In this document: piece by piece, positions 1 to 64,000 of the stretch
Layout of the letters: each line of letters starts with the position of its first letter
Position numbering within the stretch: position 1 is the first letter of the stretch
NCBI GenBank assembly: GCA_900770645.1
Contig: CAAGKY010000102.1
Span: 1,053 to 65,052, forward strand
Source of the DNA: Bacilli bacterium
GTDB taxonomy: Bacteria > Bacillota_I > Bacilli_A > ML615J-28 > CAG-313
Reading direction: 5' to 3'
DNA length: 64,000 bases
Program-made: the position numbers and the translations under genes
Notes under the pieces: generated by a model
What the model saw: only the letters and a program-made list of their open reading frames with translations
What the model was told of the DNA's origin: nothing
Databases searched by the model: none

Positions 1-1
1 T

Positions 2-289
2 CAATGTCTAAATGACGATGATTTTTCTTGGAGTCCATATGATACAGTATTTAGTCCAAGCTATTTACATTTAGATGCTATAACAACGGACTTTGAACTA
101 GGTATTGAACCTACTGGAAAACAAGTTCAATGGTTAACAAAAGCAAAATTAATGACTAAATCAATGACTAAACAGGAAGCTTGGAAAATTATGAATGACG
201 CTTTTAAAACTTTAGATTTATCTGCTTACGCTACTAAAAAATATATTAACAGTATTGAACAAGAAGTATTTGATTTAGATGTATATTAG
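2..289 (+). CDS. 3' end of an upstream ORF (C-terminal fragment), function unknown
   Basis: Frame is open from the window edge to TAG at 287-289 and lies immediately upstream of the next gene's RBS. Confidence 0.35.
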   Translation, partial: QCLNDDDFSWSPYDTVFSPSYLHLDAITTDFELGIEPTGKQVQWLTKAKLMTKSMTKQEAWKIMNDAFKTLDLSAYATKKYINSIEQEVFDLDVY

Positions 290-297
290 GAGGTAGA

Positions 298-780
298 ATG
301 TCACCAGAAATTATTTTATTTATTATATTACAAATAGTTAACGTAGTATTATCTACAATTAAATCTCTTATTTTAATTAAAGGTTATAAATGGGCCTCAA
401 TCATCGCAAATACAATTTATTTTGGTGTATATACGGCAGTATTAAAGCAATTAACTTTAATTGATAACATTTGGTTATTAATTATTATTACTATGGCCGC
501 TAATTTTTTAGGAACATGGGTAGGCATAGTAATTACTGATAAAGTTCGAAAAGCTGACTTATGGACGATTGCAACAGTAGTTAAGAAGGAATATATAAAA
601 GATTATAAACAAGCTTTAAATGAAGCTAAGATAAAATATATTTCATATCAAACAACTTGGGATGAATGCGCAGCAATAGATATTTTTTCAGAAAATAGGT
701 CACAGAGTAAGGCTATTAAAGAAATTTTACTTAGATTTAATGCAAAATATTCTATTCAGACGTCTCATAGAAATTTATAA
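298..780 (+). CDS. small membrane protein, about 3 TM helices in the N-terminal half, unknown function
   Basis: RBS AGGAGG 6 nt upstream of ATG. Hydrophobic N-terminus (IILFIILQIVNVVLSTI...). Followed by a terminator hairpin. Confidence 0.6.
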   Translation: MSPEIILFIILQIVNVVLSTIKSLILIKGYKWASIIANTIYFGVYTAVLKQLTLIDNIWLLIIITMAANFLGTWVGIVITDKVRKADLWTIATVVKKEYIKDYKQALNEAKIKYISYQTTWDECAAIDIFSENRSQSKAIKEILLRFNAKYSIQTSHRNL

Positions 781-790
781 TACTAGATTA

Positions 791-816
791 TTCTCCTTTT
801 TTAGGAGAATTTTTTA
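791..816 (+). terminator. rho-independent terminator
   Basis: Stem TTCTCCT/AGGAGAA followed by a T-run. Confidence 0.6.
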
Positions 817-898
817 TAAAAATTAAATTTTTGTAAAATTTTACCAATTATTTATCGTATTATATTATATAAATTATAAAAAAAGAAAGGAAGAAAAA

Positions 899-1183
899 AT
901 GAGAAGTAGTAAATATTTAGGAATGGTATTTGATAATTGTTGGACAGTCATTCGTGCAAGTAAGACTGATGCTACTCATACTAGATTTACACTAGTGCGT
1001 CCTACTAGTGACAATAAAGCGTATAAGCATATTACATTAATGGGAAATGAGCTAGCTAAAATCGCTAGAGGAGAAAGAACAGTAGAATCTTATTTAGATG
1101 GAAAGTTATTTCAAAAAAACAAATTAAAACGTAATATTTTTAGAAACAATATCTTTTATGTCTTTGAAAAAATAGGTGAGTAA
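899..1183 (+). CDS. hypothetical protein
   Basis: ORF with A-rich RBS. Its stop abuts the next start (TAAATATG). Confidence 0.5.
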   Translation: MRSSKYLGMVFDNCWTVIRASKTDATHTRFTLVRPTSDNKAYKHITLMGNELAKIARGERTVESYLDGKLFQKNKLKRNIFRNNIFYVFEKIGE

Positions 1184-1185
1184 AT

Positions 1186-1476
1186 ATGGCAAGTAGAATT
1201 TACAGTTATGCAGATAAAGTTGGAACTGTCTCGAATGTATTAAGAGCACATCGAGCAGAAATTCGTTCTATAGAAAAATTAGATGAAGCAAAGAGTTTTA
1301 CGATTAATGTATTAGCTTCAGAAGCAAAGATTAGTGGTACAACAGCTGTAAAGTATATTGATTGGATTAAAAACAATATTCATAACATTAATCACTTACA
1401 TAACTATGTTGATGCAGTAATTAGACGTGGTGAAGAGTATCCAACAGACTCATTAAGATATCAAAATTGGAATTAA
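1186..1476 (+). CDS. hypothetical protein
   Basis: Compact ORF directly after the preceding stop. Confidence 0.5.
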   Translation: MASRIYSYADKVGTVSNVLRAHRAEIRSIEKLDEAKSFTINVLASEAKISGTTAVKYIDWIKNNIHNINHLHNYVDAVIRRGEEYPTDSLRYQNWN

Positions 1477-1548
1477 TTTTAATTTAGTATTAAAATTTAC
1501 TTCAAAACGTTGTATAATATATCATATTAGTTTTATTTGGAGGTAATT

Positions 1549-1776
1549 ATGAATAATAAAAGATTTTCTTTAGAAGATTTACAGAATAAAGATGTTGAAA
1601 ATTGCTATGTTGCATTATTAAGTTATTTAAATAGTATTCCTCTTGGAAACGCTCGTGAGTGTGCTTCTGGTAAAGTGTGGGTAGAGCTAGTTGGAGTACT
1701 AGACATTGATGGCTTACCATTTGAAGTTACGATGAGTATTGAAGATTATGATAACATAAAAAAAATTACAAAATAA
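1549..1776 (+). CDS. hypothetical protein
   Basis: GGAGG RBS 6 nt upstream of ATG at 1549. The track start at 1537 lacks an RBS. Confidence 0.45.
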   Translation: MNNKRFSLEDLQNKDVENCYVALLSYLNSIPLGNARECASGKVWVELVGVLDIDGLPFEVTMSIEDYDNIKKITK

Positions 1777-1804
1777 TTAAAATTTATAATAAGAAGGTGA
1801 ATGT

Positions 1805-2182
1805 GTGAAGATAAGAGAAATGATAGAAAGATCAAAAAGTGTTCGTGAGATTAAGAAGATGAAGCCAATTTGCGGATTTGAAGATTATTTAATTAGTAAC
1901 TCTGGAAGAGTCTATAGCTTAAAGAGTAATAAGTTTTTAGCAATAGGTAATAACGCAACTGGTGGTTATTATTATGTAGATTTGTACAAAAATGGTAAAA
2001 AATATCGTAAACGAGTTCATGTAGCAGTTATGGAAGCTTATTCAAAAAAACCTGACTTATTTTATGAGATTGATCACATTGATGGAAATAAAGCTAATAA
2101 TAATTTAAATAATTTAGAATACGTAACGCACGCTGAAAATATTAGACGATATCATTTAAGAAAATGCGTAGTTAATTCTTAA
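1805..2182 (+). CDS. HNH homing-endonuclease-like protein with an N-terminal NUMOD4 module
   Basis: GTG start after GAAGGTGAA. Motifs FEDYLISNSGRVYS (NUMOD4-like) and IDHIDGNKANNNLNNLE...HAEN (HNH). Confidence 0.7.
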   Translation: MKIREMIERSKSVREIKKMKPICGFEDYLISNSGRVYSLKSNKFLAIGNNATGGYYYVDLYKNGKKYRKRVHVAVMEAYSKKPDLFYEIDHIDGNKANNNLNNLEYVTHAENIRRYHLRKCVVNS

Positions 2183-2191
2183 AGTAAACTG

Positions 2192-2220
2192 AGGTTGTAT
2201 TAATTTACAACCTTTTTATT
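2192..2220 (+). terminator. rho-independent terminator
   Basis: Stem AGGTTGT/ACAACCT followed by TTTTTATT. Confidence 0.5.
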
Positions 2221-2232
2221 GTATAATATTAT
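2219..2232 (+). promoter_or_regulatory. extended -10 promoter (TTGTATAATATTAT family)
   Basis: One of about 19 near-identical copies of TTGTATAATATTAT in the window. It sits upstream of the methyltransferase gene. Confidence 0.5.
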
Positions 2233-2254
2233 ATACGAACTAAAGAGGTAAAAT

Positions 2255-2833
2255 ATGTCAAAAAAATCTATTAACACATTAGGTGCAACAAATCATAGCA
2301 AAAAAGAACGAAGTAAACTAGATTATTATGGAACAGACCCAAGTGCAGTTAGAGCATTGTTAAAAGTTGAGCAATTTACTCATAATATTTGGGAACCTAC
2401 TGCTGGACATCATAATATAGTGAATGTATTAAAAGAATTCAATTACGAAGTCAGATCTACTGATATTTTTGATTATGGATTTAATGACGAGCTCATAGAT
2501 TTTTTAGCTATTTCAAGTTCTCTTAATCGTGATAAATTTGAAGACATTATAATGAATCCACCATACTATAACGCAGGACCGTTCGTTCAAAAAGCTTTAG
2601 ATTTAGTACAGCCTGGCAGAAAAGTTGCAGCATTTTTACGACTATTGTTTTTAGAAGGTCAAGGAAGATACGAAAATATTTTTAGAGATAATCCTCCTAA
2701 AACTATTTATATATTTAGTAAACGTCAAGTATGTTCAAAAGTAGATGATTTTACTGAAGGTTCAGCTGTTGCATATTGCTGGATTATTTGGGAAAAAGGT
2801 TTTACTGGAGATCCAGTAATTAAATGGATATAA
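2255..2833 (+). CDS. small gamma-class N6-adenine methyltransferase-like protein (motif I then NPPY)
   Basis: WEPTAGHHN (motif I, EPxxGxG-like) precedes IIMNPPYY (motif IV). Only 192 aa, so there is no obvious target-recognition domain. Confidence 0.55.
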   Translation: MSKKSINTLGATNHSKKERSKLDYYGTDPSAVRALLKVEQFTHNIWEPTAGHHNIVNVLKEFNYEVRSTDIFDYGFNDELIDFLAISSSLNRDKFEDIIMNPPYYNAGPFVQKALDLVQPGRKVAAFLRLLFLEGQGRYENIFRDNPPKTIYIFSKRQVCSKVDDFTEGSAVAYCWIIWEKGFTGDPVIKWI

Positions 2834-2852
2834 AAATTTAGGAGGTTTATTT

Positions 2853-3305
2853 ATGAAAAGACAAGAATATGGAAAACCAGATGTAAATTTAAGCTGGATT
2901 ATTGCGGCCGATTCTTACGCCAAAGAAAAATTTAAAGTTACATTAGACACAGAAAAAGGTAAACTACAATTAGCAGATACTATTTTAATGCTATTAGAAC
3001 AAGGCAATGAGATTAGAATTGGAACAGATGGGTACTGTTTAGTTTTAGAGGCGAATATGGCAGAAGATGAATTTACTGATGCCTGTTATCAATATATAGA
3101 TGATCAACATTTTGTAGGAGAACTTACTAAAGATGGCTGTTATCCAGACTATTATCCAGAAGCAGTTAGTAATGCCATAAAAAATGTAATAGATATTATG
3201 GCGGATAATTTACCACAGTCGGTCTCTGAGGAGTTCGCTGAAGCTGAAAAAGAAATTTATAAACAATATTCAAATTATTTAAAAGAGGATGATGCTGATG
3301 AGTAA
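2853..3305 (+). CDS. hypothetical acidic protein
   Basis: GGAGG RBS; overlaps the next start. Confidence 0.5.
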   Translation: MKRQEYGKPDVNLSWIIAADSYAKEKFKVTLDTEKGKLQLADTILMLLEQGNEIRIGTDGYCLVLEANMAEDEFTDACYQYIDDQHFVGELTKDGCYPDYYPEAVSNAIKNVIDIMADNLPQSVSEEFAEAEKEIYKQYSNYLKEDDADE

Positions 3306-3900
3306 ATTTAGTGGAAAATGTGATTTATATGATCATGTGATGATGGAAAAAACTTATCCAGATCCAAAAAATCCTAACATTTTAATTAGTGATGAATTAG
3401 AATGTTTTGAAATATTCAAAAAGAAAACTGGTGGAATTTTACATCAATGTCATAAAGTTAAATTAGATGACTGGAATATTGATTATTGGATTAATTATTA
3501 TAATAATCCAGAACGTTTGTCAAAAGAAGCTCATACAACTATTAAAGAAGATAAACGCTGTAAAGATGGTAAAAAAGAAATTACTACCTATACTTATAAG
3601 TACTGGGGAAAAACTTATAACTCTTTAAAAGAACTAAATAATAATGGATTTTACGGAACTATTGAAATTAAATTTAATACATTATTAGATTTACTTCCAT
3701 ACTATCCATATATTGTTACAATGATGGCTTGTGATCAAGAACAAGAAACAATTTATATTTCTAATTCGTCTTATGTTGATTCATATGTAAAAGATGTTGT
3801 TAATTATTCCGAACCTAACTTTAGGATGATTGAAATATATCGAGAAGAGTTAAAAAAGCACTATGTAAAAGTAATTAATGAATATGGATTAATTGAATAG
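3289..3900 (+). CDS. hypothetical protein
   Basis: ORF overlapping the upstream stop (ATGATGCTGATGAGTAA). Confidence 0.5.
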   Translation: MMLMSKFSGKCDLYDHVMMEKTYPDPKNPNILISDELECFEIFKKKTGGILHQCHKVKLDDWNIDYWINYYNNPERLSKEAHTTIKEDKRCKDGKKEITTYTYKYWGKTYNSLKELNNNGFYGTIEIKFNTLLDLLPYYPYIVTMMACDQEQETIYISNSSYVDSYVKDVVNYSEPNFRMIEIYREELKKHYVKVINEYGLIE

Positions 3901-3911
3901 GAGTGAATTGA

Positions 3912-4157
3912 GTGATAGATTTTGTTGCAAATATAGAATATGTAAATAGAAAACAAGAAATAATTGAAAAAACAATTTCTGTACTAAAAGATTTAGAAGA
4001 TTATAAACTAATTAGTGCGCCAGAAAATGTAGCTGAGATTAAAAAAGCTATTACTTCTTTAGATAATATTAAGATTAGTTTGAATAAATTAGAAGCTACT
4101 TTAACAGCACTATTTTATGAAGAAGCTGAGTTTATTTCATCTTGTTACTCAGAATAG
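3912..4157 (+). CDS. hypothetical protein
   Basis: GTG start after GGAGTGAA. Confidence 0.4.
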   Translation: MIDFVANIEYVNRKQEIIEKTISVLKDLEDYKLISAPENVAEIKKAITSLDNIKISLNKLEATLTALFYEEAEFISSCYSE

Positions 4158-4212
4158 TTTTGAATACTCGTTTAGTCTATAATTTACTGACTAGTACTGA
4201 GAACTAATTTAA

Positions 4213-4246
4213 ATAGCATCATATGAATTCGATGCTATTTTTTTAT
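4213..4246 (+). terminator. rho-independent terminator
   Basis: Stem ATAGCATC/GATGCTAT followed by a T-run. Confidence 0.55.
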
Positions 4247-4343
4247 TGTAAATAGTTAAAAATGAGATCTTTCTATAAATAAATTGGCTAAATTAAATGA
4301 TATTGTTGATAAGACATATAAAAATTCTTTAAGGAGGTTCTAA

Positions 4344-4679
4344 ATGAATAGACTAGAAGAACTATTACTAAAAATAGTCAATAAAGAGCCTATTGGAAAA
4401 TGAGGTTGTGAAAATAGATTAGAGCAATACTTGTTTTGCATTATTGCAAAAGGTACTCCTGAAGCGACTGAAGAGTATGAAAAAATAAGATCATTAGATG
4501 GAAAAGTAGAAATAAACGGATTAGAAGCTTATTTAGATCTTATTTACAATATGACTCCAAATGGAACTAGTGAAATTATTGGCGAAATTATCGCTGCTAG
4601 ACTTGAACAGGTTGACCCAGAACCTACTATAGAACCAGTTGAAGTTATTAGTGGTCGATTAGAAGAAATAAAAGAATAG
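4344..4679 (+). CDS. hypothetical protein; first gene with an in-frame TGA (read as Trp)
   Basis: AAGGAGG RBS before ATG at 4344. TGA at 4401-4403 is in frame. The track shows only the 4431.. fragment. Confidence 0.5.
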
Positions 4680-4689
4680 GAGAAAAATA

Positions 4690-4914
4690 ATGGCAACATA
4701 TAGACTATGATTAACTATTAAGGACAGTACTGGAAAGACTAAAGAGATTGACGGTGGTACTATTAATGTTGATCTTACAAAATTAACTGATTTAGAAGTT
4801 GATACTTTATCTGCTGTTTTAGACCCAATCTACGTTACAGATAAAGAAGTAGAAGAAGTTGTATCAAATGCTGACACTATTAAATACTCTGATTTTAAAT
4901 TAAAAGAAGAATAG
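4690..4914 (+). CDS. hypothetical small protein (one in-frame TGA)
   Basis: GGAGAAAAATAATG. TGA 7 codons after the ATG. Ends at TAG. Confidence 0.45.
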
Positions 4915-4929
4915 TAAGGAGACGTAATA

Positions 4930-7455
4930 ATGATAGATTTTAAAGATTTTAAGATAAAGCGTGGTCCTGCTAAAGATCTTCATAGTCCGAGACTTATCGT
5001 AGAAGAAGGATATTGATATCTAAGTACTGATTCTGCTGAGTTATTTATTGGTATTGTAGTAGATGGTATACCACAATTAAAACCAATTAATGATACTTTA
5101 TTTGAGGCTAAACTAGCAAATTATGCTACAGTAGATTTTGTAAGAGAGGCTTTAGAGAGTATCGATATTCCAGAAATTAGTGTAGACGATTTTGCGACAA
5201 AAGAAGAATTAAATAATAAGGCTGATACTAGTTATGTAGATGAAAAAGTAGCTAATATTGTTAGTTCTGAAGGACTTGCAACAGAAGAATGAGTAAAAAA
5301 ACAAAACTACTTAACTGAGCATATAGATATTTCTGGAAAACAAGATATTATTGATGATCTAGAAGAGCTTAGAATTGGTGCAGCTTTAGGTAAAACTGCT
5401 CTTCAAGAAATTCCTACTGATTATGCTAAGAAGGACGACTTATTTAATAAAGATTACAATGAGTTAATTAATAAGCCTGAAGGATTAGCGACAGAGTCTT
5501 TTGTATTAGAAAAAATAGCTGAAGCTGAAATTGGTGAGAAAGAAATAGATCTATCAGTTTATGCTAAAAAAGAAGATCTATTCAGTAAAGACTATTATGA
5601 CTTAGAAAATAGACCAGATATTCCAGAAGCTTACGATGACAAAGAAGTTCGTAATTTAATTGCGAATAAAGCTGAAAGTTCATATGTAGACGAAAAAATT
5701 TTAGAGATTAATAGTAAAATCGATACCTTAGAGTCACATGAGCCATACGATGACTCTGAGTTACGTGAACTACTCAACGGAAAGTCCGACAAAGATCATA
5801 AGCATGACGAATACATTCAAGATTTATCTCATTTAGCTACAAAAGAAGAGTTATCTAACTATATAACTGAAGATATTTTAAATTCTAAAGGTTATATTAC
5901 AGACGTATCTGAAAAGCAAGATATAATTGAAGATTTAAGTGAAATCAGAGCAAATGCAGAATTAGGTAAAACTGCCTTACAAGCTATTCCTGAAGAGTTT
6001 ATTACAGAATCTGAATTAGAAGCTAAAGGATATTTAACAGATCATCAAAGTTTAGATAATTATTATAATAAAACAGAAGTTGACAATTTAATTAATAGTA
6101 TAGAATTGACTCCTGGTCAAAATGGTATTGATGGAAAAGACGGAGAAAAAGGTGAACAAGGTGAAGCTGGTAAATCGGCTTATCAAATCTGATTAGATCT
6201 AGGAAATACTGGAACTGAGCAAAATTTTATTGATTCACTTAAAGGCGAACAGGGAATCCAAGGTATCCAAGGTGAACCTGGAGTTCAAGGAGAAAAAGGT
6301 GAACGTGGAGAGCAAGGTCTTCAGGGGCCACAAGGTGAATCTGGTAAAGACGGATTAACTACAGCAGTTAAAGTTGGAACAACTACTTATACTCACGAAA
6401 ATGGCGTTATTAATCTTCCTAATTTTGTTGATAGTGATTATGTGACAGAGTATGTAGGCTCTGAACTTGACGATAGAGTTACCACAATAGGTAGTCAAAT
6501 AGCTGCTAATTATGCTACTAAGACATATGTTGATGATGCTATTAATAATGCATTAACTCCAGATAACCTTCCAGATGTGTTACCTGATGTATTACCTGAA
6601 GTTATTCCTACTGCTGTAACTTTAAAAGATTTACAAATTGGCGAAACCTTTACTACAGACGTGACAGTTGGTAAGTTAGAAGCTGGTACAGAGATTAAAT
6701 CAGAAATGACTTTTGGCGAATTATTAAAAGCTGTTTTCGGAGTTAGATGTAATCATGATTGACAAGAAGCAACATGTACTGAACCTAAGACTTGTAAACT
6801 TTGTGGAACTACCGAAGGAGTAGCATTAGGACACAATCCGTTACCAGCGGTAGAAGAAAATAGAGTTGAACCAACAACTACTTCAGTAGGAAGCTATGAA
6901 TCAGTAGTTTACTGTAATAGATGTGATGAAGAACTAAGTCGTGAAACTATTGAAATTCCAATGTTAGCACCTGAAGAACCAGAAATTCCAGAAGGATTAA
7001 TTGGTGATATTATAACAAATAAACGTGAAATGTATGTAGTTAACCACGACGGTTCATTGGAAGCAATTCCGTTTGAAATAAACATTTTATCTGAAGAGCA
7101 AGCAGCACAAGAACCTAATAGATCTGGTTTTTACCAAGTAGTTACAAATGAAGGTAATACTTTAGAAGCTGGCTATCATGATTTATCAGTATTAAATCCA
7201 GAATGAGTTTATATGGTAGTACTTCCTAAAGAAGTAAAAGCAGAAAATATTAGTGTACAAACTTTCTCAGATGAAGATCAAATTTGAGAAGATAGTACAT
7301 TCGAACTTACCAATGATGTAGATATTGTTGCTGACATTTGTGATATTTATGAAATGGATATAAGTGCTATAAATCCAGAAACACACACTGTATGAGTATC
7401 AGTGACTGAGCAACTTTGTACAGGAAGTAAAATAAGATATATAATAACAGACTAA
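4930..7455 (+). CDS. tail fibre protein with a collagen-like G-X-Y domain
   Basis: Single frame of about 841 codons interrupted only by TGA. Contains GQNGIDGKDGEKGEQGEAGKSAYQIW(tga)LDLGNTGTEQNFIDSLKGEQGIQGIQGEPGVQGEKGERGEQGLQGPQGESGKDG. N-terminal motif (KRGPAKDLHSPRLIVEEGYW) is shared with the other fibre genes here. Confidence 0.8.
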
Positions 7456-7476
7456 TGTAAAGGAGCTAAATAATTT

Positions 7477-7902
7477 ATGGCGGTAATGAAAAAAGATCAA
7501 TTATTGTATATTGGGCGTGGTCCATTAGATTCTAGATCGCTAGTCACTAGATATGATGACCTTTTTAAGGATACTACATGAGTAAAAAGTGTAAAAGCAG
7601 ATGATGGCACTACTCAAAACATTTGTGTTGCACATAATGGTATGATTGTAGCTGTTTGACGTAATACTACTGATACCACTAAAAATGGTATTTATTTCTT
7701 ACACGATCCAAATGTAGTAAAAACAACAGTAGACCCAGACTATAAGAATGAAGCAAACTGACATCGCTTAGATAAAAATGATGGCAGTGACATTAGTGAA
7801 GTAATTTCAAGACTCGCAGCTCTTGAAGAAAGCTTTGAAGAACATGCAGAAAGTGCTCCGCAAATCACTAAGATTTGTGGAGGAACCGCTTTCGGTGAAT
7901 AG
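7477..7902 (+). CDS. small structural protein with the shared fibre N-terminal motif
   Basis: AAGGAG RBS. Three in-frame TGAs. N-terminus LLYIGRGPLDSRSLVTRYDDLFKDTTW matches the anchor motif. Confidence 0.5.
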
Positions 7903-7968
7903 TGGTTTTATTCTAGTAATTCTAGATAAAATATATAAAAAGATAAATTTATAAAGGAGAAAGACTAA

Positions 7969-9036
7969 ATGGCACAAACTATTAATACAATTATTGTGTT
8001 AAGAAATGACCAAACAACTAACTGAGAAATCTCCTCTTATGTTATGCTTAAAGGTGAAGTTGGTATTGGTTATTTAAAAAATGGTAATGTTATTGCTAAG
8101 TTAGGTAATGGTGTCGATACTTGGAAAGACCTTCCTCAAATCGAAGGTGTATTCGAAGACGACGTAACATTAACTTATAACTTTGGTAAATACACTATCG
8201 ATTCAACAGTTGGTTATGTAAACGCTGGTGGTAAGGGTATGACTACTTCAGAATGGCTAATTGATGCCTTATCAGTAATTCAAGACCCAAATATTACTCA
8301 ACCTGAATGTTCATTATCAGCTTCTTGCACTGGTTCTGGAGCAGAAATTGGTTCAAAAATTACTAAGATCAATTGGGACGGAAATACAACTTTTGGAGAA
8401 TACGAATACGGTCCAGAAACTGGTTTAAGCGAAGCTAATAGAACTTGAACAATTTCTAATAATATTAATGATTTAACTTCTGAAGACGAAGATGGAAGTT
8501 TTGTAGTTGATATTCAATTAGATCAAGAAGCTAGTAAAACATATGCAGTGATTACTGGTAAATGCGTTTTAGACGCTTCAGAAGCTGCTTATGCAAAAAA
8601 TAATGTTGGTGCAACAACTACTTTACGCGTAAGTGGTTTAGATATTACTAAGACCGCTAATGCTACTGCTACAGCTTATAGAAAACCTTTCTGAGGCGTT
8701 CTTACTCCTGAAAGCGTAATTGATGTTGAAAACTTAACAAGTGAAATTATTAGAGGATTACCACAAAGTGGAACTTCAACAAAAGGTTTACCAAAATCTA
8801 TTTCAGTTCCAGCAGGAACTCAAATGGTAATCTTTGCTGCAAAAGCTGGTGCTTATAGCTCATTAACTGCTACAGATGATAAAGCTATGAATGCAACAGT
8901 AGGATTTACAAAAGTAGCTGATGCAGTTCAAGTTAAAGGTGCTAATGACTTTACTGCAACAGCCTACGATATTTGGTATGTTGACTGGCAAGCTGGTATT
9001 GGTTCAGCTAAACAATTAACATTAAAATGGGCATAA
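7969..9036 (+). CDS. fibre or baseplate-like structural protein (shared N-terminal motif)
   Basis: AAGGAG RBS. TGAs at conserved W (RNDQTTNW-EISSYVMLKGEVGIGY...KLGNGVDTWKDLP). One frame through 8448 and 8700 to TAA at 9034. Confidence 0.6.
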
Positions 9037-9058
9037 TTAAGAAAGGGGACAAAAGATA

Positions 9059-11572
9059 ATGGCAAAAAATTATACAGAAATTCTTGCTTTAGCTAACAAG
9101 AATAACATAGGCTTATCTAATACTATTAAACGTGACTATGGTATTCCTCTAGATTATAGCTCTGTTCAAGAAAGTTATGAAAAAGCTTTAGAGTATGCAC
9201 AATCAAGTACACTTGCATACATTGGTCAACCAATTTCAGTTGGTGACGTTCTTTATGTAGTTACTACTCCAGAAAATGGATACTTAAAACAAGTTGGTGT
9301 TAAACCAGTTGGTGATGAAAAATCAATTGAAGTATCTGAAGAAGGTGTTGTATCTATTTATGGTTTTGAAGCTGCAGGCGACGCAACACTTCCTAGAAAG
9401 AATTCAGACGGTTCAATTTCTTGGATTACATTAGCTGATATTGCAGGTTCTACTGATACAAATACTAAAACAGTTGTTGCAGTTGCAGAAGATTCTGATA
9501 TTACTGTAAATTATTCTTACGATGAAGAAACTGATACTAGAACATATACATTAGATGTTCAATTCCCTGCAATTCCTGAGTATTCTGTTGAAAAAGTAGA
9601 AGGTGAAAATGAAGTTACTTACAAAGTAACAAAAGATGGTGTTCAAGTTGGTGAATCAATTGTAGTTCCTAACGCATTCGACCCATCTGAAATTTTAGAA
9701 TCAATTGAAACATTACAAGGTTACTTTACTGAAGGTGAAGCTAACGTTGCAGTTGAAGCTAAGGGGTATGTTGAAGGTGCAGCTATCGATTTAGAATTCA
9801 AACGTTTAGCTGGTTTAATTAGCGGTTTAGCTGGTGTAGACACAGATTTTACTAAAGAATTAGAAGAGTTAGAAAATAGCTTTAAAGCCTTCATGGAAGG
9901 AAACGGTGTAGAAGATGTTATCGATACATTAGCGGATATCAAAGCTGCAATTGAAGCATTACAAGCTCATGCTACTGCTTATGAAGCAAAAGTTGATCAA
10001 AATATTGAAGACATTACTGCTATTAAAGGACGTTTAGATGTAGTTGAAGCTATTGAACATCATGAACATGAGAACAAAGCTGAATTAGACAAAATCGTTG
10101 AAGGTGATGTTGAAAAATGGAATAGCTTATATAACTATGACGATTCAGAAGTTAGGGGATTAATTGAACCAAAAGCAGACAAATCTTACGTTGATGAAGA
10201 ATTAGCTAAGAAAGTTGATGTTGAAGGCTATGTTGCTTATTCTCAAGAAGAAAAAGAAAAATTAGCTGGTTTAGAAAACTATAACGATTCTGAATTATCT
10301 GGTCGTGTATCTATAGTTGAAGGATATTTTGCTGAAGGTATTGCAAATGACACTGCTAAATTAGGTGGACAATTACCTGAATATTATGCTTCTAAAGCAT
10401 CTGTTGAAGAAGCAATTGCAGGTGTTCATAACCATGAAAATAAAGATATTTTAGATGGTATTTCTACTGCAGATATTGAAAACTGAAATGCTGCTGAACA
10501 AAATGCTAAATCTCATTCTGATAGCAAACTTAGTGAAGCTGTTAAAGCTTTAGAAGGAAAAATTACTGCAGAAAAAGAAAGAGCTGAAGGTATTGAAGCT
10601 GATTTTGAATCTAGAATCGGTGTATTAGAAGCTAAAGAACCTACTAAAGTTGAAGCTTCTGAAGAAAATGGAAACATTTTAGTTGATGGTCAAGAAGTTA
10701 AAGTTTATGATGATGCAGAATTAGTTGCTAGATTAGAAGTTGTTGAAGGTAAACCATTTGACACTTATGCTGTTAAATCTGAAGTTGAAGAAGCTTTAGC
10801 TGGTAAAGTAGATAATGCTACGCTAGATAGCTACTATACTAAAGGTCAAACAGAAACTAAGATTTCTAAAATGATTTCTGACATCAACGGTGGTGAGTCT
10901 GCTGGTGAAGTATTAAGTCAATTAAATTCTTATAAGACTTTAAATGACGAAAGAGTTGCTGCAGTAGAAGCAAAAGATACTGAACAAGATGCAGCAATTA
11001 AAGCTAATGCTGATGCTATCGAAGTATTAAATGGTTCAGGTGAAGGTTCAGTTGCTAAACAAGTTGCTGAAGCTATCGCTGAAGTTGTTGCAGAAGCTCC
11101 TGAAGCATTTGACACATTAAAAGAAATTGCTGATTATATCGCTGGTGATAAAACAAATGCTGCTGAATTATTAAATAAAGTAAATGCTAATACTGAAGCT
11201 ATTGCTGCTGAAGTTACACGTGCTGGAGAAAAAGAAGTTGAATTAGCTGGTTTAATTAGTGGTTTAGATGCTGCATATAAAGCTGCAGATGAATTATTAA
11301 TTGCTGAAGACGCTAGATTAGCTGGATTAATTGGTGCAAATGCTGAAGCTATCGCTGTATTAAACGGTGATGCTGAAGGTTCAGTTAATAAGAAAATTGC
11401 TGATGCAATTGCTGCAGTTCCTGCTGCTACAGCTAATACTTTAGGTTTAGTTAAACCTGGTGAAACAATGTCTATTGATGCTGAAGGCACAATCAATGTT
11501 GCTAAAGTTTCAACTGATATGTTAGAACAAGGTCTACAAGAATTAGTTCTTAATGGAGGTTCAGCTAAGTAA
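9059..11572 (+). CDS. long fibrous Ala/Glu-rich structural protein (about 837 aa) with internal repeats
   Basis: Single frame across TGA at 10484. Repeated LAGLISGL and NG(S/D)(G/A)EGSV(A/N)K(Q/K)(V/I)A(E/D)AIA motifs. Predicted coiled coil. Confidence 0.65.
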
Positions 11573-11626
11573 TTAGCTGTTCCTACCTATAAATATAAAT
11601 AGAATATTATAGGAGAAAATAAATAT

Positions 11627-13414
11627 ATGGCAGAAAAAATTCTTCAAACTAGAATTATTAACAAACATGACTCATATGAAGCTTGGAAAACGAGTTCATT
11701 AGTTTTAAAAGCTGGTGAAATTGCGTTAGCTTCTATTCCAACTGAAGTTAAAGACAATGACGGAGTAATCACTGTAAGACCAACTTATTTAATGAAAGTT
11801 GGTGATGGTGAAAAAACTTTCTCTCAATTAAATTGGTTATCAGCAACTGCTTCTGACGTTTATTCTTGGGCAAAAGTTGCAACTGCTGAACAAGTTTTAG
11901 TTAAAGCTGAAGGTGAAGCTACTGGTAAAGCTCTAAATGTTTGGTTCAAAGACTTAGTTGCAAAAGATTCTGCTCAACAAGCAGAGATCGCTGCATTACA
12001 AACAGCTATTGGTGGTAGTTCTGTTGCTAACGCTATTAAGGCAGCTATTGAAGCATTAGACGTTGCTGACGAAGCAGTTAATGGACAATTTGTAACAGCT
12101 GTAGCTGAAGCTGATGGAAAAATTTCAGTAAGTAGACGTGCATTAGCCGCTGAAGACATTCCAGCTTTAGGAATTGATAAGATTACTGGATTACAAGCAG
12201 CTTTAGACTTAAAAGCAACTATTGCATATGTTGATGCTGAAGTTAATGAATTAGATGCTAAAATTGCAGTTAACACTGGAGCTATCGGAACTGAAAAAGG
12301 TCGTGCAGAAGGTGCAGAAAAAGCTTTAGGTGAAAGAATTGATGGTGTTATTATTGATTATAAAGCTTATGCTGATCAAGCTGAATTAGACGCAATTGCT
12401 GCTGCTAAATCTTATACAGATGGTAGAGAAGCTGCTATTAAGACTGCTTATGAAGCTTACGCAGATCAAAAGAAAGCAGAAGCTCTTTCTTCAGTAGAAG
12501 ATGAAGCAACTGCTCGTGCGAATGCAGATAAAGATTTAGATGATCGTGTTAAAGTAGTTGAAAATTGGAAAGGTACTATTTCTAATGTAATGGACTTTGT
12601 TGGTGCTGTTGCTGCTTTACCTGAAAGTGTTGAAGGTTACCAAAAAGGTGATGTAATTGTTGTTACAGCTTCTGGAAAAGAGTATGTTAATGACGGTGTA
12701 AAATGGAACGAATTTGGTGTAGGTTCAGCTAATGAAGCTGCTATCTCTGGTTTACAAGGTAGAATGACTGCAGCTGAAGGAGAAATTAGCACATTAAAGA
12801 CTGGTGTAGCAGCTAATGTAGTTTCAATCGGACAAAATGCTACAAATATTGCTACAATTAATACATCTTTAGCAGAAGGTGGAGAAGTTAACAATTTAAT
12901 TAAAGCAGCTAAGAAAGCTGGTACTGATGCTCAAGCTGAAGTAGACGCATTAGAACAAGTTGTAGCAGCATTAAATTCTACTGTTGCATCTAATAAAACA
13001 GCTGCTGAAAACGCAGTAAAAGCTGAAAAAGAAGCTCGTGAAAGTGCAGATAACGAAATTAATATAACTTTAGGTACTCATACTGAAAATATTGCTAAAA
13101 ACGCTGGAGATATTAAAACTCAAGGTGAAGCAATTGATGCTTTAGAAGCAGAATTTGCAGCTGGTGGTAAAGTAAAAGTATTACAAGAACAAATGGCTGT
13201 TGTTCAAGGTAGTGGTGCTGGATCTATCGCTAAAGCATTATCTGATGCAAAAGCTTACACAGATTCTTTAGCTAATGGACAAGTTAATACTAATAAAGTT
13301 GCTATTGCTACTTTAGATCAAAGAATTGGTAAATATGACGGATTCTTTGGATTAGGTAATGATTCAGCTGGAGACTTCCCAGTATTAGTATTCGATTGCG
13401 GTGGAGCTGAATAG
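11627..13414 (+). CDS. tail fibre protein (shared N-terminal motif, Ala-rich shaft)
   Basis: N-terminus KHDSYEAWKTSSLVLKAGEIALAS...KVGDGEKTFSQLNWL matches the HylP-like fibre N-terminal motif. Ends at TAG. Confidence 0.65.
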   Translation: MAEKILQTRIINKHDSYEAWKTSSLVLKAGEIALASIPTEVKDNDGVITVRPTYLMKVGDGEKTFSQLNWLSATASDVYSWAKVATAEQVLVKAEGEATGKALNVWFKDLVAKDSAQQAEIAALQTAIGGSSVANAIKAAIEALDVADEAVNGQFVTAVAEADGKISVSRRALAAEDIPALGIDKITGLQAALDLKATIAYVDAEVNELDAKIAVNTGAIGTEKGRAEGAEKALGERIDGVIIDYKAYADQAELDAIAAAKSYTDGREAAIKTAYEAYADQKKAEALSSVEDEATARANADKDLDDRVKVVENWKGTISNVMDFVGAVAALPESVEGYQKGDVIVVTASGKEYVNDGVKWNEFGVGSANEAAISGLQGRMTAAEGEISTLKTGVAANVVSIGQNATNIATINTSLAEGGEVNNLIKAAKKAGTDAQAEVDALEQVVAALNSTVASNKTAAENAVKAEKEARESADNEINITLGTHTENIAKNAGDIKTQGEAIDALEAEFAAGGKVKVLQEQMAVVQGSGAGSIAKALSDAKAYTDSLANGQVNTNKVAIATLDQRIGKYDGFFGLGNDSAGDFPVLVFDCGGAE

Positions 13415-13436
13415 TAATTTATAATTAAAAAAAATA

Positions 13437-13469
13437 AAGAGTAGACTTATTTTGAGTCTACTCTTTTTA
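13437..13469 (+). terminator. rho-independent terminator
   Basis: Stem AAGAGTAGACT/AGTCTACTCTT followed by a T-run. Confidence 0.6.
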
Positions 13470-13545
13470 CTATAGGATTAAAAAATTTGCTAAATTATAC
13501 GAACAGCTTGTTTAAAAGCGTATTTTATAAAATAAGGAGTAACTT

Positions 13546-16500
13546 ATGCTAAAAATGATTGTACAACATCGCAGAGGTACGACTGCTGAATGAAAATTAT
13601 CTACAGTAATTCCACTAGAAGGTGAACTTTTAATCGAAGAAACAGTTTCTGATGGAATTAAACTTAAAATTGGTGATGGTAAATCAGGATTCTTAGGCTT
13701 ACCTTATATCACAGATTTACTATCTGATAAAATTACTGCCGCTGAAAAAGAATTGAAAAATGTACAAAGCACTGTTACTGATAATGAAGTTATTAGAAAA
13801 TTAAGAAAAGATTTATCTGACCTTGACACCGAAATTAATCTCTTAAATAGAGAACTAGTAAAAGTTCAAAAAAACGTTGGTGACAAGACTATTAACCCAG
13901 AAACAAACGAAATAACTTATTCTGGACTTCATGCACAATTACAGACAATTAGAAACAGTGTTAATATGTTATCAAATAGAATTAGTGGTTTTACATCTCT
14001 TGAAGAAGGTAGTGTGACAGGAGATGCTGAATTACTAGATATTAGACATGGATTTAACGGAATCGACTATTCGTCTGCTGGAGACGCTGTTAGAGCTATT
14101 GGAGACGAATTACAAGCTTTTAAAGATGCTCTTCCTAGTTTTATTCCTGATAATGCTGTTGATGGATTATCTTATGAGAATAATAAGTTATATCTAACTT
14201 CTCAAGGTATTCAAGTAGGTGACGCAGTAACAATTACAGGAGGTGGCGGCGGTGGCAGCACATCTAGTACAATTATCACTTTAAAGAATAATGAGGGAAC
14301 AACTTCTAATATGTCTGTTTCAAAAGGAACTAAAGTAGAAATTAGTTTTAATTTTAGTTCTATTGAAGAAGGCGTTCCTACAGGAGACGGCGTATATAAT
14401 TTAGAAGTAAACAGTAACCCAGTTGAAACAAATGTTCAACTTTCACAAGGTAATAAGACAATCGATTTAACTAAATATTTAAAAGCTGGAATGAATAGAG
14501 TAAAACTTACTTGTTTCGATTATACTGGTTCTTATAAAAGCTTAGCTTATACGATTAATTTAATAGAGTTATCTATTGATTCATCTTTTGGCCCAAATAT
14601 AAATGATATTACTATATTTGAAGCTGACAATGCGGATGAAAATTTTGTTAGCGTAAATTATAATTATACTACTTATGGACAAGTTACAAAAATTGCTCAT
14701 TTCATATTAGATGATCAAGAAATTACTAATGCAGAAGGAAAACCTCTAATTCAATCACTAGGGGCTGGTGAAAAATCTTCTTCTATTAAGTTTAAGATTT
14801 ACGGACATGGTTGCCATAAATTTCAAGTTTATCTTACAGCCACAGTGAATAATAAAACTATTGAGAGTAATAAATTAACTTATAATATTTTATGTAATTT
14901 ACCAGATCCTGAAGCTACTAGACATCCAGCGATGATCGATTCAGTTTTCGAGATTACTAAAGCGACTCAAGGAGATTTGTTAGAAATACCATACAGAGTA
15001 TATGACCCAAATACTGGTCAAGTAACTGTAAATCTATTAGTTGGATCTGGAACAAAAGATAATTATGTAATAGATGAAAAATTATCTAAAGAAGAATTTG
15101 TCGGTAGAACAAAGCAAAAATGACCGATAAAAAATTATCCTATTGGAAATACTGTATTTATTATTAAATGTGCTTATCAAGTATATAACGAAGAAGGTAT
15201 ATTAACAACATATTATGCAGAAAAAATTCATGAAGTATTTGTAGAAGCACTAGATATTCCAGTAGAAGCTGAAACAGCTAATTTACAACTTTGATTAAGT
15301 GCAAACGGAAGATCTAATGCTGAGCTTAATCCTGCAGTATGAGAATATACTCAAACTGTTGAAACTGCTAATGGAATAGAAGAATTAGATACTATTAGAA
15401 CAACTTTTTCTAACTTTAACTGAGTTAATAACGGATGACTTTCTGACGTTAATGGTGATACTTGTTTAAGATTAAATGGTGCCGCTAAGGCCGTAATTGA
15501 TATTAAACCATTTGAAAAGAACTTTGTTAATACAGGTAAAACTTTTGAATTTGATTTTGTAATTAGAGACGTAAATAATCGTGATAGTACTGTAATTAAC
15601 TGTTTTAGTGGAAATAGAGGCTTTAAAGCTACTGCTGACACTTTTACATTCAGAAGTGAATCTGTTCAAATGTCTTGTAACTATAAAGACGTAACATATT
15701 TAACAAAATTAAATGATAAAACTCAAAAAGAAGAGACTATAGAGCAACTTGAACGAACAAGAATTTCTATTACTATTGCTCCATCTAGTTTAATCGCAGA
15801 TAATGCACCAGATTTGAACACTTATTTTATCTCGATGTATATTAATGGTATTTTATCTAATTGTCAAAAATATGGTGGAATAGATGAAGGATTTACTCAA
15901 AGTAATCCAGTAAAAATTTCTTTAGGTTCAGAAGACTGTGGATTAGATTTATATAGTATACGTATATATGATAGTGCACTTTCTCATAAAGGAATTGTTG
16001 ATAATTATATTGCGGATAGTGCTAATGGTCCAGATAAAATAGATTTATATAGAGAAAATAATATTTATTACGCTGATTCTGAGTTATCAGATCAAATTTC
16101 ATATGAAAGTTTAAAAGGAAAAATTCCAATTGTCACTTTTACTGGTAGAATGCCAACATATAAAGGTGATAAAAAGACAAATTCTGTGCTAATGAAGTTC
16201 GAACATCCAGAACATCCAGAGCTAAATTTTGAAGAAGTATTAAAAGAAATAGACGTACAAGGTACTTCTTCTCAATTCTATGTTCGTAAAAACTGAAAAA
16301 CAAAACATTACGACAAGCATGCTCATATGAAAGGTGAGATTCCAACTAAGGTTTTCTGTTTAAAAGTTGACTACGCTGAAGCCACTGGTACTCATAATAC
16401 TCAAGCTGCAAATTTTGTAGAAACATTATATAATCGTTCTGAAGCTCTTTTACCACCACAAGAAAAAGATTCTAGAGTTCGTTCTACGATTACTGGTTTT

Positions 16501-19500
16501 CCATGCGTTATTTTTGAAAAAGAGACTGCTTCTTCTCGACCAGTTTTCTCAGCAAAAGCAAACTTTAACTTTGACAAAGGTTCTGAAGAGGCATTTGGTT
16601 TTACAGAAGATTATGATGTAGAATCTTGAGAATTTTGTAATAACACTTCAGGTGCATGTAATTTCTTAGAAAAAATTAATACCGAAGCTTGAGCAGCTGT
16701 TTATAGATTATCAGGTGCTACTGAGAATACGTCTATTACGATTACGGCTAATTCTCCTGAAGAGGCTGAAATTATTGCTCGTGAATTATTAGCTACGAAG
16801 TCTTCTGAAGATGCTCAATGAGTTAATGCTAAATATATTGGTGTACATCCTTATTGATTAACTGACTTTGAAGCTAGATATGCTCAAAATACTATGAAGT
16901 ATAGCGATGGTTCTACATTTAAATTTGATAAAGATGAAATGTTCTCTATTGATAGATTTAAAGAGATGCATGATTGAGTTTGTGATACCGCAACAGTTAT
17001 GTACGCTAAGCCAGAAGCTAAGGATGGCTACTGATGAGTAGGTAATAAAAATACTGGATTTGAAATTCTTACAGACGATGATGGAAATATAATTCAACCA
17101 GAGATTATTGAAGACGAAGCAACAAAATCTAAGAATTGATATATTAATGGAGTAGATTCAAAAATATCTAGTCTTGATATCGTTCCAATAAATGTATTCC
17201 CTTTACCTAAACCTGTGACTATTGGAACAGTTGAATATAGAGAAGATAACGTAGATTATCGTAGAGCAAAGTTCGTCAAAGAATTTACAAACTATTTTGA
17301 TGAACACTATGCAGCGGTTTATTATGTATATACTTTTGTCGCATTAATGACCGACCAAAGAGCCAAAAATATGTTCTTAACTTATTGAGGTGAGACTGGT
17401 AAATGATATCCATATTTCTATGATAATGATACTTCTTTTGGTATCAATAATGAAGGTGCTCTTGTTTTCGATTATTATCATGAAGATACTGATACATTAG
17501 ATGGTGCACTAGTTTACAATGGTCAAAATAGTGCATTATGAACAAACTTTAGAGAAAATTTCGAAGACCTAGTTTCTTCAACATATCAAAACTTAAGAAA
17601 TAATGGTAAATTAGATTACGAAAAATTTGTAGAGCAATTTATTAATTGTGGAGCTAAGAAGTGGTCTGCATCTATTTATAATGCTGACGCAGAATATAAA
17701 TATGTGTCTATGGCACGACCTGACAATTTAGGAAACTTTGATGCTGCAAACTTATATCAAGTTAAAGGTTCTGCTGAACAACATTTTAAATACTTTGTTG
17801 CAAATAGATTAAAGTATTGTGATAGTAAGTGAAACTGTGGTGACTACCCGGACGACAAGATTTTCTTACGTATTTATACTCCATCTACAGGTGATAATGC
17901 TATTTTAAATGAGCCAAAACAGATTGACGGATATTGATGGATTGATGGTGTAAACACTGGATACTTAGTTAATACAGATAGCAGTGATCAAATCATAATT
18001 CCAGAAATAAGTGAAAATAATACTTGGATTCTAAATAAAGGTTTAGAAGATCAAGAAATTGATACAGAGATAGAGGTTAGATACGGAAAAGTTGAATTAG
18101 CAGTGGCACCAAATGCTAATATTAGTTTAAAAACATTTTCAGATATGTATGCAGGTGTTAAATACAAAGCAAATGGTACGTTATTAAGAAAGAGAGTTAA
18201 GAAAAATGTAATGTTAACTGGAAAAGACGCATTTATTCCTCCAAAATCAGCTAACGGTTTATCTGAAGTATTTAATGATACTGAAACTGCGATTTATGGT
18301 GCGAGTGAAATTTCTTCTCTTGGAGACCTATCTGGACTTTATTGTGGTGTTATTGATGTTTCAAAAGCTACGAAGTTAACTGAACTAAAAATTGGTAACA
18401 GTACTACTGGTTATTTTAATGATAACTTTAGAGATATTCAATTAGGTAATAATAGATTATTGAAAAAAATTGATTTAACAAATTGTCGAGGTTTAGGAAT
18501 CGCTGGAAAAAGCCCTCAAAAATCTTTAAATGTATCAGGTTGTCCAAACATCGAAGAAATTTTGGTTAAGGGTACAAGTTTAGAATCAATTAACTTGCCA
18601 GCTTCTGGATATATTACAAAACTTGAATTACCAAATACTTTGACAGGTCTAAATATTAGAAATCAAATGTACTTAACAAATAGTGGTATTTTATTGGACG
18701 ATTATTCTAAACTTAAAAAATTACGTATTGAAAACTGTAAAAATATAGATACTTTAGCTCTTCTTAGAAATTGTATAGATAGTTCGAATAACTTTACAGT
18801 TGAACGAATCAAATTAACTGGAATAGATTGAACATTTGATGATCCTGAATTCTTATTATCACTTATGAGTATTAAAGGTATGGACGCAAATGGTTTAGAT
18901 ACTGATCATGTATATCTTGGCGGACATGTTCACATAAAAGAACTTACTGGAGCACAATATACTCGAATATTTGATTACTATAATACTTATCACACTAATG
19001 AATCACTTTTAAAAATTACTTTTGATCGTATGACATCTTATGTATCGTTCTATACTAACGTAAAAGATGGAAATGGAAACTATATTCCATTTACATTCTC
19101 AGATGGAACACCTTGAATCCAAGAAGTTACAAATACACTAAACGATAAAGGAGAAATTGTTCGTAATACGACTGATCCAACAAAAGTTCCTTATTTATAT
19201 GATGGAAAAGAGGAAAAATTACAAACTCCAACTCAAGAAAGCACTATTGAGTTTTCTTATGCATTTAATGGTTGAACACGTACGCCTAATGCTCCTGCTC
19301 AAGTAGATGCATTATTAGACGTTACAGGTGATCGATCTGTTTATAACGCATATGTAAAAACTATTAATAAGTATCCAGTTCAATTTTATACTTATGGTTG
19401 AGATGGTCCAGAGTTATTAAATACGGTTATGACTAATTATGGTGAAATTGCAGAGTATTCTGGTGATACAGCGTTACTGATTAAAGGTAATACTAGTGTA

Positions 19501-20871
19501 CCAGAACGATATGAATTTGTAGGATGATCGCCTGAACCATTAGTTAAGCCTACTACTTTTGATGAAGTTATTAAGACTTACGCTCAGTTTAACTTAGTCG
19601 ATCGAGATGAAGACGGAGATATTTCTGATGAGTGACATATTCCATTACTTGGTGATATTAATTACTCTATAGATGACACTTCAAAGAAGATGAATATTAC
19701 TGCTTACTATAATACTAGTGAACCATTAGTTTATATACCAGAATCTTATTTTATTGGAGACGAGGAATATTCTGTTTACGAGGTTGGTGGTTTTAACGCT
19801 ACAAATGTAGAACATGTTAAATTAGCTGAAGGAATAGAATCTATTTATGGACACCCAATAAATGGAGCATTTGCTGGTGCACAAAATTTAGTTGAAGTAG
19901 ATTTACCAGAAAGTTTGACTACGATTAAAGACAAAGCTTTTTCACAAACTCCTAGATTGACAGAATTATACATTCCAAAAAATGTACAAAGGATCGAAAG
20001 ATCAATTTTAGGTGAAGGTGGACATGTGAAAAATATTACCGTAGATAAAGATAATAAGATCTACGAAGCTATAGATGGATGTTTATTGGGACCTTATTCT
20101 TTATATTCTGCAAATGGAAAAGAGAATGAAAAGATAGTTCTTGCATGTAACACTAATGATGCTTTACCAGACTCTGTACAAGATAAAAATATTGTATGTA
20201 TAGGTACAGATGCATGTAGACAAAATCATTGTACCGAAATAACTATACCCAATACAGTTAAAATATTAGAAAACTTTGCTTTCTTTAGTTGTAAGAATCT
20301 TAAAAAAGTTAACTTATCTAGTAATGTTGAAGAATTTGGATCTGGAGCATTTGGATATTGTGAAAACTTAGAGTCTATCACTTTACCAGAGACTTTAGTT
20401 CAATTATCAAACCATGCGCTAGTTGGATCAAACCTTGAAGAAATTATTGTGCCAGCAAATGTAAAAAATATCTCAATCGAAGCCTTTAGTAAATGTAAAA
20501 ATCTTAAAAAGATTACTTTTATGGGTAAACCTGATAAGATTTCTTGGTCTATACTCGCAGATTCTGGTCATGAGGATGGCTTAGAGATCTATGTAGCTTG
20601 AAATAAAGAAGATAATCGCACGATTGGTGCTGGAGATACTGCCAAACTAGGTGACCCATATACTGCTATACCTTGTGCTTGAGGTGCAGGAGCGCCTATG
20701 CCACAAACACTTGATACAGAATCTGATTATGCCTATAACCGAGAAATTAAGCGTACTCGTAATGTAAAAATTATTTATAAAAATGGTGAAGAGCAATTAT
20801 TATTAGCAGGCGAAAAAGCTTGACCTGATTGATCAGCTATTTCAACATTTATAGATCGAGGAGACAATTAG
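13546..20871 (+). CDS. giant multidomain virion protein (about 2441 aa): fibre N-terminal motif, CotH kinase-like domain, LRR and BspA-type LRR
   Basis: I checked frame continuity across every junction; there is no in-frame TAA or TAG from 13546 to the TAG at 20869-20871. More than 20 in-frame TGAs. CotH-like DQRAKNMFLTYWGETGKW(tga)YPYFYDNDTSFG. LRR region 18100-18830. BspA-like LRR IPxxVxxIxxxAFxxCxxLxxI at 19690-20600. Confidence 0.7.
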
Positions 20872-20872
20872 T

Positions 20873-21565
20873 ATGTATAAAATAATTTATAATAACAAAG
20901 TTATTGAAGTAATTGAAAATCCAAAATTTATTCGATTTTTAGCTAAAGGTCATGTTGGTATTACTAGTAAGTCAGATGCGCAAGGAGTAATCAGTGAAAA
21001 TAGCTCTACTGTATATCGTTTTGATTATAGTGCTCAGACAACTAGAAAAAATATTCTTGATATTAAACTTGAAAGAATTTCAATAGAAGAATTTAGAAGA
21101 TTAGAACATCTTCTAAATTCTGGCAAACAGCCAGACGCAGACTTATCCGCACTATCTGTTGCAAAAAGAAATAAAATTTCAGCATTATCAGAAGAATGCA
21201 ATAGACAAATTATCTCAGGAATTAGCTTAGTCTTATCTGATAATCAGATACATCAATTTAAATTGACAATAGAAGACCAATTAAACATATTATTGTTAGA
21301 GAACCAATTAAACTCTGGTATAACTACGTTTGTTTATCATAGTACCGGTGAGCCTTGTAAAGTATTTAATAAAGAAGACATGTATAAAATTATTTCTTCT
21401 ACTAGATCTCATATTCAATATCACACAACATATTTTAATTTACTAAAGCAATATGTTAATACATTAGTTACTTCAGAAGAAGTTCAAAATATTTACTATG
21501 GAATAGACGTAGAAAAAATTTCTACTGATAAGACCATGAAGACATTTTTGCGAACTTTAAAATAG
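20873..21565 (+). CDS. hypothetical protein, possibly a fibre assembly or chaperone protein
   Basis: ATG overlaps the giant ORF's stop (TAGTATG). No TGA. Confidence 0.45.
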   Translation: MYKIIYNNKVIEVIENPKFIRFLAKGHVGITSKSDAQGVISENSSTVYRFDYSAQTTRKNILDIKLERISIEEFRRLEHLLNSGKQPDADLSALSVAKRNKISALSEECNRQIISGISLVLSDNQIHQFKLTIEDQLNILLLENQLNSGITTFVYHSTGEPCKVFNKEDMYKIISSTRSHIQYHTTYFNLLKQYVNTLVTSEEVQNIYYGIDVEKISTDKTMKTFLRTLK

Positions 21566-21603
21566 TTTGATAAATATTGTATAATATTAAGGAGATACAA
21601 GTT

Positions 21604-21861
21604 ATGGAAAATAAAACTAATATAATAGCACGTATTCAACAACTACATAATACTGAAGAAGTTTGAAGCTCAAGTAAATATTCAGAATTTATTCCAAGAG
21701 CAGGAGAACTTATTATTTTCGATGTGGACTCTACTCATAATTTTACTAGATTTAAATTTGGTGACGGTGTAACACCTTTAAAACATCTTCCATTTGCAAT
21801 AAATCCTATTGGTGAAGTATTAGAAGATGGGTCTATCAAAATAGACGCTGGAAGAGTCTAA
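21604..21861 (+). CDS. stand-alone fibre N-terminal-domain protein (85 aa)
   Basis: N-terminus IIARIQQLHNTEEVW(tga)SSSKYSEFIPRAGELIIF...KFGDGVTPLKHLPF. Consists of the shared anchor motif only. Confidence 0.5.
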
Positions 21862-21873
21862 TTATTCTGCAAT

Positions 21874-21915
21874 AAATAGGGTTTTAATTATTTTAAAGTT
21901 AAAGCCCTATTTATT
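21874..21915 (+). terminator. rho-independent terminator
   Basis: Stem AAATAGGG(T)TTT/AAAGCCCTATTT. Confidence 0.5.
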
Positions 21916-22018
21916 TGCTAAATTAAATGTAACAATTGAATATTTAGAATTAGTTTGGAATGATAACTAATTCTTGTATCGAAAAAATTTGGAAAAATAA
22001 TTTAAAGGAGATACTTAT

Positions 22019-22771
22019 ATGGCAGAACAACGCATTGATAGGATTCGAATTCAGATGAAGCGTGGATCTAGCTTAGATTGGCACAAAGCCAGTGAAGCTA
22101 CGACTCCATTTATTCCAAAAGAAGGAGAATCCATTTTTTATACTGACATGAACATGCTAAAAATTGGTAATGGGACAAGTACTCCAGACCAATTACCTTT
22201 TTTAGATGTTGAACATCCAGATGAAACTTTTAAAACTTTTGCAGTGTCAAATTATGACTGCGATAAATGTACAGAAGCTGGTGTGTATTTAATTTCTGGT
22301 GGAACTGATACGCCAGAAAGCTATGTTGGTGGAAATTTACTAGTAATTCCAAATACTGACTACATCACACAAATGTTATTTGTTCCAGGAAATGCTGCAA
22401 ACATTCGTGGTACAATGTTCTTTAGATACTACATTAATAAAATTTGGACAACTTGGGAACAAATCACAACATCTAAACATGTTCATCAAATTACTTTTAC
22501 TCCAACTGGAACAATTAGCTCTCCAGATATTATAGTGTCTGTTGAAACAGACGATGTAATAGGTAATTTTGTACCTGGATCTGGTAGTGCTAGTTTAGGA
22601 GTAGAAATTGATCACAAAAGATTATCTTTTGCGTTACAACATTCTCATGTAGCTTCAACTACTAGTACTAAAACAGTTCTTACTGCGGCTACTGCGAGAC
22701 TTAAGGATGCACCAGTATTTACTGGGACATCTACAACTATTGGCACAAATAATGCTATAGAAGAAAAATAA
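22019..22771 (+). CDS. fibre-like structural protein (shared N-terminal motif)
   Basis: N-terminus RIDRIRIQMKRGSSLDWHKASEATTPFIPKEGESIFY...KIGNGTSTPDQLPFL. Confidence 0.6.
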   Translation: MAEQRIDRIRIQMKRGSSLDWHKASEATTPFIPKEGESIFYTDMNMLKIGNGTSTPDQLPFLDVEHPDETFKTFAVSNYDCDKCTEAGVYLISGGTDTPESYVGGNLLVIPNTDYITQMLFVPGNAANIRGTMFFRYYINKIWTTWEQITTSKHVHQITFTPTGTISSPDIIVSVETDDVIGNFVPGSGSASLGVEIDHKRLSFALQHSHVASTTSTKTVLTAATARLKDAPVFTGTSTTIGTNNAIEEK

Positions 22772-22805
22772 TATTAAAAAAACTAAATAAAGGAGAAACT
22801 AATTT

Positions 22806-24995
22806 ATGGCAACCGTTAAAACTGTTATTGATTCGTTATTTTACACCAATCCTGCTAATGGTGATGTAACAGAAGCGAACTTTACCTTACCTTTTGGTAC
22901 ATGTGAAACTGCTGCTGCTACTGCAGCTAAAGCTGTAACATGTGCGAACTTTGTAGCTTTAGAAACTGGAGCTTCAGTAGTAGTTAAATTTACTTATGCA
23001 AATACTGCTTCTTCAGCTACATTAAATGTTAATAGTACAGGTGCTAAAACTATTAAAACTTCAGACGGTCAAGCTTTATCTGGATCAAACTTAAGTCCAT
23101 GAAAAGCTGGCGATATCGTAAATTTTGTTTACGATGGTACTAATTGGCGTAGTTATGCTGCAATCACTAGAAAAGATTTAGTAGATGCAATTGCACAAAA
23201 TGACGCATTAACTTACAAAGGAACTATTCCTGTTAGTTCTACTGTAGATATTTTCCCAGAAACTTTCCCATTAGCTGTTAATCGTGGTTGAACTTATAAA
23301 GTTGCAGCTGCAGGATACTTAGGTTCAGTTAAAGTTGAAGCTGGTGATATGATCATTTTCAATACAGACTGTGATGGAACAAATACTAAAGCAAATTCAA
23401 CTACATACTTTGATGTAATTCAAGGTAATATGGATATGAAAGCTTTAGAGGATAAATTCTCAGAAGCTGATCATACTCACTCTTATTCTCATACTCATAA
23501 AGTATCTCATACTCCAGCTGGTACAAATGAGAATACTTCTATTACTCCAAAAGGTAGTGTTGTAAGTACTTTTAGTGGTAATACTGATACATTAACTGGA
23601 GCAGTTACAACTAAGTCTGCTGGTGGACATACACATACATTTACTGGTACTGCTGCAGAACATGACCATACTTTTGCTGGATCTGCTGCAACAATCTCTG
23701 TTAAAGGCACACCTACTGGATCTGTTTCTAGTACTTCAGTGACTCCAGATGGAAATATCACTGAAGTTACAGTTGACTCAACTCATACAGCAAACTATAC
23801 TCCAAAAGGAAGTATAACTGCAAGTTTCTCTGGAACTGAAGCAAGCCATAATCACTCATTTACTGGAACAAAAGCAACTTTATCAGTAGATTATACTCCT
23901 GAAGGTAACAATGCTGAAGTTACTTTAACTCCAGATGGTGTTAACTCAGCTGTATCACACTCTCATACATTAGATTTATCTGGTAGTTTTACAGGAATTG
24001 CTGCAACGATTACAAGTTCTGAAAAATTTGTTAAGTCTGGTTCTATTGGAAATGCTGGTGGTCATACTCCTACTGGTACTATCTCAAGTACTACAAATAT
24101 TCCTAGTGGAAAAACTGCAAACTACACTCCTGCTGGATATGTTCCTCAAACTAGTATTACTGTAGGATCTAATGATATAGTTTCAGCAGTAACAAGCGTA
24201 ACACACGGAGCTGGTTCACACGTACACAATCCTGCAACTTTAACAATGAGTGCTACAAGTAAAAAATTATCTATTACTTTTAGTGGAGGTTCTGGTTCAC
24301 ACTCTGATCCAACTGTATCTACAACTACAGATAACGTAATAGGTACAGCTACTACTTTCAACCTTCCAAAAACAAATCTTACAGGTACTCCAGCATACTT
24401 CACTTTTGCAGGTACAGCTGTAGCTGATCATACTCATACATTTAGTCCATCAACCGAAAATGTTTCTGCTAGTTATACTCCTACTGGTTCTGTATCTGTG
24501 TCTGGTACTGCATCGTCAGATTCTCATACACATACATTTACAGGAACTACTGCTGCGCATACTCATGCATTTACTGGTACTGAAGCTACTTTAAGTACTG
24601 AATATACTCCAGCTGGTTCTATTGGAAACAAAGCTATTACTCCTGCAGGTACAGTTAGTGCATCATTCTCTGGTACTGCAACTCATTTAGACTTTGTTGG
24701 TATTGCCGCATCTCATGATCATACATTTACTGGTTCAGAATTTACTTCTTCTGGTTCTTATACTCCTGCTGGTACAATTGCTAAGACTTCTATTACTCCT
24801 GCCGGAACTCTTGACACTCAAGGTAGTCATACTCATGATGCTACATTAGCTATGGATGGATATACTCCTTCTGGAACAGTTTCAAGTACATTTACAGGAA
24901 CAGCTGAAGAACATACTCATACATTTACTGGTACTGCTGCAACAATTACTACAACTGATCAATCTGCTACTACAACAAGTGCAGCAAATAAATAG
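22806..24995 (+). CDS. tail fibre with tandem His-x-His repeats (T4 gp37/gp12-like phage fibre repeat)
   Basis: One frame across TGAs at 23100 and 23289. About 14 repeats of GxHTHTFTGTAA/SHxHxFTGT. N-terminus GTCETAAATAAKAVTCANFVALETGA is shared with the 25161 gene. Confidence 0.7.
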
Positions 24996-25160
24996 TAAGA
25001 ACTTAAAATTTAAAAAAATAAATATTTAATTAAAAAACTAGCCGTTACATTAATAGTGTTAAGCTATGTGTGACGGCTAGTTATCTTTAAATTTTCTAAT
25101 TTAAAATTGTATAATATTAAAAATAAACATTTTGACAATGAGAAAGGAGATTTCTTTTAA

Positions 25161-27137
25161 ATGGCAAATAAAGTAATTGATTCCATGACATATGGAAGCG
25201 ATACGTATACGATTTCGACGCCTTATGGAACCTGCTCGACTGCTGCAGCAACAGCAGCTAAAACTGTAACATGTGCTAACTTCGTAGCATTAGAGACTGG
25301 AGCAAAAGTTACAGTACTTTTTACTTATGCTAACTCAGTTGCAAATCCTACTTTAAACGTAAATAGTACAGGTGCGAAATATATTTTATATAGAAATACT
25401 AAATTAGATACTTCAGCAGAATATTGAAAAGCAAATGATACACTTACTTTTGTATATGATTCTACTTGAAGTTCTAATACTGGTGCTTGAAGATTAGAAG
25501 GTCATTTAGATACTGATACAAATACTAACACAACTTATTCAGTAACTACTGGTGACAATAATGGTCAAATTAAAGTTGCACCTAGCGGTGGAACTGCTTA
25601 TAATGTGAATGTTAAAGGGTTAGGATCATCTGCTTTTGTACCTACTTATAAGGCAGCTGAATGCACATCTTACTCTTCAGATGATGGTAACTGTACACCT
25701 GCAGCTGTAAATAAAGCGATTACTCAAGGAATTTTTCCAGCTAACTCTACTGCTTATGGTACAATTAAAGTATCTTCTGTTAATTCTTCTGCAGTTACAG
25801 TAAATAATGAATCTTCAACTGCTGGAAGATATTATCCAATAGAATTAAATAGTGATGGAAAAGCTATTGTAAATGTTCCTTGGACAGATACTGACAATGA
25901 TACAACATACTCAGCTGGAACTGGACTAACTAAAACTTCAACTACTTTTAAAGCAAACTTAAGAAGTGAGACAAAATTAACTAATGATTCTGCTGCAGCT
26001 ACTGAAGTTGCTAATAGAGTTTATCCAGTAGCGGTAGATAAATCAGGGTACTTATCAGTAAACGTTCCTTGGGTAGATACTAATACTCACGACGGTAATG
26101 ATAATCAAAAAGTTAGTGCTGGAACTACAACTTTTGGTATAAATGATACTGTTAAGTTTGTTGCTGGTAGCAATGTTACGATTACGCCTGATGCAACAAA
26201 TAAAACAATTACAATTAGTTCAACTGATACTAATACGGACACTAACACATCTCATGATCACACTGCGGGCACAGGATTAATTATTAGTGGTAGTGGTGGA
26301 ACATCTGGTACGACAACATATTCAGCAAATCTTAACAGTACAACATCTTTAGGAACTATTGGAACCACATCTAAGCTTTATGCTGTTGGTGTAGATGCTA
26401 ATGGTAAATTATGTGTAAACGTTCCTTGGACAGATACTAATACTGATACTAATACTCATTACACAACAGGTTTATATGTTGGAGCTAGTAATGCAAAATC
26501 TAATGCAGCTACTTCTAATGGTGGAACATACTTAAAACTGTATGACGACAGTACAAAACGTGCTGAATTTAAAATTACTGGGTCTGGTGCGACTACAGTA
26601 ACTTCTGATTCAAGTGGTAATATTACTATTAGCTCAACAGATACAAACACAGATACTGGAGCTACTAGTGTAGAAGTTACTGGGTCAGGTAATGCAGTAA
26701 CTGCTGCTTCTTATGATGCGTCTTCTAGAAAAATAACTCTAACAAAAGGCACTACTTTTTTAACTTCACATCAAACAATGTATTATAGACCTATTCGAGT
26801 GAATGGTACTCAAATTTTAGCTAATACTTCAAGTACAGCTTTAAACTTAAAAGCTGGAACAAACGTGTCTATTAGTAATTCTAGTGGAACAGTGACAATT
26901 AGTGCAACTGATACTAATACATGGCGTGGTATCCAAGATAACTTGACTAGTACATCTACTACTGAGTCATTAAGTGCAAATCAAGGTAAAGTATTAAAAG
27001 GATTAATCGACGGAAAATCAGACTCTGGTCATACTCACACTTCAGTTAATGGTTATACTATTACTGTTTTATCTCAATCTTCTTGAAATAGTCTTTCTTC
27101 TAAATCGTCTTCGACAATATATTTTATAACTGCATAG
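25161..27137 (+). CDS. paralogous fibre protein with VNVPWTDTNT repeats
   Basis: Same N-terminus (GTCSTAAATAAKTVTCANFVALETGA). Repeats Y(P/A)V(A/G)VD..G.L.VNVPW(T/V)DT. One frame through five TGAs to TAG at 27135. Confidence 0.65.
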
Positions 27138-27147
27138 GTGAATAAAT

Positions 27148-28389
27148 ATGGCAGTAAAAAAAATATATAAAGGATCGAGTGTAATAAATAACCTATCTGT
27201 TGGAAGCACAGAAGTTAAAAAAGTAGTTGTTATAAATAGTAGTGGTACTTCTAATACTGTTTATGAAAAAGATTTTGATACATACATTACTGTCGTAACT
27301 CCTGCTGGGACAGTTATAAACAAACAAATGGTGACAGCTGGCACAAGTCTTACAACGTCTACTCTTCTTGGTAAAGTACTATCTTATAAATCTTCTGAAT
27401 ATACATCTAATAATCTATACTATTATGATGTACCATGCGATATAACTGTTACACTCTACGATGAAAATAATCAAGTAATTAGGAATATTTTTACTACCGC
27501 TGACGATTTCTATGATGATTTAGCTTCTTATAATTGTGCTACTTCTGGAACATATTATCATATAAAAGCTGAAGTAGAATCTACTTCAAAAGTCGCAGTT
27601 ATGCTTAATATTGATGTTTATTATTATATGTCTTTTGCGCTTTCTGGACTAGTTTTTACTAAAAGTTATCATAAAGGCTCGACATATTCTCAAATTATTA
27701 ATGATTCAGGAAGACCTTCGAGTGAAGTTGTCACTACTGGTGGCTGAAAATATTCTTATTATTATCATCATTTAAGATATGACGACGATACGTCATCTAC
27801 TATTAGCTCTTCAGATCGTATTTTGTCTAGTAGAGCTGTTGAGTATTATTATGCGTATGATCTAGAACAAGTTGACACTAGCGCAGATGGCGCACCGACT
27901 TATTCTGGAGTATTCTTAAAGGCAAGTGATGGAACGTGGCAAACAGTTTTCTCTTGTAGCGGAAACTCTTACGGCGCTATTTATGGAACAGTTAATGCGT
28001 CTGGATCAGACGGTGCTTATAGTGGATATACTTATTCTCTTTTGCTGAAATTCTGAATTGTAACTCCGCCTGGGACAAGTGAAGGTAAAGGATGAAAAGT
28101 TACAGTATATAGTAATAGACAATATATAACTAGTGATGTAACTGCTTTTGATACTTCAAGCGGCTTTATTTTTCCTGGAGTAAACTCAAGAGGTACAGGA
28201 TTTAATAATGTTCGTTTAGGAACATACCAACAAGGTTCTCACAATCTTGGAACAGGGTGATTAAAATTAAAAGCTGCTGGAACAGATATTGTTGGAAGTC
28301 TTGGTGTTGAAAATCAAGAACTTACTAATAACTGTACTATTTATTGAGATGCTAACAACAGTAATTCATCTTCTGGAGGAGGAGACTAA
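27148..28389 (+). CDS. structural protein, unknown function
   Basis: One frame through TGAs at 27745, 28054 and beyond. Stop TAA overlaps the next start (TAATG). Confidence 0.55.
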
Positions 28390-29945
28390 TGAAAAAAAAT
28401 TATTTATACGATCTTGTGAAAGATGCAAAAAGCAATATATTAAATCATTTTGAAGTATTAAAAAATCAGTATCCAAATATTTTAAATTTTAATTCTTTTA
28501 ATGAGTTGCTAGAGAGAGTAAAATCTAAAGAACTATTAGATGCAATTAAAAAATTAATTTCTAATTTTTCTTTTGACGAAAATACAAAAAATATTTTGTT
28601 AAATCGTCTTGATGATACTGAAGATAGAGATCCTATTGTTATTGGGATCACTGGAACTGTGGGAAAAACTTCAATTGCTTATTTACTTAGCGAATATTTT
28701 AAAGCGTATGGAAAGAAGGTAACTCTTCTTTCTAGCGCTGAAATAGATAATCCAATACTTTCTATTTCAAAAAATTTTCCAATTGACGTTCCAATTACAT
28801 CTTTAGATTTTTTAAAATACTTCATAAAGGAAAGTTTAAATTATAATAGTGATATAATTATTATTGAAGTATCTGAAGAAGCTCTTAAAGACGGCAGAGT
28901 TGATGGTATACCTTTTGATATTAAGATTTTATCACATTTTTGGTCTACATGGTTATTTCCTGACACTTCTGAAGAGAATTATTTTCAAAACAAGAGTAAG
29001 TTTTTTGAAAAAGAAGATGACGTAATGTATTTTATTAATAATAATGCGAAAATGGTTCGTAGATTTATTGATAAAGTTAAAAATTATAAACTATTTGGTG
29101 CAAGAGTAAATAGTCAAGATATTAAGAATGAAGATACTAATTATATCGAAGAGCATTTATTTCAAAGTATAAAAAATCAAGCATATGTTATAAAAGGAGA
29201 AAAAGGTTCTTATACTTTAAAGAGTAAAAATATGTTTGGTACTCATCATATGGTTAACTTAACTTGTATTGTTGGAGTACTAGAATATTTAAATATGTTA
29301 GATACAGATATTTTAAGCCAAGTTCTTTGCTCAACAAAAGTTCCAGGTAGAGAAGTAATTACTGCAGGTGATAGAACATTTATTGTAACACTTAATTATT
29401 TAAATGAAATTAATTTTATTCGTGAATATTTAGCTAAAGAATATTTTGAAGAAAATGCATTAGGTGAGTCTTTGTTTAACGAGAAATTTAATTGTGAGAT
29501 AAATAATATAGTATTACTTGACGGTATAGAAGGATTTTCTCCAAATTGAAAAACTAGAAGTGGAAAACCTTTGACTGAAGAATTATTTAGATCTATTAAA
29601 GAGAGAACAAAGAGTGATTATAAGAGATGGAAGTCATTAGGTTTTGATGGATTATCTAAAATTTATTTAACTCCAAATAATCCAGGTCATGCAGACCCAG
29701 AAGAACTTGTTGAATATCTTCGTGAATTATACGAACCATCGCAAAAACCGATTACTACTATTTCTGATAGACGAAAAGCTCTTCAACAAGTTGTATTTGA
29801 CTCTGAACCTGGTGATATTATTTTTATCTCTGGTAGAGGTAATTTCCAATATTATGAGTTAAAAGATGAGACTTTATTCTTTACAGATAGTGCGATAATT
29901 ACAGATACAATAAAGAATTTACCTTGAAGTAAAGATTTAGCATAA
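28389..29945 (+). CDS. Mur-ligase-family protein (MurE/FolC/CapB-like nucleotide-binding domain)
   Basis: P-loop VIGITGTVGKTSIAYLLSEYF. Single frame through TGAs at 29547 and 29925 to TAA at 29943. Confidence 0.55.
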
Positions 29946-30039
29946 TAAAATAATCAATAAAGCAACTATTATAGGTTGCTTTATTTTTTACGAAAAAATA
30001 TTGTATAATATAATATAAATACTAGTGTGTCATATCGGT

Positions 30040-30195
30040 GCGATTAAAGTATAGAGACTTGTGTAAAGAGTAGATATGAGAAACACTTGGTTAACTGGAT
30101 ACTTTACACAATAACTATTGATCAGGTTATTTAATCCCAGAGCTAAGTGGTTAGCGGTTTGCTAGTTTTCCCGCTAGATTTTTAAATAAAAGAGA
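30040..30195 (+). promoter_or_regulatory. structured 5' leader (candidate riboswitch or regulatory RNA) upstream of the HAD phosphatase gene
   Basis: Promoter-like TTGTATAATATAAT at about 30000. 10-bp stem TTGTGTAAAG...CTTTACACAA. Second stem CTAGCGG...CCGCTAG. GC-richer than surrounding DNA. Confidence 0.3.
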
Positions 30196-30196
30196 G

Positions 30197-30712
30197 GTGA
30201 TGATTACTATGTCTAATTATATTTTTCTAGACATAGACGGCGTAATGAATAATCGTCGAGACTGGATGTCTAAAGTAGACAACAAGACAGAACAATTTCA
30301 TAGCCATAGAATGTTTTGTGACGAAGCTTGGCAACTATTGAGTGATGTTTGTCAAAAAACAAATGCAAAAATCATTTTATCATCATCTTGGCGCTTAGGA
30401 CTTACTTATGATGAAAATGATAAGGTTATAGCTAGAGACCATACTTGTCATTTATCTACAAAACTAATTGAATATTTTGATAAATATGATATTAAATTAG
30501 TTGGCATTACTGTTAATAATTGGTCTGAACGTGGACAACAGATAATGAAATATGTTATGGATCATCTTGAAATAGAAGATGATTTTGTAGTAATAGATGA
30601 TGAATCTTTTGATATCAGAGAATATGTTTCTGAAGATCAGTTTATAAAAACAGAATTTGAAACTGGATTGCTTCCAGAACATTGTGAAAAAATCATTAAA
30701 TATTTTAATTAG
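30197..30712 (+). CDS. HAD-superfamily phosphatase-like protein
   Basis: Motif I FLDIDGVMN; true start possibly ATG at 30215. Confidence 0.6.
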   Translation: MMITMSNYIFLDIDGVMNNRRDWMSKVDNKTEQFHSHRMFCDEAWQLLSDVCQKTNAKIILSSSWRLGLTYDENDKVIARDHTCHLSTKLIEYFDKYDIKLVGITVNNWSERGQQIMKYVMDHLEIEDDFVVIDDESFDIREYVSEDQFIKTEFETGLLPEHCEKIIKYFN

Positions 30713-30891
30713 AGGTTCGAAAAACGTTTATTTTAAACGTTTTTTTATTTTATATATCTTTTATTACCTTTTTTCAAAAGTTTATTTGGGATTAATTTTG
30801 AAGCTCTATTATTAATATTTAAATTAACTTTATGAATTATTTTTTGCTAAATTATATGATATTAAAGTACGTTCACAAGAGGAGAAACGTT

Positions 30892-31305
30892 ATGGCTAAA
30901 AATATAATAAGAATGAATCGTGGCGACACTTTTCCGTTTACCGCAATTGTAGAAGATCCTAAAAATCTTAATTCGTTTTATAAATTAACTAACACAGATA
31001 TTTTATATTTTGCAATTCTTCCACCTCACAGTCGATTTGAAGACGCAGAAAAAGATGGTGGAATAATTCGATATTTCTTAGCTGAAGATCAAAAAGATTC
31101 TGGATCTTTTGAGATAGTTTTAAACGCTAAAGATACTAAAGATTTACACCCTGGAGTTTATTATTATTGCTTAAAGTTACAAAAATTGCCTGCAGAAGAG
31201 TACGGAGAATCGTTTAAAAATAATTTAGAAAATATTGTTGGTAATTTTGAATTAGGAGAAATTCAAACAGTGGTTAAACGAACTAAATTTGTCATTAATG
31301 AATAA
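30892..31305 (+). CDS. hypothetical protein
   Basis: AAGAGGAG RBS before ATG at 30892. The track's upstream start lacks an RBS. Confidence 0.45.
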   Translation: MAKNIIRMNRGDTFPFTAIVEDPKNLNSFYKLTNTDILYFAILPPHSRFEDAEKDGGIIRYFLAEDQKDSGSFEIVLNAKDTKDLHPGVYYYCLKLQKLPAEEYGESFKNNLENIVGNFELGEIQTVVKRTKFVINE

Positions 31306-31325
31306 TCTTTAGGAGGAATAGATTA

Positions 31326-32255
31326 ATGATTAGAGGAAACGTTAAAAATAATGACATTACGACTGTTATTGGTCAAATTTCTCAAGCTGAACCTATTACG
31401 GCAGAAATAGGTAGAGGCGATCATAGTGAGCTTCTAAATAGAGATTTACCAAATCAGCATAGTATTGAAGCAATTTTTGGATTACGAGAAATTATTACAG
31501 AACTAAAGCAAAGTAATAGTGAACTAAGAGAGTATTTATCTGGAGAAACTTCATATACTTTAGAAAGTATTAAGAATTTTAATTCTATATTAGCAGATAT
31601 AGACAAAAAATTAGTTAATGAGATTTCTAGAGCGATCTTAGCTGATGAATCAAACGAAAATAAGACATTAATACTTGAAAGAAATCTTTCAGAAATTCAG
31701 AAGACATTGTCAGCTAAAATCTCTGAAGAGAGACAAAGTATAAGTTTATTATTAGATGAATTAGAAACAAAGTATAAGACTGCAGACAAAGATTTAGAGT
31801 CAGAAATTAATACTCTGCAAAATCGTGATGATCAAATGTCTGACGAAATAGGAATCTTACAAAATAAGTTAACTCTGACAATTGATGACTTGAATAAAAA
31901 AGAAGAATATTTAAAGTCACTAAATGATGCATTAAGCACTCGTGTAACTGTTTTGCACAAAGCAATTGAGATAGAGACTAGAAAATTTGAAGAAAAAGAT
32001 TCTATTTTATTAGAAACTATTAATAGTGAGACTGAACGAGCTATTTTAGCAGAAAGTGATTTACAAAAGACTTTGCAAGAAGAAGTAGCTAGAGCAACCG
32101 CACAAGAGTCTTCTTTACAAACAAATTTTACTTCTGATTTAAGAAGATTAGAAACTAATGTTCAAAACAAGCTTGACGCTAAAGCAGATCTAAAAAATGG
32201 TAAATTATTAGAAGAGCAAGTGCCATTCTTAAATGTTGTCTGTACACTAGAGTAA
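31326..32255 (+). CDS. coiled-coil protein
   Basis: AGGAGGAATAG RBS. Heptad-rich sequence. Confidence 0.5.
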   Translation: MIRGNVKNNDITTVIGQISQAEPITAEIGRGDHSELLNRDLPNQHSIEAIFGLREIITELKQSNSELREYLSGETSYTLESIKNFNSILADIDKKLVNEISRAILADESNENKTLILERNLSEIQKTLSAKISEERQSISLLLDELETKYKTADKDLESEINTLQNRDDQMSDEIGILQNKLTLTIDDLNKKEEYLKSLNDALSTRVTVLHKAIEIETRKFEEKDSILLETINSETERAILAESDLQKTLQEEVARATAQESSLQTNFTSDLRRLETNVQNKLDAKADLKNGKLLEEQVPFLNVVCTLE

Positions 32256-32257
32256 AA

Positions 32258-32294
32258 AAGATACTAGTATAACTAGTATCTTTTTATTTTTTTA
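32258..32294 (+). terminator. strong rho-independent terminator
   Basis: Stem AGATACTAGT/ACTAGTATCT followed by T9. Confidence 0.7.
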
Positions 32295-32356
32295 AAAAAT
32301 AGTTTAAAAAACATTGTATTATATTATGTAAAAAAATTTAAAAGGAGATTATAAAA

Positions 32357-32692
32357 ATGTTTAAATTAATTAGAGATAATGTTCCTTCTATTATGAAGAA
32401 AGAAGATAAGGTTTGTAATTATGCAGCTGTTCAAAATGATGAATTGTATTTTGAACTATTACGTGGAAAATTAATTGAAGAAGTTAATGAATTTTTAAAT
32501 AATGGAGCAGTTGAAGAGCTAGTCGATATTGTGACAGTTGTTAAAGCAATATGTACAGCTTTAGGTATTAATGAGAAATCTTTTGAAGAGTTTTATAATG
32601 ATAAACTTGAAAAACAAGGTAGCTTTGATAATAAGTATATGATCTTCTTACCAGATCAACCTCAAGTACTACCTGAAGAAGATAATAAATAA
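32357..32692 (+). CDS. MazG/HisE-like nucleotide pyrophosphohydrolase
   Basis: LIRDNVPSIMKK...EELVDIVTVVKAI pattern typical of the MazG-like all-alpha NTP-PPase family. Confidence 0.55.
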   Translation: MFKLIRDNVPSIMKKEDKVCNYAAVQNDELYFELLRGKLIEEVNEFLNNGAVEELVDIVTVVKAICTALGINEKSFEEFYNDKLEKQGSFDNKYMIFLPDQPQVLPEEDNK

Positions 32693-32737
32693 GATATTAT
32701 AAGAGAAATATAAAGAAGAAAGGAATTAAACTAAAAT

Positions 32738-33769
32738 ATGTTTATTGGAGTTTTATTAGGAATTATTTTTGTTGCTGCTGCAATTGGTTTAGGTTTTGCA
32801 GCATATTCAGCTTTTGGTAATGAGCGAAGTGTAGGTGGAGCATTTTCTGTTGTTGGTTGTATTATTTTTGTAATTGCTTTTTTAGCTGTTCCATTTAGTA
32901 TTAGAACAGTAGATACTGGTAATATTGCAGTAGTTAAGCAATTAGGTGAAGCAAAATATACTAGATCTGCCGGAACTCATTTTGATTTTTGGATGACTAA
33001 GACTTATACTACATATGATGCGAAAGTTCAAAATGTAGATATTACTACACAAGCTTATTCAAGTGATGCTCAAACAATGGAGATTGCAATGACGCTTCAA
33101 TATCAAATTATTTCAGATAAAGTAGTTGATATTGCAAAAGAATATGGAACATTAGATATTTTACAAAATCGTATTCAAAGTATTGCGATAGAGAAAACAA
33201 AATCAGTATTATCAGCTTATAAAGCTATGGATATTATCGAAGATCGTGCTAAGATGTCACCGTTAGTAGAAGAAGCTATTAAAGAAGCTATTGGTGAAAA
33301 ATATTTTGTTACAGTACAAACTGTTGTGTTAACAGATATTTCATTCTCAGAAGCTTTTGAAAAAGCAGTTGAAGAAAAAATGGTAGCAGAACAAGCTAAA
33401 CTACAAAAAGATTATGAAAACCAAGCTGCTGAGGCTGCAGCAGAAACAGCTAAAAAAGTAGCTGAAATGCAAGCAGATGCAGAAGCTTATGCAAAAGAAA
33501 AAGCAGCTGAAGCAGAAGCAAAAGCTATTATTGCTAAAGCAGAAGCTGAAGCTGAAGCTTTAAATATTCAAACATTAGAAGTAGCTAAAATGCTAGGATT
33601 TACTGAAGTTGTAGATAATAAAGAACAAATTAAAGAAAATTTAACTTTAGAAGAAGCTAAATTAATTAAGGCATATATTGAATATATTAAATATATGGAA
33701 GCTTGGAATGGAGAATTACCAGATACTGTTGTTGGCAGTGATGCAAGTATAATTCTTCCAGCAAAATAA
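32738..33769 (+). CDS. SPFH/Band-7 (prohibitin/HflKC-like) membrane protein
   Basis: N-terminal TM segments, SPFH core and an Ala/Glu/Lys coiled-coil tail. Confidence 0.7.
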   Translation: MFIGVLLGIIFVAAAIGLGFAAYSAFGNERSVGGAFSVVGCIIFVIAFLAVPFSIRTVDTGNIAVVKQLGEAKYTRSAGTHFDFWMTKTYTTYDAKVQNVDITTQAYSSDAQTMEIAMTLQYQIISDKVVDIAKEYGTLDILQNRIQSIAIEKTKSVLSAYKAMDIIEDRAKMSPLVEEAIKEAIGEKYFVTVQTVVLTDISFSEAFEKAVEEKMVAEQAKLQKDYENQAAEAAAETAKKVAEMQADAEAYAKEKAAEAEAKAIIAKAEAEAEALNIQTLEVAKMLGFTEVVDNKEQIKENLTLEEAKLIKAYIEYIKYMEAWNGELPDTVVGSDASIILPAK

Positions 33770-33810
33770 AAAATATTTTTTAAAAAATAATTAAAATTTT
33801 GAAAAAAATA

Positions 33811-33828
33811 TTGTATAATATTATGTAA
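33811..33828 (+). promoter_or_regulatory. extended -10 promoter TTGTATAATATTATGTAA
   Basis: Consensus copy, directly upstream of a structured RNA region. Confidence 0.5.
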
Positions 33829-33840
33829 ACAAAAAGAGAT

Positions 33841-34000
33841 GTAGCGGATGCATGAGTTACTTCGTATAATGGTTAATACACTTTTCTTTTAAAAAAGCTA
33901 AGCTGGTTCGACTCCAGCAGTAAAATGCTCGTGCAGTTATTCACATCTTTTCTAACTTAATATTATTATTGACCTAGCGGTAACAGCAGTTACTTCGGAA
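33841..34000 (+). ncRNA. candidate structured ncRNA with a tRNA-like T-arm, possible Y-RNA-like partner of the Ro60-like gene
   Basis: Promoter-driven. Contains GCTGGTTCGACTCCAGC (canonical T-stem/loop) but no acceptor or anticodon partner. Direct repeat AGTTACTTCG appears twice. No ORF. Confidence 0.3.
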
Positions 34001-34135
34001 TTAAAATTAAACTACAAATTTTTTGATGAATATTTTTTTGATAGAAACATAAACTGCTGTTAAATATTCAGGTCAATTAAATTTACTATATATCTCTTTT
34101 TGTTACAAATATAACAAAAGGAGATTTTTTATTTT

Positions 34136-35794
34136 ATGTCAAAAATGTTAGACTCAGTTAAAGAAATTCGTTCAGATGTTAAATCAAAACAAGTTACAAA
34201 TTTTATGGGCGGAAATTCTTATGAATTAAACGCTATTGATACTTTAAAGATGATTACAGCTTCATCTATTTTTGGAGAACCTTCATATTACCGTAATGGT
34301 GAATTTGATGATGCAAAAATTACTGATGCATATTATGATGTTAATTCTTTATTTAAAGAATTTAGTGTATTAGATGATTCTAAATTCTCTGGTAAAAAAA
34401 CTTCTGAAATTATGGAACAAGTTATTGATGAAGCATTAACAGAAGATTTTGGGGCTGTTTTAGATTGGGCAGTTGAGCTACGTAAAAACTATTTAATGAG
34501 ATTAAACCCTCAAGTTATTATGGTACGTGCAGCTATGCATCCAAATAGAGTTAAATTTAATGAAGAAAATCCAGGTAAATTTAAAGAAACAGAAAAATTA
34601 GTTATGTCTCGTGCTGATGAACCTGCTTCTCAATTAACTTATTATTTATATAAAAATAAGAATAAAAATAATTTACCAAATATTTTAAAACGTTCTTGGG
34701 CTGAAAAATTAGGTAGTTTAAATGCATATCAAGTTTCAAAATATAAAAATACAGGTTTAGGAATGATCGACGTAGTTCGTATTTCACATGCAAAATCTAA
34801 AGTTTTAGATGAACTTATGAGAACAGGAACTGTTGTTGTAGCTGAAGAAGATAAAACTTGGGAAAATCTTAAATCAGCTGGAAAAACATGGAAAGAAATT
34901 CTTGAAACTATTAAATTAGGCCATATGGCTCTTTTAAGAAATCTTCGTAATATTTTTACAGAAATTGATGATAGAGCTATTTGTATTAAAGTTCTTGAAG
35001 ATTTAAAAGCTGGTGTTTTATCTGGTAAACAATTTCCATTTAGATACTATTTAGCATATAAAGCAGTTGAAGAGTCAAGTATGAACTTTAAACCACTAGT
35101 TTTAGATGCATTAGAAGAATGTATTGATATTTCATTAGATAACATGCCAAAACTTTCTGGTAAAACTATGACATTATCTGATAACTCTGGTTCTGCTTGG
35201 GGAACAATTCCAACAGAATATGGATCAGTTAAAGTTGCAGAGATTGATAACTTATCTGCTGTTATTACAGCAATGCTTTCTGATGAAGGTTATGTTGGTG
35301 TATTTGGAGATAAATTAGAAATTATTCCAATTAAAAAACGTGATGGTGTTTTATCTCAGATGAAACTTGTTACTGAAAAAGGTAGTAGAGTAGGTAGAGG
35401 AACAGAAAATGGTATTTGGTTATTCTGGGACAAAGCTATTAGAGAAAAAGAACATTGGGATAATGTATTTATTTATTCAGATATGCAAGCAGGTCATGGT
35501 GGATTATACGGTATTGATGCACACTGGTATAACGAATATAGATGTCGTGGTAGTTATATTGATGTTATGAAGCTAGTTTCTAAATATCGTTCAACAGTAT
35601 CTGGCATAGTAAATGTATTCTCAGTTCAAACTGCTGGATATACAAATGTAGTAATTCCAGAATATGCATATAGATCTAATGTAATGTATGGCTGGACAGG
35701 TAAAGAAGTTGTATTCGCTGACACAATGATTAATTTTTGGAATGAAAAAGATTTAGAGAGATTAATCAAAATTAGAAAAAATAATCAAAATTAA
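34136..35794 (+). CDS. Ro60/TROVE-like protein with C-terminal vWA domain (Rsr-like)
   Basis: 552 aa. Large alpha N-terminal region followed by a vWA MIDAS motif LSDNSGSAWG (DxSxS) at about residue 345. Flanked on both sides by ORF-free structured RNA and a tRNA island. No TGA. Confidence 0.45.
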   Translation: MSKMLDSVKEIRSDVKSKQVTNFMGGNSYELNAIDTLKMITASSIFGEPSYYRNGEFDDAKITDAYYDVNSLFKEFSVLDDSKFSGKKTSEIMEQVIDEALTEDFGAVLDWAVELRKNYLMRLNPQVIMVRAAMHPNRVKFNEENPGKFKETEKLVMSRADEPASQLTYYLYKNKNKNNLPNILKRSWAEKLGSLNAYQVSKYKNTGLGMIDVVRISHAKSKVLDELMRTGTVVVAEEDKTWENLKSAGKTWKEILETIKLGHMALLRNLRNIFTEIDDRAICIKVLEDLKAGVLSGKQFPFRYYLAYKAVEESSMNFKPLVLDALEECIDISLDNMPKLSGKTMTLSDNSGSAWGTIPTEYGSVKVAEIDNLSAVITAMLSDEGYVGVFGDKLEIIPIKKRDGVLSQMKLVTEKGSRVGRGTENGIWLFWDKAIREKEHWDNVFIYSDMQAGHGGLYGIDAHWYNEYRCRGSYIDVMKLVSKYRSTVSGIVNVFSVQTAGYTNVVIPEYAYRSNVMYGWTGKEVVFADTMINFWNEKDLERLIKIRKNNQN

Positions 35795-35815
35795 TTAAAT
35801 TTTAGAAAAATTTAT

Positions 35816-35831
35816 TGTATAATATAATAAT
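35816..35831 (+). promoter_or_regulatory. extended -10 promoter (TTGTATAATATAAT)
   Basis: Consensus-family copy preceding the RNA island. Confidence 0.45.
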
Positions 35832-36083
35832 CGGTATGGTGCATTCGTTAAATATCATCCTAAATTAATGGGTGCACTTGGCATCAATAAGTCAACCTCC
35901 ACGTGGTGATGCTGGATAATAAAAGGAGTCATGACCTTTTAAACTAATGACTAATAGTGTATGTAAACAGACACGAAGTATACAGAGAAGTGTTCGTCAC
36001 CTTGGCTAGATTGCGCGGAGCAACTGTAAGACCGAGGTCAGGGTAAGCTCGGCCGTTAGACCCAATACACTATTTATTTATTT
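35832..36083 (+). ncRNA. candidate structured ncRNA between the Ro60-like gene and tRNA-Met, a second Y-RNA-like candidate
   Basis: ORF-free and GC-elevated. Local hairpins CGAGGTCAGGGTAAGCTCG and CCACGTGG. Promoter upstream. Confidence 0.25.
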
Positions 36084-36161
36084 GGCGGGGTAGAGCAGCT
36101 TGGTTAGCTCGGGGTCCTCATAAGTCCCAGGTCGTGTGTTCAAATCACACCCCCGCAACCA
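36084..36161 (+). tRNA. tRNA-Met(CAU), initiator-like
   Basis: GGCGGGGTAGAGCAGCTTGGTTAGCTC...CTCATAA...GTGTGTTCAAATCACACCCCCGCAACCA is near-identical to E. coli tRNA-fMet. Position 1/72 mismatch (G1-A72). Encoded CCA. Confidence 0.85.
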
Positions 36162-36164
36162 TTT

Positions 36165-36238
36165 GGGCACTCTTATTGGTATCCTTTAAGAATTAGCGCT
36201 ACTTAAATGTCGAGGTTCGATTCCTCGGGTGTCCACCA
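36165..36238 (+). tRNA. degenerate tRNA-like element (no canonical anticodon arm)
   Basis: Acceptor GGGCACT/GGTGTCC with two G-U pairs. Perfect T-arm CGAGG-TTCGATT-CCTCG. Encoded CCA. I could not fold a D-arm or anticodon stem. Confidence 0.35.
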
Positions 36239-36241
36239 TAT

Positions 36242-36317
36242 CTGAGCTGATAGCTTAACACGGTAAAGCGCCTGCCCTGACCAGGTGGGAGTTGTGGTTC
36301 GATTCCACTGGCTTAGA
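36242..36317 (+). tRNA. tRNA-like, putative Gln(CUG) with non-canonical features
   Basis: Acceptor CTGAGCT/GGCTTAG (two G-U pairs). T-loop TTCGATT. Anticodon stem GCCTG/CAGGT. Loop CCCTGAC has C at position 33. Confidence 0.4.
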
Positions 36318-36481
36318 CTGTAACTTTAAAATCCTAGTTATTTTTAAGGTCAGGAAGTAGAGTAGCCGTAATTCCTGTAGCTATATTGGTAGTGCTTTAT
36401 AACTAAAAGATAAAAGTATATTTTTAATGGGAGTCACTAACCATATTAAAAATCTATGAATAGTCAAACGGTGAATTCTTT

Positions 36482-36556
36482 GGTGCTATAGTATATCGGT
36501 TAATATCACTGGTTGTCGCCCAGTAGCGGGGGGTTCGACTCCCCCTAGCACCGCCA
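36482..36556 (+). tRNA. tRNA-Asp(GUC)
   Basis: Acceptor GGTGCTA/TAGCACC. D-stem GTAT/ATAT. Anticodon arm ACTGG-TTGTCGC-CCAGT. T-arm GGGGG-TTCGACT-CCCCC. Encoded GCCA. Confidence 0.8.
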
Positions 36557-36633
36557 TATTCAAATTTAATTTTCATCGCCAAAATATGTGCTAAATTAAA
36601 TGTAAAAATATTTAAAATATGGAGATTTAATTT

Positions 36634-37386
36634 ATGTATAAATGTGAGTGTGGAAAAGAATTTGAAAAACCTAATAGCTTTAATGCACATAAATCTAACT
36701 GTAGAGAACATTACATAGCTAAATATGGTTCTGATAAAAAGTGGCTTGAAATTAAAGAACGACGTAGTAAAAATAGTTTAAATACAAGTAAGGTTAATTT
36801 CAAACAGAAACAAGTTGAAGAATTGAACATCTGACTTTCTGAACAACATACTTGTGAAAGATGTCATAAAATAATGACTAAATGATACGGTTCTGGTAGA
36901 TTTTGTTCTCAAAGTTGTGCTAATAGCAAAGATAATTCAGGTATGAAATATACTTGTAGCTGTCAGTATTGTGAGAAACAATTTGTAAAAGATACAGCTA
37001 AGGCTCGTCATGAAAAATATTGTGAGTTAAATACAAACAGACCACCTAAAGCGGGACAACATAAATATAGATTAGATAAAAGTGTAGATTTTTATAGAAT
37101 TGGTAGTATGCATCAGATATTAGTAAATACTATCGAAGATGTTGAAAATTATTTATCTGCACATCTTACTTGTGAAATTTGTGGCAAAACGGTTGAAGAA
37201 ACGGTCAAATGAAAGTCTAAACATGCACCTAAGCGTCTATGTGTAGATCATGATCATGCAACAATGCAGTTTAGAGGTGTTTTGTGTTCTGTTTGTAATC
37301 GTCAACTCGGATGATATGAAGCAAACAGAGAAGCTATTAATAAATATTTAGAAAAAGATTTTCCTCTAGAAGATAAATCAAAATAA
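36634..37386 (+). CDS. HNH endonuclease with N-terminal C2H2-like zinc finger (homing-endonuclease-like), several in-frame TGAs
   Basis: One frame through TGAs at 36832, 36883, 37210 and 37312 to TAA at 37384. HNH motif LCVDHDHATMQFRGVLCSVCNRQLGW. GSGRFCSQSCANSK is shared with the 50751 gene. Confidence 0.65.
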
Positions 37387-37717
37387 TATAGTAGCAGCGC
37401 GGTTTAGGGACGTGCATACAAATATTAGGGATTAGGTAGTTTAACTCTGATGTAACTACCAGTAGTGCAATTCTACCTACTATATTTTAAATATATGTGG
37501 TTTTAGTTTAAATATTATAAGAAAACACCAAGCAGAATTATGGTTAGATATCCTAGGAAATGTCTTATAAAATTCCATTAAGTGTAAGTAATCTTGGAGA
37601 GAAAAGTGCAAGACTTTTAGACCACCCAAATTAAAAAATAACAATGGTATCAAGGACTCAACCTAGATTTAAATTGATATAGAGTGTGATTTGAAGTTTA
37701 ATATCAGCCATATAATT

Positions 37718-37804
37718 GCTCGGATGGCGGAATAGGTAGACGCGCAGGACTTAAACTCCTGTGGCCGAAAGGTCGTGTGGGTTCAATTCCCACTCTGAGC
37801 ACCA
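37718..37804 (+). tRNA. tRNA-Leu(UAA), type II
   Basis: Acceptor GCTCGGA/TCTGAGC. Anticodon arm CAGGA-CTTAAAC-TCCTG. Long variable arm. T-arm GTGGG-TTCAATT-CCCAC. Encoded ACCA. Confidence 0.85.
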
Positions 37805-37977
37805 ATTAAAAAGAGATTAAGTCTTTTCTTGCGTTAATAAAAGCAAGTGGTGCCCGAAGAGAGTTTCCAATGATCTTTCACTAAAACATTGGTGGTGGAA
37901 AGGACATGGATTCTGCAGCGTGTCTTTCCGGTTTACTGCAGAGTTAGATTGTTAGCTATTAATAGTTAACAATTTAC

Positions 37978-38054
37978 GGATCCTTAGCTCAGTTGGTTAG
38001 AGCTACCGGCTCATAACCGGTCGGTCCCGTGTTCGAGTCACGGAGGATCCACCA
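37978..38054 (+). tRNA. tRNA-Met(CAU), elongator or Ile2 lysidine type
   Basis: GGATCCTTAGCTCAGTTGGTTAGAGCT ACCGG-CTCATAA-CCGGT ... CCGTG-TTCGAGT-CACGG AGGATCC ACCA. Confidence 0.85.
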
Positions 38055-38124
38055 TAAAACAAAAAATATTTAAAAAATAATTAAAATTAATTAAATTTTA
38101 GAAAAATTTATCGTATATTATTAT

Positions 38125-38170
38125 AGAACGGGCCACAAAATTAGCTGCTTGAGTGTTGGCCCGTGCTCAA
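38125..38170 (+). other. H-type pseudoknot-like RNA element
   Basis: GGGCCA...GCTTGAG...TGGCCC...CTCAAGC gives interleaved complementary segments between two AT-rich promoter-like stretches. Confidence 0.3.
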
Positions 38171-38227
38171 GCCAAAAATAAAAATAATTTAAAATTTATA
38201 AAAATATTAAAAATTATACTGTTTATA

Positions 38228-38245
38228 TTGTATAATATTATGTAA
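38228..38245 (+). promoter_or_regulatory. extended -10 promoter TTGTATAATATTATGTAA
   Basis: Consensus copy upstream of the intron-containing tRNA. Confidence 0.5.
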
Positions 38246-38332
38246 CTAAGTGAGTATTTATATTTTATTAAAAAATGATTCCCTATGATTACTTATGTCA
38301 TTTCTTTCATAAGTGCTCACCTAGTTTTATAT

Positions 38333-38625
38333 AGGGGCTTCGTACAACGGCAGTACATCGGTCTTTTTGAAAAAACAGTGGCCAACCACTTATGGAGCAC
38401 CTAGTTGGAAACATCTAGTGTGAATGCTGGCTAATTCGGCGAAGGTTGGAGAACGCCGAGCTAAGTGGAAAGTAATTTCCTAAATGTGTAGAGACTATAC
38501 ACCAGCTACCTAAACAGAAATGCACGGTAAAGACATAGTCCACTAAGATTAACGTATTCTTATGTCAAGAACTAACTTCTTAGGCAAAACCGCGAATGTG
38601 GGTTCGATTCCTACAGCCCTTACCA
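38333..38625 (+). tRNA. tRNA gene interrupted by a group I intron of about 220 nt; anticodon unresolved (Lys or Leu candidates)
   Basis: 5' exon: acceptor AGGGGCT, D-arm GTAC-AACGGCA-GTAC, anticodon stem TCGGT. 3' exon: T-arm GTGGG-TTCGATT-CCTAC, acceptor AGCCCTT plus ACCA. Interior carries group I P7 elements R-like GTAGAGACTATAC and S-like AAGACATAGTCC. Confidence 0.55.
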
Positions 38626-38738
38626 TTTAAAAAATTCAAGCACGATTAATTTCGTGCTTTTCTTTTATTTTGCACTAAAATTAGCTTTATTTTTATCGTA
38701 TAATATTATATATAATGAATATAATGGAGGTTATTAAT

Positions 38739-39527
38739 ATGAAAAAAATTCTTATTACTGCAGGCCCTACTAACGAGTACATTGATGAGGTAATGAAAAT
38801 TACTAATATGTCAACTGGTCGTCTAGGTATTGAGCTATCTCGTGAACTAACTGCTCGAGGAAATGAAGTTACATTAATTTGTACAAGAAGCGTTGCTAGA
38901 AGTGGATTATATGAAAGATATAATCTTGCCAACAATGATAAATTAAAAACAATTCAAATTGAAACTACTGACCAAATGCTAATGGCGTTAGCTGATGAAA
39001 GCACAAGTGGTACAGTTTATGACTTAGTTGTTCATGCTGCAGCTGTTGGAGATTATAAAGCGGATTTCAGTTTTAGAATGGAAGATATGGCTTTAGAAAT
39101 TGCTGAATACTTACATAATAAATATGATGAAATTCCTAGTATTTGCGATTTCCATCAAGACATTTTGAAAATTATGACAAACCCTAAATGTAAAGTTAAT
39201 GATGATACTAAGATTTCGTCTTATGAGCCAAATTTAACAGTTAAATTAGGATTAACTCCAAAATTAATTTCTCATTTAAAAGAATGGTTCCCAGAAGCTA
39301 CTTTAGTTGGATTTAAATTATTAGAAAATGTTACAAAAGATCATATTATTGATGTTGCTACAAAACTATGCAATAAAAATAATATGAACTACATTATTGC
39401 TAATGATTTACATGATCTTCGTCAAGGTAAACATATTAGTTATTTAGTAGATAAAAATGGTTATTGTAATTTTGATTTTCATTCACCTGATGATATCGCA
39501 AATAAAATTATTAGCTTTGTAGAATAG
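38739..39527 (+). CDS. CoaB-like (phosphopantothenate-cysteine ligase / DFP family) protein
   Basis: GGAGG RBS before ATG at 38739. KKILITAGPTNEYIDEVMKITNMSTGRLG resembles the CoaB signature (ITAGGT.E.ID.VR.I.N.SSG..G). Confidence 0.5.
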   Translation: MKKILITAGPTNEYIDEVMKITNMSTGRLGIELSRELTARGNEVTLICTRSVARSGLYERYNLANNDKLKTIQIETTDQMLMALADESTSGTVYDLVVHAAAVGDYKADFSFRMEDMALEIAEYLHNKYDEIPSICDFHQDILKIMTNPKCKVNDDTKISSYEPNLTVKLGLTPKLISHLKEWFPEATLVGFKLLENVTKDHIIDVATKLCNKNNMNYIIANDLHDLRQGKHISYLVDKNGYCNFDFHSPDDIANKIISFVE

Positions 39528-39538
39528 GAGAAATAATT

Positions 39539-40048
39539 ATGCCTAAATATAGAGTAAAATATACATTTGAAGTAGAAGTTGAAGCTCCAAATAAAAATAT
39601 TGCAAAAATTAATGCTGATTATCATTTAGATAATGACCTTGACGAATATTATTTATGGGATTATGAAACACATACCGAAGTTGTTGAGTTAGAAGTTCCA
39701 GAAGATTTAAAAGAAGAAATAGAAACAGGTAAAGATATCGCATTGAGCTTTGAATTCAAAGATAATTATGATCCTATTACCGATGAATTTGTAGCAGATG
39801 AATTCATTAAAGATGAAAATCTTAGAAAAATGATTTGGCCGGAAGATGAAAATAAAGTTTTTCTTACTGACGATTCTGAAGTAATAGAAATAAAAGACAT
39901 AAAAACAAAAAAACCATCTGAGTTATATGCACAACGTATGCATATGAGTGGGATAAAATATACTTGTACAGATTGTCCCGATTGTGTCAAATGTAAATAT
40001 GCTTTTGATGACTATTGCACAGATGGTGATTGTTTAATGGAAAAATAA
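39539..40048 (+). CDS. acidic protein with a C-terminal Cys cluster
   Basis: GGAGAAATAATTATG. C-terminus CTDCPDCVKCKYAFDDYCTDGDC. Confidence 0.5.
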   Translation: MPKYRVKYTFEVEVEAPNKNIAKINADYHLDNDLDEYYLWDYETHTEVVELEVPEDLKEEIETGKDIALSFEFKDNYDPITDEFVADEFIKDENLRKMIWPEDENKVFLTDDSEVIEIKDIKTKKPSELYAQRMHMSGIKYTCTDCPDCVKCKYAFDDYCTDGDCLMEK

Positions 40049-40082
40049 ATTCTAAAGTCACTAAATCTTCAGAAAAAATTAT

Positions 40083-40098
40083 TGTATAATATTATGGT
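40083..40098 (+). promoter_or_regulatory. extended -10 promoter (TTGTATAATATTATGG)
   Basis: Consensus copy directly upstream of an ORF-free, GC-elevated segment. Confidence 0.5.
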
Positions 40099-40099
40099 A

Positions 40100-40510
40100 T
40101 ATATCTCCTGGCAGTGCTGGGTAAGTGGCCAATTGGATGAAACTCGCTGGTGCGACCCCAATTACGGCAAGGTATATAGGAGAAGGAAAACTCCTCAAAC
40201 CAGCCTTGACTTCGTGTTAAGGTCTTGGACAACTCGAGTGTCGAGTGGGTGTTAACAGCCCTTATAAGGAATGATTGTGGCAGGGGCCACTCCTTCGTGG
40301 ACATTCCCTATATAAAGTGTTAATTGCCCCCACGTAGGGCTCGACTAAGTATGGATAGTTACAAATCATTGCCCGCTGCTTGGTCAATTTGTGTATATAT
40401 CGAGAGGCTTGATGTATACCAACCTAGCACTAACACTATTACTTGGGTAGGGTCTATGCGACCTTCGCCTTCAAAATTATTAAATGCGCGCGGTGTTAGT
40501 GCTTCTTTGT
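40100..40510 (+). ncRNA. candidate structured ncRNA of about 400 nt (unknown family)
   Basis: Promoter-driven. GC-elevated. No credible ORF. 5' motif TCTCCTGGCAGTGCTGGGTAAG recurs at 48723. Many short GC stems. Confidence 0.4.
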
Positions 40511-40637
40511 AATAAGCATAGATAAAAAACAATATTATAGTAATGGTGAATGAAATAGTATTGGAAACCTGTAAGACTAAGTTATATTAAACTTGATAGT
40601 TTCTTTGTCTATGCTTACTAGAAAGAGAGACTAGTGT

Positions 40638-40865
40638 ATGAAGCTAACTAAAAGAACAATAAAAAAATTAGAAAAGAAATACAATAAAGAAGCTCAAAAG
40701 GAAACTAGAAAAGTAGTTGTTTGTAAAGACTGTGGAAACTTATTTCCTATTGAGGAGACTTATATTGAATTTGATCTACAAACAAGTGAAAAAGAATTTC
40801 AATGTCAATATTGTAATGATAAAGAGCCTAAGGGCACATTAGAAGATTTACTAAACGCGGTATAA
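40638..40865 (+). CDS. small zinc-ribbon protein
   Basis: CKDCGN...CQYCND motif. Confidence 0.5.
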   Translation: MKLTKRTIKKLEKKYNKEAQKETRKVVVCKDCGNLFPIEETYIEFDLQTSEKEFQCQYCNDKEPKGTLEDLLNAV

Positions 40866-41433
40866 TTATGATAAAATGTAAAGTTTTTACTTCGACAGAT
40901 AGTAATTGGATTAACCAATTAATTGAAGAATACTATAAACAATATGAAGTTATAGATATTAAATTTTCTACAACTGATGCTGCTGGCAACGCTTTTGATA
41001 GAAGAGATGTAAAATATAGTATTATGATTATTTATAAGTAAGGGAGAAATAATAATGCCAAAATTTTATGTAAGTTTTGATTTAGGAATGGAAATCTACG
41101 CTGATAATGAAGACGAAGCTAGAGAGTTTTTTATATCTGAAATAGAATCTCGTATTTATGGTTTTAGTGAAGACAACATTGATGTAGAAAAACTAGAAGA
41201 GGTTGATGGTAATGAAGAAGAATAAAGATATTAAATCATTAAATACTTTATTTGTAACATCATTTCTTATTTTTGTTTCAAGTTTTATTGTTGTTATAAT
41301 TCTTTATGTCATCAAAATAGTTATTATGCTATATGTTTTGTAGGAACATTTTCCTCATTAGTGCTTTGTACTTCTGTATTAAATGAGTGTAAAGAAATAG
41401 AAGACGATAAAAAATAGTATCGCAGAAGATAGA

Positions 41434-41730
41434 ATGGAAGAAATAATTATGATAGAAGCTAAAGATGCAATTTTTGTAGACTTAGATATAATTGAAAAAG
41501 TATTAGAAGTTATTGATTATATTGATTATGAAAAACTTAAAAGAGTATTTATAGTTTTAGTTCAAAATATATTTAGTAATGAAGATTTTTCAATTGAGGA
41601 AAAAGTTAAGGAGAGATTATTAAAAATCGAACCAAAAATTTATAGATATCTTGAAACATTAGAAGATTCAGATAAAAAGATTGGTTATTTTGACGCAATA
41701 TTTGAATTGATTGCAGAAACATTAGCATAG
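41434..41730 (+). CDS. hypothetical protein
   Basis: ORF with RBS. Confidence 0.45.
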   Translation: MEEIIMIEAKDAIFVDLDIIEKVLEVIDYIDYEKLKRVFIVLVQNIFSNEDFSIEEKVKERLLKIEPKIYRYLETLEDSDKKIGYFDAIFELIAETLA

Positions 41731-41740
41731 GAGAATAATT

Positions 41741-42379
41741 ATGACTAAAAAATACAATTATATAGATGACTTTGATAAACGATATATAACAACATATACT
41801 TTAAAAGATGGAGAAAAGTATATGGAAACTTCTTATAATTATCCAGATTTAGCTAATTATATTTGTCCACACTGTGGCACATATCCTATGAAATATCATA
41901 AAGTAGATTTAGGGGAGTGGGATGGTTGGAGAACAGAATTCGGTTGTATAGCTTGTATGTCAAGATATGAAGAGGGTGATAAGAGTTTAAAGCCTGCACC
42001 TATCAAAGATTTTGATGATATTGTTGAAGTTGTTAACACAAAAGTTGTCGAACCTAAATCTCGCAATGTTAAATATACAGATGAATTTTTAAAAAAAGCT
42101 AAAGACTCAATCAATAAATGTATAGCTACTAATCGAGATATCCAAACCTCAAGATTTAGTGATATTCCAAATATTAAAGAGTGTCTTACTATACCAACAA
42201 CTCCGATAACTGATGCTAGTTTTACAATTGTAGAACCTAGTGATGAAATATATTTAGGTAATAAATGTATTATTTGTGGCAGTCATAATTGTGAAATTGA
42301 TAGCATGATTTGTAAAGATTGTAAAGATGCTGTTGCATTTGCTAAACGTTTACGAAATGAGGAAAATAAATATGAATAA
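41741..42379 (+). CDS. hypothetical zinc-finger protein
   Basis: CPHCG...CIAC and CIICGSHNCEIDSMICKDCKD clusters. Confidence 0.5.
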   Translation: MTKKYNYIDDFDKRYITTYTLKDGEKYMETSYNYPDLANYICPHCGTYPMKYHKVDLGEWDGWRTEFGCIACMSRYEEGDKSLKPAPIKDFDDIVEVVNTKVVEPKSRNVKYTDEFLKKAKDSINKCIATNRDIQTSRFSDIPNIKECLTIPTTPITDASFTIVEPSDEIYLGNKCIICGSHNCEIDSMICKDCKDAVAFAKRLRNEENKYE

Positions 42380-42417
42380 AAAATTAGTATATCAAATAGA
42401 AATAACTCTACAAACAG

Positions 42418-42798
42418 ATGGAGATTTTAGTTTTAGGAAAGAATTATTACCTTCTGATTTTTTTTGATAATGATTGTAGAGAAATTATTGAATTTACTGA
42501 AGATACTTTTAAATGTAATATTTATGAAAAAGATATGTCAGCTGATGGTTGGAAGCCGGGTATGTGGAGTAAGTGTGTTGCTCGTAATACCTTTCAAGGT
42601 TATATTTCAGCAATTCACGTAAGCTGGACTCATTTATATATTTGGCCCTCTCTTTTAGAGTGTGAAGAAGAGATAACTCTTCATATTTTTGAAGATGAGT
42701 GGAATTCGTCCAATGAATTTTATAGAACTATTGGTGGAAATTATGATGGTACAGAATTTTATATAAGAAAAATTGATAGAAGTGAGGATAACAAATAA
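42418..42798 (+). CDS. hypothetical protein
   Basis: ORF from the track. Confidence 0.4.
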   Translation: MEILVLGKNYYLLIFFDNDCREIIEFTEDTFKCNIYEKDMSADGWKPGMWSKCVARNTFQGYISAIHVSWTHLYIWPSLLECEEEITLHIFEDEWNSSNEFYRTIGGNYDGTEFYIRKIDRSEDNK

Positions 42799-43130
42799 TG
42801 AAAAAGAAAATTAAATTTTATTTTGCTAGATTATTTTTTGATGGAATGTTTTTTGCATTAATCTTAGTAAATACCACAGATATTTTTGTTAACAAAAAAG
42901 GTTGGTTTAGTTGTGTTAGTGCGATCTTATTAACACTATTTTGGATTGGTATTATTTATGTAGATTTCCGTAATGCTATTAAAATAGTAAATGAAGCAGA
43001 TAAAGTAGAGCCTGAAGACACTTCTATTTTAGGTGCTCAATTATATGGAAAGGCTAAGCTTGAAAAGAAAAAACAAGATGATGATTTAGATATCAAGATG
43101 TTACATGATCTAGAAAAGAAAAAGAGGTAA
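42798..43130 (+). CDS. small membrane protein
   Basis: Two hydrophobic segments and a charged C-terminus. Confidence 0.5.
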   Translation: MKKKIKFYFARLFFDGMFFALILVNTTDIFVNKKGWFSCVSAILLTLFWIGIIYVDFRNAIKIVNEADKVEPEDTSILGAQLYGKAKLEKKKQDDDLDIKMLHDLEKKKR

Positions 43131-43133
43131 CTT

Positions 43134-44123
43134 ATGAATAAAAAAAGAATGGTAAGCGGGATCAAGCCTACGGGAAAAATTTCAATCGGAAATTATTTAG
43201 GCGCAATTAAACAATTTATTAACTATCAAGATGAATATGATTTATATGTATTTATTGCTGATTTACATGCTCTAACTTTACCAATTGATCCGGAAGAATT
43301 AAAACAAAATATTGAAGATTTAGTTGCTATTTATTTAGCTTGTGGATTAGACCCAGAAAAATGTAAAATTTTTAAACAATCTCAAATAATTGGTCATACT
43401 GATTTAAGTTGGATTTTAACATGTAATTCTAATGTAGGTGATTTTACTAAAATGCCTCAATATAAAAATTATATTGAAAAAAATAGTACTAATGGTGTTC
43501 CAGCTGGAATGTTAATGTATCCAGCATTAATGGCAGCAGATATTTTATTATATGATGCTGATTACGTTCCTGTTGGAATTGATCAAATGCCTCATGTTGA
43601 TTTATGTAGAGATATGGCAGAAAAGTTTAATAAACGCTTTCCAGATACTTTTAAATTGCCTTCTGGTGTTTTAAATAGAACAACTAGTAAAATCATGAGT
43701 TTATCAAATCCAACGCGAAAAATGAGTAAATCTGAGTCTGATAAAGGAACAATTTATTTATTAGATGACATTGAAGTTTCTAAGAAAAAAATTATGAAAG
43801 CTTTAACAGATTCTGAAAATAAATTTTATTATGATCCTTTCTTAAAACCAGGCCTATCTAACTTAATTAATATTTATTCAGCATTATCTGGACAAGCTGT
43901 TGAAGAAGTTGTTGAACAATACAGAGATTCTGAAAATTATGGCGTTTTTAAAAGAGCTTTATGTGAACTGTTAGAAAAAGAATTACTTCCAATTCAAGAA
44001 AGAGTGAAAGAAATTAAAGAAAGTAAATCTTATGTTCAAGTATTACAAGATGGTAATTGGGCAGCTCACGATCTAGCTTTTTCAAAGATGAGAGAAGTTT
44101 ATAAAAAATTAGGTTTAAAGTAA
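43134..44123 (+). CDS. trpS: tryptophanyl-tRNA synthetase
   Basis: Near full-length collinear similarity to bacterial TrpRS. SGIKPTGKISIGNYLGA (HIGH-region equivalent), ADLHALT, MYPALMAADILLY, KMSKS. 329 aa. No TGA; all Trp codons are TGG. Confidence 0.95.
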   Translation: MNKKRMVSGIKPTGKISIGNYLGAIKQFINYQDEYDLYVFIADLHALTLPIDPEELKQNIEDLVAIYLACGLDPEKCKIFKQSQIIGHTDLSWILTCNSNVGDFTKMPQYKNYIEKNSTNGVPAGMLMYPALMAADILLYDADYVPVGIDQMPHVDLCRDMAEKFNKRFPDTFKLPSGVLNRTTSKIMSLSNPTRKMSKSESDKGTIYLLDDIEVSKKKIMKALTDSENKFYYDPFLKPGLSNLINIYSALSGQAVEEVVEQYRDSENYGVFKRALCELLEKELLPIQERVKEIKESKSYVQVLQDGNWAAHDLAFSKMREVYKKLGLK

Positions 44124-44510
44124 ATGAAACATTATTTTTATTTATTAGTTGCAGGATCTAGAGATTTTAATAACTATGATTTACTAGAAGAGTTCATTGA
44201 TTATTCTTTAAGATATAGAACTGAACCCATTTGTATCGTTTCAGGCGGTGCAAGAGGTGCTGATACATTTGCTAAGCAATATGCCATTGATAGAGGCTTT
44301 AGCTATATTGAATTTCCAGCAGATTGAAATAAATATGGAAAATCTGCAGGCTATATTAGAAACGAAGAAATGCATAAATTTATAGCTCAGTTTGAAAATA
44401 GAGGTGCAATATATTTCTGGGACGGAAAATCTCGAGGTACAGCTCATAATTTTGATTTAGATTTAAAATATAAGATTAAAAATTTTATTATAAAATATAA
44501 AGAACTTTAA
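44124..44510 (+). CDS. SLOG/DUF2493-like Rossmann protein
   Basis: VSGGARGADTFAKQYA motif. One in-frame TGA at 44325. Ends TAA at 44508. Confidence 0.45.
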
Positions 44511-44555
44511 AAATAAATATTGTATTATATTATATATAACACAGGAGGATTTATT

Positions 44556-45086
44556 ATGTTTAATATTAATTTCAATGCAAAAGATACAACTTGGACTCCA
44601 GCAATGGAAGAACATGCTAGAAAAGTAATTGAAAAAATCTTTACTCGCATTGCAATACCTACAGAAGCAAGTTTTTTTGTTAAAACATCGATTATCGATA
44701 AGAAAACAAAAATGATTAAAGTTGAATTAAGTGGTGCTGGATTTAGAGCTCAAAGTGTAAATAAAGATTTTTATGCAGCAATGACCGCTGTAACTAATAA
44801 ATTTAAATCTTTAATATTAAAACAAAATAAAAAATATGTAACAAAGAAAAAACATATTACTTTTGATGATGATAGTTTCTTAGAAAACGATTCTATCGAT
44901 GTTAATAATTTAATTACTAAAGAAAAAGTATTTATCATTGATGAGTGCTCTTTAGAAAAAGCTATAACAAAATTTGAGCAAACAGACTACTCATTCTATA
45001 TTTTTAAAGAGTTAGATTCAGATGATGAAATGGCTGTATTATATAGACGTGCTGATGATACTCTTGGTATTATTAGATGTCGCTAG
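44556..45086 (+). CDS. hpf: ribosome hibernation promoting factor (HPF/RaiA, long form)
   Basis: AGGAGG RBS. N-terminus MFNINFNAKDTTWTPAMEEHARKVIEKI and FYAAMTAVTNKFKSLILKQNKK are collinear with bacterial HPF/YfiA. Confidence 0.65.
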   Translation: MFNINFNAKDTTWTPAMEEHARKVIEKIFTRIAIPTEASFFVKTSIIDKKTKMIKVELSGAGFRAQSVNKDFYAAMTAVTNKFKSLILKQNKKYVTKKKHITFDDDSFLENDSIDVNNLITKEKVFIIDECSLEKAITKFEQTDYSFYIFKELDSDDEMAVLYRRADDTLGIIRCR

Positions 45087-45095
45087 GAGATAGTT

Positions 45096-45452
45096 ATGAC
45101 AGAAATTAAAAGTTATTCTATTTCAGCTGAAAATAAATTATATAAGTATGAACAATTTGCAAGAGTTCATGATAATATATATGATCAATTTGCAAAAAAT
45201 GTTGATAAATATTATGATTCAGAAATTGAAGAAAATGTTGCAAAATTAAAAGAAGCTTGGTATCAACTAAGCCAACAGTGGGAAGTAGATCCTTTATTAG
45301 TTAATGATGAATCTATTGCTAAATTACAAGATATGACTATTTTATCTATAAACCAAATTGCCAAAGTTAGAGATAGATACATATCAGCAGTTCAAAGACC
45401 TACTATTGTTTGTCCAGCTGTTGAGGCAGTTGAAAAATTAAAAAATAATTAA
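45096..45452 (+). CDS. hypothetical protein
   Basis: ORF with a GGAGATAG RBS. Confidence 0.45.
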   Translation: MTEIKSYSISAENKLYKYEQFARVHDNIYDQFAKNVDKYYDSEIEENVAKLKEAWYQLSQQWEVDPLLVNDESIAKLQDMTILSINQIAKVRDRYISAVQRPTIVCPAVEAVEKLKNN

Positions 45453-45480
45453 ATAATTTATTAAAATTGTAAAAATAATA

Positions 45481-45498
45481 TTGTATAATATTATGTAA
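45481..45498 (+). promoter_or_regulatory. extended -10 promoter TTGTATAATATTATGTAA
   Basis: Consensus copy upstream of an ORF-free structured segment. Confidence 0.5.
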
Positions 45499-45499
45499 C

Positions 45500-45690
45500 T
45501 AATTTTCCTACTTAAGGCTGCTGTACAGAGTCTTAGACAAAAGAAAATGCAAGGTGAAACCTATTTCTAGCAGGTTCTAATTGGGGAGTAGCCACCTATA
45601 TGATCAATTAGTTTTCTGGTGAGAACAATCCGCTGCAGCTAGGACATCTAGGCAGGTTCAATTCCTATATTGATCACTTAATTTATATTC
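45500..45690 (+). ncRNA. candidate ncRNA with a degenerate tRNA-like 3' module
   Basis: ORF-free. Perfect 7-bp acceptor-like pairing GATCAAT...ATTGATC flanks a TTCAATT T-loop-like motif. No anticodon arm. GCTGCAGC palindrome. Confidence 0.3.
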
Positions 45691-45854
45691 ATTAAACTAA
45701 TATAGCGTTTTTTAGAAATTATATTATTAATTTCATCATATAGGCGTTCTTATATGATTAAGAGAAGATTCTTTAAAATAATGATAAATCATTATTTATT
45801 TTGTTAATTTGTTTCACACAGAGTATATTAGTTTAATTTTTTTGAGGTAATTAA

Positions 45855-46256
45855 ATGAAATTTCAAATGTTATTAGATCAATATGAAACAATGCTTAATA
45901 TTCTAAATATTCATCAACAAAGAGACAGAAAACCAGTTGATTGGATTTTAGGAGCACATTGGGCAAACTCTATTTGGTTTAGAGAGTCAAAATTATTTTG
46001 CAAAGATTTTCCTAAAATGGAGTCATTAACAGAAGAAGAAGCAAATAATTATATTGACAAAGAGACAAATGAAAAAGCTTCATTTAGATTAAAATATAGA
46101 GATAAAATAATTCCAATTTGGGTAGATGATGCTGGACAACAATTTTATGCTATTTATGAAGACACATTATTTAGCTCTGGCTCATATTGTTTATGCCCAG
46201 AAATTGTTTTATCAGACCAAATAGATTCAATTATTGATCAAGAATTTTTAGATTAA
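45855..46256 (+). CDS. hypothetical protein
   Basis: ORF with a GAGGTAA RBS. Confidence 0.45.
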   Translation: MKFQMLLDQYETMLNILNIHQQRDRKPVDWILGAHWANSIWFRESKLFCKDFPKMESLTEEEANNYIDKETNEKASFRLKYRDKIIPIWVDDAGQQFYAIYEDTLFSSGSYCLCPEIVLSDQIDSIIDQEFLD

Positions 46257-46458
46257 TTTAGTTTTTAAATATGTCAATGTGAACAAATTAAATAATTTTT
46301 AGCTAAAATTATTTATATTAATTTGAGAGGTCACTGTAAAGTCAGACACTGCGGAAATCGGCGCAGAATAGAGTTTCCCATTGGTACCTAAATAACTCGA
46401 TAAAAATGCAAATGGGCGAGTGTAAAGAGAGACCAAAGACGTATTTATTTTTATAAAC

Positions 46459-46549
46459 GGAGAATTACCCAAGCGGCTGAAGGGGCGGGCTTGGAAAGCT
46501 CGTAGGTCGGTAACACGGCGCCAGGGTTCGAAACCCTGATTCTCCGCCA
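46459..46549 (+). tRNA. tRNA-Ser(GGA), type II
   Basis: Acceptor GGAGAAT/ATTCTCC. Anticodon arm CGGGC-TTGGAAA-GCTCG. Long variable arm. T-arm CAGGG-TTCGAAA-CCCTG. Encoded GCCA. Confidence 0.85.
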
Positions 46550-46553
46550 TTTT

Positions 46554-46646
46554 GGAGATTTACTCAAGTCGGTGAAGAGGACGGTTTGCTAAACCGTTAG
46601 GCCGGTGAAAATCGGTGCGAGAGTTCGAACCTCTCAGTCTCCGCCA
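46554..46646 (+). tRNA. tRNA-Ser(GCU), type II
   Basis: Acceptor GGAGATT/AGTCTCC. Anticodon arm ACGGT-TTGCTAA-ACCGT. T-arm GAGAG-TTCGAAC-CTCTC. Encoded GCCA. Confidence 0.8.
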
Positions 46647-46652
46647 TTATAT

Positions 46653-46727
46653 AGGGCTTTAGCCAAGCGGTAAGGCATCAGACTTTGACTCTGACATTCG
46701 TTGGTTCAAATCCATCAGGTCCTGCCA
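46653..46727 (+). tRNA. tRNA-Gln(UUG)
   Basis: Acceptor AGGGCTT/AGGTCCT with G-U pairs. Anticodon arm TCAGA-CTTTGAC-TCTGA. T-loop TTCAAAT. Encoded GCCA. Confidence 0.65.
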
Positions 46728-46802
46728 ATTATCAAATTGAGTCACTTTTTATTATGAATTCTTTATTTGATTTTTCGACGGAAATGTTATTTAAGGACAA
46801 TT

Positions 46803-46902
46803 CTTTTAAAAAGCGGGACTGCTCAACTAATGATAGATTCGCGGTATGATTTAGTTGTGTTGGTAGTTCGATCCTGCCCAATTTGACCGTAATAGTCATT
46901 GC
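46803..46902 (+). other. tRNA-like T-arm remnant plus 8-bp hairpin
   Basis: GGTAG-TTCGATC-CTGCC T-arm-like with no complementary acceptor found. Followed by GTAATAGT-CATTGCGT-ACTATTAC hairpin. Confidence 0.2.
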
Positions 46903-47005
46903 GTACTATTACTCTATGCCTAAGGTGAGATTATTTATTTAATCTGCTTCGTTCTAACAGTATTTTTGGACTGTAATCCTATTTGAGCCTTAATAGGTAA
47001 TTTAT

Positions 47006-47077
47006 GGATATTTAGTGTATGTGGTCAGCACATTAGCTTTATGCCGTGAAGAGTTGGTTCGAGTCCAACAATATCCA
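47006..47077 (+). tRNA. degenerate tRNA-like element (acceptor, D-arm and T-arm intact; no anticodon stem)
   Basis: Perfect acceptor GGATATT/AATATCC. D-stem GTGT/GCAC. T-arm GTTGG-TTCGAGT-CCAAC. Region 28-46 has no complementary 4-mers. Confidence 0.35.
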
Positions 47078-49250
47078 TCGGATCGTACTCTAGAAATCTT
47101 CGGAACTAGGGTTAGCAATTATGCTTAAAATAATCGCGCCACAGGTTGTGACAGGGGTGGTTGTACGAAGAAGCAGGTGTACGTAAAATAACCAAGGATT
47201 ATTAAGATGAGTCAGTGCGGACCACCTGAGGGTTGAAGAAGGCATGGAATAACCATTGGTCTTAATAATGAATTACAAAAACCAGTAATACCACAATGGC
47301 CGTAAACCGTATACGACTCTGGTTGAAGTAGGAGGCACATCGCTGAAATGCGAAGTTAACAAGTAAAAACGGTTTGAGTCAGGGTGATATCTGACAAGTA
47401 CCAGGTGGTAATGGTCATATTGTATAGGTTTTTAATAAGTTTATACTATACAAAATTATGGAGTATTATAAGTTTTTATAGCACCCCTATAAAAAGAGGC
47501 CCTTATAGTACAGAATTATAAAATAACTTAATAGTCGTTGAAAGTGGTATCCATCGGCTGGGATTGAATAGAGTTATAAGATACCCTCTATTCCGGATAC
47601 GTTTAAGGGTAAGACGATAACGAGGCCTATTATTTGGCTAATAATAGGGAAAACCCTTTTGGATCATACTTTAGTTTCTTCGGAGCTAAGGTTTTAAAAA
47701 ATTATTGGGCTGGGCGAAAGCTCTTGGTCCACCAACGACGGGGAATTGCCTCGTCTGGTGTTCAGCGAAAGCTGATAAGTTTATTAAGGGCGAAAGGTGT
47801 TGCGACACCAAGTAGCGATATACACGAGGTTGCGGAGATGCATGTGCGACTCATACAACACCGGCAGGGGGCTAGTTTAAGAGTACAATACCGCTCAGTG
47901 TATAGCTAGGCAACGTAAGTTGTAACAGATAATTCGAGAGTGGTAGAATTTTTGGGTTATCTTAAACGTATTTCTGCGGCAGCAATTGAGCTGTTCTAAG
48001 GAATATAAGAGTATTCAATATGTGTCATGGAGAATACTGCATTTAGGTGTTAGGAACGGACTGTAAGTAAGAAGACAGTATCAGAGATTTAACGACTGAT
48101 TTAGACTTCTTCTCCCTGACTAATTAAATGGAGTGTGATGAACAGCCTAAAATTGTTAAACGGTTCGGGTATACATCGAGAGTATACATTGCTAATCTGT
48201 GGATTAGTTATCTTATTAGTTTCCTGTTCATTTGTGAATTGAGGTAAAGCAATAAGCAAAAGCTAATAATTTTGATCACTTACCGTTGGTGAGATGTGAC
48301 CTCCACTTGGTTGATAACTAGAGTGGCATTAAACTGCCGAATGACTATTCCTTGGGCCAAGGATACGGAAACCTCAGAAGCGGAAATCGCTAACCGTGAT
48401 TGTCATTGCACGTCGGAAACCCTTTTCCGTAAAATTGGGGACTTAATAGTAACTAGGTTAAAAAACTACTATTGATGTCGCGTATCGTCAGCCGATCTAG
48501 TAGGCTTGTGTTAGTACTAACAGGGACGCTCTCTGTAATCCTACAAGCGATAGTAGGTAATTTTATTATAGTGGCTTTTGTATTAGACATTAGTTATTTA
48601 TAATAAAATTTATAACAAGTGTGGTTTCTACTATAAGTGAGGCCAACTAGCAGTAAGTCTAATTTTATATTTAGGATGTCGACAGATATAGATTAGCAAC
48701 TAGTATATATTTCTATTATTATATAATTCCTGGCAGCGCTAGGTTTAGCAAAGTTGAACGTAAAAAGATGGGTGTCTCAGTTCTAAGAAGTAAGTTATAT
48801 AAAATAGAAATTTGTAGACTTCTCCATCAGGCCTCTGCCTTTTGGTATGCACACTTGATGGCGATCTGCCAAATAGATCCATACACGCCGCCATTGTTGT
48901 TTTTGGGTTAATGTACTATTGAGCATGCAGGTCTTTGGACTTCAGTAGAGTTAACTCTGTGGTAATAAGTCTGTTTGTCAGACTCGGCGTACCATGTATG
49001 GCCATTTAATGCTCTTCAGGCAGTCTGTAAGAGTAGTATAGTAGTAAATTTTCTTCCCGCACCTCGGCAAGACAGCGAGACAGTTTGTGCATGTGCCCCA
49101 GGGAAGCAGAGCTTGATATCTCTATCGTCTCAAAAGTTATCCGTAACATTGAGCGCAGGTAAGCTAATTTAGTCTTGACCTGGACCGTGATAAAAACTTC
49201 CTTTACGTGAATGAGGACCTGACTGAGGATATGTTAGAAGTCAGAGCGCT
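47078..49250 (+). ncRNA. about 2.1-kb ORF-free, GC-elevated segment between tRNA genes: candidate giant structured ncRNA(s) or intron
   Basis: No ORF over 91 aa in any frame even allowing TGA. The two track ORFs (47634..47909, 48975..49172) lack an RBS and end at TAG. GC clearly above the genome background. Multiple GNRA-type hairpins (ACGGAAACCT, AGCGGAAATCGCT, CGGAAACCC). Internal promoter-like TATATAAT at about 48700 followed by TCCTGGCAGCGCTAGG. Confidence 0.45.
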
Positions 49251-49335
<85 letters not shown>

Positions 49336-49357
49336 TTTATAACAATTTAAATTAAGA

Positions 49358-49798
49358 GTGATTTTTATGAAAAATAAAGAAGAAAAATTAGAGATTAAAG
49401 CTAGAAAACAAGAGAAAAAAAGATTTTTCAAATGGCTTAGACAAAAACGTAAAGTTTATTTAAAATTCTTTAAGTCTTGGGCCCCATGGGACTCTTATTA
49501 TATCTATACTCCTCTTAAAATGATGCTACAAGATTTTTATGAATACTATAAAAACGGTGATTGGGTTATGGGAATTCCAATAACTACTGATGAAAATGGT
49601 AATTGTATTCAAAAAGATGATAGATTAGATACTTTAAAGATAGTATTAGATTTAATTCAAAAAGCTGAAGATTTAGAAGATAAAACAGATACTATTTTAG
49701 ATATAAATGAAGCAAATGCTATTTGGGAAGAAGCTAATAAAACTTTAGTTGAAGCTTTTGCTTTTATGGCTAAACATATGAGTAGTTGGTGGGATTAA
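49358..49798 (+). CDS. hypothetical protein
   Basis: ORF immediately after the tRNA. Confidence 0.45.
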   Translation: MIFMKNKEEKLEIKARKQEKKRFFKWLRQKRKVYLKFFKSWAPWDSYYIYTPLKMMLQDFYEYYKNGDWVMGIPITTDENGNCIQKDDRLDTLKIVLDLIQKAEDLEDKTDTILDINEANAIWEEANKTLVEAFAFMAKHMSSWWD

Positions 49799-49800
49799 TT

Positions 49801-50115
49801 ATGAAAAAATCAGAAGCTATTTATAAAGTAATTACTTTAGATATTAGAAGTGATAAATGGATGGATTTTTCTTCCGAAATGGCTGCTTGGTATTATTTAT
49901 TAGAAGATGCTATTTCATGCGTAGAAAATAATGCTTGCGATATTCAAGATCATGCTTATAATTATGCACTTATTTCTTCAAGTAGAGAAGGTTGTTATGG
50001 ATTTTATGATGAAGAACTTTATTGGTACAAATGGAATAAAGATTCTGAAAAGTGGATTCAAATTTCATTAGACGAACGCCCTGAAGCTTGTAAGCAGCTA
50101 CATATTATTGGTTAA
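49801..50115 (+). CDS. hypothetical protein
   Basis: ATG at 49801 (MKKSEAIYK), overlapping the upstream stop. Confidence 0.45.
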   Translation: MKKSEAIYKVITLDIRSDKWMDFSSEMAAWYYLLEDAISCVENNACDIQDHAYNYALISSSREGCYGFYDEELYWYKWNKDSEKWIQISLDERPEACKQLHIIG

Positions 50116-50126
50116 AGTACCTAGTA

Positions 50127-50200
50127 GCCCCTTTAGTTAAAAGGTATAACGAAGCAATGGTAATGCTTAATTCCAAGTTCAATTCTTGGTTGGGGCACCA
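50127..50200 (+). tRNA. tRNA-Thr(GGU), two acceptor-stem mismatches
   Basis: D-stem GTTA/TAAC. Anticodon arm AAGCA-ATGGTAA-TGCTT. T-arm CCAAG-TTCAATT-CTTGG. Encoded ACCA. Acceptor GCCCCTT/TTGGGGC has T-T mismatches at 6-67 and 7-66. Confidence 0.55.
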
Positions 50201-50272
50201 TATTTTTAAAATTCTCTTAATTTTTATTTGCTAAATTTATTATTGTTAAATTTAATTCGGAGGATTAGAAAT

Positions 50273-50482
50273 ATGAAATATTATTATAAGTTAAAAGTTA
50301 ATAAAAATTCATTTCTTTCAGTCTGTAGAAAATTTAAATCTAGAAATGCAGCTTTAAATTATATGTTTAAGAAGTTACCAAGTAATTCAGAATTAGATTA
50401 TGAAAACATAATTTCAAAACATAATATCGAGTATGTGTGTACAGATCATCATAGATTTTCTATAGAGCGTTGTACAGCTTAA
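50273..50482 (+). CDS. small hypothetical protein
   Basis: GGAGGATTAGAAATATG RBS. Confidence 0.4.
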   Translation: MKYYYKLKVNKNSFLSVCRKFKSRNAALNYMFKKLPSNSELDYENIISKHNIEYVCTDHHRFSIERCTA

Positions 50483-50624
50483 TTGCTTAGAAGAATTTCC
50501 TCCAATATTTTCATAAGGAGGATAAATTTATGTGAAAGAAAATTGCAGAATTTTTAGAATGACTTGCGGAAATCTTAGTTATTTGTGATGTGAATCCTAA
50601 TGATATTCGTTAGTTACTAATTAT

Positions 50625-50648
50625 CAGCAGCAACATGCTGTTTTTTTT
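50625..50648 (+). terminator. rho-independent terminator
   Basis: Stem CAGCA-GCAACA-TGCTG followed by T9. Confidence 0.55.
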
Positions 50649-50750
50649 ATATTTATTTTTTAATTAGACTTAATGTAATTGATTCGATTTAGAAACTATC
50701 CACCAAATATTTGCTAAATTAAATGTATTTAGTTAATTTAAGGAGTTTTT

Positions 50751-51731
50751 ATGAAAGTAATTAAGACATATATTTGCGAATGTAACAGAGAATTTAGTAA
50801 CCCACAAAGCTTTAACGGCCATAAGAGTCACTGCAAAATTCATATGATAGCTACAAATAAATATGATAAGTTTTTACAAGATGATAACATACGTCATGAA
50901 AAACAGAGAGCTACTATACAATATAAAAAAATAAATCAATTAAAAATAGCTGAACAAAATAGTGAAAACAATACAAAAATCTGAAAAGCTAAAAAATATA
51001 CTTGCGAAAAGTGTGGAAAAGTGATGACTGAAAAATTTGGCTCAGGTAGATTTTGTTCAAGAGCTTGTGCTAACAGTCGAAATCATTCAGAAGAAACAAA
51101 GAATAAAATTAAATTATCAAATACTGGAAAAACATTTATTTCTTCAAAAGTTGTTGATAGAGAAATTGCTATTGAACTATATAATCAATCTCCAAAATAT
51201 TGTATTGATTGCAATACTTCATTACCCTTTGAGCGTCGTAAAAAAGACAGATGTTTAGACTGTGCAGATATTCATAAAAGACAGTTGTTATCAATAAACT
51301 CAAAAAAATGAGTTGAAATCTATGGAGGTAACATAAACAAATTTGGCACAAGAGGCCGAGCTAAATACGGTTGATATAAAGGTTTTCATTGTGATAGCTC
51401 TTTTGAATTAGCTTATGTTGTGTATTGTCTAGAACATGGTATAAATATTCAGAGAAATAAACAAGGTTTTGAATATGAATATAATGATAAAAAGCATTTA
51501 TACTATCCAGATTTTATTGTAGATGATACATATATCGAAATAAAAAATTATTGAAGCTCTGAAGTGCAAGCTAAGATAAATTATTTTCCTAAGAATTTAA
51601 ACTATAAAATTTTATATAAAAAAGATCTGACAAGTATATTATCTTTTGTTATTGAGAAGTATGGGTGTGACTACACGGCAGCTCTCTATGATAGAACCCT
51701 ACCAAGTTATTTAGATAAAAATAAGAAGTAA
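50751..51731 (+). CDS. homing-endonuclease-like protein: C2H2-like zinc finger, NUMOD3 motif, PD-(D/E)xK-like C-terminal domain; several in-frame TGAs
   Basis: One frame through TGAs at 50982, 51309, 51369 and 51552 to TAA at 51729. CECNREF...HKSHC. GSGRFCSRACANSRNHSEETKNKIKLSNTGK (NUMOD3). YYPDFIVDDTYIEIK. Confidence 0.65.
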
Positions 51732-51821
51732 TTCATAAATGAGGCTTATTATAGTCTCATTTTTTTTATTTTTATTTATTTGCTAAATTAATTGATAAAT
51801 TTGAAGTATAGGAGTTTTACT

Positions 51822-52448
51822 ATGATTAATACTATTCAATTACGTAAAATGTTAGGTTGATTAGGTATGTTATTACCTTGGATTGTTGCCGCTTTATATA
51901 TGATTTTTGAAGTTGGCCGTTTTGTTTTTCCACAATCAATTTCAGCAACTTATTATGAAAGTAGTTGTATTACACCATTTATGATTATTTTAGGATCAGC
52001 TGGAATTTTATTAATTTGTTATGAAGGATATGATAAGCAAGATAATATTATTTGTACAATTGCAGGATTTTTTGGTTTAGGAATTTGTATTTTCCCATGT
52101 GATAATGCTGCTCTTGATAGAGTTGGAACTTTTCAATTACCTACAATGGTAAGTCATTGATTACATATGATTTTTGCAATAGCGTTCTTTGCATTATTAT
52201 CTTATAACTCATTATTCTTATTTACTAAATCTAGTGGTGAAATGACAAAAGAGAAAAAAATAAGAAATATTATTTTTAGAGTTTGTGGTATAGGAATGAT
52301 TGCATCATTTGTTTTAATTATTCCACTTTCATTAATTAATTATGGATCAACTTTCTGGTTAGTGGAAGCAATCGCATTAATGTTCTTTGGAATTAGCTGA
52401 TTAACTAAATCACAATGTTATAAGTGATTATTTAAAGACAAAGAATAG
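51822..52448 (+). CDS. polytopic membrane protein (about 6 TM helices), TGA-containing
   Basis: GGAG RBS. One frame across TGAs at 51855, 52158 and 52398 to TAG at 52446. Confidence 0.6.
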
Positions 52449-52496
52449 AGTAATTTATAATTTTTCTATAACTAACTGTGATATTTACACGAAAAA

Positions 52497-52540
52497 AACT
52501 GTATATTATTATATAACTGTAATATACAGTTTTTATTTTG
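52497..52540 (+). terminator. rho-independent terminator
   Basis: Stem AACTGTATAT/ATATACAGTT followed by TTTTATTTT. Confidence 0.55.
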
Positions 52541-52559
52541 ACTAGAGGAGAGTGTAAAT

Positions 52560-53228
52560 ATGTCATTAATCGTAGCAATTAAAGATAAAGACAGAGTTCT
52601 TTTAGGCGCTGATAAACAAGTTAGTGCAGGTGGAAAAAAAGACCATACTTCTACAAAGATTTGGGAAGTAAAGGAGTTGCCTGGAGCATTACTTGGTGGA
52701 GTTGGTTCTGCTAGAGCTTCTCAGATTATTCAGTACTCACAAATAGTTGATAAGAATGCGGCTATGAGAGGAATTGATACAGAATTTGTCGTGTGTTCTC
52801 TTGTTCCGACCATTGCGACAACTTTAAAAGCTGGAGGAATTGTTGTTGAACCACATAAAGATGGAGAATTCACGATGATGCCAAATGCTTTTGTATTTGC
52901 ATACAAATCTCAAGCTTGGGTTATTTGGAATGACTTAAGTGTTATTGAAATATCAGACTATTTTGCTATCGGTAGCGGTTCAGATGTAGCTAATGGTGCA
53001 TTATTCGCAACAAGAGATAAAAATCCTTTTGAGAGAATTGTTACTTGCATTTATGCAGCTGCAGACTCTACATTATTTGTAGATAATGGAATTGACTTAT
53101 TAGCTACTGAGCAAAGATCGAAAGATTTGAAACTTGCTAGTAAAGCTCTTGGAATCGATCTTCAAACAAATGCCAAAAAAGAAAATCGCACAAATAGTAC
53201 AGAAGAAACTACTGAAAATTTAGATTAA
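52560..53228 (+). CDS. HslV/proteasome-beta-like Ntn-hydrolase peptidase
   Basis: MSLIVAIKDKDRVLLGADKQVSAGG...AIGSGSDVANGALFA is collinear with the HslV fold. No HslU partner in the window. Confidence 0.55.
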   Translation: MSLIVAIKDKDRVLLGADKQVSAGGKKDHTSTKIWEVKELPGALLGGVGSARASQIIQYSQIVDKNAAMRGIDTEFVVCSLVPTIATTLKAGGIVVEPHKDGEFTMMPNAFVFAYKSQAWVIWNDLSVIEISDYFAIGSGSDVANGALFATRDKNPFERIVTCIYAAADSTLFVDNGIDLLATEQRSKDLKLASKALGIDLQTNAKKENRTNSTEETTENLD

Positions 53229-53323
53229 TAAATTAATAATTTAATAAAAACTTCGATAAAAATATTGGCTAAATTAATTGATTACGAAAGATGATTTTAG
53301 CCATACACGGAGGTTTTTTGTTC

Positions 53324-53932
53324 ATGAATCAAATTTGAATATCGGTATTAACAACAATTTGCACTGTAATAGCTTCATTAGCAGCTACATTAATATTTAA
53401 TAAATTAACAGGGTTACCTAAAAAAATAAAAGATCAAAAGAAAGCTGAAGCAGCTAAAGAAGCCCAATTAAATGATAGACTACAAGATTTTGATGATAGA
53501 CTTGCTAAAGTTGAAGAAGCTGTTAGTCATTATCCTGAATATAGAAATCAAAGTCTTGAGATGCAAAATCAATTACAATGTGCAGATAATGCAATTGTAG
53601 AACTTTGCAGAGAAATCAAAAATGACGTAGTAGCTAATGGTGAAATGATGAATGCTAGATTGTCTTCTCTAGAACGTCGTGAAAAGAATTCTTTACGTGC
53701 AAAAATTTTGGCTGAATATAGATTATATACAGATGAAATTAAAAATCCAATGCAAGCTTGGTCTGAAATGGAGCATCATTCATTCTTTAAATTAGTAGAA
53801 GATTATGAGTCTTTAGGTGGAAATGATTATGTTCATGGAACAATTTTGCCTGTAATGAATGAATTAGATATAATTCCAATGGATGATTTAAAAGCTTTAA
53901 AAAACTTATATACTAGCAGAAATGTTAAATAA
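53324..53932 (+). CDS. N-terminally membrane-anchored protein, possibly a lysis or spanin-type accessory protein
   Basis: GGAGG RBS. TGA at codon 5. One TM segment then a coiled-coil region. Continuous with the track ORF 53561... Confidence 0.45.
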
Positions 53933-53981
53933 TAAAAAGATTGAGTAGAGGGAAATTTATAGCTTAATATAGGAGTTTGAT

Positions 53982-54329
53982 ATGGTTGGTTGAATTGAAA
54001 CTACAAATGGAATAATCACATTAATAACTAGTTTACTAGGATTAGCTGGTACAGCTGTTGGAGCATATTTTGCAATAAAAAACTGGATTTCAGTATTAAA
54101 AAATAAAAACAAGCAAGAAATTTGGGTAATGATCATGCAATTAGCTGATGCAGCAATGAAAGAAGCTGAAGCATCAATGAAAGATGGAGAAACAAAAAAA
54201 CAAATGGTTGTCGATTCAGTAAAAGCTGGATGCAAAGCTGCCGGAGTTGATTTAGATTTGTTTATAGATCAATTGAGTGATTATATAGACGAGACTATTT
54301 CATTTGTAAACAGTATGCAAAATAAATAA
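53982..54329 (+). CDS. putative holin-like small membrane protein
   Basis: AGGAG RBS. TGA at codon 4. One TM segment (IITLITSLLGLAGTAVGAYFAI) followed by a charged amphipathic tail. Confidence 0.4.
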
Positions 54330-54338
54330 TAATAAAAA

Positions 54339-54367
54339 AGTTTATCTATTAAGATAAACTTTTTTTT
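54339..54367 (+). terminator. rho-independent terminator
   Basis: Stem AAGTTTATCT/AGATAAACTT followed by T8. Confidence 0.6.
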
Positions 54368-54368
54368 A

Positions 54369-54382
54369 TTGTATAATATTAT
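54369..54382 (+). promoter_or_regulatory. extended -10 promoter TTGTATAATATTAT
   Basis: Consensus copy. Confidence 0.5.
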
Positions 54383-54412
54383 ATATTAATGATATTTTGT
54401 TGGAGGACTAAG

Positions 54413-55228
54413 ATGAATCGAGAAGAACTAATTATGTCGAAAGTGACTGATCACTATAATACTGCAGTTTCACTAGGTTTTGAAGTAGTTGGTGTATTTT
54501 TGCAAGGATCTCAAAACTACGAATTAGACGAATATTCTGATGAGTATACAAGCGATGTTGATACAAAATGTTTTATTCTACCAACATTAGATGATATTGC
54601 TTCTGGAAGAGCTCCATATTCATCTACATATATTCGAGAAAATAGTGAGCATATTGACATTAAAGATATCAGGGTATTTTTTAATATGCTAGAAAAACAA
54701 AATACAGCTTATATTGAAACTTTATTTACTAATTTTTATATTATTAATCCAAAATATGAGGATTTAGTAAATGAATTATTAAGTAGAAATGAAAAAATTG
54801 CACGTATCAACGAAAATCAAGCTTTAAGATGTTTAGCTGGTATGAGTATGGAAAAATATAAAGCTTTAGAGCATCCATATCCAACAACTTTGGATAAAAT
54901 TGAAAAATATGGATATGATCCAAAGCAATTACATCATATTTTAAGAATTAATGATCTAATGAAAAAATATATTGCAGGAGTGTCTTATAAAGAATGTTTA
55001 TTACCAAATCATGCAAGTTATTTAATGCAAGTTAAAAAAGGATTGCACCCTTTATTTGAAGCTAGACGTGTAGCAGAAGAAACTGATTTAGCAAATAAAA
55101 AACTTAAAGAAGAAAATTCAACGCCTACAGACGTAGTTAACGCTGGAACATTATGTTTTCTTAATGAGCTAGAACGTAAATTTATTAAACGTTTCTTAAA
55201 AGAGGAGGTATTAAAAGATGAAGAATAA
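54413..55228 (+). CDS. nucleotidyltransferase-fold protein (Pol-beta superfamily)
   Basis: GGAGGACTAAG RBS before ATG at 54413. GSQNYELDEYSD...SDVD resembles the hG[GS]...D.D motif. Confidence 0.45.
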   Translation: MNREELIMSKVTDHYNTAVSLGFEVVGVFLQGSQNYELDEYSDEYTSDVDTKCFILPTLDDIASGRAPYSSTYIRENSEHIDIKDIRVFFNMLEKQNTAYIETLFTNFYIINPKYEDLVNELLSRNEKIARINENQALRCLAGMSMEKYKALEHPYPTTLDKIEKYGYDPKQLHHILRINDLMKKYIAGVSYKECLLPNHASYLMQVKKGLHPLFEARRVAEETDLANKKLKEENSTPTDVVNAGTLCFLNELERKFIKRFLKEEVLKDEE

Positions 55229-56087
55229 AAAATATTTTGTCGTAAGTGATATTCATTCTTTTTTTACCGCGTTAATTACAAATTTAACAAAAGCAGGCTT
55301 TGATAAAAATAATAAAGATCATATCTTAATTGTTTGTGGAGATATTTTTGATAGAGGTTTTGAAACATTAGAAGTATATAAATTTTTAAAAAGCTTACCT
55401 AAATCTCGTTGTATTCTAATTAAAGGTAATCATGAAGATTTATATTTTGATTTATTAAAGAAGGATTGTCCAAATTCATATGATTACAGTAATGGTACGG
55501 TTAGAACATTTGCAGCTATTGCAAAAGTTCACGAAAATAGCGTTAGTCCTTATTATCTAGCTATGCTTGGAGAAGACTTTAAAGAAAATTGGATAAAAGT
55601 AAGAGAAAAAGTTAAAAAATCTGCTATTACTAAATGGTTAATGTCTAATAGATGGATTAATTATTATGAATTAAAAAATAATATCTTTGTCCATAGTTTT
55701 ATTCCAGTTAAATTAAAAGATGCTTTTGCAGAAATTACTTCTCATAAGTTACCAGTAGAGTATTTTGAATATAATTCTGAATGGCGTAAAGCAGATAATG
55801 AATCTTGGCTAGAAGCTATGTGGGGATGTCCATATAAAAAATTTAGAGCTGGGTTAGCTAAAGGTGAAGTTGAAGATGGAAAACGAATTGTATGTGGTCA
55901 CTGGCATACAAGTGATTTTCATGAAAGTTTTGGAACAAGTGGAAAAACTGATGATTATGATATTTATTTTAGTGAAAATTTAGTTGCTATAGACGCTTGT
56001 ACTGCATTAACCGAAAAAGTTAATGTATTAGTAATATCAAATGAAGGTTATTTTGATCAATATGGAAACAAATTAGGAGATTTATAG
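55218..56087 (+). CDS. calcineurin-like metallophosphoesterase (lambda-type Ser/Thr protein phosphatase family)
   Basis: VVSDIHS...CGDIFDRG...KGNHED motifs (DxH, GDxxDRG, GNHE). Confidence 0.75.
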   Translation: MKNKKYFVVSDIHSFFTALITNLTKAGFDKNNKDHILIVCGDIFDRGFETLEVYKFLKSLPKSRCILIKGNHEDLYFDLLKKDCPNSYDYSNGTVRTFAAIAKVHENSVSPYYLAMLGEDFKENWIKVREKVKKSAITKWLMSNRWINYYELKNNIFVHSFIPVKLKDAFAEITSHKLPVEYFEYNSEWRKADNESWLEAMWGCPYKKFRAGLAKGEVEDGKRIVCGHWHTSDFHESFGTSGKTDDYDIYFSENLVAIDACTALTEKVNVLVISNEGYFDQYGNKLGDL

Positions 56088-56088
56088 T

Positions 56089-56718
56089 ATGGGAATGAAC
56101 TTCTATTTATTAAGAAAAATTAATTTTATAAATAATGAACAAACACCAGCTAGTTTAGGTTGTGGTTATGATGATGAAAGCTTCGTCACAGAGCTTGAAA
56201 ATGGTTTAGTTTGGGGAAATACTTATTATCCTTCCACAGAAGAGCTTAATAAGGTTTTCTATCAAAGAATTCATATTGGAAAATCTTCTATGGGCTGGCA
56301 TTTTGGCTTATGTATTTACCCAGATCAAAATATTAATTCATTAGACGATTGGATTAAGCTTTTTAGAGCACATGGAAATACTATAGTAGATGAAGAGGAT
56401 AGAGAACTAAAAACTTCCGAGATGCTAGATAGACTAGAAGATCGCAAGCAGCTAGAATTTGAAAAATATGAATCAGAGCAAGACTATGAAAAAGCTGTTG
56501 TTGAAAATTATAATAATATAAATAAAACAATTAATATATTTAAATATAAGATTTACAATAGCTATGACGAAATATTGATGGACAATCATGCTTGCCGTGG
56601 CCTAAATGGCTTATGGCGTAGACAAAAAGATCAATATACTAGTTATCCAATTCCAGATGGAACCTATGATTTAATTATTTCTGGAAATGATGTAGAAAAA
56701 TGTTGCATATTTAGCTAG
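56089..56718 (+). CDS. hypothetical protein
   Basis: ORF overlapping the upstream stop (TATGGGAATG). Confidence 0.5.
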   Translation: MGMNFYLLRKINFINNEQTPASLGCGYDDESFVTELENGLVWGNTYYPSTEELNKVFYQRIHIGKSSMGWHFGLCIYPDQNINSLDDWIKLFRAHGNTIVDEEDRELKTSEMLDRLEDRKQLEFEKYESEQDYEKAVVENYNNINKTINIFKYKIYNSYDEILMDNHACRGLNGLWRRQKDQYTSYPIPDGTYDLIISGNDVEKCCIFS

Positions 56719-56746
56719 AGAGAAATTAATCTCTCTAGCTTTTTTG
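56715..56746 (+). terminator. rho-independent terminator
   Basis: Stem CTAGAGAGA-AATTAAT-CTCTCTAG followed by a T-run. Confidence 0.55.
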
Positions 56747-56823
56747 CATTTATGCTTATAATTTATATACTTAACTAATAAAAGTTCAACAGAGGTTCAA
56801 TTTTGAGCTCCAAATTGCAAAAT

Positions 56824-56852
56824 AAAAAGCATAGTCAATAGACTATGCTTTT
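56824..56852. terminator. bidirectional terminator hairpin at the convergence point of + and - gene blocks
   Basis: Stem AAAAGCATAGTC-AATA-GACTATGCTTTTT with A-runs and T-runs on both sides. Confidence 0.5.
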
Positions 56853-56854
56853 TA

Positions 56855-58939
56855 TTATTTACTATTTACTGTACATACACAATTTTTAAGAGGTTTTACT
56901 CCAACGACACCACCAGCTCCACGGCCTTTATCTACTAAGTCTTTTATTTTTATTTCTTTATCTTTTTTTCCGTTATTTAGAATTATAGTATCTTCATCTG
57001 TAGCTAACTTGCATTCAATAATTTCATCGTCTTCTAAAACTTTCATAACTGGTGCACCAACAACTTTACTTAGTTTAACTACTAAATCAGTTTTAATCTT
57101 TTTAATTAGTCCATTTTTAGTAACAAAAATTAAGAAAGGTATCTGTTCATCTTCAGTATATATTCCAACAATTTTTTCATTAAATAATTCATATAAATTC
57201 ATTCCAGTAGAATTAATATTGCACAAATCGATTTTATTTACACTTAATTTGTACATAGTTCCAGTATTTGAAATTAATACAAATCTATCTTTTAAACTTA
57301 GTTCAACTGTATGAGTAATAGTATCTTCTTCAGTTAGTAGTTTTTGTTTCTTATTTGCATCATTCAAAGTCATACGTTTAATTGTATTTCCTTTAGTTAA
57401 AGCGATAACAAAGTTTTCTACTTTTTTCTCTTCATGTTTTTTAAGCATTGTTTTTTCTACATCTAAATCTATATCGATCACTTCAGTTCGTCTTGTCCAA
57501 CCATATTTATCTACAAAATTAGATAATCTATTTAGAAATTCTTTCTTTTGAAGATTTTTTGAGGCTAAAAATTTATTACATTTATTAATTACTTTATTTA
57601 GTTCAACTTGTTCTTTATTTAATTCAGTAATCTCTAAATTAGCTAATTTTCCTAATCTCATATCAACGATAGCTTTTGCTTGATTTGCAGTAAATGAATA
57701 TAAGTTGATTAGATTTGTTCTTGCTTCGTCAGAACTCTTAGAAGCTTTAATTGTCTTAATAATCTCATCAATAATAGAAATAGCTCTAATTAGTCCATCA
57801 ACTATCTCTAATCTTTTCTCAGCTTTATCTAGTTCGAATCTATATTCTTTAATTAAACAGTTAATATTATGTTCTACATAAACTTTAATATATTCTTTTA
57901 AGTTTAGTAAAGTTGGAATTCCATCTACTAATGCCATTTGATTAGCATTAAAAGTTGATTGTAATTCTGTTAATTTATATAACTTAGTTAATACAATATT
58001 TGGATCATCTGAACACTCAATTTCAATATTTAAACCATTATCGTCTGATTTGTTACAAATATCTTCAATACCAGTTAAAGTATTTGCGTTAACTAAATCT
58101 TTAATTTTTTGAATAAATGGTTCAGCATAAGTTTGATAAGGTAATTCGGTAATATTAATATTTTTCTTATTAATTTTCGTTTTACCACGTAATACTACAG
58201 CACCTTTTCCAGTTTCATAAATCTTTTTAATTTCAGATTTATTAATAATAATACCACCAGTTGGAAAATCTGGATAAATATTATCATATGTAATATTATT
58301 TGTGTCGACATATTCTTTAACTTTTTCGAAGAGTTCATTTAAATTTCCAGGTTCCCATTCTTGAGCTATTGTATAACCAATACCTTGTGAACCATTTACA
58401 AATAATCTTGGAAAAATCGCTGGAAATATTTTTGGCCAATACTCGTCTTCTGAAAAGTTTAAAATCATTTCAGAAGTATTTTTCTTAATATTTTCAAAGA
58501 AGCCATCTTCAACTGATTTAGCTAATCTACATTCTGTGTATCTTGAACTTGCAGCGTCTGGCCCACCTAATAGAGAACCATTGGCTCCATGAAAATCTAT
58601 TTCACAAATGTTATTTACCCACGGTTGAGACATACGAACAAGAGCTTCATATACTGAACCATCACCGTGTGGATGCCAAGTAGCAATAGTTCCACCAGTT
58701 ACTTTTGCTGATTTAACATGTGGTTTATTAGAAGAATAGTTTTTAACAAACATTTCCCATAATGTAGCTCGTTGAACTGGTTTTAGTCCATCTGCTGCAC
58801 TTGGAAAAGCACGATTGTTATTAACTTCTGTAGCATAAACTAAAAAGTCATTACTTAACTCTTCTTCAATACTAATTTCATTATTGTTTTGATTATCGTT
58901 TAAAATATCGTCAAATAATCCGTTTACTTTATCTTTCAT
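56855..58939 (-). CDS. DNA topoisomerase II medium subunit (GyrA-like; T4 gp52-like)
   Basis: ADGLKPVQRATLW and catalytic-Tyr region SSRYTECRLA. 694 aa. No TGA. Confidence 0.85.
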   Translation of the reverse strand: MKDKVNGLFDDILNDNQNNNEISIEEELSNDFLVYATEVNNNRAFPSAADGLKPVQRATLWEMFVKNYSSNKPHVKSAKVTGGTIATWHPHGDGSVYEALVRMSQPWVNNICEIDFHGANGSLLGGPDAASSRYTECRLAKSVEDGFFENIKKNTSEMILNFSEDEYWPKIFPAIFPRLFVNGSQGIGYTIAQEWEPGNLNELFEKVKEYVDTNNITYDNIYPDFPTGGIIINKSEIKKIYETGKGAVVLRGKTKINKKNINITELPYQTYAEPFIQKIKDLVNANTLTGIEDICNKSDDNGLNIEIECSDDPNIVLTKLYKLTELQSTFNANQMALVDGIPTLLNLKEYIKVYVEHNINCLIKEYRFELDKAEKRLEIVDGLIRAISIIDEIIKTIKASKSSDEARTNLINLYSFTANQAKAIVDMRLGKLANLEITELNKEQVELNKVINKCNKFLASKNLQKKEFLNRLSNFVDKYGWTRRTEVIDIDLDVEKTMLKKHEEKKVENFVIALTKGNTIKRMTLNDANKKQKLLTEEDTITHTVELSLKDRFVLISNTGTMYKLSVNKIDLCNINSTGMNLYELFNEKIVGIYTEDEQIPFLIFVTKNGLIKKIKTDLVVKLSKVVGAPVMKVLEDDEIIECKLATDEDTIILNNGKKDKEIKIKDLVDKGRGAGGVVGVKPLKNCVCTVNSK

Positions 58940-58952
58940 GCTTTTCCTCCAA

Positions 58953-60839
58953 TTAATTTATTAATGTTGAATCATAGTTATCTAATAAAAAAGTTCTTCT
59001 ACTCTCAACATTATTTCCAAAGAAACACTCTAATAGTTCGTCAGCTTTATTTTCATCAATAACTTTAATCGTCTTAACGTTTCTAGTTGCTGGGTCTAAT
59101 AAACAATATTTTAATTCTGTAGGATCTTGTTCACCTAACCCTTTGTTTCTTGAGATTAAATAGTCATTTTTTGGATGTTGTTTTTTGTATTTTTCTAATT
59201 CTGCTTTATCTTTTAAATAAATATATTTATTATCTTTAGTTGTAATTCTGAATAGTGGTGGAATAGCAACTGCAATATGTCCGTTGCTTAATAATTCTGG
59301 ACATAACCACCAAAACATATTAATTAATAATGATCGAATATTTGCACCATCTTCATCTCCATCGGCTGCAAGTATAATTTGATTATATCTTAATTTTTTA
59401 ATATCGTAAATTAGTTTACCAGTTTCTTTATTAATTTCTAAACCAATAGCTTTTACAATATTAGAGATTTCTTGATTTGCATAAACTTTATCTGTTGTTG
59501 CTTTTCTACAAGATAAAACTTTACCACGAATTGGGAAAATTGCTTGTGTTTTACCATCTCTTTTTGCAACTAAACCGTTTGCAGCAGAATCACCTTCTGT
59601 AATAAATAGTGAACATTCTAATCTATTTTTTGAATACGCATCAATCAACTTAGTTGGAAGATTAATGAACTTCTTTCCTTTTGTTGTTGCATTTCTAATT
59701 TTTTCTTTTGCTTTTTGAGAAGCTTCTCGAACTTTTCTAGCAACTAATGCTTTATCAATAATAATTTTTGCATCTTTTTGATTATTATTTAACCAAGATG
59801 CAAAGTCATTATTTAAAACATTATTAATTAAAACTTTATTTAAATCAACAACTTTTGTTTTTGTTTGTGAGTCGTATTTAACATTTGTTGTTTTAATGTT
59901 AAATACTAGGAATAATCCTTCAGAAATTTCTGCTTGAGTTAAAGCAGCATCATTTTTCTTTAATAAATTATTGTCTACAGCAAATTTGTTTAACTGTCTA
60001 GTTAATGCAGCTTTAACGGTTCCAATATGTACACCAGACTCAGTTAAACCATAATTTACATAAGCTGTAATATTTTCAGAATAATCTGAAGTATAAGTAA
60101 TAGCTACATCAAATAAATCATTATTAAATTCTTTTCTTAAACTAAATCTATTAGAAAGAATTTCTTTATCTCCAATTTTTTTATTCAATAAATCTTGAAT
60201 TCCATTTTTAGATTGGAATACATAAGTATTTGTTTTTTCTTTTTTAATTACTGTTAAGTTAATTGTTAGTTGTGGACATAGAGCTGAAATATCTTCAAAT
60301 AATTTCTTAATGTCTGTTTCATTAACTTCTACATTTTGAAAAAATTGCTCATCTGGTGACCAAGTTACAGTTGTTCCAGACTTATTATCTATATCTTTAT
60401 TAACTTCTCTTTTTACAAATACTCCATCTTCAAACCATATTTTTTCATATTTTTTACCGTTTGAAGAATAAACAATTAAGTAATGCGATAAATAGTTAGT
60501 TAGTTTTGAACCTATACCATTTAACCCAAGAGACGCTCCAGAATAAACTCCATCATCATCATATTTTCCAGATGTATTAAATCTATCAAAGGCTGCTTGA
60601 AGAATTGTTTCTCCGTCTTTTTCTATATTAATAGGAAAACCTTGACCATTGTCTTCGACAATATATTCGTTTTTGTCATAATTTAAAACAATATTAATAG
60701 CATCTCCATGACCGATAATGTGCTCATCTAAAGAATTACTAAAAATTTCTCTTACTAACTGCGTTGAGTATTCATTACTGCCTAAATACGTAGCTGGGCA
60801 GTTATCGCAAACGGGTAAATTCTCTTGGGTTAAGAGAAA
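58953..60839 (-). CDS. DNA topoisomerase II large subunit (GyrB-like; T4 gp39/gp60-like): GHKL ATPase, transducer and TOPRIM domains; start anomalous
   Basis: Hand translation of 60189-60839 continues the track ORF upstream. N-box EIFSNSLDE. G1 box IVEDNGQGFP. G2 TSGKYDDDGVYSGASLGLNGIGSKL. TOPRIM ITEGDSA. In-frame TAA at 60840-60842; only ATG is 60849-60851 (M-R-V-stop). Confidence 0.8.
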   Translation of the reverse strand, partial: FLLTQENLPVCDNCPATYLGSNEYSTQLVREIFSNSLDEHIIGHGDAINIVLNYDKNEYIVEDNGQGFPINIEKDGETILQAAFDRFNTSGKYDDDGVYSGASLGLNGIGSKLTNYLSHYLIVYSSNGKKYEKIWFEDGVFVKREVNKDIDNKSGTTVTWSPDEQFFQNVEVNETDIKKLFEDISALCPQLTINLTVIKKEKTNTYVFQSKNGIQDLLNKKIGDKEILSNRFSLRKEFNNDLFDVAITYTSDYSENITAYVNYGLTESGVHIGTVKAALTRQLNKFAVDNNLLKKNDAALTQAEISEGLFLVFNIKTTNVKYDSQTKTKVVDLNKVLINNVLNNDFASWLNNNQKDAKIIIDKALVARKVREASQKAKEKIRNATTKGKKFINLPTKLIDAYSKNRLECSLFITEGDSAANGLVAKRDGKTQAIFPIRGKVLSCRKATTDKVYANQEISNIVKAIGLEINKETGKLIYDIKKLRYNQIILAADGDEDGANIRSLLINMFWWLCPELLSNGHIAVAIPPLFRITTKDNKYIYLKDKAELEKYKKQHPKNDYLISRNKGLGEQDPTELKYCLLDPATRNVKTIKVIDENKADELLECFFGNNVESRRTFLLDNYDSTLIN

Positions 60840-60865
60840 TTATACTCTCATTAGTGTATAAATTT

Positions 60866-61492
60866 TTATCCGTTTTTTGCATCAGCATCACCTTCTTTCT
60901 TTATTTTAAAATTAATATACCAATCTTTTTGATTGTATTTGTTTTTACAGTAATCTATATATTTATTATACTCATTACTTGTAATAAATATCACATTATT
61001 TTGCAATCCACATTGATGCTTAGCTTCATATAAACCATCTTGGGAATGATCATATGGATTGCACATTGTACCATCCTTTTTAAAAAAATGGTTGCCCTTA
61101 ACTTCTAATAAGCTATCATTACTTACAAAATCTGGATAATATCTGTGCAGTTTGTCTTTATAAATAAACTCAAAATATAAATCAGTATTGCGAGAAATTG
61201 CTATGCCATTATCTATGAAGTATATAAATAAAGCTAATTCTGGAATTGTATCAAAGCTTGTGCTATTATACACATATTTTTTCTTTAATCGTTTAAAAAA
61301 TTCAGGACTTTGTGCGTAGTTGCGCACACCATATCTTTTTAATGTCGTTTCTTCTTGGCGTGTTTTTATTAATTTATTAAGGTCTTCTTTTGACTTAAGA
61401 TTATTGTTTCTAAGAGCTGTAGCAATAACTTTTTCAGAGAGCTCTTTACTCGCAAATCCGACACCGCCGTATTTTTCTTTTTGTAACCTCAT
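60866..61492 (-). CDS. endonuclease-like protein with tandem (K/R)YGG(V/I)G(F/N)ASK repeats and YYPDF...EVKG (PD-(D/E)xK-like) motif
   Basis: Track ORF. Same frame stays open upstream to 61921 with two more repeat units (RYGGIGNASKIIGDK; KYGSKTYFQTDEF) but no ATG, GTG or TTG start. Confidence 0.45.
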   Translation of the reverse strand: MRLQKEKYGGVGFASKELSEKVIATALRNNNLKSKEDLNKLIKTRQEETTLKRYGVRNYAQSPEFFKRLKKKYVYNSTSFDTIPELALFIYFIDNGIAISRNTDLYFEFIYKDKLHRYYPDFVSNDSLLEVKGNHFFKKDGTMCNPYDHSQDGLYEAKHQCGLQNNVIFITSNEYNKYIDYCKNKYNQKDWYINFKIKKEGDADAKNG

Positions 61493-62416
61493 ATTATTTT
61501 CAACAAATTCTTTTAATTGAAATACATAATCGACATTATAACGAGCTCTTGTTGTTTTTCTAATTTTATCACCAATAATCTTACTAGCATTACCTATGCC
61601 GCCGTATCTGTCATTTTGTATAGTTTTATTATACTGTATAAATTCATCAGTTTGAAAATATGTTTTAGAGCCATATTTTTCTAAATTAGTGTTTGCTACT
61701 TTTTCTCTAACTATTTCTAATTTATTTACATTTGTAACACCGTATAGTTCTAAACAAGTATCTTTTCTTTTTTTATTTGCAAATTGTACGTCTTCTGCTC
61801 GAGAATGAATACTTATATTGTTTTCCTGCAGAAATCTTATAAGCTTTTCTTTTCTACATTCAAAATGTTCTGCAGTGTCCTGAGTGCTATGATTTGTATA
61901 ATAGTCTAATACTTCATTTAGATTAAAAATTAATTTGTAATTAATTTTACATTGGCCAGGTACTCAGCCACTTGGCTGAGTATTCTCTTCAAAATATTTA
62001 CAGTCAATACCATTATTATAAATTTTTTTCACATTAATACCTACCTTAATATTGTTTATAAATAATTTAGCATATTATTTTAAATTACGTATAATTTCTG
62101 GGCACAGTCTCGTAAAATTACATCGATATTTTACGCAATATATAATATTATACAATAAAAATTACTCATATATACGCGCGTGCGCATTTAATTATATAAA
62201 AATATAAACTAGATATTAATAATATACAAAAAATATTTTTTTAAATTGATGATTATAAAAAAATAAAAAATAAAACTGTATAATATTTTGTGAGGTATTT
62301 ATGTATGGAAGATAGTAAAATTAAAGAACAAGACTTAGATTATGAAGGTTGGAGAAAATATATTGAGCAACTATATGCATTCTATCGACAAATAGATGAA
62401 GATAGCGAGAAGGAGA

Positions 62417-62737
62417 AAGAGAAAAATGATAACTAAAGAAGCTTTTTTGTCTGCTTTTGACACTATAAAACTGCACAGAAACCTTGAATTAAATCTATGT
62501 AGTACACTAGAGTCATTGACTGATGGATGTATTTGCGATGCTTTAATTTATTCTAGATATGAAGATTTAGTTGTTAATTTATTAGAAGAAATTTTTGACA
62601 CAACACTTATTTCTTATTATCTATATGAATTAGATTTTGGTGAAAGATGGACTAGTAATTGTTCACTAGATGAAGAAGAGGCAAATGCACTAAAAGATCC
62701 TGAATCTTTATATGATTATTTAATAAAAAATAAATAA
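62417..62737 (+). CDS. hypothetical protein
   Basis: GAAGGAGAAAGAG RBS before ATG at 62417. Confidence 0.4.
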   Translation, partial: KRKMITKEAFLSAFDTIKLHRNLELNLCSTLESLTDGCICDALIYSRYEDLVVNLLEEIFDTTLISYYLYELDFGERWTSNCSLDEEEANALKDPESLYDYLIKNK

Positions 62738-62814
62738 TTTTTAAGAACTAGTTAAAATTTAGAACTAGTAAATTGTATTATATTATATAGCAAATTTTCG
62801 GAGGTTTATTAAAA

Positions 62815-63261
62815 ATGAAAGAAATGAAAAAAATCTATTTAGCTGGTGGATGGTTTACTCCACAACAAGAAGAAGAACATACTCGAATATATAATTGCAT
62901 TAAAAATGATTTTGATGTGTTTAATCCTAAATTAGAGTCACTAGTTACTCCAGGAGCAACAGATGATTTTATGACTCAAACTCTTTTAGGAAATATTCGT
63001 GGAATTGAAGAAGCTGATTTAGTTTTAGTTATTTATGATTATAAAGACACTGGAACTATTTGGGAAGCTGGTCATGCTTATGCTAGTAAAAAACCAATTT
63101 TATACTATGCTGAAACTTTAGGAGATAAAAAATTTAATTTGATGCTAGCTAAGACTGGAAATTTTGTAGCTAATATGGAAGATTTAGTAGAAGCTTTAGA
63201 AAAAGAAGAAACATTTAAATATAAAGATGTTTATCATTCTTACAGTGGAGGTGTTGAGTAA
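62815..63261 (+). CDS. nucleoside 2-deoxyribosyltransferase-like protein
   Basis: KIYLAGGWF N-terminal motif and overall size typical of the NDT family. Confidence 0.6.
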   Translation: MKEMKKIYLAGGWFTPQQEEEHTRIYNCIKNDFDVFNPKLESLVTPGATDDFMTQTLLGNIRGIEEADLVLVIYDYKDTGTIWEAGHAYASKKPILYYAETLGDKKFNLMLAKTGNFVANMEDLVEALEKEETFKYKDVYHSYSGGVE

Positions 63262-63264
63262 AAA

Positions 63265-63822
63265 ATGATTATTGGTCATGAGAGTTATAAATTAGACGCA
63301 GCTGTAGATAAAGAATTATATAAGATGAGTAATATCTGGAGATATTCTTCTAGATTAATTCAAAAACCAGAGAATTTAGCTGAACATAGTTTTTATGTAG
63401 CGGTTAAAGTTCAACAATTAGGACACGCTTTTGGAATCTCTGAAGAAAGAATTACAAAAGCTACAAAAATTGCTCTATGTCATGATTTAGGAGAAATTTA
63501 TACTGGAGATATTCCTCATTCATTAAAATCATATTCTCCAGAGATTTGTCGTTTATCTGAAGAATTAGAATTAAAACTAATTAAAGAGAACTTTCCTTAT
63601 TTTGGAAAAGAATTTGAAGATTTTGTATCTAATGTTGATCCAGTAGTATCTACTCTAGTTGTATTAGCTGATGTAGCAGATGTAATTATGTTTATTGATA
63701 GAGAAGAATCTTTAGGAAATAAAGACCCAGATATTTTACAAATTAGATCTGAGAGCAACGAAAGATACATTAAATTAACAATTAAATTAGAAGAATTGTT
63801 AAAAGCTGAAAAAAATAATTAA
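63265..63822 (+). CDS. HD-domain phosphohydrolase (YfbR-like 5'-deoxynucleotidase family)
   Basis: EHSFYVA...ALCHDLGEIYTGDIP gives the H...HD...D metal-binding pattern. Confidence 0.7.
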   Translation: MIIGHESYKLDAAVDKELYKMSNIWRYSSRLIQKPENLAEHSFYVAVKVQQLGHAFGISEERITKATKIALCHDLGEIYTGDIPHSLKSYSPEICRLSEELELKLIKENFPYFGKEFEDFVSNVDPVVSTLVVLADVADVIMFIDREESLGNKDPDILQIRSESNERYIKLTIKLEELLKAEKNN

Positions 63823-63870
63823 ACTATATTGTATTATATTTTATAAAACTAAAAAGGAGACATTAAAAAA

Positions 63871-64000
63871 TGAGTAAATTTTATGACGGATTTGAAAATA
63901 TTTCTGTAAAATTAATTGATTTCGCTGGAAATGACCTTGCAAGAAGAGTTGTAATGTTCGGTAATCTAGCTGAATTTTATGAGGGAACTCATGAATATAG
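63871..64000 (+). CDS. 5' end of an ORF running off the window
   Basis: AAGGAGA RBS before ATG at 63871. Open to the end of the window. Confidence 0.35.

What the first reader, a model, noticed from the sequence alone, without database searches (positions are those of the whole stretch)
33811..36083. Ro60/TROVE-vWA-like gene flanked by two promoter-driven ORF-free structured RNAs, one with a tRNA T-arm mimic: possible phage Rsr-Y RNA module
Bacterial and phage Ro60 orthologues (Rsr) are characteristically encoded next to Y-RNA genes. Those Y RNAs often contain a tRNA-like module and frequently sit beside tRNA clusters. Here a 552-aa protein with a C-terminal vWA MIDAS (DNSGS) follows a promoter-driven RNA at 33841-34000. 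That RNA contains a canonical T-stem-loop (GCTGGTTCGACTCCAGC) but no tRNA body. A second ORF-free structured segment at 35832-36083 leads into the tRNA island.
Basis: partly seen in the sequence, partly recalled or inferred. Interest (0 to 1): 0.8.

Follow-up and report, generated by a model that had tools for sequence, protein, structure and literature searches.

The report
Phage Ro60 gene with Y RNAs
A large tRNA-rich phage carries a Ro60 (Rsr) RNA-binding ring protein gene preceded by two small Y RNA genes, one shaped like a lysine tRNA. This is an unusual variant of a known module, and the stretch after the gene is not a Y RNA but an HDV-like self-cleaving ribozyme at the head of a tRNA cluster.

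Summary
The core idea holds. ORF 34136-35794 is a Ro60/Rsr homologue: it has a Pfam TROVE hit, an invariant DNSGS MIDAS motif, and a model whose 12 best PDB matches are all Ro60.

Two Y-type RNAs lie upstream on the same strand, behind a recurrent phage promoter: Y1 (33834-33951) and Y2 (33968-34077). Both share a basal module: stem A, an internal loop (5' AGCGG / 3' NUUAUUC), stem B, then GUUACUUC. A covariance model built from other loci finds exactly these two sites in the window. It gives 214 hits around related TROVE genes, 211 of them on the gene strand, and almost none in control DNA.

Three details are wrong. Y1 has a full tRNA-Lys(UUU)-like cloverleaf, called by both ARAGORN and Rfam, in normal D-anticodon-T order. 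It is therefore not a canonical YrlA. There is no bulged-C helix. The downstream segment 35832-36083 is not a Y RNA. It holds a leader hairpin, an HDV-like (theta-like) ribozyme at 35880-35952, and an unexplained conserved element (D3) leading into tRNA-Met.

Phage Ro60/Y RNA modules are already published. This is a new variant of a known kind. RNA expression, Ro60 binding and ribozyme cleavage are all inferred, not shown.

The parts
33791..33819 (+). Promoter of the Y1-Y2 unit: TTAAAA, 17 nt, TATAAT, with an extended -10 (TGTATAAT). The predicted start is about 33826.
   Evidence: Consensus scan. A perfect copy of the recurrent motif AAAWWTATTGTATAATAT lies at 33804-33821; the motif occurs 11 times in the window against 0.58 expected. 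Function is inferred.
33834..33951 (+). Y1 RNA. Layout: stem A (AAGAGAUGU/ACAUCUUUU), internal loop 5' AGCGG (33843-33847) / 3' GUUAUUC (33936-33942), stem B (AUGCAUGAG/CUCGUGCA), a 4-nt bulge, then a tRNA-Lys(UUU)-like cloverleaf.
   Evidence: MFE fold z -2.7. CM R1 hit at 33836-33949, 38.8 bits, E 2.8e-7. In the orthologue alignment A2, 15 of 31 pairs show compensatory changes.
33857..33923 (+). tRNA-like domain of Y1. It has a D arm (GUAU/AUAC, loop AAUGGUUA), an anticodon arm with loop CUUUUAA, and a T arm (GCUGG-UUCGACU-CCAGC). The acceptor is only 5 bp (UUACU/AGUAA); its 5' strand is supplied by the family motif GUUACUUC. No CCA is encoded.
   Evidence: ARAGORN tRNA-Lys(ttt) at 33854-33928. 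Rfam tRNA 45.7 bits over model positions 3-68 of 71. Comparison with full-acceptor versions in relatives.
33968..34077 (+). Y2 RNA (YrlB-like). It has the same basal module: UUGACCU-AGCGG-UAACAGCAGUU ... AACUGCUGUUA-AAUAUUC-AGGUCAA. The apical region is AU-rich and poorly conserved.
   Evidence: CM R1 hit at 33969-34076, 63.2 bits, E 1.9e-13. Fold z -2.9. The basal stems covary among 7 orthologues while the apex varies.
34092..34135 (+). A 14-bp hairpin followed by a U-run, resembling an intrinsic terminator. Its 3' arm contains the rsr Shine-Dalgarno sequence (AAGGAG). It probably ends the Y1-Y2 transcripts and limits rsr expression.
   Evidence: Terminator scan. Fold -14.6 kcal/mol, z -5.9. 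It is present only in close relatives: window, L004, L005. Its role is inferred.
34136..35794 (+). Ro60/Rsr homologue, 552 aa: a TROVE HEAT-repeat ring plus a vWA domain with MIDAS DNSGS (residues 349-353).
   Evidence: Pfam TROVE E 5.6e-9. PHROG 850 'RNA-binding protein' E 5.5e-45. PDB sequence hit to 9KOP/9L5Y, the Thermus phage Ro60. AF2 model pLDDT 81, pTM 0.81. The top 12 Foldseek PDB hits are all Ro60. 57% identical to Bacillus phage G gp540.
35795..35823 (+). Second copy of the same promoter type (TTAAAT, 17 nt, TATAAT, with TG). It drives the downstream tRNA-island transcript.
   Evidence: perfect motif copy at 35808-35825. Function is inferred.
35838..35878 (+). D1: a 14-bp leader hairpin that ends exactly at the predicted ribozyme cleavage site.
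   Evidence: Fold z -4.0, with none of 200 shuffles as stable. Identical in L004, where it sits before a different ribozyme copy. Two compensatory pair changes in L286.
35880..35952 (+). HDV-like (theta-like) self-cleaving ribozyme. Elements: P1 GGCAUC/GAUGCU (G35880-U35913 wobble), P2 AGUCA/UGACU, P3 ACC/GGU, L3 UCCACGU, P1.1 GG, P4 AAAAGG/CCUUUU, J4/2 CUAA with the putative catalytic C35944. Predicted cleavage is between 35879 and 35880.
   Evidence: Weak Rfam drz-agam-1 hit, 20.4 bits. The descriptor gives 1 hit in the window against 0.01 expected. In the seven descriptor instances P1, P2 and P3 covary and C[U/G]AA is invariant. An eighth copy, in L293, has P3 as a G-U wobble and L3 UCCUCGU, the HDV consensus. 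Activity was not tested.
35955..36072 (+). D3: a conserved structured element of unknown function. It always lies directly 3' of this ribozyme and is followed by tRNA-Met (36084-36161).
   Evidence: Fold z -2.1. 90% identical in L286. Recognisable homologues lie 3' of the ribozyme in L287 and L293, with a covarying closing stem. No Rfam hit. No match in public collections.

Best explanation
The locus is a phage-encoded Ro60/Rsr-Y RNA module.

The protein is a Ro60 homologue, a TROVE ring plus a vWA/MIDAS domain. Two cognate non-coding Y RNAs are transcribed from a phage consensus promoter just upstream on the same strand. They probably end at a hairpin that also buries the rsr ribosome-binding site.

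Both RNAs pair their 5' and 3' ends into a two-part stem. The stem is interrupted by a conserved internal loop (5' AGCGG / 3' NUUAUUC) and followed by GUUACUUC. This shared base is most likely the Ro60 docking platform (inferred).

The apical parts differ and would act as effector modules. Y1 displays a tRNA-Lys(UUU)-like L-shape with intact D, anticodon and T arms but no usable acceptor end. Y2 is an irregular AU-rich hairpin, YrlB-like.

Three published systems suggest a function: Deinococcus and Salmonella Rsr/Y RNA/PNPase, and Thermus phage phiLo Ro60-Yrl1/2, which binds host PNPase and slows it. By analogy, the RNP would tether Ro60 to host RNA-handling enzymes (PNPase or tRNA-binding proteins). 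That would reshape RNA decay and quality control during infection of a host by a phage that brings its own tRNAs, an aminoacyl-tRNA synthetase and a hibernation factor (inferred).

The downstream ORF-free segment belongs to a separate transcription unit: promoter, leader hairpin, HDV-like ribozyme that cuts off the leader, D3, then the tRNAs.
For: Protein:
- TROVE hit above the Pfam cut-off.
- MIDAS motif invariant in 19 homologues.
- The best PDB sequence match is 9KOP/9L5Y, the phiLo Ro60.
- AF2 model pLDDT 81; its top 12 Foldseek hits are all Ro60 (phage, Deinococcus, Xenopus, human) at E 1e-14 to 2e-9, and the next hit is at 4e-3.

RNA:
- The module is defined by sequence and covariation. 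In alignment A6 all 16 pairs show compensatory changes, 0 of 500 shuffles reach the observed values, and the slide control gives 0.79 against at most 0.30.
- CM R1 finds only Y1 and Y2 in the window with filters off.
- R1 gives 142 hits in 78 of 83 viral TROVE loci, all on the gene strand.
- It gives 72 hits in 35 of 80 genome loci plus 6 of 6 close relatives, 69 of them on the gene strand.
- Control: 874 kb of unrelated viral DNA that carries the 5' motif by chance. It gave hits at E < 1e-3 in only two loci, a seed member and a piece of a TROVE contig.
- In the Y1 orthologue alignment, 15 of 31 pairs are compensatory.
- In relatives the same base carries YrlA-type permuted tRNA domains, which Rfam YrlA detects at E 2e-4 to 6e-7.

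Published precedent:
- YrlA plus YrlB lie upstream of rsr on the same strand, and phages including Bacillus phage G encode Ro60 (PMC4201824; PMC12135203).

Context:
- 12 tRNAs, a class-I aminoacyl-tRNA synthetase and HPF.
Against: - There is no expression, binding or function data.
- The window RNAs get no Rfam YrlA or Y_RNA hit.
- They lack the published GNCGAAN0-1G / CGAA motif. They read UGUAGCGG and CCUAGCGG, whereas many relatives read YGAAGCGG.
- Which conserved block contacts Ro60 is unknown. Rfam aligns its GNCGAA stem to our stem B/GUUACUU, not to the AGCGG loop.
- The loci were collected through the TROVE gene, so linkage rests on strand bias, proximity and the control set, not on a whole-database scan.
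- PNPase involvement is pure analogy.
Confidence: 0.8

Rival explanations
1. Y1 is simply a decoding or decaying tRNA-Lys(UUU) gene of the phage tRNA set. The flanking complementarity and Y2 are just the leader, trailer and 5' UTR of the rsr mRNA.
For: ARAGORN and Rfam both call a tRNA. Relatives have versions with a perfect 7-bp acceptor stem (L288 2731-2804, L007 4201-4273). These might be excised by RNase P and 3' processing. The window shows no other tRNA-Lys among its 12 tRNAs.
Against: - The acceptor stem is only 5 bp, with 1:72 and 2:71 unpaired.
- There is a 4-nt bulge and no discriminator or CCA. The neighbouring tRNA-Met (36084-36161) encodes CCA and matches Rfam positions 1-71.
- L287 has lost the 3' acceptor strand altogether yet keeps the D, anticodon and T arms and the Y stems.
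- L288 has a canonical tRNA-Lys(UUU) with CCA as well as the embedded copy.
- The flanking stems and loop are a family-wide conserved module that also occurs without any tRNA.
Confidence: 0.06
2. The upstream modules are not free-standing RNAs. They are cis-acting Ro60-binding sites in the rsr leader, and they autoregulate transcription termination or translation of rsr.
For: Y1 and Y2 lie between the promoter and rsr. The terminator-like hairpin buries the SD. Its 5' arm is also complementary to the Y1 leader and stem A over 16 nt, which allows alternative pairing.
Against: - In relatives the same modules lie downstream of rsr, in arrays of up to six, or behind their own promoters.
- The SD hairpin is confined to the closest relatives.
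- Published YrlA and YrlB are processed from precursors that also sit upstream of rsr, yet they act in trans (PMC4201824).
- The two roles are not mutually exclusive.
Confidence: 0.1
3. The long stems are RNase III-type processing signals that excise tRNA-like cargos from phage tRNA-island transcripts. Their neighbourhood to the TROVE gene is incidental.
For: The modules often sit in or beside tRNA arrays, for example L259 between two tRNAs with no TROVE gene in the fetched 5.8 kb. The stems are long duplexes.
Against: - In the window the module is absent from the tRNA islands at 36-38 kb and 46-50 kb and occurs only in front of rsr.
- 211 of 214 hits share the strand of the TROVE gene, and most lie within about 1 kb of it.
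- The invariant single-stranded blocks (AGCGG, UAUUC, GUUACUUC) are not what an RNase III site needs.
- Many members carry no tRNA-like cargo.
Confidence: 0.04

Closest known systems
YrlA / YrlB Y RNAs with Rsr (Salmonella Typhimurium, Mycobacterium smegmatis; Chen et al. 2014, PMC4201824; Rfam RF02553)
   Same: Two Y RNAs are encoded next to rsr on the same strand. One has a tRNA-like module with canonical T and D loops, and the other is a plain hairpin. The 5' and 3' ends pair, and a conserved motif lies on the 5' strand. Relatives of this phage carry copies that Rfam YrlA detects at 30-37 bits.
   Different: Window Y1 has the tRNA arms in normal order (D, anticodon, T) with an anticodon arm, and the Y stem stands in for the acceptor end. 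YrlA is permuted (T, acceptor hairpin, D) with the Y stem in the anticodon position. The window has no Rfam YrlA hit. The motif is AGCGG inside an internal loop plus GUUACUUC, not GNCGAAN0-1G.
Deinococcus radiodurans Yrn1 (Y RNA of the Rsr/PNPase RYPER complex)
   Same: According to PMC4201824, Yrn1 has its T arm and D-like loop in the same orientation relative to the 5' end as a tRNA. It has an 'anticodon arm', and the Ro-binding stem is formed by the termini. This is the same topology as Y1.
   Different: The Yrn1 tRNA likeness is partial: a 6-nt 'anticodon' loop and a doubtful D arm. Its Ro site resembles the metazoan bulged helix. Y1 is a near-perfect cloverleaf with a 7-nt CUUUUAA loop and a different internal-loop motif. 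No sequence relation was tested.
Thermus phage phiLo Ro60 with Yrl1/Yrl2 (PDB 9KOP, 9L5Y; PMC12135203)
   Same: It is the closest solved protein: sequence E 1.6e-10 and Foldseek E 1e-14, TM 0.6-0.7. It is phage-encoded with two Y-like RNAs directly upstream of the gene. The RNAs form a stem-bulge-stem with the conserved motif in the bulge.
   Different: Only about 21% identity. The phiLo RNAs were defined by a CGAA motif, and no tRNA-like domain is reported (the term does not occur in the paper). PNPase binding and attenuation were shown there and not here.
Bacillus phage G gp540 locus (NC_023719)
   Same: 57% identical protein, annotated as a TROVE RNA-binding protein, with a tRNA island downstream. 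Five copies of the same Y module lie upstream: CM hits at L003 780, 2257, 2457, 2564 and 2688. One of them is YrlA-like. Its Ro60 is cited as known in PMC12135203.
   Different: The record annotates none of these RNAs. No standard-order embedded tRNA was seen there.
Theta ribozymes (minimal HDV-like ribozymes next to phage tRNAs; Kienbeck et al. 2024, PMC10879173)
   Same: It has the nested double-pseudoknot core with the catalytic C at the start of J4/2. It occurs in Caudoviricetes of gut/rumen Bacillota and inside tRNA clusters. The copies in relatives L005 and L020 abut a tRNA 3' end.
   Different: The window copy has a P4 hairpin. Its cleavage site follows a non-tRNA hairpin (D1) rather than a tRNA, and it is always fused to the unknown element D3. 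The Rfam HDV-family score is below threshold.

Membership tests
Ro60 / Rsr protein (TROVE + vWA) | TROVE domain at or above the Pfam gathering score | tested here: met
   PF05731, 36.1 bits against a cut-off of 23, E 5.6e-9. Only residues 229-315 align, so the protein is divergent.
Ro60 / Rsr protein (TROVE + vWA) | Full-length fold of a HEAT-repeat ring closed by a vWA domain, as in solved Ro60 structures | tested here: met
   AF2 model pLDDT 81, pTM 0.81. The top 12 Foldseek PDB hits are all Ro60 (9KOP, 9L5Y, 2NVO, 2I91, 1YVP, 1YVR, 9NEN and others), with 487-607 aligned columns and probability 1.00.
Ro60 / Rsr protein (TROVE + vWA) | MIDAS motif DxSxS in the vWA domain | tested here: met
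   D349-N-S351-G-S353, invariant in 19 homologues.
Ro60 / Rsr protein (TROVE + vWA) | Binds Y RNA on the outer surface and misfolded RNA in the central hole | not testable with these tools
   Needs EMSA, RIP or structure determination.
YrlA (Rfam RF02553) | Encoded within about 4 kb of the Ro60 gene on the same strand | tested here: met
   Y1 lies 185 nt and Y2 59 nt upstream of the start codon, both on the + strand.
YrlA (Rfam RF02553) | Covariance-model score at or above the gathering score of 69 bits | tested here: not met
   No YrlA hit in 33770-36500 even at E <= 10. Relatives' permuted copies reach only 30-37 bits.
YrlA (Rfam RF02553) | GNCGAAN0-1G motif near the 5' end | tested here: not met
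   The window has UGUAGCGGA (Y1) and CCUAGCGGU (Y2). Many relatives have YGAAGCGG, which contains CGAAG. Homology of the two motifs is unresolved.
YrlA (Rfam RF02553) | tRNA-like domain in permuted order (V/T arm, closed acceptor-like hairpin, D arm), with the Y stem in the anticodon-stem position | tested here: not met
   Y1 runs D arm, anticodon arm, T arm, with the Y stem at the acceptor position. Permuted copies exist in L003, L005, L086, L087, L288 and L290.
YrlA (Rfam RF02553) | T loop UUCRANY and D loop with GG capable of the tRNA elbow interaction | tested here: met
   T loop UUCGACU; D loop AAUGGUUA (alignment).
Y RNA in the broad sense (Ro60-associated ncRNA) | 5' and 3' termini pair into a long stem interrupted by a conserved loop or bulge, plus a variable second module | tested here: met
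   Stems A and B show compensatory changes at all 16 pairs. The internal-loop blocks AGCGG and ..AUUC are conserved, with AGCGG invariant in the seed alignment. There are at least five apical classes.
Y RNA in the broad sense (Ro60-associated ncRNA) | Physically bound to, and stabilised by, Ro60 | not testable with these tools
   Only genomic linkage is shown: 211 of 214 hits on the gene strand and a near-empty control.
Canonical decoding tRNA-Lys | Rfam/ARAGORN tRNA call with a 7-nt anticodon loop, U33 and R37 | tested here: met
   45.7 bits; loop CUUUUAA.
Canonical decoding tRNA-Lys | 7-bp acceptor stem with a free 3' discriminator and a CCA end (encoded or addable) | tested here: not met
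   Only 5 bp (UUACU/AGUAA). Model positions 1-2 and 69-71 are unmatched. A 4-nt bulge then leads into stem B, and no CCA is encoded.
HDV-like / theta ribozyme | Nested double pseudoknot: P1, P2, P3 (3 bp, 7-nt L3), P1.1, optional P4 | tested here: met
   The descriptor gives a single hit at 35880 on both strands of 64 kb, against 0.01 expected. Among the seven descriptor instances there are four P1, five P2 and two P3 sequence variants, and all remain paired apart from one P1 mismatch in L287. An eighth copy, in L293, keeps P3 as a G-U wobble.
HDV-like / theta ribozyme | Catalytic cytosine at the first position of J4/2, and a G-U wobble closing P1 at the cleavage site | tested here: met
   C35944 in CUAA, invariant as C[U/G]AA. 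G35880 pairs with U35913. The copies in L005 and L020 start with A-U or U-A instead.
HDV-like / theta ribozyme | Score at or above the gathering score of an Rfam HDV-family model | tested here: not met
   drz-agam-1, 20.4 bits against 37, E 0.68. The model cannot score the P1 pseudoknot.
HDV-like / theta ribozyme | Theta definition: cleavage site within +/-5 nt of a tRNA end | tested here: not met
   In the window the site follows hairpin D1, not a tRNA. The feature is met for related copies in L005 (4404) and L020 (1562).
HDV-like / theta ribozyme | Self-cleavage yielding 2',3'-cyclic phosphate and 5'-OH ends | not testable with these tools
   Needs an in vitro transcription and cleavage assay with a C35944U control.

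The most novel reading that the evidence does not exclude
The Y-embedded cloverleaves may be purpose-built tRNA decoys held by phage Ro60. Their anticodon loop CUUUUAA (tRNA-Lys UUU) is invariant across phages whose Ro60 proteins are only 60-90% identical, while every stem covaries. It persists even where the phage also has a canonical tRNA-Lys(UUU). Other members display Gly(UCC), Thr(GGU), Ser(GCU) or UUA loops.

On this reading the Ro60-Y RNP would present an uncleavable or sacrificial anticodon stem-loop. The target would be a host tRNA-directed defence nuclease of the kind known to attack tRNA-Lys, or a tRNA-specific modification or charging enzyme. The RNP would thereby protect translation during infection. 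This would give the long-unexplained tRNA-like domain of bacterial Y RNAs a concrete function.
Probability: 0.12. Interest if true: 0.85.

Novelty: new variant of a known kind. Interest (0 to 1): 0.52.

Why it matters
Ro60-Y RNA particles are conserved from bacteria to humans and are a lupus autoantigen, yet the role of the tRNA-like domain in bacterial Y RNAs is still open.

This phage clade offers a large natural series: 214 copies round about 120 TROVE genes. One conserved protein-docking base carries interchangeable heads. These include permuted tRNA mimics, whole standard-order cloverleaves with defined anticodon loops, plain hairpins, and a 200-nt domain with an anti-Shine-Dalgarno-like hairpin.

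That modularity makes 'what does the head recruit?' directly testable. It also supplies sequences that Rfam YrlA misses.

The adjacent HDV-like ribozyme, fused to an unknown conserved element, extends the contexts in which theta-type ribozymes are found beyond tRNA 3' ends.

Tried and rejected
1. An exact-pattern scan of viral contigs with AGCGGN8GTTACTTCG (14 specified bases) returned 120 loci. Almost all were chance matches without the fold or a TROVE gene. I kept them as a negative control.
2. Rfam Y_RNA/YrlA in the window gave nothing at E <= 10.
3. A sequence-profile search of the PDB reached only the phage Ro60, not Deinococcus or vertebrate Ro60. The fold search was needed.
4. NCBIfam gave no family.
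5. D3 identity stayed unresolved. Rfam found nothing. A 20-mer scan and a ribozyme-plus-D3 gapped pattern found nothing in viral contigs. The single metagenome hit, L292, is a GC-rich chance match. With few homologues there is only anecdotal covariation.
6. I tested whether the SD-burying hairpin is a family-wide regulator. It is not; it is confined to the closest relatives.
7. I looked for a second HDV-like ribozyme or a third Y module elsewhere in the window. There is none.
8. The supplement of Chen et al. 2014, which would show whether this clade was already listed, is not held. The 2020 Annual Review is not held either.

Full report
**What is at the coordinates.** ORF 34136-35794(+) encodes 552 aa. 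Both flanks are ORF-free. ARAGORN finds 12 tRNAs in the window. Rfam at gathering thresholds reports the same tRNA at 33857-33923 (45.7 bits), but only over model positions 3-68 of 71. D arm, anticodon arm (loop CUUUUAA) and T arm are all there, and only the top of the acceptor stem is missing.

**The protein is a Ro60 homologue.**
- Pfam gives TROVE above its cut-off (36.1 against 23 bits).
- PHROGs gives 'RNA-binding protein' (E 5.5e-45).
- The only solved relatives found by sequence are 9KOP and 9L5Y. The literature identifies these as the Ro60 of Thermus phage phiLo. That protein binds two Y-like RNAs encoded just upstream of its gene, binds host PNPase, and slows it (PMC12135203).
- An AlphaFold2 model built on 19 homologues (pLDDT 81, pTM 0.81) has as its 12 best PDB matches only Ro60 structures: phage, Deinococcus Rsr, Xenopus and human. 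Their E-values run from 1e-14 to 2e-9 over nearly the full length, and the next hit is at 4e-3.
- The MIDAS motif DNSGS (349-353) is invariant.
- The family is large, with more than 3,700 hits. It includes Bacillus phage G gp540 at 57% identity, already cited as a phage Ro60.

**Two RNAs upstream, with a shared base.** The sequence shows two successive hairpin-closed elements.
- Y1 (33834-33951): AAGAGAUGU - AGCGG - AUGCAUGAG - UUACUUCG...[cloverleaf]...AGUAA-AAUG - CUCGUGCA - GUUAUUC - ACAUCUUUU.
- Y2 (33968-34077): UUGACCU - AGCGG - UAACAGCAGUU - ACUUCGG...[AU-rich]...AACUGCUGUUA - AAUAUUC - AGGUCAA.

The stems differ in sequence, but three blocks recur: the 5' loop AGCGG, the 3' loop ..UAUUC, and GUUACUUC after stem B. 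Close relatives fetched through the protein show the same architecture with different stem sequences (L004 at 90% aa identity, L005 at 80%, then L286-L297, and for the sequences).

**Family-wide evidence for the module.**
- I collected 165 loci round homologous TROVE genes.
- A 5'-motif defined by sequence alone (AGCGG-N7-10-YUAYUY) occurs 78 times on the gene strand.
- 55 of those 78 have at least 13 of 14 base pairs in the two 7-bp stems.
- An unbiased read-out of the 3' loop gives ..AUUC or ..UUUC.
- As a control, 120 chance matches of the same 5' motif elsewhere in viral contigs reach that pairing in only 10 cases. At least three of those are real members.
- An alignment of 16 short members from other loci shows compensatory changes at all 16 pairs. 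The covariation score is 0.79, against 0.22 in shuffles (0 of 500 reach it) and at most 0.30 when the partners are slid.
- The covariance model R1 built from that alignment, run on the whole window with filters off, finds exactly two sites. Y2 scores 63.2 bits (E 1.9e-13) and Y1 scores 38.8 bits (E 2.8e-7); the next hit is 13 bits. Orthologues of Y2 from L287 and L288 were in the seed, which helps its score. Y1 is recognised through the base alone.
- R1 gives 142 hits in 78 of 83 viral TROVE loci, all on the gene strand.
- R1 gives 72 hits (69 on the gene strand) in 35 of 80 genome loci and in all six extra close relatives.
- In the control set (874 kb), hits at E < 1e-3 fall in only two loci: a seed member, and a fragment of a TROVE-carrying contig with two hits.
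- The orthologue alignment of Y1 supports stems A and B and all three tRNA arms, with 15 of 31 pairs compensatory. For Y2 only the base is conserved.

**Relation to known Y RNAs.** Chen et al. (PMC4201824) defined YrlA by four features:
- proximity to rsr on the same strand;
- a GNCGAAN0-1G motif;
- a permuted tRNA-like domain (T arm, closed acceptor-like hairpin, D arm);
- usually a second, hairpin-like YrlB.

They note that Deinococcus Yrn1 has the opposite orientation, with an 'anticodon arm'.

In relatives of this phage the same base carries exactly such permuted domains (L003_787 in Bacillus phage G, L005_4185, L086, L087, L288, L290). Rfam YrlA detects these below threshold (30-37 bits, E down to 6e-7 in a local search). 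This ties the module to the Y RNA world.

The window's own Y1 is a different variant. It is a whole tRNA in normal order sitting on the Y stem, which is Yrn1-like topology, and it has no YrlA hit.

Two sub-forms of this variant exist. In one, a complete 7-bp-acceptor tRNA follows GUUACUUC (L288 2731-2804, L290, L007 4201-4273, L008 4245-4317). In the other, UUACU of the family motif itself replaces the 5' acceptor strand (window, L004, L286, L287, L005, L288 4778). L287 has even lost the 3' acceptor strand while keeping everything else.

Seven of 13 distinct embedded cloverleaves have the invariant loop CUUUUAA. The rest are UCC, GGU, GCU and UUA. L288 also carries a canonical tRNA-Lys(UUU) with CCA. 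A decoding role for Y1 is therefore unlikely.

Other apical classes are plain 65-100-nt hairpins, T-arm-plus-hairpin forms, and a ~200-225-nt class with a conserved domain.

**Transcription signals.** Both upstream and downstream units start behind perfect copies of AAAWWTATTGTATAATAT, an extended -10 promoter motif. It is present 11 times in the window against 0.58 expected.

Between Y2 and the start codon lies a 14-bp hairpin plus U-run (34092-34135, z -5.9). It contains the rsr Shine-Dalgarno sequence. It probably terminates the Y transcripts and limits rsr expression. It is restricted to the closest relatives, so it is a local feature. All of this is inferred.

**The downstream segment is something else.** R1 finds no module in 35795-36083. 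The segment has three parts.
1. *Leader hairpin D1 (35838-35878).* It folds at z -4.0. It is identical in L004 and shows two compensatory changes in L286.
2. *HDV-like ribozyme (35880-35952).* Rfam gives only a weak drz-agam-1 hit (20.4 bits). Every hallmark is nevertheless present: P1 with a G-U wobble at the cleavage site, P2, a 3-bp P3 with L3 UCCACGU, GG for P1.1, P4, and CUAA with the catalytic C before the P2 3' strand. A descriptor for this fold hits once in the window on both strands, against 0.01 expected in Markov simulations. Seven descriptor instances across the window and related loci (L004 x2, L005, L020, L286, L287), plus an eighth in L293, show covarying P1, P2, P3 and P4 and invariant C[U/G]AA. 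In L005 and L020 the ribozyme abuts a tRNA 3' end, which is the published theta-ribozyme context (PMC10879173). In the window it follows D1 instead. L004 has two ribozymes 240 nt apart, and the window looks like a deletion between them.
3. *D3 (35955-36072).* It always follows this ribozyme (window, L286, L287, L293, and L004 where the contig is cut). It has a covarying closing stem and conserved blocks, but no known family and no further homologues. Its function remains unexplained.

**Mechanism, with status of each step.**
- *Shown by computation:* Ro60 fold and motifs. A conserved, covarying, gene-linked RNA module. A tRNA-like L-shape in Y1. An HDV-like fold downstream.
- *Inferred from established knowledge:* the RNAs bind the encoded Ro60 through the conserved base, and the apical domains recruit partners. 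This draws on Ro60-Y RNA systems: the Xenopus structure, Deinococcus and Salmonella RYPER, and phiLo Ro60.
- *Speculative:* the partner is PNPase or a tRNA-binding enzyme, and the tRNA-Lys-like loop acts as a decoy.
- *Context:* the surroundings are a translation island, with 12 tRNAs, a class-I W/Y aminoacyl-tRNA synthetase and HPF. Phage structural genes lie nearby. This fits an RNA or tRNA-centred role.

**Verdict.** This is a new variant of a known kind, a phage Ro60-Y RNA module, with an unrelated but interesting HDV-like ribozyme unit next door. Interest is moderate.

Noticed in passing
window 36165-36239 (+): An unannotated tRNA-like element lies between tRNA-Met and tRNA-Val. It has a 7-bp acceptor stem, a canonical T arm and an encoded CCA. 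It has no D arm, and a 6-bp/11-nt-loop hairpin stands in place of the anticodon arm. ARAGORN and Rfam both miss it. It is 97% conserved in L286 5462-5539.
   Followed up: partly
window 36242-36318 (+): The tRNA-Val(GAC) called by ARAGORN has a 9-nt anticodon loop. Its Rfam score is only 26.8 bits, below the threshold of 29. A homologue is called in L286 at 5540-5616.
   Followed up: no
window 47706-47752 (+): Rfam DUF3800-XI RNA scores 53.6 bits against a gathering score of 37.8. It lies inside the second tRNA island.
   Followed up: no
window 21570, 29994, 32307, 33804, 35808, 38104, 40075, 44513, 45474, 63822 (+) and 62145 (-): A recurrent extended -10 promoter-like motif, AAAWWTATTGTATAATAT, has 11 copies against 0.58 expected. 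Checked copies sit in gaps between ORFs. It is probably this phage's own promoter class.
   Followed up: partly
window 34092-34135 and 33828-33843: The hairpin that buries the rsr Shine-Dalgarno sequence has a 5' arm that is also complementary, over 16 nt, to the Y1 leader and stem A 5' strand. An alternative pairing, and hence a feedback switch, is conceivable. The hairpin is conserved only in the closest relatives.
   Followed up: partly
window 35955-36072; L286 5255-5383; L287 2433-2535; L293 2380-2490: Element D3 is fused 3' of the HDV-like ribozyme. It contains a hexamer that stays palindromic while changing: GTATAC in the window, GCATGC in L286, L287 and L293. The blocks CGAAG..GAAG and UCGGCCGUUAGACC are conserved. 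No known family matches.
   Followed up: partly
L004 4227-4466: The 90%-identical relative has two HDV-like ribozymes. They are separated by 240 nt that contain two T-arm-like hairpins. The window lacks this stretch and joins hairpin D1 directly to the second ribozyme.
   Followed up: partly
L041 1951-2168, L042, L046, L058, L059, L061, L077-L079 (about 200-225 nt each): A long class of the same Y module carries a conserved apical domain..GGUUUAAUUCAC..GACUAGAAAU..GGGAAYGAUUACCUCCCAUAAGGAGGGACCAC. It includes an anti-Shine-Dalgarno-like GAUUACCUCC paired to GGAGG. There was no Rfam hit for L041.
   Followed up: no
L288 and L290 (2227-2942, 4760-5049, 6146-6974): Phages with 80%-identical Ro60 carry six Y modules round one rsr gene. 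They mix permuted YrlA-like, full-tRNA, truncated-tRNA and hairpin heads.
   Followed up: partly
window 43134-44123 and 44520-45086 (+): A class-I Trp/Tyr-type aminoacyl-tRNA synthetase and a ribosome hibernation factor (S30AE/HPF) are encoded between the tRNA islands. Gyrase/topoisomerase IV-like subunits lie at 56855-60188 on the minus strand.
   Followed up: no
L259 647-733: A high-scoring Y module (75 bits; it is a seed member) sits between two tRNA genes in a viral contig piece with no TROVE gene in the fetched 5.8 kb. Whether a TROVE gene lies further away is unknown.
   Followed up: no

Follow-up and report, generated by a model that had tools for sequence, protein, structure and literature searches.

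At positions 38333–38625 (+) of the window, as we call the whole 64-kb stretch of phage DNA analysed here, two halves of a tRNA gene are separated by a long insert. What is the insert, which anticodon would the joined halves carry, and what would such a tRNA do in this phage? The original prediction had proposed a tRNA gene split by a group I intron, leaving the anticodon open. The reading that we favour, with a probability of about 90%, is that the locus is a phage opal suppressor tRNA-Trp(UCA), whose precursor is split at U34/C35 by a 219-nt group I intron of the tRNA-Leu(UAA) lineage.

A tRNA gene interrupted by a group I intron

The acceptor halves, the D arm and the T arm named in the original prediction were all found, and the gap between the halves, given there as about 220 nt, is 219 nt. 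The acceptor stem (AGGGGCU 38333–38339 with AGCCCUU 38615–38621) has seven pairs, one of them G.U, and is followed by A73 and an encoded CCA. The D arm reads GUAC-AACGGCA-GUAC (38342–38356) and the T arm GUGGG-UUCGAUU-CCUAC (38598–38614). Joined, the exons give a 74-nt tRNA according to ARAGORN. The four arms were checked base by base, the anticodon loop has 7 nt, and the only defects of the spliced cloverleaf are a U27.C43 mismatch in the anticodon stem and two G.U pairs. The locus was reported neither by ARAGORN in default mode, nor by Rfam at gathering thresholds, nor by a whole-window Rfam E-value scan. Such a suppressor is invisible to standard tRNA finders because the ribozyme splits its gene. 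Coordinates of all features are given in Table 1.

Table 1. Features of the split tRNA gene, its intron and its genomic context (window coordinates).
Feature	Position	Strand	Description
Collagen-repeat structural ORF (client gene example)	4918-7455	+	845 codons; 7 in-frame TGA, no TGG
CotH/LRR-type structural ORF (client gene example)	13543-20871	+	2442 codons; 30 in-frame TGA, only 4 TGG
Promoter-like site	38207-38242	+	-35-like TTAAAA, 18-nt spacer, TATAAT, extended -10 TGTATAAT; 10/12 consensus matches; putative promoter function
Pre-tRNA 5' leader	38243-38332	+	presumably removed by RNase P
tRNA exon 1	38333-38365	+	acceptor 5' strand, D arm, anticodon-stem 5' strand, C32, U33, U34 (anticodon base 1)
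Group I intron	38366-38584	+	219 nt, no ORF; terminal G (omega G) is G38584, directly before C38585
P1 and loop	38363-38397	+	exon CUU 38363-38365 with guide GAG 38395-38397; U34.G38395 wobble at 5' splice site
P2 hairpin	38398-38422	+	GAAA tetraloop; two-sided changes in 8/9 pairs across family
P3 5' strand GCUGG	38426-38430	+	pairs with CCAGC 38502-38506; 2 pairs with two-sided changes, in Bacteroidales chromosomal copies L177 and L179
P4 UCGGCG / CGCCGA	38436-38459	+	closes 12-nt loop AAGGUUGGAGAA; 3 pairs with two-sided changes
P6 (GC / GU) and P6a hairpin GGAAA-GUAA-UUUCC	38460-38487	+	P6a: 5/5 pairs with two-sided changes
P7 5' strand GACUAU	38493-38498	+	pairs with AUAGUC 38535-38540; pseudoknot with P3; presumed guanosine-binding helix
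P8 UACC / GGUA	38507-38529	+	inner 2-bp stem, GAAA loop; 5/6 pairs with two-sided changes
P9 (38544-38562) and P9.1 (38567-38581) hairpins	38544-38581	+	followed by A, G and terminal G38584
tRNA exon 2	38585-38625	+	C35, A36, A37, A38, anticodon-stem 3' strand, 4-nt variable loop, T arm, acceptor 3' strand, A73, CCA
Intrinsic-terminator-like hairpin	38638-38672	+	8 pairs, T-rich tail; starts 13 nt past CCA; same hairpin after intron-less tRNA in L167-L169
Phage tryptophan-tRNA ligase (TrpRS)	43134-44123	+	329 aa, no in-frame TGA; 4.5 kb downstream of split tRNA

The insert was compared with the Rfam model Intron_gpI (RF00028) using Infernal. The match (38355–38560) covers the model end to end (1–253) and scores 45.5 bits (E = 2e-10 in a 551-nt search), just below the curated gathering cut-off of 50 bits. 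[quoted passage not shown] The original prediction had made its case depend on whether a group I core can be folded, and a complete P1–P9 fold was obtained. The two strings that it had taken for the R-like and S-like strands of P7 do face each other in this fold, through six Watson-Crick pairs. A single-sequence minimum free energy fold of the whole region gave a z-score of only −0.9, with a method that cannot show a pseudoknotted core.

Across 16 members of the intron family, 97.1% of the cells in the proposed helices pair, versus 30–40% when the partners were slid. Two-sided changes were found in 23 of the 37 pairs, versus 7 to 14 pairs in the slid controls. As judged from this alignment, covariation supports helices P2, P3, P4, P6a and P8. 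P7 is invariant in all 16 aligned introns, and therefore covariation neither supports nor opposes it. P5 is reduced to a loop in the window intron, at a place where relatives have a P5 hairpin. The loop contains GGUUGG (38444–38449), complementary to CCAACC (38382–38387) of L1, itself a hairpin of sequence GUGG-CCAA-CCAC (38378–38389). In L165, CCAA/UUGG (38382–38385 with 38446–38449 in the window) is replaced by CUAA/UUAG, which is one two-sided change in the L1–L5 pairing. Both P9 and P9.1 are kept in L019 despite sequence changes, and L165 has a single hairpin there. A 9-mer repeat, CACCTAGTT, present in the leader and in P2, was examined as a competing structure and dropped, as it is not conserved in L019.

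tRNA-like ends around a long insert are also found in one-piece tmRNA, a possibility that the original prediction had rejected. ARAGORN -m found no tmRNA, and Rfam gave no tmRNA match even at E < 10. Moreover, a normal D arm and an anticodon stem are present, the insert folds as a group I intron with covariation, and a plain tRNA occupies the orthologous locus in related phages. That the region is a tmRNA, or some other tRNA-like structured RNA, is hardly credible, and the rejection was upheld.

Splice junction and anticodon

The original prediction had pointed to P1 and the terminal G as the way to define the exon junctions. Locating them places the intron between U34 and C35 (junction CUU|CAAA), and the anticodon is UCA, in the loop CU-UCA-AA. 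In P1, C32-U33-U34 pair with G38397-A38396-G38395, and the helix is extended by intron UUUGA (38366–38370) with UUAUG (38390–38394). The latter segment can alternatively pair with CAAAA of exon 2, forming a possible P10. A guide GAG just 5' of P2 is present in most family members with an unambiguous junction. The exon 1 junction was set by this conserved guide together with the intron-less allele described below. At the other end, the 3' junction of L010 (...GTAAG|CAAAACC) is compatible with UCA alone. An extended register of P1, with G29-G30-U31 paired to ACC at 38399–38401, was also considered and dropped, as the CAC(C) found there is the conserved 5' strand of P2.

The intron-less allele was found in three related contigs, L167, L168 and L169, which share with the window the leader, the terminator and the gene order Band_7 / TROVE / CoaB / TrpRS. 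Their tRNA is uninterrupted, with the leader recognisable upstream of it, and reads ...ACGGTCTTCAAAACCGA..., with the loop CTTCAAA; it scores 64.8 bits against the Rfam tRNA model. The split by a group I intron, as first proposed, is thus borne out by the full-length Rfam match, the P1–P9 fold, the covariation within the family, and an intron-less allele at the same locus.

Would the same split tRNA, spliced one base earlier (38364|38584), be an ordinary tRNA-Cys(GCA) unrelated to recoding, with the loop CU-GCA-AA? At either candidate junction, the 5' site follows a U and the intron ends in G. In its intron mode, ARAGORN found the split tRNA with its 219-nt intron and reported it as tRNA-Cys(gca) i(33,219), and the P1 alignment made by Infernal puts the conserved U at U33. 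However, the orthologous intron-less allele has the UCA loop, and the conserved guide pairs C32-U33-U34 in such a way that U34 forms the wobble with G, whereas U33 pairs with A. When the spliced tRNA was compared with phage records by BLAST, the matches were almost all annotated tRNA-Trp, not tRNA-Cys, and this held when the anticodon of the query was set to GCA. Three relatives (L170, L172 and L173) have a separate tRNA-Cys(GCA) beside the tRNA(UCA). Finally, tRNA-Cys identity requires U73, and the discriminator here is A73. It is not G73 either, the usual discriminator of bacterial tRNA-Trp, a point that counts against the Trp reading. Splicing to a tRNA-Cys is therefore very improbable, and the tRNA(UCA) is retained in what follows.

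Recoding, integrity of the gene and origin of the intron

When TGA was read as a sense codon, the summed length of ORFs above 100 aa rose from 15864 to 22578 aa, and a 2442-aa ORF appeared. In 25 TGA columns aligned with homologues, Trp occupied 776 of the 1398 aligned cells, by far the commonest residue. On this comparative evidence, TGA is Trp in the structural and other late genes of the phage, two examples of which are listed in Table 1. No in-frame TGA is present in the replication- and translation-related genes that were checked; gyrase, TrpRS, CoaB and TROVE are all free of it. The G+C content is low (31%). In-frame TGA is present in homing-endonuclease-like genes, too.

The tryptophan-tRNA ligase of the phage matches the NCBIfam equivalog TIGR00233 trpS at 329.4 bits (cut-off 176.75, E = 2.5e-98) as well as Pfam tRNA-synt_1b. 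Its closest homologues adjoin a tRNA(UCA) in related contigs, and the linkage of TrpRS and tRNA(UCA) is clade-wide. The ligase is presumed to be the charging enzyme of the suppressor. No other tRNA(UCA) or tRNA-Trp was found within the 64-kb window by ARAGORN in default mode. Since the phage is recoded and has its own TrpRS, the tRNA would be a code-switching suppressor rather than an ordinary split tRNA. This context, a phage recoded from TGA to Trp with its own TrpRS, had escaped the original prediction.

Promoter-like and terminator-like signals flank the gene. The extended −10 TGTATAAT sits within a repeated phage motif, TATTGTATAATATTATG, which is also present at 2221, 33813, 40084, 45483, 54371 (+) and 62142 (−), where it precedes TGA-free genes and tRNAs. 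In the stretch from this motif to the tRNA, the window and L019 differ at two positions, the whole 148-nt flank being 90.7% identical.

These flanks bear on another possibility, namely that the intron is a decayed, non-splicing remnant and the tRNA gene dead, UGA being decoded by the host or by another suppressor, encoded at a different place in the genome. An Rfam score under the cut-off, the missing P5 and the anticodon-stem mismatch would all agree with decay, and the genome is seen only as a 64-kb window, which leaves room for a second, uninterrupted suppressor. In contrast, all core helices are intact, as are the guide sequence and the terminal G. The introns of the window and L019 are 88.6% identical, and where these two and L165 have diverged, P2, the L1 hairpin and P9 are still paired, a sign that the intron is under selection. 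In the exons, the cloverleaf is likewise maintained, by compensatory substitutions in the acceptor stem and the D stem. The near-identity of the promoter-to-tRNA stretch in L019 and the terminator hairpin retained in L167–L169 speak against decay as well. Besides, relatives whose contigs are long enough to judge have one tRNA(UCA) gene each, beside TrpRS. A dead gene is therefore improbable.

For the suppressor reading, the following course of events is proposed. A sigma-70-type promoter with an extended −10 would drive a short unit consisting of leader, exon 1, intron, exon 2 and terminator. The intron would then fold, C32-U33-U34 pairing with the guide GAG and U34.G serving as the splice-site wobble, and free guanosine would attack 3' of U34. 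Next, G38584 would dock in P7, and ligation of the exons would yield the 74-nt cloverleaf with its UCA anticodon. Once finished by RNase P and 3' trimming, the tRNA would be charged with tryptophan, most likely by the phage TrpRS, and would read the in-frame UGA of structural and other late genes as Trp. If splicing proceeds in this way, the split gene would give no functional suppressor without ribozyme activity.

Is the intron needed by the phage? In-frame TGA is found in late genes of relatives both with the intron (L019, L164 and L165) and without it (L167–170 and L172–176). Since the intron lacks an ORF, and the same tRNA occurs without it in sister phages, it is most likely a tolerated mobile element rather than something that the system requires. 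Sister phages do without it, and it therefore probably confers no needed function.

Relatives of the intron were searched for with its core sequences. In IMG/VR, a 19-mer spanning P7–P3 and an 18-mer spanning P3–P4 retrieved mainly tRNA-Leu(UAA) introns, and a P4–P6 20-mer retrieved tRNA-Leu(UAA) introns from rumen Bacteroidales MAGs. On IMG/VR viral contigs, at least 12 tRNA genes, mostly tRNA-Leu(UAA/CAA), contain introns of the same family, and contigs binned with rumen Bacteroidales MAGs have them in tRNA-Leu(UAA). This distribution suggests that host and phage tRNA genes have exchanged the intron, and that it has jumped from tRNA-Leu(UAA) to tRNA-Trp(UCA), two tRNAs with the guide target C32-U33-U34 in common. 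The related introns on rumen MAG contigs are also the only pointer to a host of the phage, Bacteroidales.

Neither the locus nor the 20 kb around it had a relative in INPHARED by blastn or megablast, which gave only a short tRNA-Met match. Two patterns specific for the subfamily of the window had no match in IMG/VR, and the phage clade therefore seems to be absent from that database. Samples in which the clade does occur include ERZ27297592, SRR22213163 and JAEIGA01. When the TrpRS of the window was looked up by its exact sequence, no contig matched. Of two matches in a scan of metagenomes, L019 is a true relative and L020 a chance match. A search of IMG/VR by the CoaB neighbour gave a single locus (L018), without the tRNA. 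A loose pattern, GGTCTT N{40,70} GCTGGCTAA, gave 120 chance matches and no true member on viral contigs.

Relation to known systems and possible consequences

Group I introns at position 34/35 of bacterial and plastid tRNA-Leu(UAA) are of the classical cyanobacterial type, class 'Leu.3Ug' (Williams 2020, 10.1101/2020.01.27.920355). The window intron shares with them the site after U34 of a CUU... loop, the small size and the lack of an ORF, as well as the core sequences, alignable from P2 to P7 with covariation. It differs in its host gene, a Trp-type tRNA(UCA) suppressor in a phage genome, and in having P5 replaced by a loop complementary to the P1 loop. What is established for the window intron is homology to the Leu(UAA) 34/35 introns, the IC3 label being the class of those introns in the literature and the group I intron database. 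The text of a 2026 bacterial survey (PMC13011429) mentions no Trp or UCA case.

The phage itself resembles recoded gut and rumen phages, including TGA-recoded clades with a TrpRS (Borges et al., 10.1101/2021.08.26.457843; Yutin et al., PMC7886860). TGA stands for Trp in late genes, the replication- and translation-related genes that were checked are TGA-free, homing-endonuclease-like genes contain in-frame TGA, G+C is low, and a tRNA(UCA) accompanies a phage TrpRS. In contrast, their suppressors are uninterrupted and found by standard tools, whereas the present one is split by a ribozyme. In the main survey among these reports, a TGA suppressor was detected in only 35% of code-4 phage genomes, and the authors suspected non-canonical tRNAs.

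Phage group I introns in protein-coding genes (T4 td, nrdB and nrdD; SPO1 and Twort; crAss-like and Jug phages) are the same type of optional, self-splicing mobile element. According to a 2014 review, all phage introns then known lay in protein-coding genes, despite the many phage tRNA genes (PMC3984707). Here, the window intron and its 12 or more IMG/VR relatives sit in tRNA genes. The 'enigmatic' tRNA introns of Lak megaphages (Devoto et al. 2019, PMC6784885) are similar in that an alternatively coded phage has tRNA introns, with intron-plus and intron-minus variants. In the portion of that report covered here, neither an intron class nor a placement in a suppressor tRNA is given for Lak, whereas the present case is a group I intron in a suppressor. 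Theta (HDV-like) ribozymes, too, are physically coupled to the maturation of phage suppressor tRNAs (Kienbeck et al. 2024, PMC10879173). Those are adjacent self-cleavers, at most 5 nt from the tRNA and mostly with TAG/Gln suppressors (PMC10879173). In the present case, the ribozyme is a splicing one and sits within the anticodon loop, and the suppressor is of the TGA/Trp kind. A full-text literature search, with most subscription journals outside its scope, found no earlier account of a phage suppressor tRNA with a group I intron.

Could the intron be more than a passenger? Because the suppressor would appear only after folding and splicing of the ribozyme, the intron might act as a gate or timer of the code switch. 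GTP or Mg2+ levels could be the input, or a phage factor acting on the splicing rate, and the unusual pairing of the P1 loop with L5 could take part. Splicing would then set the onset of UGA reading as Trp, hence of structural and lysis gene translation. Alternatively, with its anticodon loop split, the suppressor precursor could escape host anticodon nucleases. We regard such a role, whether as gate, timer or shield, as rather unlikely.

Intron-split suppressors could explain some of the ~60–65% of recoded phage genomes without a detected suppressor, even if the intron is no more than a passenger. If the present reading is correct, it offers a concrete and testable explanation for the frequent failure to find a suppressor tRNA in surveys of recoded phages, and it counters the 2014 statement that phage group I introns are confined to protein-coding genes. 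Two well-studied phenomena would be joined in one gene, where a change of the genetic code would depend on ribozyme catalysis. The natural variants with and without the intron would offer a ready comparison for its effect on the timing of late-gene translation.

A tRNA gene interrupted by a group I intron

The acceptor halves, D arm and T arm claimed for 38333–38625 (+) in the original prediction were all present, each helix being checked base by base. The insert of about 220 nt proposed between them was recovered as well, since an intron-permitting ARAGORN run gave a split tRNA with an intron of 219 nt. A tmRNA, already rejected from the sequence, was ruled out, as none was reported by ARAGORN -m. 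A focused Rfam scan of 551 nt matched Intron_gpI at 38355–38560 (E = 2e-10), with the entire model (1–253) aligned and a score below the cut-off (45.5 versus 50 bits). The split tRNA was absent from the default ARAGORN output, which called 12 other tRNAs in the window. Rfam at gathering thresholds gave no match at the locus and, elsewhere in the window, 10 tRNAs and a DUF3800-XI RNA; the intron was not listed in the whole-window Rfam scan (E < 0.01).

A complete group I secondary structure was predicted for the intron (38366–38584), drawn by hand with the Rfam alignment and relatives as guides. The R-like and S-like strings noticed earlier contain the two paired strands of P7. The intron carries no ORF. 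The split gene is real, and its interpretation as a tRNA gene with a group I intron is supported.

The loop that replaces P5 (GGUUGG, 38444–38449) is complementary to CCAACC in the L1 loop (38382–38387). In the sister contig L165 the L1 tetraloop CCAA is changed to CUAA, and UUGG to UUAG; this one two-sided change suggests a putative loop-loop contact that would tether P1 to the P4-P6 domain.

Features of the split tRNA gene, its predicted intron structure and other elements of the window
Feature	Position	Strand	Details
Acceptor stem	38333–38339 / 38615–38621	+	AGGGGCU / AGCCCUU, then A73 and encoded CCA
D arm		+	GUAC-AACGGCA-GUAC
T arm		+	GUGGG-UUCGAUU-CCUAC
P1	38395–38397 (guide GAG)		exon CUU / guide GAG; U34.G wobble; intron side 4 pairs and one U.U mismatch
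L1			hairpin within P1 loop
P2			hairpin, GAAA loop
P3			GCUGG / CCAGC
P4			UCGGCG / CGCCGA; closes 12-nt loop, P5 at that place in relatives
P6 and P6a			GUAA loop
P7	38493–38498 / 38535–38540		GACUAU / AUAGUC
P8			inner hairpin with GAAA
P9 and P9.1			3' part of intron
Terminal G	38584		
Structural ORF	13543–20871		30 TGA, 4 TGG
Structural ORF	4918–7455		7 TGA, 0 TGG
Structural ORF	27130–28389		6 TGA, 1 TGG
Tryptophan-tRNA ligase (TrpRS)	43134–44123	+	TIGR00233, 329 bits (cut-off 177)
DUF3800-XI RNA motif	47706–47752	+	Rfam RF02975, 53.6 bits (cut-off 37.8)
Zinc-finger ORF, free-standing	36631–37386 (~950 nt upstream of tRNA locus)	+	4 in-frame TGA; endonuclease VII (HNH-type) domain
Zinc-finger ORF	50742–51731	+	4 in-frame TGA
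Promoter-like motif TATTGTATAATATTAT(G/A), extended -10	2221, 33813, 38230, 40084, 45483, 54371	+	
Same motif	62142	-	
Variant of same motif	38698		
Candidate RNA	40100–40520	+	~420 nt, no ORF

Splice junction and anticodon

The anticodon, which had been left open, was read as UCA. A U before the intron and a G as its last base are found at two junctions: 38365|38585, giving the loop CUUCAAA, and 38364|38584, giving the loop CUGCAAA with the GCA anticodon of a tRNA-Cys. The latter was the choice of ARAGORN, made without any group I rule. The UCA junction is nevertheless favoured by four independent lines. First, among related contigs reached with the phage TrpRS as a search handle, three (L167, L168, L169) have the gene order of the window (Band_7, TROVE, tRNA, CoaB, TrpRS, HPF) and the leader and terminator hairpin of its tRNA, which in them is uninterrupted and reads ...ACGGTCTTCAAAACCGA... 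(Rfam tRNA score 64.8 bits); an uninterrupted tRNA(UCA) also adjoins TrpRS in L170 and L172–L176. Second, GAG is the three bases directly 5' of P2 in most family members, and this guide pairs with C32-U33-U34, so that the wobble falls on U34. Third, the 3' end in a more distant relative, L010 (...GTAAG|CAAAACC), is compatible with UCA only. Fourth, the joined exons resemble annotated phage tRNA-Trp and not tRNA-Cys genes, even with the query anticodon set to GCA. Relatives also possess a separate tRNA-Cys(GCA). Splicing to a tRNA-Cys appears very improbable.

We conclude, with a probability of about 90%, that this TGA-recoded phage encodes its opal suppressor tRNA-Trp(UCA) here, in the form of a precursor that would be required to self-splice.

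The intron family and its optional presence

Searches of IMG/VR with a P7-P3 19-mer and a P3-P4 18-mer gave 14 and 29 loci, and a P4-P6 20-mer gave three contigs that had been assigned to MAGs of rumen Bacteroidales. The retrieved loci are mostly tRNA-Leu(UAA) genes, with a few tRNA-Leu(CAA), split 3' of position 34. The classical Leu introns occupy this 34/35 site and are class IC3 in the group I database, a label taken from the literature (10.1101/2020.01.27.920355). Two relatives pass the Rfam Intron_gpI cut-off (57.7 bits for L007, 54.7 for L013), and some family introns carry HNH ORFs inside L1 or P6.

Covariation was counted after aligning 16 members of the family with MAFFT, with pairs as read from the window structure; controls were 3' partners slid by 1–3 columns and 500 shuffles, and a 13-sequence version was counted as well. 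Standard pairing was found in 97.1% of cells, versus 30–40% in the slid controls, and two-sided changes at 23 of 37 pairs, versus 7–14. Neither observed value was attained in any of the 500 shuffles. Covariation was strong in P2, P4, P6a and P8, and was seen for P3 in the Bacteroidales copies; P7 is invariant across the 16 members, so that covariation is neutral on it.

Several members of the family deserve separate mention. Introns in tRNA-Leu genes occur on many large viral contigs of IMG/VR (L004–L007, L011, L012, L015, L016, L141, L151, L156, L159, L161–L163). The host genes are tRNA-Leu(CAA) in L141 and L163, with a C preceding the splice site, and tRNA-Leu(UAA) in the others; L015 and L159 have UAA-anticodon tRNAs with a short variable arm, split at the identical site. 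In L008 and L013 (IMG/VR) the introns lie outside tRNA genes, in G+C-rich surroundings of protein-coding appearance, flanked by a repeated ...GGCAACTACAACAAC... sequence. L010 (8000–8330) holds a non-canonical RNA with a long variable arm and a UCA loop, interrupted by a related intron; ARAGORN did not accept its joined exons as a tRNA. In contig L003 (169–263) a long-arm tRNA(UCA) that is not split, labelled SeC, lies beside a ROOL RNA. ROOL RNA lies near tRNA arrays in several distant relatives, and none is present in the window. Closely related introns in tRNA-Leu(UAA), one with an HNH ORF, occur in L177–L179, binned with uncultured rumen Bacteroidales MAGs, a hint of the phage clade's host range and of possible intron exchange between host and phage.

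Within the clade, the intron is present in the window, L019, L164 (where the contig ends and only the 3' half is visible) and L165, and absent from L167–170 and L172–176. In-frame TGA occurs in late genes of both kinds of phage. Differences between intron copies preserve pairing in P2 (CUAG/CUAG to CUCAG/CUGAG), in the L1 hairpin (GUGG/CCAC to GUAG/CUAC) and in P9. Between the window and L019, only two differences separate the segments from promoter motif to tRNA start, and the introns are 88.6% identical, whereas identity is only 68% in exon 1 and 79% in exon 2, whose acceptor and D stems carry compensatory changes. The L019 exons are thus much more diverged than the leader and intron flanking exon 1, due either to fast compensatory evolution or to swapping of the tRNA body. 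The anticodon-arm core CGGUCUUCAAAACCG, A1-U72, A73 and CCA stay the same throughout the clade, in an otherwise highly variable tRNA body. Acceptor stems among the window and its sister phages (L019, L165, L167, L170, L172, L173) include AGGGGCU, ACGGGAU, ACUCUGU, ACCCGAG and AGGAGCU. The pairing-preserving intron changes, the compensatory exon changes and the constant anticodon-arm core argue against a decayed pseudogene; the pattern fits a functional tRNA with an optional, mobile intron.

A role of the upstream endonuclease VII/HNH-like ORF (36631–37386) in intron mobility is speculation. This ORF and the zinc-finger ORF at 50742–51731 are paralogous and look like free-standing homing-endonuclease-like genes; they echo a published remark on Agate phages, in which an intron endonuclease is reported to be preferentially TGA-recoded.

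TGA recoding, expression and significance

The window is phage-like, with 31% G+C. Reading TGA as sense raised the summed length of ORFs above 100 aa from 15864 to 22578 aa, and an ORF of 2442 codons emerged. The in-frame TGA codons fall chiefly in structural genes, and none was found in the genes for the gyrase subunits, TrpRS, CoaB or the TROVE protein (11 TGG in the last). In a BLASTP comparison of the 2442-aa product with 120 homologues, the residue at TGA columns was Trp in 776 of 1398 cells, Tyr in 144 and Phe in 126. The window encodes a TrpRS, as do some clades of TGA-recoded phages (10.1101/2021.08.26.457843). Only 35% of the code-4 phage genomes surveyed had a TGA suppressor that could be detected (10.1101/2021.08.26.457843), a gap also reported by Yutin et al. 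(PMC7886860); the window matches these phages and their suppressor-detection gap.

A translation/RNA-repair module lies around the tRNA genes (43134–44123, 44520–45086, 34136–35794, 30197–30712). It comprises TrpRS, an S30AE/HPF-like ribosome hibernation factor, a TROVE/Ro60-like protein and a HAD domain ('Swiss Army Knife' RNA-repair proteins), and the TrpRS/HPF/TROVE/HAD set was found again in related contigs L164–L176.

The split tRNA has its own promoter-like site (TTAAAA-18-TATAAT, extended -10), set within the repeated motif, and a terminator-like hairpin 13 nt 3' of CCA. Copies of the promoter-like motif precede TGA-free genes, tRNA-Lys, the split tRNA and the RNA candidate at 40100–40520. 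These features suggest that the split tRNA would be transcribed by the host polymerase alongside the TGA-free genes, ahead of the need for TGA-gene translation. The RNA candidate directly follows a motif copy (40080–40096), has an MFE z-score of -2.4 and a G+C content apparently above the 31% of the window, and matched nothing in Rfam at E < 1. It could be a structured RNA not yet described.

According to a 2014 review, the phage group I introns known by then were all in protein-coding genes (PMC3984707). 'Enigmatic introns' are described for Lak megaphage tRNAs (PMC6784885). Where group I introns of bacterial tRNAs have been surveyed, the Leu 34/35 class is one among many (PMC13011429; 10.1101/2020.01.27.920355), and the text of the 2026 survey mentions neither Trp nor UCA (PMC13011429). 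HDV-like theta ribozymes lie beside suppressor tRNAs, not within them (PMC10879173), whereas here the ribozyme is inside the tRNA. A phage suppressor tRNA split by a group I intron was not found in the literature searched, the coverage of which is incomplete. The locus is a new variant combining known kinds, not a new kind, and its intron is most probably a mobile element that the phage tolerates. As a practical warning, standard annotation can miss suppressor tRNAs. The locus also offers a natural setting well suited to studying whether a switch of genetic code can be gated by ribozyme splicing.

Follow-up and report, generated by a model that had tools for sequence, protein, structure and literature searches.

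A predicted structured RNA gene displaying an mRNA leader-type hairpin in the RNA and translation island of large phages from herbivore guts

Results and discussion

Genomic setting of the locus

The 64,000-nt stretch of DNA analyzed here, hereafter the window, is AT-rich (~28% GC) and carries nearly all of its genes on the + strand. ARAGORN found 12 tRNA genes, the nearest of them ~2 kb upstream of the candidate RNA at 40.1 kb, and the proteins encoded in the window include a Ro60/TROVE protein with 57% identity to gp540 of Bacillus phage G, a DFP-type flavoprotein, a class-I Trp/Tyr-type aminoacyl-tRNA synthetase (aaRS) and the ribosome hibernation factor HPF. The locus is a large-phage “RNA and translation island”. 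The first gene 3' of the candidate RNA encodes a 75-aa zinc-ribbon protein and opens an operon that also includes the aaRS and HPF genes. Between the RNA and the start of the aaRS gene lie 2.6 kb with six ORFs of at least 56 aa.

Contigs related to the window were found only in gut metagenome assemblies, from ENA and Logan. As judged from their sequences, these phages appear to form a small clade of large, AT-rich phages sampled in the gut metagenomes of ruminants and other herbivores, tied to Bacillus phage G through Ro60, and the cow-rumen, yak, sheep and roe-deer sources of sequences sharing one element point to a herbivore-gut Clostridia phage. For several of the relatives L007-L013, L021 and L023 the called gene does not match the query translation, while the ORFs are intact in translation table 11; the probable cause is a difference in start codon or gene call.

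Promoter and extent of the candidate RNA

The promoter consensus of this phage, TATTGTATAATATTATG, occurs in 24 copies with at most 3 mismatches, compared to 2.2 expected, and 21 of these are on the + strand. Only four copies are perfect (33809, 38226, 40080 and 45479), and they precede tRNA-Lys, a split tRNA-Cys, the candidate RNA and an ORF-free stretch at 45.5 kb. The last of these stretches is GC-rich and located at ~45500-45850. A promoter-like -10 element is kept in all homologs of the candidate RNA, and the transcript is expected to start at ~40097-40099, immediately after the perfect copy. From 40098 to ~40512 only short, unconserved ORFs of at most 70 aa were found, and the GC content of this stretch is 0.43-0.50 vs. 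0.25-0.30 in the flanks. The features predicted at the locus are as follows.

40080-40096 (+), promoter of family D1, a perfect TATTGTATAATATTATG copy found by consensus scan, with the -10 box TATAAT at 40085-40090
40098-40179 (+), 5' module, predicted from covariation at Ha and Hb, alignment, minimum free energy (MFE) fold and covariance model R1
40099-40106 with 40170-40177 (+), AU-rich closing helix H1, 8 bp
40107-40121 (+), hairpin Ha, the 17-nt motif, CCUGGC-AGU-GCUGGG
40128-40168 (+), variable hairpin Hb, a 29-nt insertion in the window, L013 and L015 types that the L012 type does not have
40179-40203 (+), leader-type hairpin H2, GGAG-AAGGAAAA-CUCC (stem 40179-40194), then UC and AAACCAG
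40200-40330 (+), conserved core H3-H5, predicted from RNAalifold covariation; R2 gives this core 187 bits, and its L015 counterpart 144 bits
40200-40228 (+), H3, a long hairpin with a UUCGU loop
40232-40246 (+), hairpin H4
40247-40330 (+), H5, a three-way junction that contains another UUCGU loop and, at 40288-40300, the invariant CACUCCUUCGUGG
40331-40512 (+), variable 3' domain H6-H8, replaced in the L015 lineage and with a ~140-nt insertion in the H8 loop of L013
40426-40436 with 40492-40503 (+), long-range terminal helix, followed by UCUUUGU at ~40504-40510
40513-40637 (+), AT-rich spacer of 125 nt to the next gene, 90-96% conserved

No canonical intrinsic terminator is listed at the terminal helix. 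The spacer beyond it holds a weaker promoter-like sequence, ATATTATAGTAATGG, and an inverted repeat (40514-40522 with 40609-40617), and it may be part of the same transcript as the RNA.

Conservation and distribution

Relatives were fetched with the 169-aa protein encoded upstream of the RNA, and their contigs were then inspected. The RNA is present in six distinct sequences, namely the window, L012, L011, L020, L007 (identical to L008-L010) and L013, and a distant lineage, L015 (identical in L016-L019), retains the 5' 230 nt only. Nucleotide identity to the window is 92-94% for the RNA and 90-96% for the spacer, compared to mostly 82-89% for the flanking coding sequences, with 98% in one downstream comparison (L013); in most comparisons the RNA is conserved above the level of the neighboring genes. 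The copies differ by indels of 1, 5, 29 and ~140 nt, lengths that exclude a coding reading in any genetic code. Translation under another code is ruled out by these indel lengths together with the compensatory pairs described below.

Searches further afield returned no additional copies. The RNA is absent from the contigs of the divergent flanking-protein relatives P0012, P0011, P0013 and P0015, and neither nhmmer nor the covariance model detected a homolog in the Ro60 relatives L004 and L005 or in the corresponding region of phage G (L006). A “distant” blastn search with the candidate against 50,697 phage records gave no match. In IMG/VR the 17-nt motif produced only chance matches in GC-rich coding sequence, a 24-nt core block produced 0 matches, and the upstream protein and the aaRS as queries produced no relatives.

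Structure and covariation

RNAalifold predicted 11 helices in the 5' domain (~230 nt), with 69 pairs and 98.6% of the alignment cells paired. Seven pairs are changed on both sides, compared to 2.2 +/- 1.1 in column shuffles (0 of 500 reached this number) and 0-1 when the partners were slid by 1-3 columns. In H2 the compensatory change is from GGAG/CUCC to UGAG/CUCA in L015 (G-C to U-A, pair 84:99); H3 and the motif hairpin Ha each show C-G to U-A, Hb also covaries, and one pair of the H5 hairpin appears as G-C, A-U and U-A among the homologs. With six distinct, closely related sequences available, most of the covariation comes from the L015 and L012 lineages. Single-sequence folding gave z values of -2.7 and -2.6 on the two strands, which does not tell the strands apart, and many of the conserved pairs are G-U pairs workable on the + strand only. 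No pseudoknots were identified in the candidate.

Apart from the compensatory change in L015, H2 is invariant, and it is followed by UCAAACCAG. The invariant CACUCCUUCGUGG in H5 resembles the anti-Shine-Dalgarno (anti-SD) tail of 16S rRNA and complements the loop of H2 (UCCUU with AAGGA), and the two could make an intramolecular SD:anti-SD-like contact; such pairing would be without covariation because both sides are invariant.

The sequence-only reading had proposed a promoter-driven non-coding RNA (ncRNA) gene of about 400 nt at this position, and the consensus promoter, the lack of a conserved ORF and the covarying helices all support that proposal. We take it to be a genuine and apparently undescribed structured ncRNA of ~410 nt on the + strand. 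It is modular: its 5' module is duplicated, and its 3' domain is swapped or expanded between lineages.

Comparison with known RNA families

All 4227 models of Rfam 15 were run at gathering thresholds on the whole window and at E<=10 on 39900-40700. The sequence-only reading had named an Rfam/Infernal search as a check; the candidate matches no family, and only two spurious miRNA matches (15-19 bits) were returned for it. ARAGORN, run with and without its intron option on 40050-40560, found no tRNA-like domain, and there was no match to the Rfam tRNA clan; ARAGORN rules out tRNA, tmRNA and intron-containing tRNA as readings of the candidate.

Several other identities were rejected. For a group I intron, no Intron_gpI match was obtained, although that model does detect the true intron of L043, and the flanking ORFs are complete. 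A T-box leader would be expected to match an Rfam T-box model, of which there was no match, and the aaRS gene is 2.6 kb away instead of directly downstream. A resemblance to the signal recognition particle (SRP) RNA, in the pattern GGUCAGGU...GAAGGAA...CAGCC of the L012 type, is not conserved in the window type, and no Rfam SRP match was found.

A leader motif matching H2

JGI metagenomes were scanned with AAGGAAAACTCNTCAAACCAG, a 20-nt block that does not vary in the RNA, and 20 loci were obtained, of which none is a homolog of the whole RNA. Their arrangement is the same in every case: a TTGACA/TATAAT promoter and, ~10-15 nt on, a AAGGAAAA-loop hairpin, AAACCAG and a purine-rich, AAGG-type SD-like stretch. 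An ATG lies within 13-17 nt of the scan block in 19 of them, the remaining locus (L027) having no nearby ATG. A hidden Markov model of the leader block found several copies per contig, and 51 loci came from a degenerate scan in which each GTDB species was represented by one genome, mostly in Clostridia metagenome-assembled genomes (MAGs) from the guts of ruminants and other herbivores, with Acutalibacteraceae, Oscillospiraceae, Christensenellales and Lachnospiraceae among the groups represented.

Altogether, 124 distinct copies of the leader motif were collected from rumen Clostridia phage and MAG contigs (L025-L098, e.g. L051:2080-2106, L066 and L071). The stem is 3-5 bp long, and the two positions beside its closing G-C are paired in 96% of the 124 instances with 3-4 pair types, compared to 45-56% with slid partners. 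From the closing C of the loop it is 4-9 nt to AAACCAG, and AAAGG comes next in 108 of the 124. The genes behind the motif are diverse and of early-gene type, encoding exonuclease, nucleotidase and small unknown proteins. An Rfam search of the 20 leader loci and one leader instance found no such family. The window shares only two proteins with the leader loci, a membrane protein (298-780) and an HNH endonuclease, and neither is informative on what reads the leader.

In four contigs of 244-254 kb and 31% GC (L032:8958-8989 on the - strand, L046:315-346, L038 and L042) the leader lies before the gene of a 383-aa protein with a match to a transposase PHROG and an IS110-like-looking motif, GIGPVLAAG.

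The stretch 40179-40203 of the candidate has the same features as these leaders, with a covarying, G-C-closed stem, the AAGGAAAA loop (40179-40194) and AAACCAG at 40197-40203, and it is the only copy of the motif in the 64 kb of the window. H2 with AAACCAG is an exact instance of a widespread 5'-leader motif of rumen Clostridia phage mRNAs. It differs from the other leaders in its position, being ~80 nt from the predicted transcript start vs. ~10-15 nt after the promoter, and it is followed by neither an SD nor an ATG; the CCAG runs on as CCUUGAC into H3.

Known cassettes offer a partial parallel. PeSL cassettes combine a promoter and a stem-loop before early genes of T4-type phages, and STAB-SD is a 5' SD-like stabilizer known from Bacillus cryIIIA. 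The leader motif is likewise a multi-copy promoter-hairpin-SD cassette before early-type genes, with an SD-like AAGGA loop, but the likeness covers the H2 element only, and sequence and host range differ.

A second copy of the 5' module at 48.7 kb

The 5' part of the candidate recurs inside a 2.1-kb region (47080-49250), which is ORF-free throughout and lies between tRNA-Ile and tRNA-Leu genes. Being bounded by these tRNAs, the region is probably released by tRNA processing. The following features are relevant here.

48720-48802 (+), second 5' module, with an AU closing helix, the hairpin CCUGGC-AGC-GCUAGG and a variable insert; R1 match
48164-48212 (+), second short shared element, GGUAUAYAUCGAGAG..., with 88% identity over 50 nt to part of the L013 insertion
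48570-48879 (+), the 310-nt segment around the second module, found in the window and the identical contig L022 but missing from the relative L024

The sequence-only reading had noticed a common 5' motif at the two sites. Both copies are present, TCCTGGCAGTGCTGGGT at 40106-40122 and TCCTGGCAGCGCTAGGT at 48728-48744, their starts having been placed off by 1 and 4 nt. With 3 mismatches allowed, the motif pattern occurs exactly twice in the 64 kb, a number reached in 0 of 100 shuffles. It corresponds to a hairpin, CCUGGC-AGY-GCURGG, with 6 bp and a 3-nt loop, within an ~80-nt 5' module. The covariance model of this module, R1, was built from homologs of the candidate only, and when run on the 64 kb it assigned 31.3 bits to 48720-48802 (rough E ~3e-5), the next best match scoring 12.7 bits. 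The AU closing helix of the two copies shows changes on both strands in the R1 alignment, and both have the same architecture in their MFE folds. A shared 5' element, as had been suggested, is accordingly well founded, and the similarity goes beyond the 17-nt motif.

The other parts of that suggestion fared less well. The motif had been described as lying a few nt after a TATAAT box at both sites, and a box is indeed found upstream of each, but at 40085-40090 it is 15 nt before the motif and at 48722-48727 it directly abuts it. The latter aligns with the 5' strand of the candidate's closing helix (ATATATCT, 40099-40106), not with its -10 box, and the 48.7-kb site holds no member of the consensus promoter family TATTGTATAATATTATG. 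In the aligned model an RNA helix with this TATAAT as its 5' strand is a better reading than a promoter. Similarly, the start of an ORF-free, GC-elevated stretch holds at 40.1 kb, whereas 48723 is internal to the ORF-free region.

Alignment of the two RNAs, pairwise and structural, recovers the ~80-nt module as common ground but no homology further downstream. In blastn the candidate matched 47080-49250 over 25 nt (84%, E=0.007) and nothing else convincing, and beyond the module nhmmer and blastn found nothing but the 15-nt GGUAUAYAUCGAGAG (40392-40406 vs. 48168-48182). With the core model R2 (154 positions) the candidate itself was the only match in the window, and none was obtained in 47-49.3 kb. 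The idea of two members of one RNA family fails on this point, a single 15-nt piece being all that the two RNAs have in common downstream of the module. The element at 48164-48212 sits in 48148-48272, another segment absent from L024. Taken together, the module repeat, the L024-absent segments and the L013 insertion indicate that these RNAs exchange small structured modules and do not constitute one family, and the 2.1-kb region is a mosaic of insertable structured modules. Rfam, run on this region as well, gave a DUF3800-XI RNA match (47706-47752, +; 53.6 bits vs. a gathering threshold of 37.8) and a weak cow-rumen-3 match at 47608-47733.

Other RNA elements upstream

The island contains further RNA elements upstream of the candidate. 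At 38333-38625 (+) the intron option of ARAGORN revealed a tRNA-Cys(GCA) whose anticodon loop is split by a 219-nt intervening sequence, and which is missed by default ARAGORN and by Rfam, including the group I intron model. A perfect promoter lies upstream (38226-38242), an ACCA end is followed by a terminator hairpin, and the split gene is conserved in L020:3795-4166 and L012:543-892.

A GC-rich, ORF-free stretch at 35833-36075 (+) follows the Ro60/TROVE gene and a promoter copy (35813-35829) and lies just before a tRNA-Met gene. Within it AAUAGUGUAU (~35955) can pair with AUACACUAUU at the 3' end (~36065). Rfam, run on 35.7-38.7 kb, gave no match for this stretch, which from its position and predicted pairing seems a better Y-RNA candidate than the 40.1-kb RNA. 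Between tRNA-Leu and tRNA-Met, at 37820-37906 (+), there is a sub-threshold match to the wcaG RNA (27.7 bits vs. a gathering threshold of 42, E=0.019), a motif described from marine phage and cyanobacterial metagenome sequences.

Possible function and alternative explanations

On balance, and with slightly better than even confidence, we read 40098-~40512 (+) as an independently transcribed, highly structured ncRNA gene of no described family. A mechanism can be sketched tentatively. The RNA would act in trans as a stable scaffold displaying the SD-like leader hairpin; the scaffold would bind the leader's own partner, be it a leader-binding protein or the anti-SD tail of the 30S subunit; and translation or early-gene expression would be modulated during infection. 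SD:anti-SD pairing is established, and the H2 loop, (G)AAGGA, could pair with UCCUU(U) of the 16S 3' tail as the leader SD AGAAAGG does. Loop and flank hardly vary among phages that range from 31 to 53% GC, which suggests a common trans-acting reader and favors a stable RNA that presents the hairpin to it, and a trans-acting role in translation fits the operon neighbors, i.e. the TrpRS/TyrRS-type synthetase and HPF, as well as the tRNAs and Ro60. Protein-sequestering decoys are known among RNAs such as CsrB/RsmZ and 6S, and CsrB shows GGA-containing hairpin loops like those next to SD sites; the candidate is similar in displaying an mRNA-leader motif on a separate ncRNA. Known decoy RNAs usually have several binding sites, however, and the single leader-type hairpin of the candidate counts against a decoy. 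A CsrB-like decoy as such was rejected, there being one hairpin and no enrichment of GGA (~7 in 400 nt by a rough count, near expectation). The trans-acting scaffold or decoy step, including partner binding and the effect on expression, may well not hold, and we put it forward as a tentative proposal. A bolder form of it, which we consider quite improbable, is that the RNA is a molecular mimic of a pan-phage leader, by which the scaffold of a jumbo phage would capture the factor that reads the early-gene leaders of co-resident phages.

The main alternative, conceivable though unlikely, is that the RNA is a long cis-acting 5' leader, in which case a ~540-nt unit (40098-40637) would be the 5' UTR of the operon running from the zinc-ribbon gene to the aaRS and HPF. 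H2 would then keep its normal 5'-UTR role, and the structured RNA would be a stabilizing or regulatory insert, e.g. an attenuator or a read-through control. Elsewhere H2 is always a 5'-UTR element 13-17 nt before a start codon. Conservation of the spacer equals that of the RNA, and the L015 copy passes straight into the ribosome binding site of the next gene (GGAGG) with no promoter in between, both of which suggest that the RNA may be the 5' part of an mRNA; besides, the terminal helix is atypical as a terminator, and L007 shows tight packing of the genes from the RNA up to those of the aaRS and HPF. Against this, the spacer has a conserved promoter-like sequence, ATATTATAGTAATGG, stand-alone RNA genes are what the other perfect-consensus promoters drive, there is no match to a T-box or riboswitch model, and the downstream gene varies by lineage (75 aa vs. 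186 aa) while the 5' domain is kept.

The remaining explanations are weaker than a cis-acting leader. GOLLD is ~800 nt long. That the candidate is a large ornate, self-assembling phage RNA of the GOLLD/ROOL kind, a companion of the tRNA cluster with an incidental leader-like hairpin, seems doubtful. As a large multi-helix orphan RNA with a three-way junction, of rumen origin and encoded near tRNA genes in a phage RNA island with 12 tRNAs, it resembles ROOL (581 nt) and GOLLD, which frequently occur in phages and close to tRNAs (Weinberg et al. 2017, PMC5737381). It nevertheless matches neither Rfam model, nor any other, at E<=10, is shorter at ~410 nt, shows neither multiple multistem junctions nor pseudoknots, and carries an mRNA-leader-type hairpin. 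A mosaic of selfish or mobile RNA modules, such as remnants left by intron-like or insertion elements with no phage function of their own, would account for the gain and loss of modules (the 29-nt insertion in Hb, the ~140-nt L013 insertion matching 48164-48212 and the L024-absent module copy) and would be in keeping with the 219-nt insert in tRNA-Cys 1.5 kb upstream. We find it very improbable, the 5' domain being constrained more than the neighboring genes and its helices kept by compensatory changes, with no host gene interrupted and no group I or II intron signal. The least credible of the alternatives is a Y-RNA-like partner of the phage Ro60 encoded 4.3 kb upstream. A Ro60/TROVE or DUF2828 gene does lie within a few kb of the RNA (2.7-4.7 kb upstream in the window, L020 and L015), and Y RNAs, which are 80-130 nt long with a long stem of the 5' and 3' ends and a tRNA-like T/D-arm domain, are known from phages (PMC4201824). 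The candidate, at ~410 nt, is three to four times too long for a Y RNA (YrlA), has no T-arm by ARAGORN, no Rfam match and no stem of its 5' and 3' ends with a recognizable Ro60 site, and a better-placed stretch directly follows the Ro60 gene (35833-36075).

Conclusions

The independently transcribed ncRNA favored here would add a new, covariation-supported RNA family from uncultured rumen jumbo phages; large structured phage RNAs such as GOLLD and ROOL are rare and usually pointers to new biochemistry. The leader motif is absent from Rfam 15 and widespread in the phage and MAG DNA of gut Clostridia. Should the RNA prove to be a mimic of it, host translation would be redirected, or competing phages and prophages shut down, so that the RNA would be a tool of inter-phage competition, and a widespread, undescribed leader motif and its reader would be exposed. 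The binder of H2, once found, would explain a regulatory cassette common in rumen phages and, at the same time, what the RNA is likely to do. The locus also illustrates how phage RNA islands may evolve by the shuffling of small structured modules.

Follow-up and report, generated by a model that had tools for sequence, protein, structure and literature searches.

A phage tryptophanyl-tRNA synthetase and a predicted intron-split suppressor tRNA-Trp(UCA) in a genome that reads TGA as tryptophan

Why would a phage whose late genes need TGA to be decoded as Trp carry its own tryptophanyl-tRNA synthetase (TrpRS), and which tRNA would that enzyme serve? The question is raised by a gene in a 64,000-nucleotide stretch of DNA (the window, ~30% GC) from a phage of the gut or rumen, for which a first-pass annotation had proposed a role in charging a phage suppressor tRNA-Trp(UCA). 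We examined the gene, the codon usage around it and the tRNA genes upstream of it, together with related contigs (designated L001 and so on).

The TrpRS gene and the use of TGA

Positions 43134-44123 on the forward strand form a single ORF of 329 aa that starts with ATG and ends with TAA. The product matched the Pfam family tRNA-synt_1b (PF00579; E = 1e-71) and the NCBIfam model TIGR00233 trpS (329.4 bits, the cutoff being 176.75, with 2-328 of the 328 profile positions covered), and the nearest solved structures were those of Geobacillus TrpRS, with residues 4-328 aligned. The class I signature motifs GNYLG (HIGH-type) and KMSKS are visible in the translation, and the Trp-pocket residues M132 and D135 (E. 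coli numbering) were kept in 121 of 121 TrpRS of the clade. The gene encodes a full-length bacterial-type class I TrpRS. As the first-pass annotation had stated, it is free of TGA (two TGG codons), and the same was found at 13 of 13 loci (window and related contigs), so the enzyme could be translated before any recoding exists. A search of the TrpRS protein against IMG/VR gave no match, and GenBank phage records contained no close TrpRS; the best match there (44.8% identity), in an unverified 'Enterococcus phage' record, is presumably bacterial contamination.

TGA is a Trp codon in this genome. When it was read as sense, the longest ORF of the window grew from 700 aa to 2442 aa and late ORFs fused. 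The ORF at 13543-20871 contains 30 TGA and 4 TGG codons, and that at 4918-7455 contains 7 TGA and no TGG. In codon alignments, TGA codons of the window stood opposite TGA (16) or TGG (7) in orthologs and opposite no other codon, and TGA codons of the relatives stood opposite TGG (25), TGA (16) or another codon (1) in the window; with TGA counted as Trp, the Trp frequency was 1.26%. ORF lengthening and ortholog alignments thus agree with the earlier claim that the late genes need TGA as Trp. The two codons are unevenly distributed, with ~70 TGA and 38 TGG in sum in the blocks at 3.9-29.9 kb and 50.7-54.3 kb, whereas the genes outside these blocks have 2 TGA and ~99 TGG, a pattern in which the phage structural and lysis genes would be written in code 4 (TGA = Trp) and the other genes would be readable in the standard code. 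Outside the blocks, the TGA of the SLOG/YAcAr-family gene (FPAD-TGA at 44325) is replaced by TGG (FPADW) in L004, L005 and L002, and conversely a TGG of the window gene is matched by TGA in L002. The holin-like gene is a recoded lysis gene located 10 kb downstream of TrpRS and not adjacent to it; the holin of L001 lies 5 kb downstream, likewise not adjacent. The features of the locus are collected in Table 1.

Table 1. Features of the window discussed in the text, with window coordinates.
Feature	Position	Strand	Basis or remark
Promoter-like 22-mer TTGTATAATATTATGTAACTAA with extended -10 element TGTATAAT	38228..38249	+	Upstream of the candidate suppressor pre-tRNA
Candidate tRNA(UCA), 5' exon	38333..38365	+	Acceptor 5' strand, D arm, anticodon stem 5' strand, C32 U33 U34
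Predicted group I intron, 219 nt, no ORF	38366..38584	+	Between anticodon positions 34 and 35
Candidate tRNA(UCA), 3' exon	38585..38625	+	C35 A36, rest of anticodon arm, T arm, acceptor 3' strand, A73, encoded CCA
Intrinsic-terminator-like hairpin and T run	38638..38669	+	8-bp stem AAGCACGA/TCGTGCTT, then TTCTTTTATT
TrpRS gene, 329 aa, TGA-free	43134..44123	+	Pfam, NCBIfam, structure-sequence match, E. coli residue alignment
SLOG/YAcAr-family gene	44124..44510	+	Pfam PF10686; directly 3' of TrpRS; 1 in-frame TGA at 44325-44327
Long-form ribosome hibernation factor (S30AE and C-terminal domain)	44520..45086	+	Pfam PF02482, PF16321
Holin-like gene, 1 in-frame TGA	53982..54329	+	Pfam Phage_holin_6_1, 27.5 bits (cutoff 24.9)

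A candidate suppressor tRNA interrupted by an intron

Default tRNA scans of the window returned 12 tRNAs, none with a UCA anticodon. The first-pass annotation had counted about nine and likewise no UCA, which is true for default scans only, and it had raised a non-canonical tRNA-like element as a possible suppressor and proposed running ARAGORN for tRNA(UCA). With introns allowed, ARAGORN reported a split tRNA at 38333-38625, ~4.5 kb upstream of TrpRS, and this candidate fits that suggestion. (At -ps85 the program added ~40 'tRNAs', many of them inside ORFs, which were set aside as noise.) Joining 38333-38365 to 38585-38625 gave the anticodon loop CUUCAAA with the anticodon UCA; the minimum-free-energy fold of the joined exons was the cloverleaf, and under code 4 ARAGORN named them tRNA-Trp(tca). 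Eight distinct tRNA(UCA) genes of relatives, all of them intron-less, were colinear with the joined exons, and all intron-less orthologs have GGTCTTCAAAACC at the exon junction. Over its 41 nt the 3' exon matched the 3' half of the L008 tRNA(UCA), also intron-less, at 90% identity, and the acceptor and T arms of the two tRNAs were identical. Furthermore, the split tRNA has A1-U72, as in bacterial tRNA-Trp, and its gene, like that of TrpRS, is without TGA. We infer splicing between positions 34 and 35, and provided that it occurs there, 38333-38625 would be a tRNA-Trp(UCA) gene. A different irregularity was seen in L003, whose suppressor has an aberrant T-loop and was also missed.

The candidate gene seems to have its own signals. 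The promoter-like 22-mer overlaps the best sigma-70-like site (38207-38236) and has an exact second copy at 45481 and copies with 2-3 mismatches at 32314 and 33811, with 0 matches expected from shuffled sequences; the copy in L064 is preceded by a conserved version of the leader of the window suppressor. The 22-mer is probably the promoter element of the suppressor pre-tRNA. The terminator-like hairpin closes the tRNA transcription unit, and tRNA(UCA) and TrpRS, 4.5 kb apart, belong to separate units.

The interrupting sequence resembles a group I intron. In its P1, C32U33U34 pairs with G-A-G at 38395-38397, and the omega-G (38584) is unpaired directly after P9. It scored 45.5 bits against Rfam Intron_gpI (E = 1.6e-10 in a 451-nt search), below the gathering score of 50; homologous introns in tRNA-Leu(UAA) scored 50.2-62 bits, some of them passing that gathering score. 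The same intron was found in L001, L002 and L064. We drew a P1-P9 structure from the window sequence itself (67 pairs, including the P7 pseudoknot) and examined covariation over the few copies of the split tRNA(UCA) that were found (three complete, one partial), which gave 96.5% paired cells against 33-47% in slid controls and 12 compensatory pairs. All three CUU/GAG pairs of P1 form and the U34-G pair is invariant across copies, and in the P9 closing helix one pair is changed on both sides between the window (CUAAGA/UCUUAG) and L001 (CUGAAA/UUUCAG). Reading the CACC after the guide GAG as a P1 extension with a bulged C was rejected, because L001, L064 and the tRNA-Leu introns place CACC in P2. 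From these features, 38366-38584 is predicted to be a group I intron of IC3-like type, and self-splicing is predicted as well.

In metagenomes this intron family lies mostly inside tRNA-Leu(UAA) genes. The strict version of our search pattern had 0 matches there and the relaxed version 85 loci, in about half of which the automatic 5' splice site was an internal GRCTT, and only manually checked copies were used. Scanning IMG/VR with a 45-nt intron core pattern gave no match, and neither ribozymes of the theta or HDV-like kind nor GOLLD or ROOL RNAs turned up when the window was searched with Rfam. In the literature, the intron of classical tRNA-Leu(UAA) genes has been written CUU/a...g/AAAA (10.1101/2020.01.27.920355), with the insertion given as 34/35 (PMC13011429).

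Might the split gene instead be a tRNA-Cys(GCA) or a decaying pseudogene, with the suppressor located outside the window or UGA misread by the host tRNA-Trp? The default ARAGORN junction (ggtct/...cttag/gcaaa) does yield the anticodon GCA, both candidate junctions have U at -1 and G at the omega position, and the Rfam intron score is under the gathering score. However, the tRNA body matches the intron-less tRNA(UCA) orthologs, most closely in the acceptor and T arms shared with L008, and it has A73 in addition to A1-U72, as do the phage suppressors, while bacterial tRNA-Cys has U73. The Rfam register for the GCA junction puts C32 opposite C in P1, whereas the CUU/GAG register has three invariant pairs, and the P9 helix ends ahead of the second G. 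A decaying pseudogene is also disfavoured by the compensatory changes that distinguish the copies in their acceptor, D, P2 and P9 helices. ARAGORN makes an equal error of 1 nt on classical tRNA-Leu(UAA) introns, calling Phe(gaa), and such shifts of intron boundaries have been described (PMC13011429). On the strength of ortholog colinearity, the tRNA-Leu mislabels and the helix model we rejected the Cys(GCA) label, and we regard a tRNA-Cys or a pseudogene as extremely unlikely.

The discriminator base and a proposed late code switch

We then have a candidate tRNA-Trp(UCA) on the same strand as TrpRS, and this linkage is conserved. A tRNA(UCA) gene was found 95-4508 nt upstream of TrpRS, on the same strand, at all 12 loci with enough upstream sequence (the window and 11 related contigs); the distance was 95-3740 nt for the intron-less genes of the related contigs and only 95 nt in L010-L012. 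Every one of these suppressors, in the window and in the relatives, has A73, as opposed to the bacterial G73, which is present in a phage tRNA-Trp(CCA) of L010. The main elements by which bacterial TrpRS identify their tRNA are G73 and the anticodon (PMC2965240), and in E. coli G73 is read by Glu155 and Gln152, which have been described as strictly conserved in bacterial TrpRS (PMC12135181).

To the E. coli enzyme, whose co-crystal with tRNA-Trp(CCA, G73) provided the residue roles (PMC12135181; mapped by sequence alignment), the window TrpRS is alike in fold, length and catalytic motifs. Contacts to C35 and A36 (T225, D226, S227 and K274) and to C34 through the backbone (Y270 and G271) are common to E. 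coli and the phage clade, and all six residues are invariant in the 121 clade TrpRS. The difference lies at the discriminator base. The window has Met152, Pro153 and Asp156 where E. coli has Lys151, Gln152 and Glu155. Among the 121 clade TrpRS, position 151 is occupied by M, L or I; at position 152, 104 have S, 14 have P, 3 have A and none has Q; and at position 155, 110 have D and 11 keep E. Gln152 has given way to Pro, Ser or Ala and Glu155 mostly to Asp, and the partner tRNA has A73 and U34 in place of G73 and C34. The anticodon residues that the first-pass annotation had singled out for inspection are therefore kept, but they leave acceptance of U34 unreadable from sequence, because the E. 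coli enzyme recognises C34 through its backbone atoms (PMC12135181). Collectively, the A73 suppressors and the replaced G73-reading residues point to a dedicated TrpRS/tRNA(UCA) pair. The remodelled pocket may relax G73 specificity instead of switching it, since the TrpRS of phage HF2, which has an A73 tRNA, also charged E. coli tRNA-Trp(CCA) (PMC12636597).

We next consider the host. One related phage contig (L005) is joined to the 3' end of a tRNA-Asp gene of an uncultured Bacilli MAG; the host assignment is based on this one junction, and the contig could have been misassembled. In the MAG lineage, ORF totals were almost unchanged with TGA as sense, there was no in-frame TGA, Trp was written TGG and a few ORFs ended in TGA. 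Its EF-P is 55-58% identical to EF-Ps of Acholeplasmataceae and Erysipelotrichaceae MAGs, suggesting that the host lineage may be related to these. The first-pass annotation had held that TrpRS would have no link to recoding if the phage lacked tRNA-Trp(UCA) and the host natively read UGA as Trp; a tRNA(UCA) gene was found in the window, and the MAG is without in-frame TGA.

These observations suggest the following scheme. The host would be a low-GC Firmicutes (class Bacilli) using the standard code, and the phage a large one in which the part of the genome compatible with that code holds a two-piece decoding module, the tRNA(UCA) gene and TrpRS. The TGA-free TrpRS would be translated ahead of recoding, and the pre-tRNA would splice itself (P1 CUU/GAG, omega-G 38584) to form the anticodon loop CUUCAAA. 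The phage TrpRS would then charge the spliced suppressor with Trp, as is suggested by the departure of A73 and U34 from bacterial identity and by an enzyme that has lost the G73-reading Gln/Glu and kept its catalytic and C35/A36 contacts. As suppressor and TrpRS accumulate, UGA would come to be decoded as Trp, and this would allow expression of the late and lysis genes that are recoded. Splicing, the charging partner and the timing are all deduced from sequence, and we consider it probable that the phage TrpRS charges the spliced tRNA(UCA) with Trp, giving a late UGA-to-Trp switch in a standard-code host. The original proposal that TrpRS is a candidate for charging a phage tRNA-Trp(UCA) is strengthened by the 12/12 linkage, A73 and the altered G73 pocket. 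As the UCA anticodon is absent until the intron is spliced out, splicing (through its rate, or a dependence on guanosine/Mg or a phage factor) might also gate the onset of UGA decoding, with the pair natively orthogonal and part of the missing suppressors of recoded phages explained; this extension is tentative, and we think it doubtful.

TrpRS could, on the other hand, be a general auxiliary translation gene, backing up or replacing the host TrpRS during takeover or countering a defence that hits host tRNAs or synthetases, with the host TrpRS charging tRNA(UCA). Synthetases and translation genes are frequent in large phages, and here the hibernation factor (HPF) always adjoins TrpRS (it is also a neighbour in L001-L008 and L010-L012), with S21 and many tRNAs near. 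Borges et al. argue that in most recoded phages, which have no synthetase of their own, the host TrpRS can charge UGA suppressors (10.1101/2021.08.26.457843), the HF2 TrpRS accepted a bacterial tRNA-Trp(CCA) too (PMC12636597), and in the window the tRNA gene does not share a transcription unit with TrpRS. Against this stand the constant position of tRNA(UCA) upstream of TrpRS, down to 95 nt in L010-L012, and the A73 of the suppressors, which bacterial TrpRS disfavour (PMC2965240, PMC12135181); the lost Gln/Glu would also be hard to explain in an enzyme for the G73 host tRNA-Trp. A purely auxiliary TrpRS is in our view unlikely. A host that natively uses code 4, as in Mycoplasmatales, would need no switch at all, and TrpRS and tRNA(UCA) would merely add capacity. 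The low GC content and the possible relation of the host lineage to Acholeplasmataceae/Erysipelotrichaceae MAGs would suit such a host, but TGA would then be expected throughout the genome instead of the sharp split described above, the MAG lineage at the junction writes Trp as TGG, ends a few ORFs with TGA and has ORF totals that hardly change with TGA as sense, and a suppressor with a discriminator unlike that of the host would be needless. We judge native code 4 to be very improbable, and retain charging of the spliced tRNA(UCA) by the phage TrpRS as the preferred reading.

Comparison with known systems

The idea of a TrpRS acting with a suppressor is already published, for the Jade module and, in vitro, for the AP1 and HF2 pairs; neither an intron-split suppressor nor a remodelled discriminator pocket was found reported earlier. 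The value of the present case lies in a mechanism and a detection lesson and not in a new principle. A suppressor tRNA was detected in only 35% of code-4 phage genomes (Borges et al., 10.1101/2021.08.26.457843), Yutin et al. met the same puzzle of recoded phages without a suppressor tRNA, and both groups guessed that non-canonical tRNAs evade detection. The window would be a concrete case, in which the suppressor is present, intron-split and labelled Cys(GCA) by ARAGORN with boundaries 1 nt off. If this is true, suppressors that are split by introns or non-canonical in some other way would explain part of the ~65% of code-4 genomes in which none has been detected. Furthermore, A73 and the lost Gln/Glu would give a natural orthogonal pair for UGA decoding a specific basis that can be mutated. 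Such a pair is of practical interest in genetic code expansion, a field in which AP1 and HF2 are the only pairs characterised.

TGA-recoded Jade phages carry a code-change module with TrpRS, a TGA suppressor tRNA and RF1 (Borges et al., 10.1101/2021.08.26.457843). As in the window, TrpRS and the suppressor of these predicted Firmicutes phages are in the standard code; they lie upstream of recoded lysis genes, where the window has its holin-like gene 10 kb downstream of TrpRS, and the role assigned to the module, Trp-charging of the suppressor and a late code switch, is the one proposed here; the likeness rests on the published description. In contrast to the Jade module, RF1 was found neither in the window, where the sole ORF carrying a GGQ motif encodes a structural protein, nor in the relatives, where the gene tables of L001-L012 (10-kb flanks) had no match to the RF-1/PCRF Pfam family; the window takes in all but 3 kb of its 67-kb contig, and relatives are longer than 130 kb. 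The window tRNA also differs in lying 4.5 kb from TrpRS with its own promoter-like element and terminator and in being split by the predicted group I intron, and HPF and the SLOG protein are conserved neighbours.

Phages AP1 and HF2 have natural TrpRS:tRNA-Trp(UCA) pairs that, when assayed in vitro, placed Trp at UGA codons (Seki et al. 2025, PMC12636597). The HF2 tRNA has A73, as do all suppressors here, whereas the AP1 tRNA has G73 (PMC12636597). AP1 TrpRS and the window TrpRS both have Phe at position 40; L6, T7 and I145 of AP1 correspond to V7, S8 and V in the window enzyme. Both phage tRNAs came from intron-less predictions, unlike the split tRNA of the window.

For the intron, the closest parallel is the classical IC3 intron of cyanobacterial and plastid tRNA-Leu(UAA), which has the same 34/35 site, U at -1, omega-G and P1 as the window intron, and the metagenomic tRNA-Leu(UAA) introns share its core sequence. 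The target loops are one base apart, CUU/AAAA in tRNA-Leu and CUU/CAAA in the window. The window intron differs in its shortened P5 and a hairpin within the P1 loop, and in its host gene, which would be a phage nonsense-suppressor tRNA-Trp. Theta (HDV-like) ribozymes, which adjoin phage suppressor tRNAs and have been tentatively tied to code-switch timing (Kienbeck et al. 2024, PMC10879173), likewise couple suppressor maturation to a ribozyme. They are self-cleaving processors of the 3' trailer, mostly of UAG suppressors, whereas the window would have an intron of the self-splicing type within the anticodon itself.

Reading of TGA as tryptophan

We found that the phage genome reads TGA as tryptophan. 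When TGA was counted as sense the longest ORF in the window grew from 700 to 2442 aa, and no comparable jump occurred on recoding TAG or TAA instead. The fused ORFs contained many TGA and few TGG codons (30 TGA and 4 TGG at 13543-20871; 7 TGA and 0 TGG at 4918-7455), and with TGA as Trp the tryptophan frequency was 1.26% (68 non-overlapping code-4 ORFs, 85% of the window). The meaning of TGA was tested directly by alignment to orthologs in related contigs. TGA codons of the window lay opposite TGA (16) or TGG (7) and no other codon, and those of the relatives lay opposite window TGG (25), TGA (16) or another codon (1). In the SLOG gene adjoining the tryptophanyl-tRNA synthetase (TrpRS) gene, the window has FPAD-TGA at 44325 where three relatives have FPADW with TGG; conversely, the same gene also has TGG in the window where the related contig L002 has TGA.

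Codon usage fell into two classes. Blocks at 3.9-29.9 kb and 50.7-54.3 kb, encoding structural-type proteins and a holin-like gene, contained about 70 TGA and 38 TGG, and all genes outside them summed to 2 TGA and about 99 TGG. The TrpRS gene lies within a TGA-free block. The two Endonuclease VII/HNH-type genes, situated inside and beside the tRNA arrays, look like homing endonucleases; as each carries 4 in-frame TGA, their translation would need a prior code switch.

A host that natively uses code 4 was considered as an alternative. The sole host clue found was the related contig L005 (regions concerned, L005:1-4722 and L102, JAFQRV010000033.1), which from position 4644 on is 99.4% identical to phage contig L004. 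Its upstream part encodes LytB, EF-P and an aminotransferase, and shares 86% nucleotide identity with the goat-colon MAG 'Bacilli bacterium RGIG2093' (EF-P, 100% identical). Phage and bacterial sequence meet precisely at the 3' terminus of a bacterial tRNA-Asp; the junction looks like a prophage attL, the other reading being a chimeric assembly. The lineage joined in this way is an uncultured 'Bacilli bacterium' of goat, sheep and human gut. In six of its MAGs, ORF totals hardly altered with TGA as sense, Trp was encoded by TGG, some ORFs stopped at TGA and no in-frame TGA was seen. Taken with the two-class codon usage of the phage, these features speak against a host that natively uses code 4.

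An intron-split tRNA(UCA) upstream of the TrpRS gene

The first-pass annotation had reported no UCA tRNA in the window, which is true of default scans only: default ARAGORN returned 12 tRNAs, none with a UCA anticodon, and Rfam at gathering score likewise gave none. With introns allowed, ARAGORN reported a tRNA with a 219-nt anticodon-loop intron, labelled Cys(GCA). Two junctions were possible, each with U at -1 and G at the omega position: ggtct/...tag/gcaaa yields anticodon GCA and ggtctt/...tagg/caaa yields UCA. We chose the latter because the joined exons run colinear with intron-less tRNA(UCA) genes of relatives, all reading GGTCTTCAAAACC, of which the L008 copy shares the acceptor stem and T arm; because the body is tRNA-Trp-like, A1 pairing with U72 and the anticodon stem resembling that of E. 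coli tRNA-Trp; because C32-U33-U34 pairs with G-A-G in P1, with a wobble at U34, whereas C32 faces a C in the GCA-giving register; and because the P9 helix stops right before an unpaired G, which would then be omega-G at 38584. The same evidence argues against the Cys(GCA) label. U73, typical of bacterial tRNA-Cys, is absent from the split tRNA. The cloverleaf was the minimum-free-energy structure of the joined exons, which ARAGORN called tRNA-Trp(tca) under code 4. The suppressor is thus present in the window 4.5 kb upstream of TrpRS, as a non-canonical element of the kind the annotation had offered as an alternative, and is concealed by an intron whose splicing is predicted at 34/35.

Of 12 related contig stretches compared, 11 hold enough sequence upstream of TrpRS; in all 11, and in the window, tRNA(UCA) lies 95-4508 nt upstream on the same strand. 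The tRNA gene has no intron in L004-L008 and L010-L012 and is split by one in L001 and L002. The L003 ortholog (3146-3219) has the T-loop GGCAGCA in place of the usual TTCRANY and was missed by ARAGORN even with introns allowed, so that an aberrant T-loop is a second route by which suppressors evade detection. GIY-YIG and NUMOD3 endonucleases adjoin tRNA(UCA) in L003, L007 and L004.

The Rfam group I intron model matched the insertion slightly below its gathering score of 50 (45.5 bits; E = 1.6e-10 for a search of 451 nt), and the intron contains no ORF. One pair of the P9 closing helix is changed on both sides between the window (CUAAGA/UCUUAG) and L001 (CUGAAA/UUUCAG). A P1-P9 model with the tRNA stems, drawn from one of the three sequences compared, paired 96.5% of cells in the three full copies (window, L001 and the metagenomic locus L064) against 33-47% in slid controls, with both-side changes in 12 pairs. 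The P1 arrangement is that of the classical tRNA-Leu(UAA) intron, written CUU/a...g/AAAA (10.1101/2020.01.27.920355) and placed at 34/35 (PMC13011429). A relaxed core pattern matched 85 metagenomic loci (L013-L097). Their host gene, where assignable, was mostly tRNA-Leu(UAA) with the classical CUU/...G/AAAA junction, often within a tRNA array of a contig 50-270 kb long that is probably phage. Four of these tRNA-Leu(UAA) introns reach the Rfam gathering score (50.2-62 bits), and many were labelled Phe(gaa) or Ser(tga) by ARAGORN because it set the boundary 1 nt off, the same shift as on the window tRNA. Since the two loops are one base apart (CUU/AAAA versus CUU/CAAA), it is plausible, judging from sequence, that the intron moved from tRNA-Leu to the suppressor.

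TrpRS and the discriminator base

The TGA-free TrpRS gene proposed from the sequence was borne out. Its product matched the NCBIfam equivalog TIGR00233 (trpS) over the entire profile (329 bits; cutoff, 177) and Pfam tRNA-synt_1b (E = 1e-71), and contains both class I motifs, GNYLG and KMSKS; the closest solved structures, of Geobacillus stearothermophilus TrpRS, aligned with residues 4-328. The gene has 0 TGA and 2 TGG codons, and TrpRS lacked TGA in 13 of 13 loci. More than 100 metagenomic relatives (74-85% identity) were found, and none in the IMG/VR and GenBank phage records searched.

Every suppressor carries A73, and the phage tRNA-Trp(CCA) of L010 carries G73. Bacterial TrpRS recognizes its tRNA mainly by G73 and the anticodon (PMC2965240). 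In the E. coli co-crystal G73 is contacted by Glu155 through a hydrogen bond and by Gln152 through stacking; bacterial TrpRS are reported to conserve both residues strictly, and changing the equivalent Glu to Asp lowers the activity of the B. subtilis enzyme (PMC12135181). We aligned 121 clade sequences with TrpRS of E. coli, Enterococcus, Staphylococcus and Listeria. In the clade, Q was absent from position 152, which held S in 104 sequences, P in 14 and A in 3; position 155 held D in 110 and E in 11, and position 151 held M, L or I, not K. The window enzyme has Met152, Pro153 and Asp156 at positions 151, 152 and 155. The anticodon-binding residues, whose inspection the annotation had recommended, were invariant (T225, D226, S227, K274, Y270 and G271), as were the Trp-pocket residues. 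As C34 is read by backbone atoms, acceptance of U34 is not readable from the TrpRS sequence. The discriminator pocket and the discriminator base are altered together, a signature of a dedicated pair, and the two partners look co-adapted. HF2 TrpRS, a phage enzyme that likewise has an A73 partner, was nonetheless able to charge E. coli tRNA-Trp (PMC12636597), so the pocket may be relaxed, not switched.

Neighbourhood and relation to known systems

TrpRS lies in a conserved translation-related neighbourhood. The gene for a long-form ribosome hibernation factor (HPF; S30AE plus C-terminal domain) lies no more than a few hundred bases from it in the window, L001-L008 and L010-L012, and ribosomal protein S21 is nearby in L003 and L007. 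No RF1 gene was found in the window or the relatives' annotated flanks.

Features of the window
Feature	Position	Strand	Description
Endonuclease VII/HNH-type genes	36634-37386; 50751-51731	+	4 in-frame TGA each
Split tRNA(UCA)	38333-38625	+	predicted exons 38333-38365, 38585-38625
Group I intron match	38355-38560		Rfam model
TrpRS	43134-44123	+	one 329-aa frame, ATG to TAA
HPF	44520-45086		S30AE + C-terminal domain
Conserved tRNA-like element	45602-45677	+	non-canonical anticodon arm: 8-nt loop CUGCAGCU, or GCA with bulged stem
Promoter-like 22-mer TTGTATAATATTATGTAACTAA	32314; 33811; 38228; 45481	+	2 exact copies, 2 with 2-3 mismatches
Stretch without credible ORFs	47080-49250		2.2 kb
TROVE/Ro60-like gene and other members of the possible tRNA repair set	34136-35794; 54389-56087	+

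The tRNA-like element (A73, no encoded CCA; Rfam tRNA model, 29.9 bits) was missed by default ARAGORN. A copy in L008 (6796-6871) is 92% identical. Roughly 100 nt upstream of their tRNA(UCA), L008 (729-793) and L004 (6240-6304) have paralogs that share the acceptor, D and T arms of the element but carry a different loop, UGGUAAU. The 22-mer, with 0 copies expected by chance, precedes small RNA genes in three of its four copies (tRNA-Lys, the suppressor pre-tRNA and this element). The stretch without credible ORFs, beside the tRNA arrays, has 35-38% GC against about 28% for the genome and is 87-93% identical in L008, L004, L005 and L006; its sole Rfam match was a 47-nt DUF3800-XI RNA (47706-47752, 53.6 bits), and large structured RNAs, one or several, may be encoded there. 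A gene for a TROVE/Ro60-like RNA-binding protein (PHROG 850, E = 5.7e-45) adjoins tRNA genes, with a nucleotidyltransferase and a metallophosphoesterase or RNA-ligase-like gene farther along; as a group they point to tRNA quality control or repair. No Y-RNA was identified.

The role proposed for TrpRS by the annotation had been predicted by Borges et al. (10.1101/2021.08.26.457843), and the AP1 and HF2 phage TrpRS:tRNA(UCA) pairs place Trp at UGA (Seki et al., PMC12636597). Decoding of UGA as Trp by a phage TrpRS and tRNA(UCA) is therefore supported and already published; in the window, the TrpRS would likewise charge the spliced suppressor. In the searchable literature we found neither a group I intron within a suppressor tRNA nor a report of G73-pocket remodelling alongside A73 suppressors. 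Borges et al. and Yutin et al. described many recoded genomes without a detectable suppressor and suspected non-canonical tRNAs; this locus and its relatives are worked examples of suppressors that evade detection. The closest precedent for coupling a ribozyme to a suppressor is the theta ribozymes that adjoin suppressor tRNAs.
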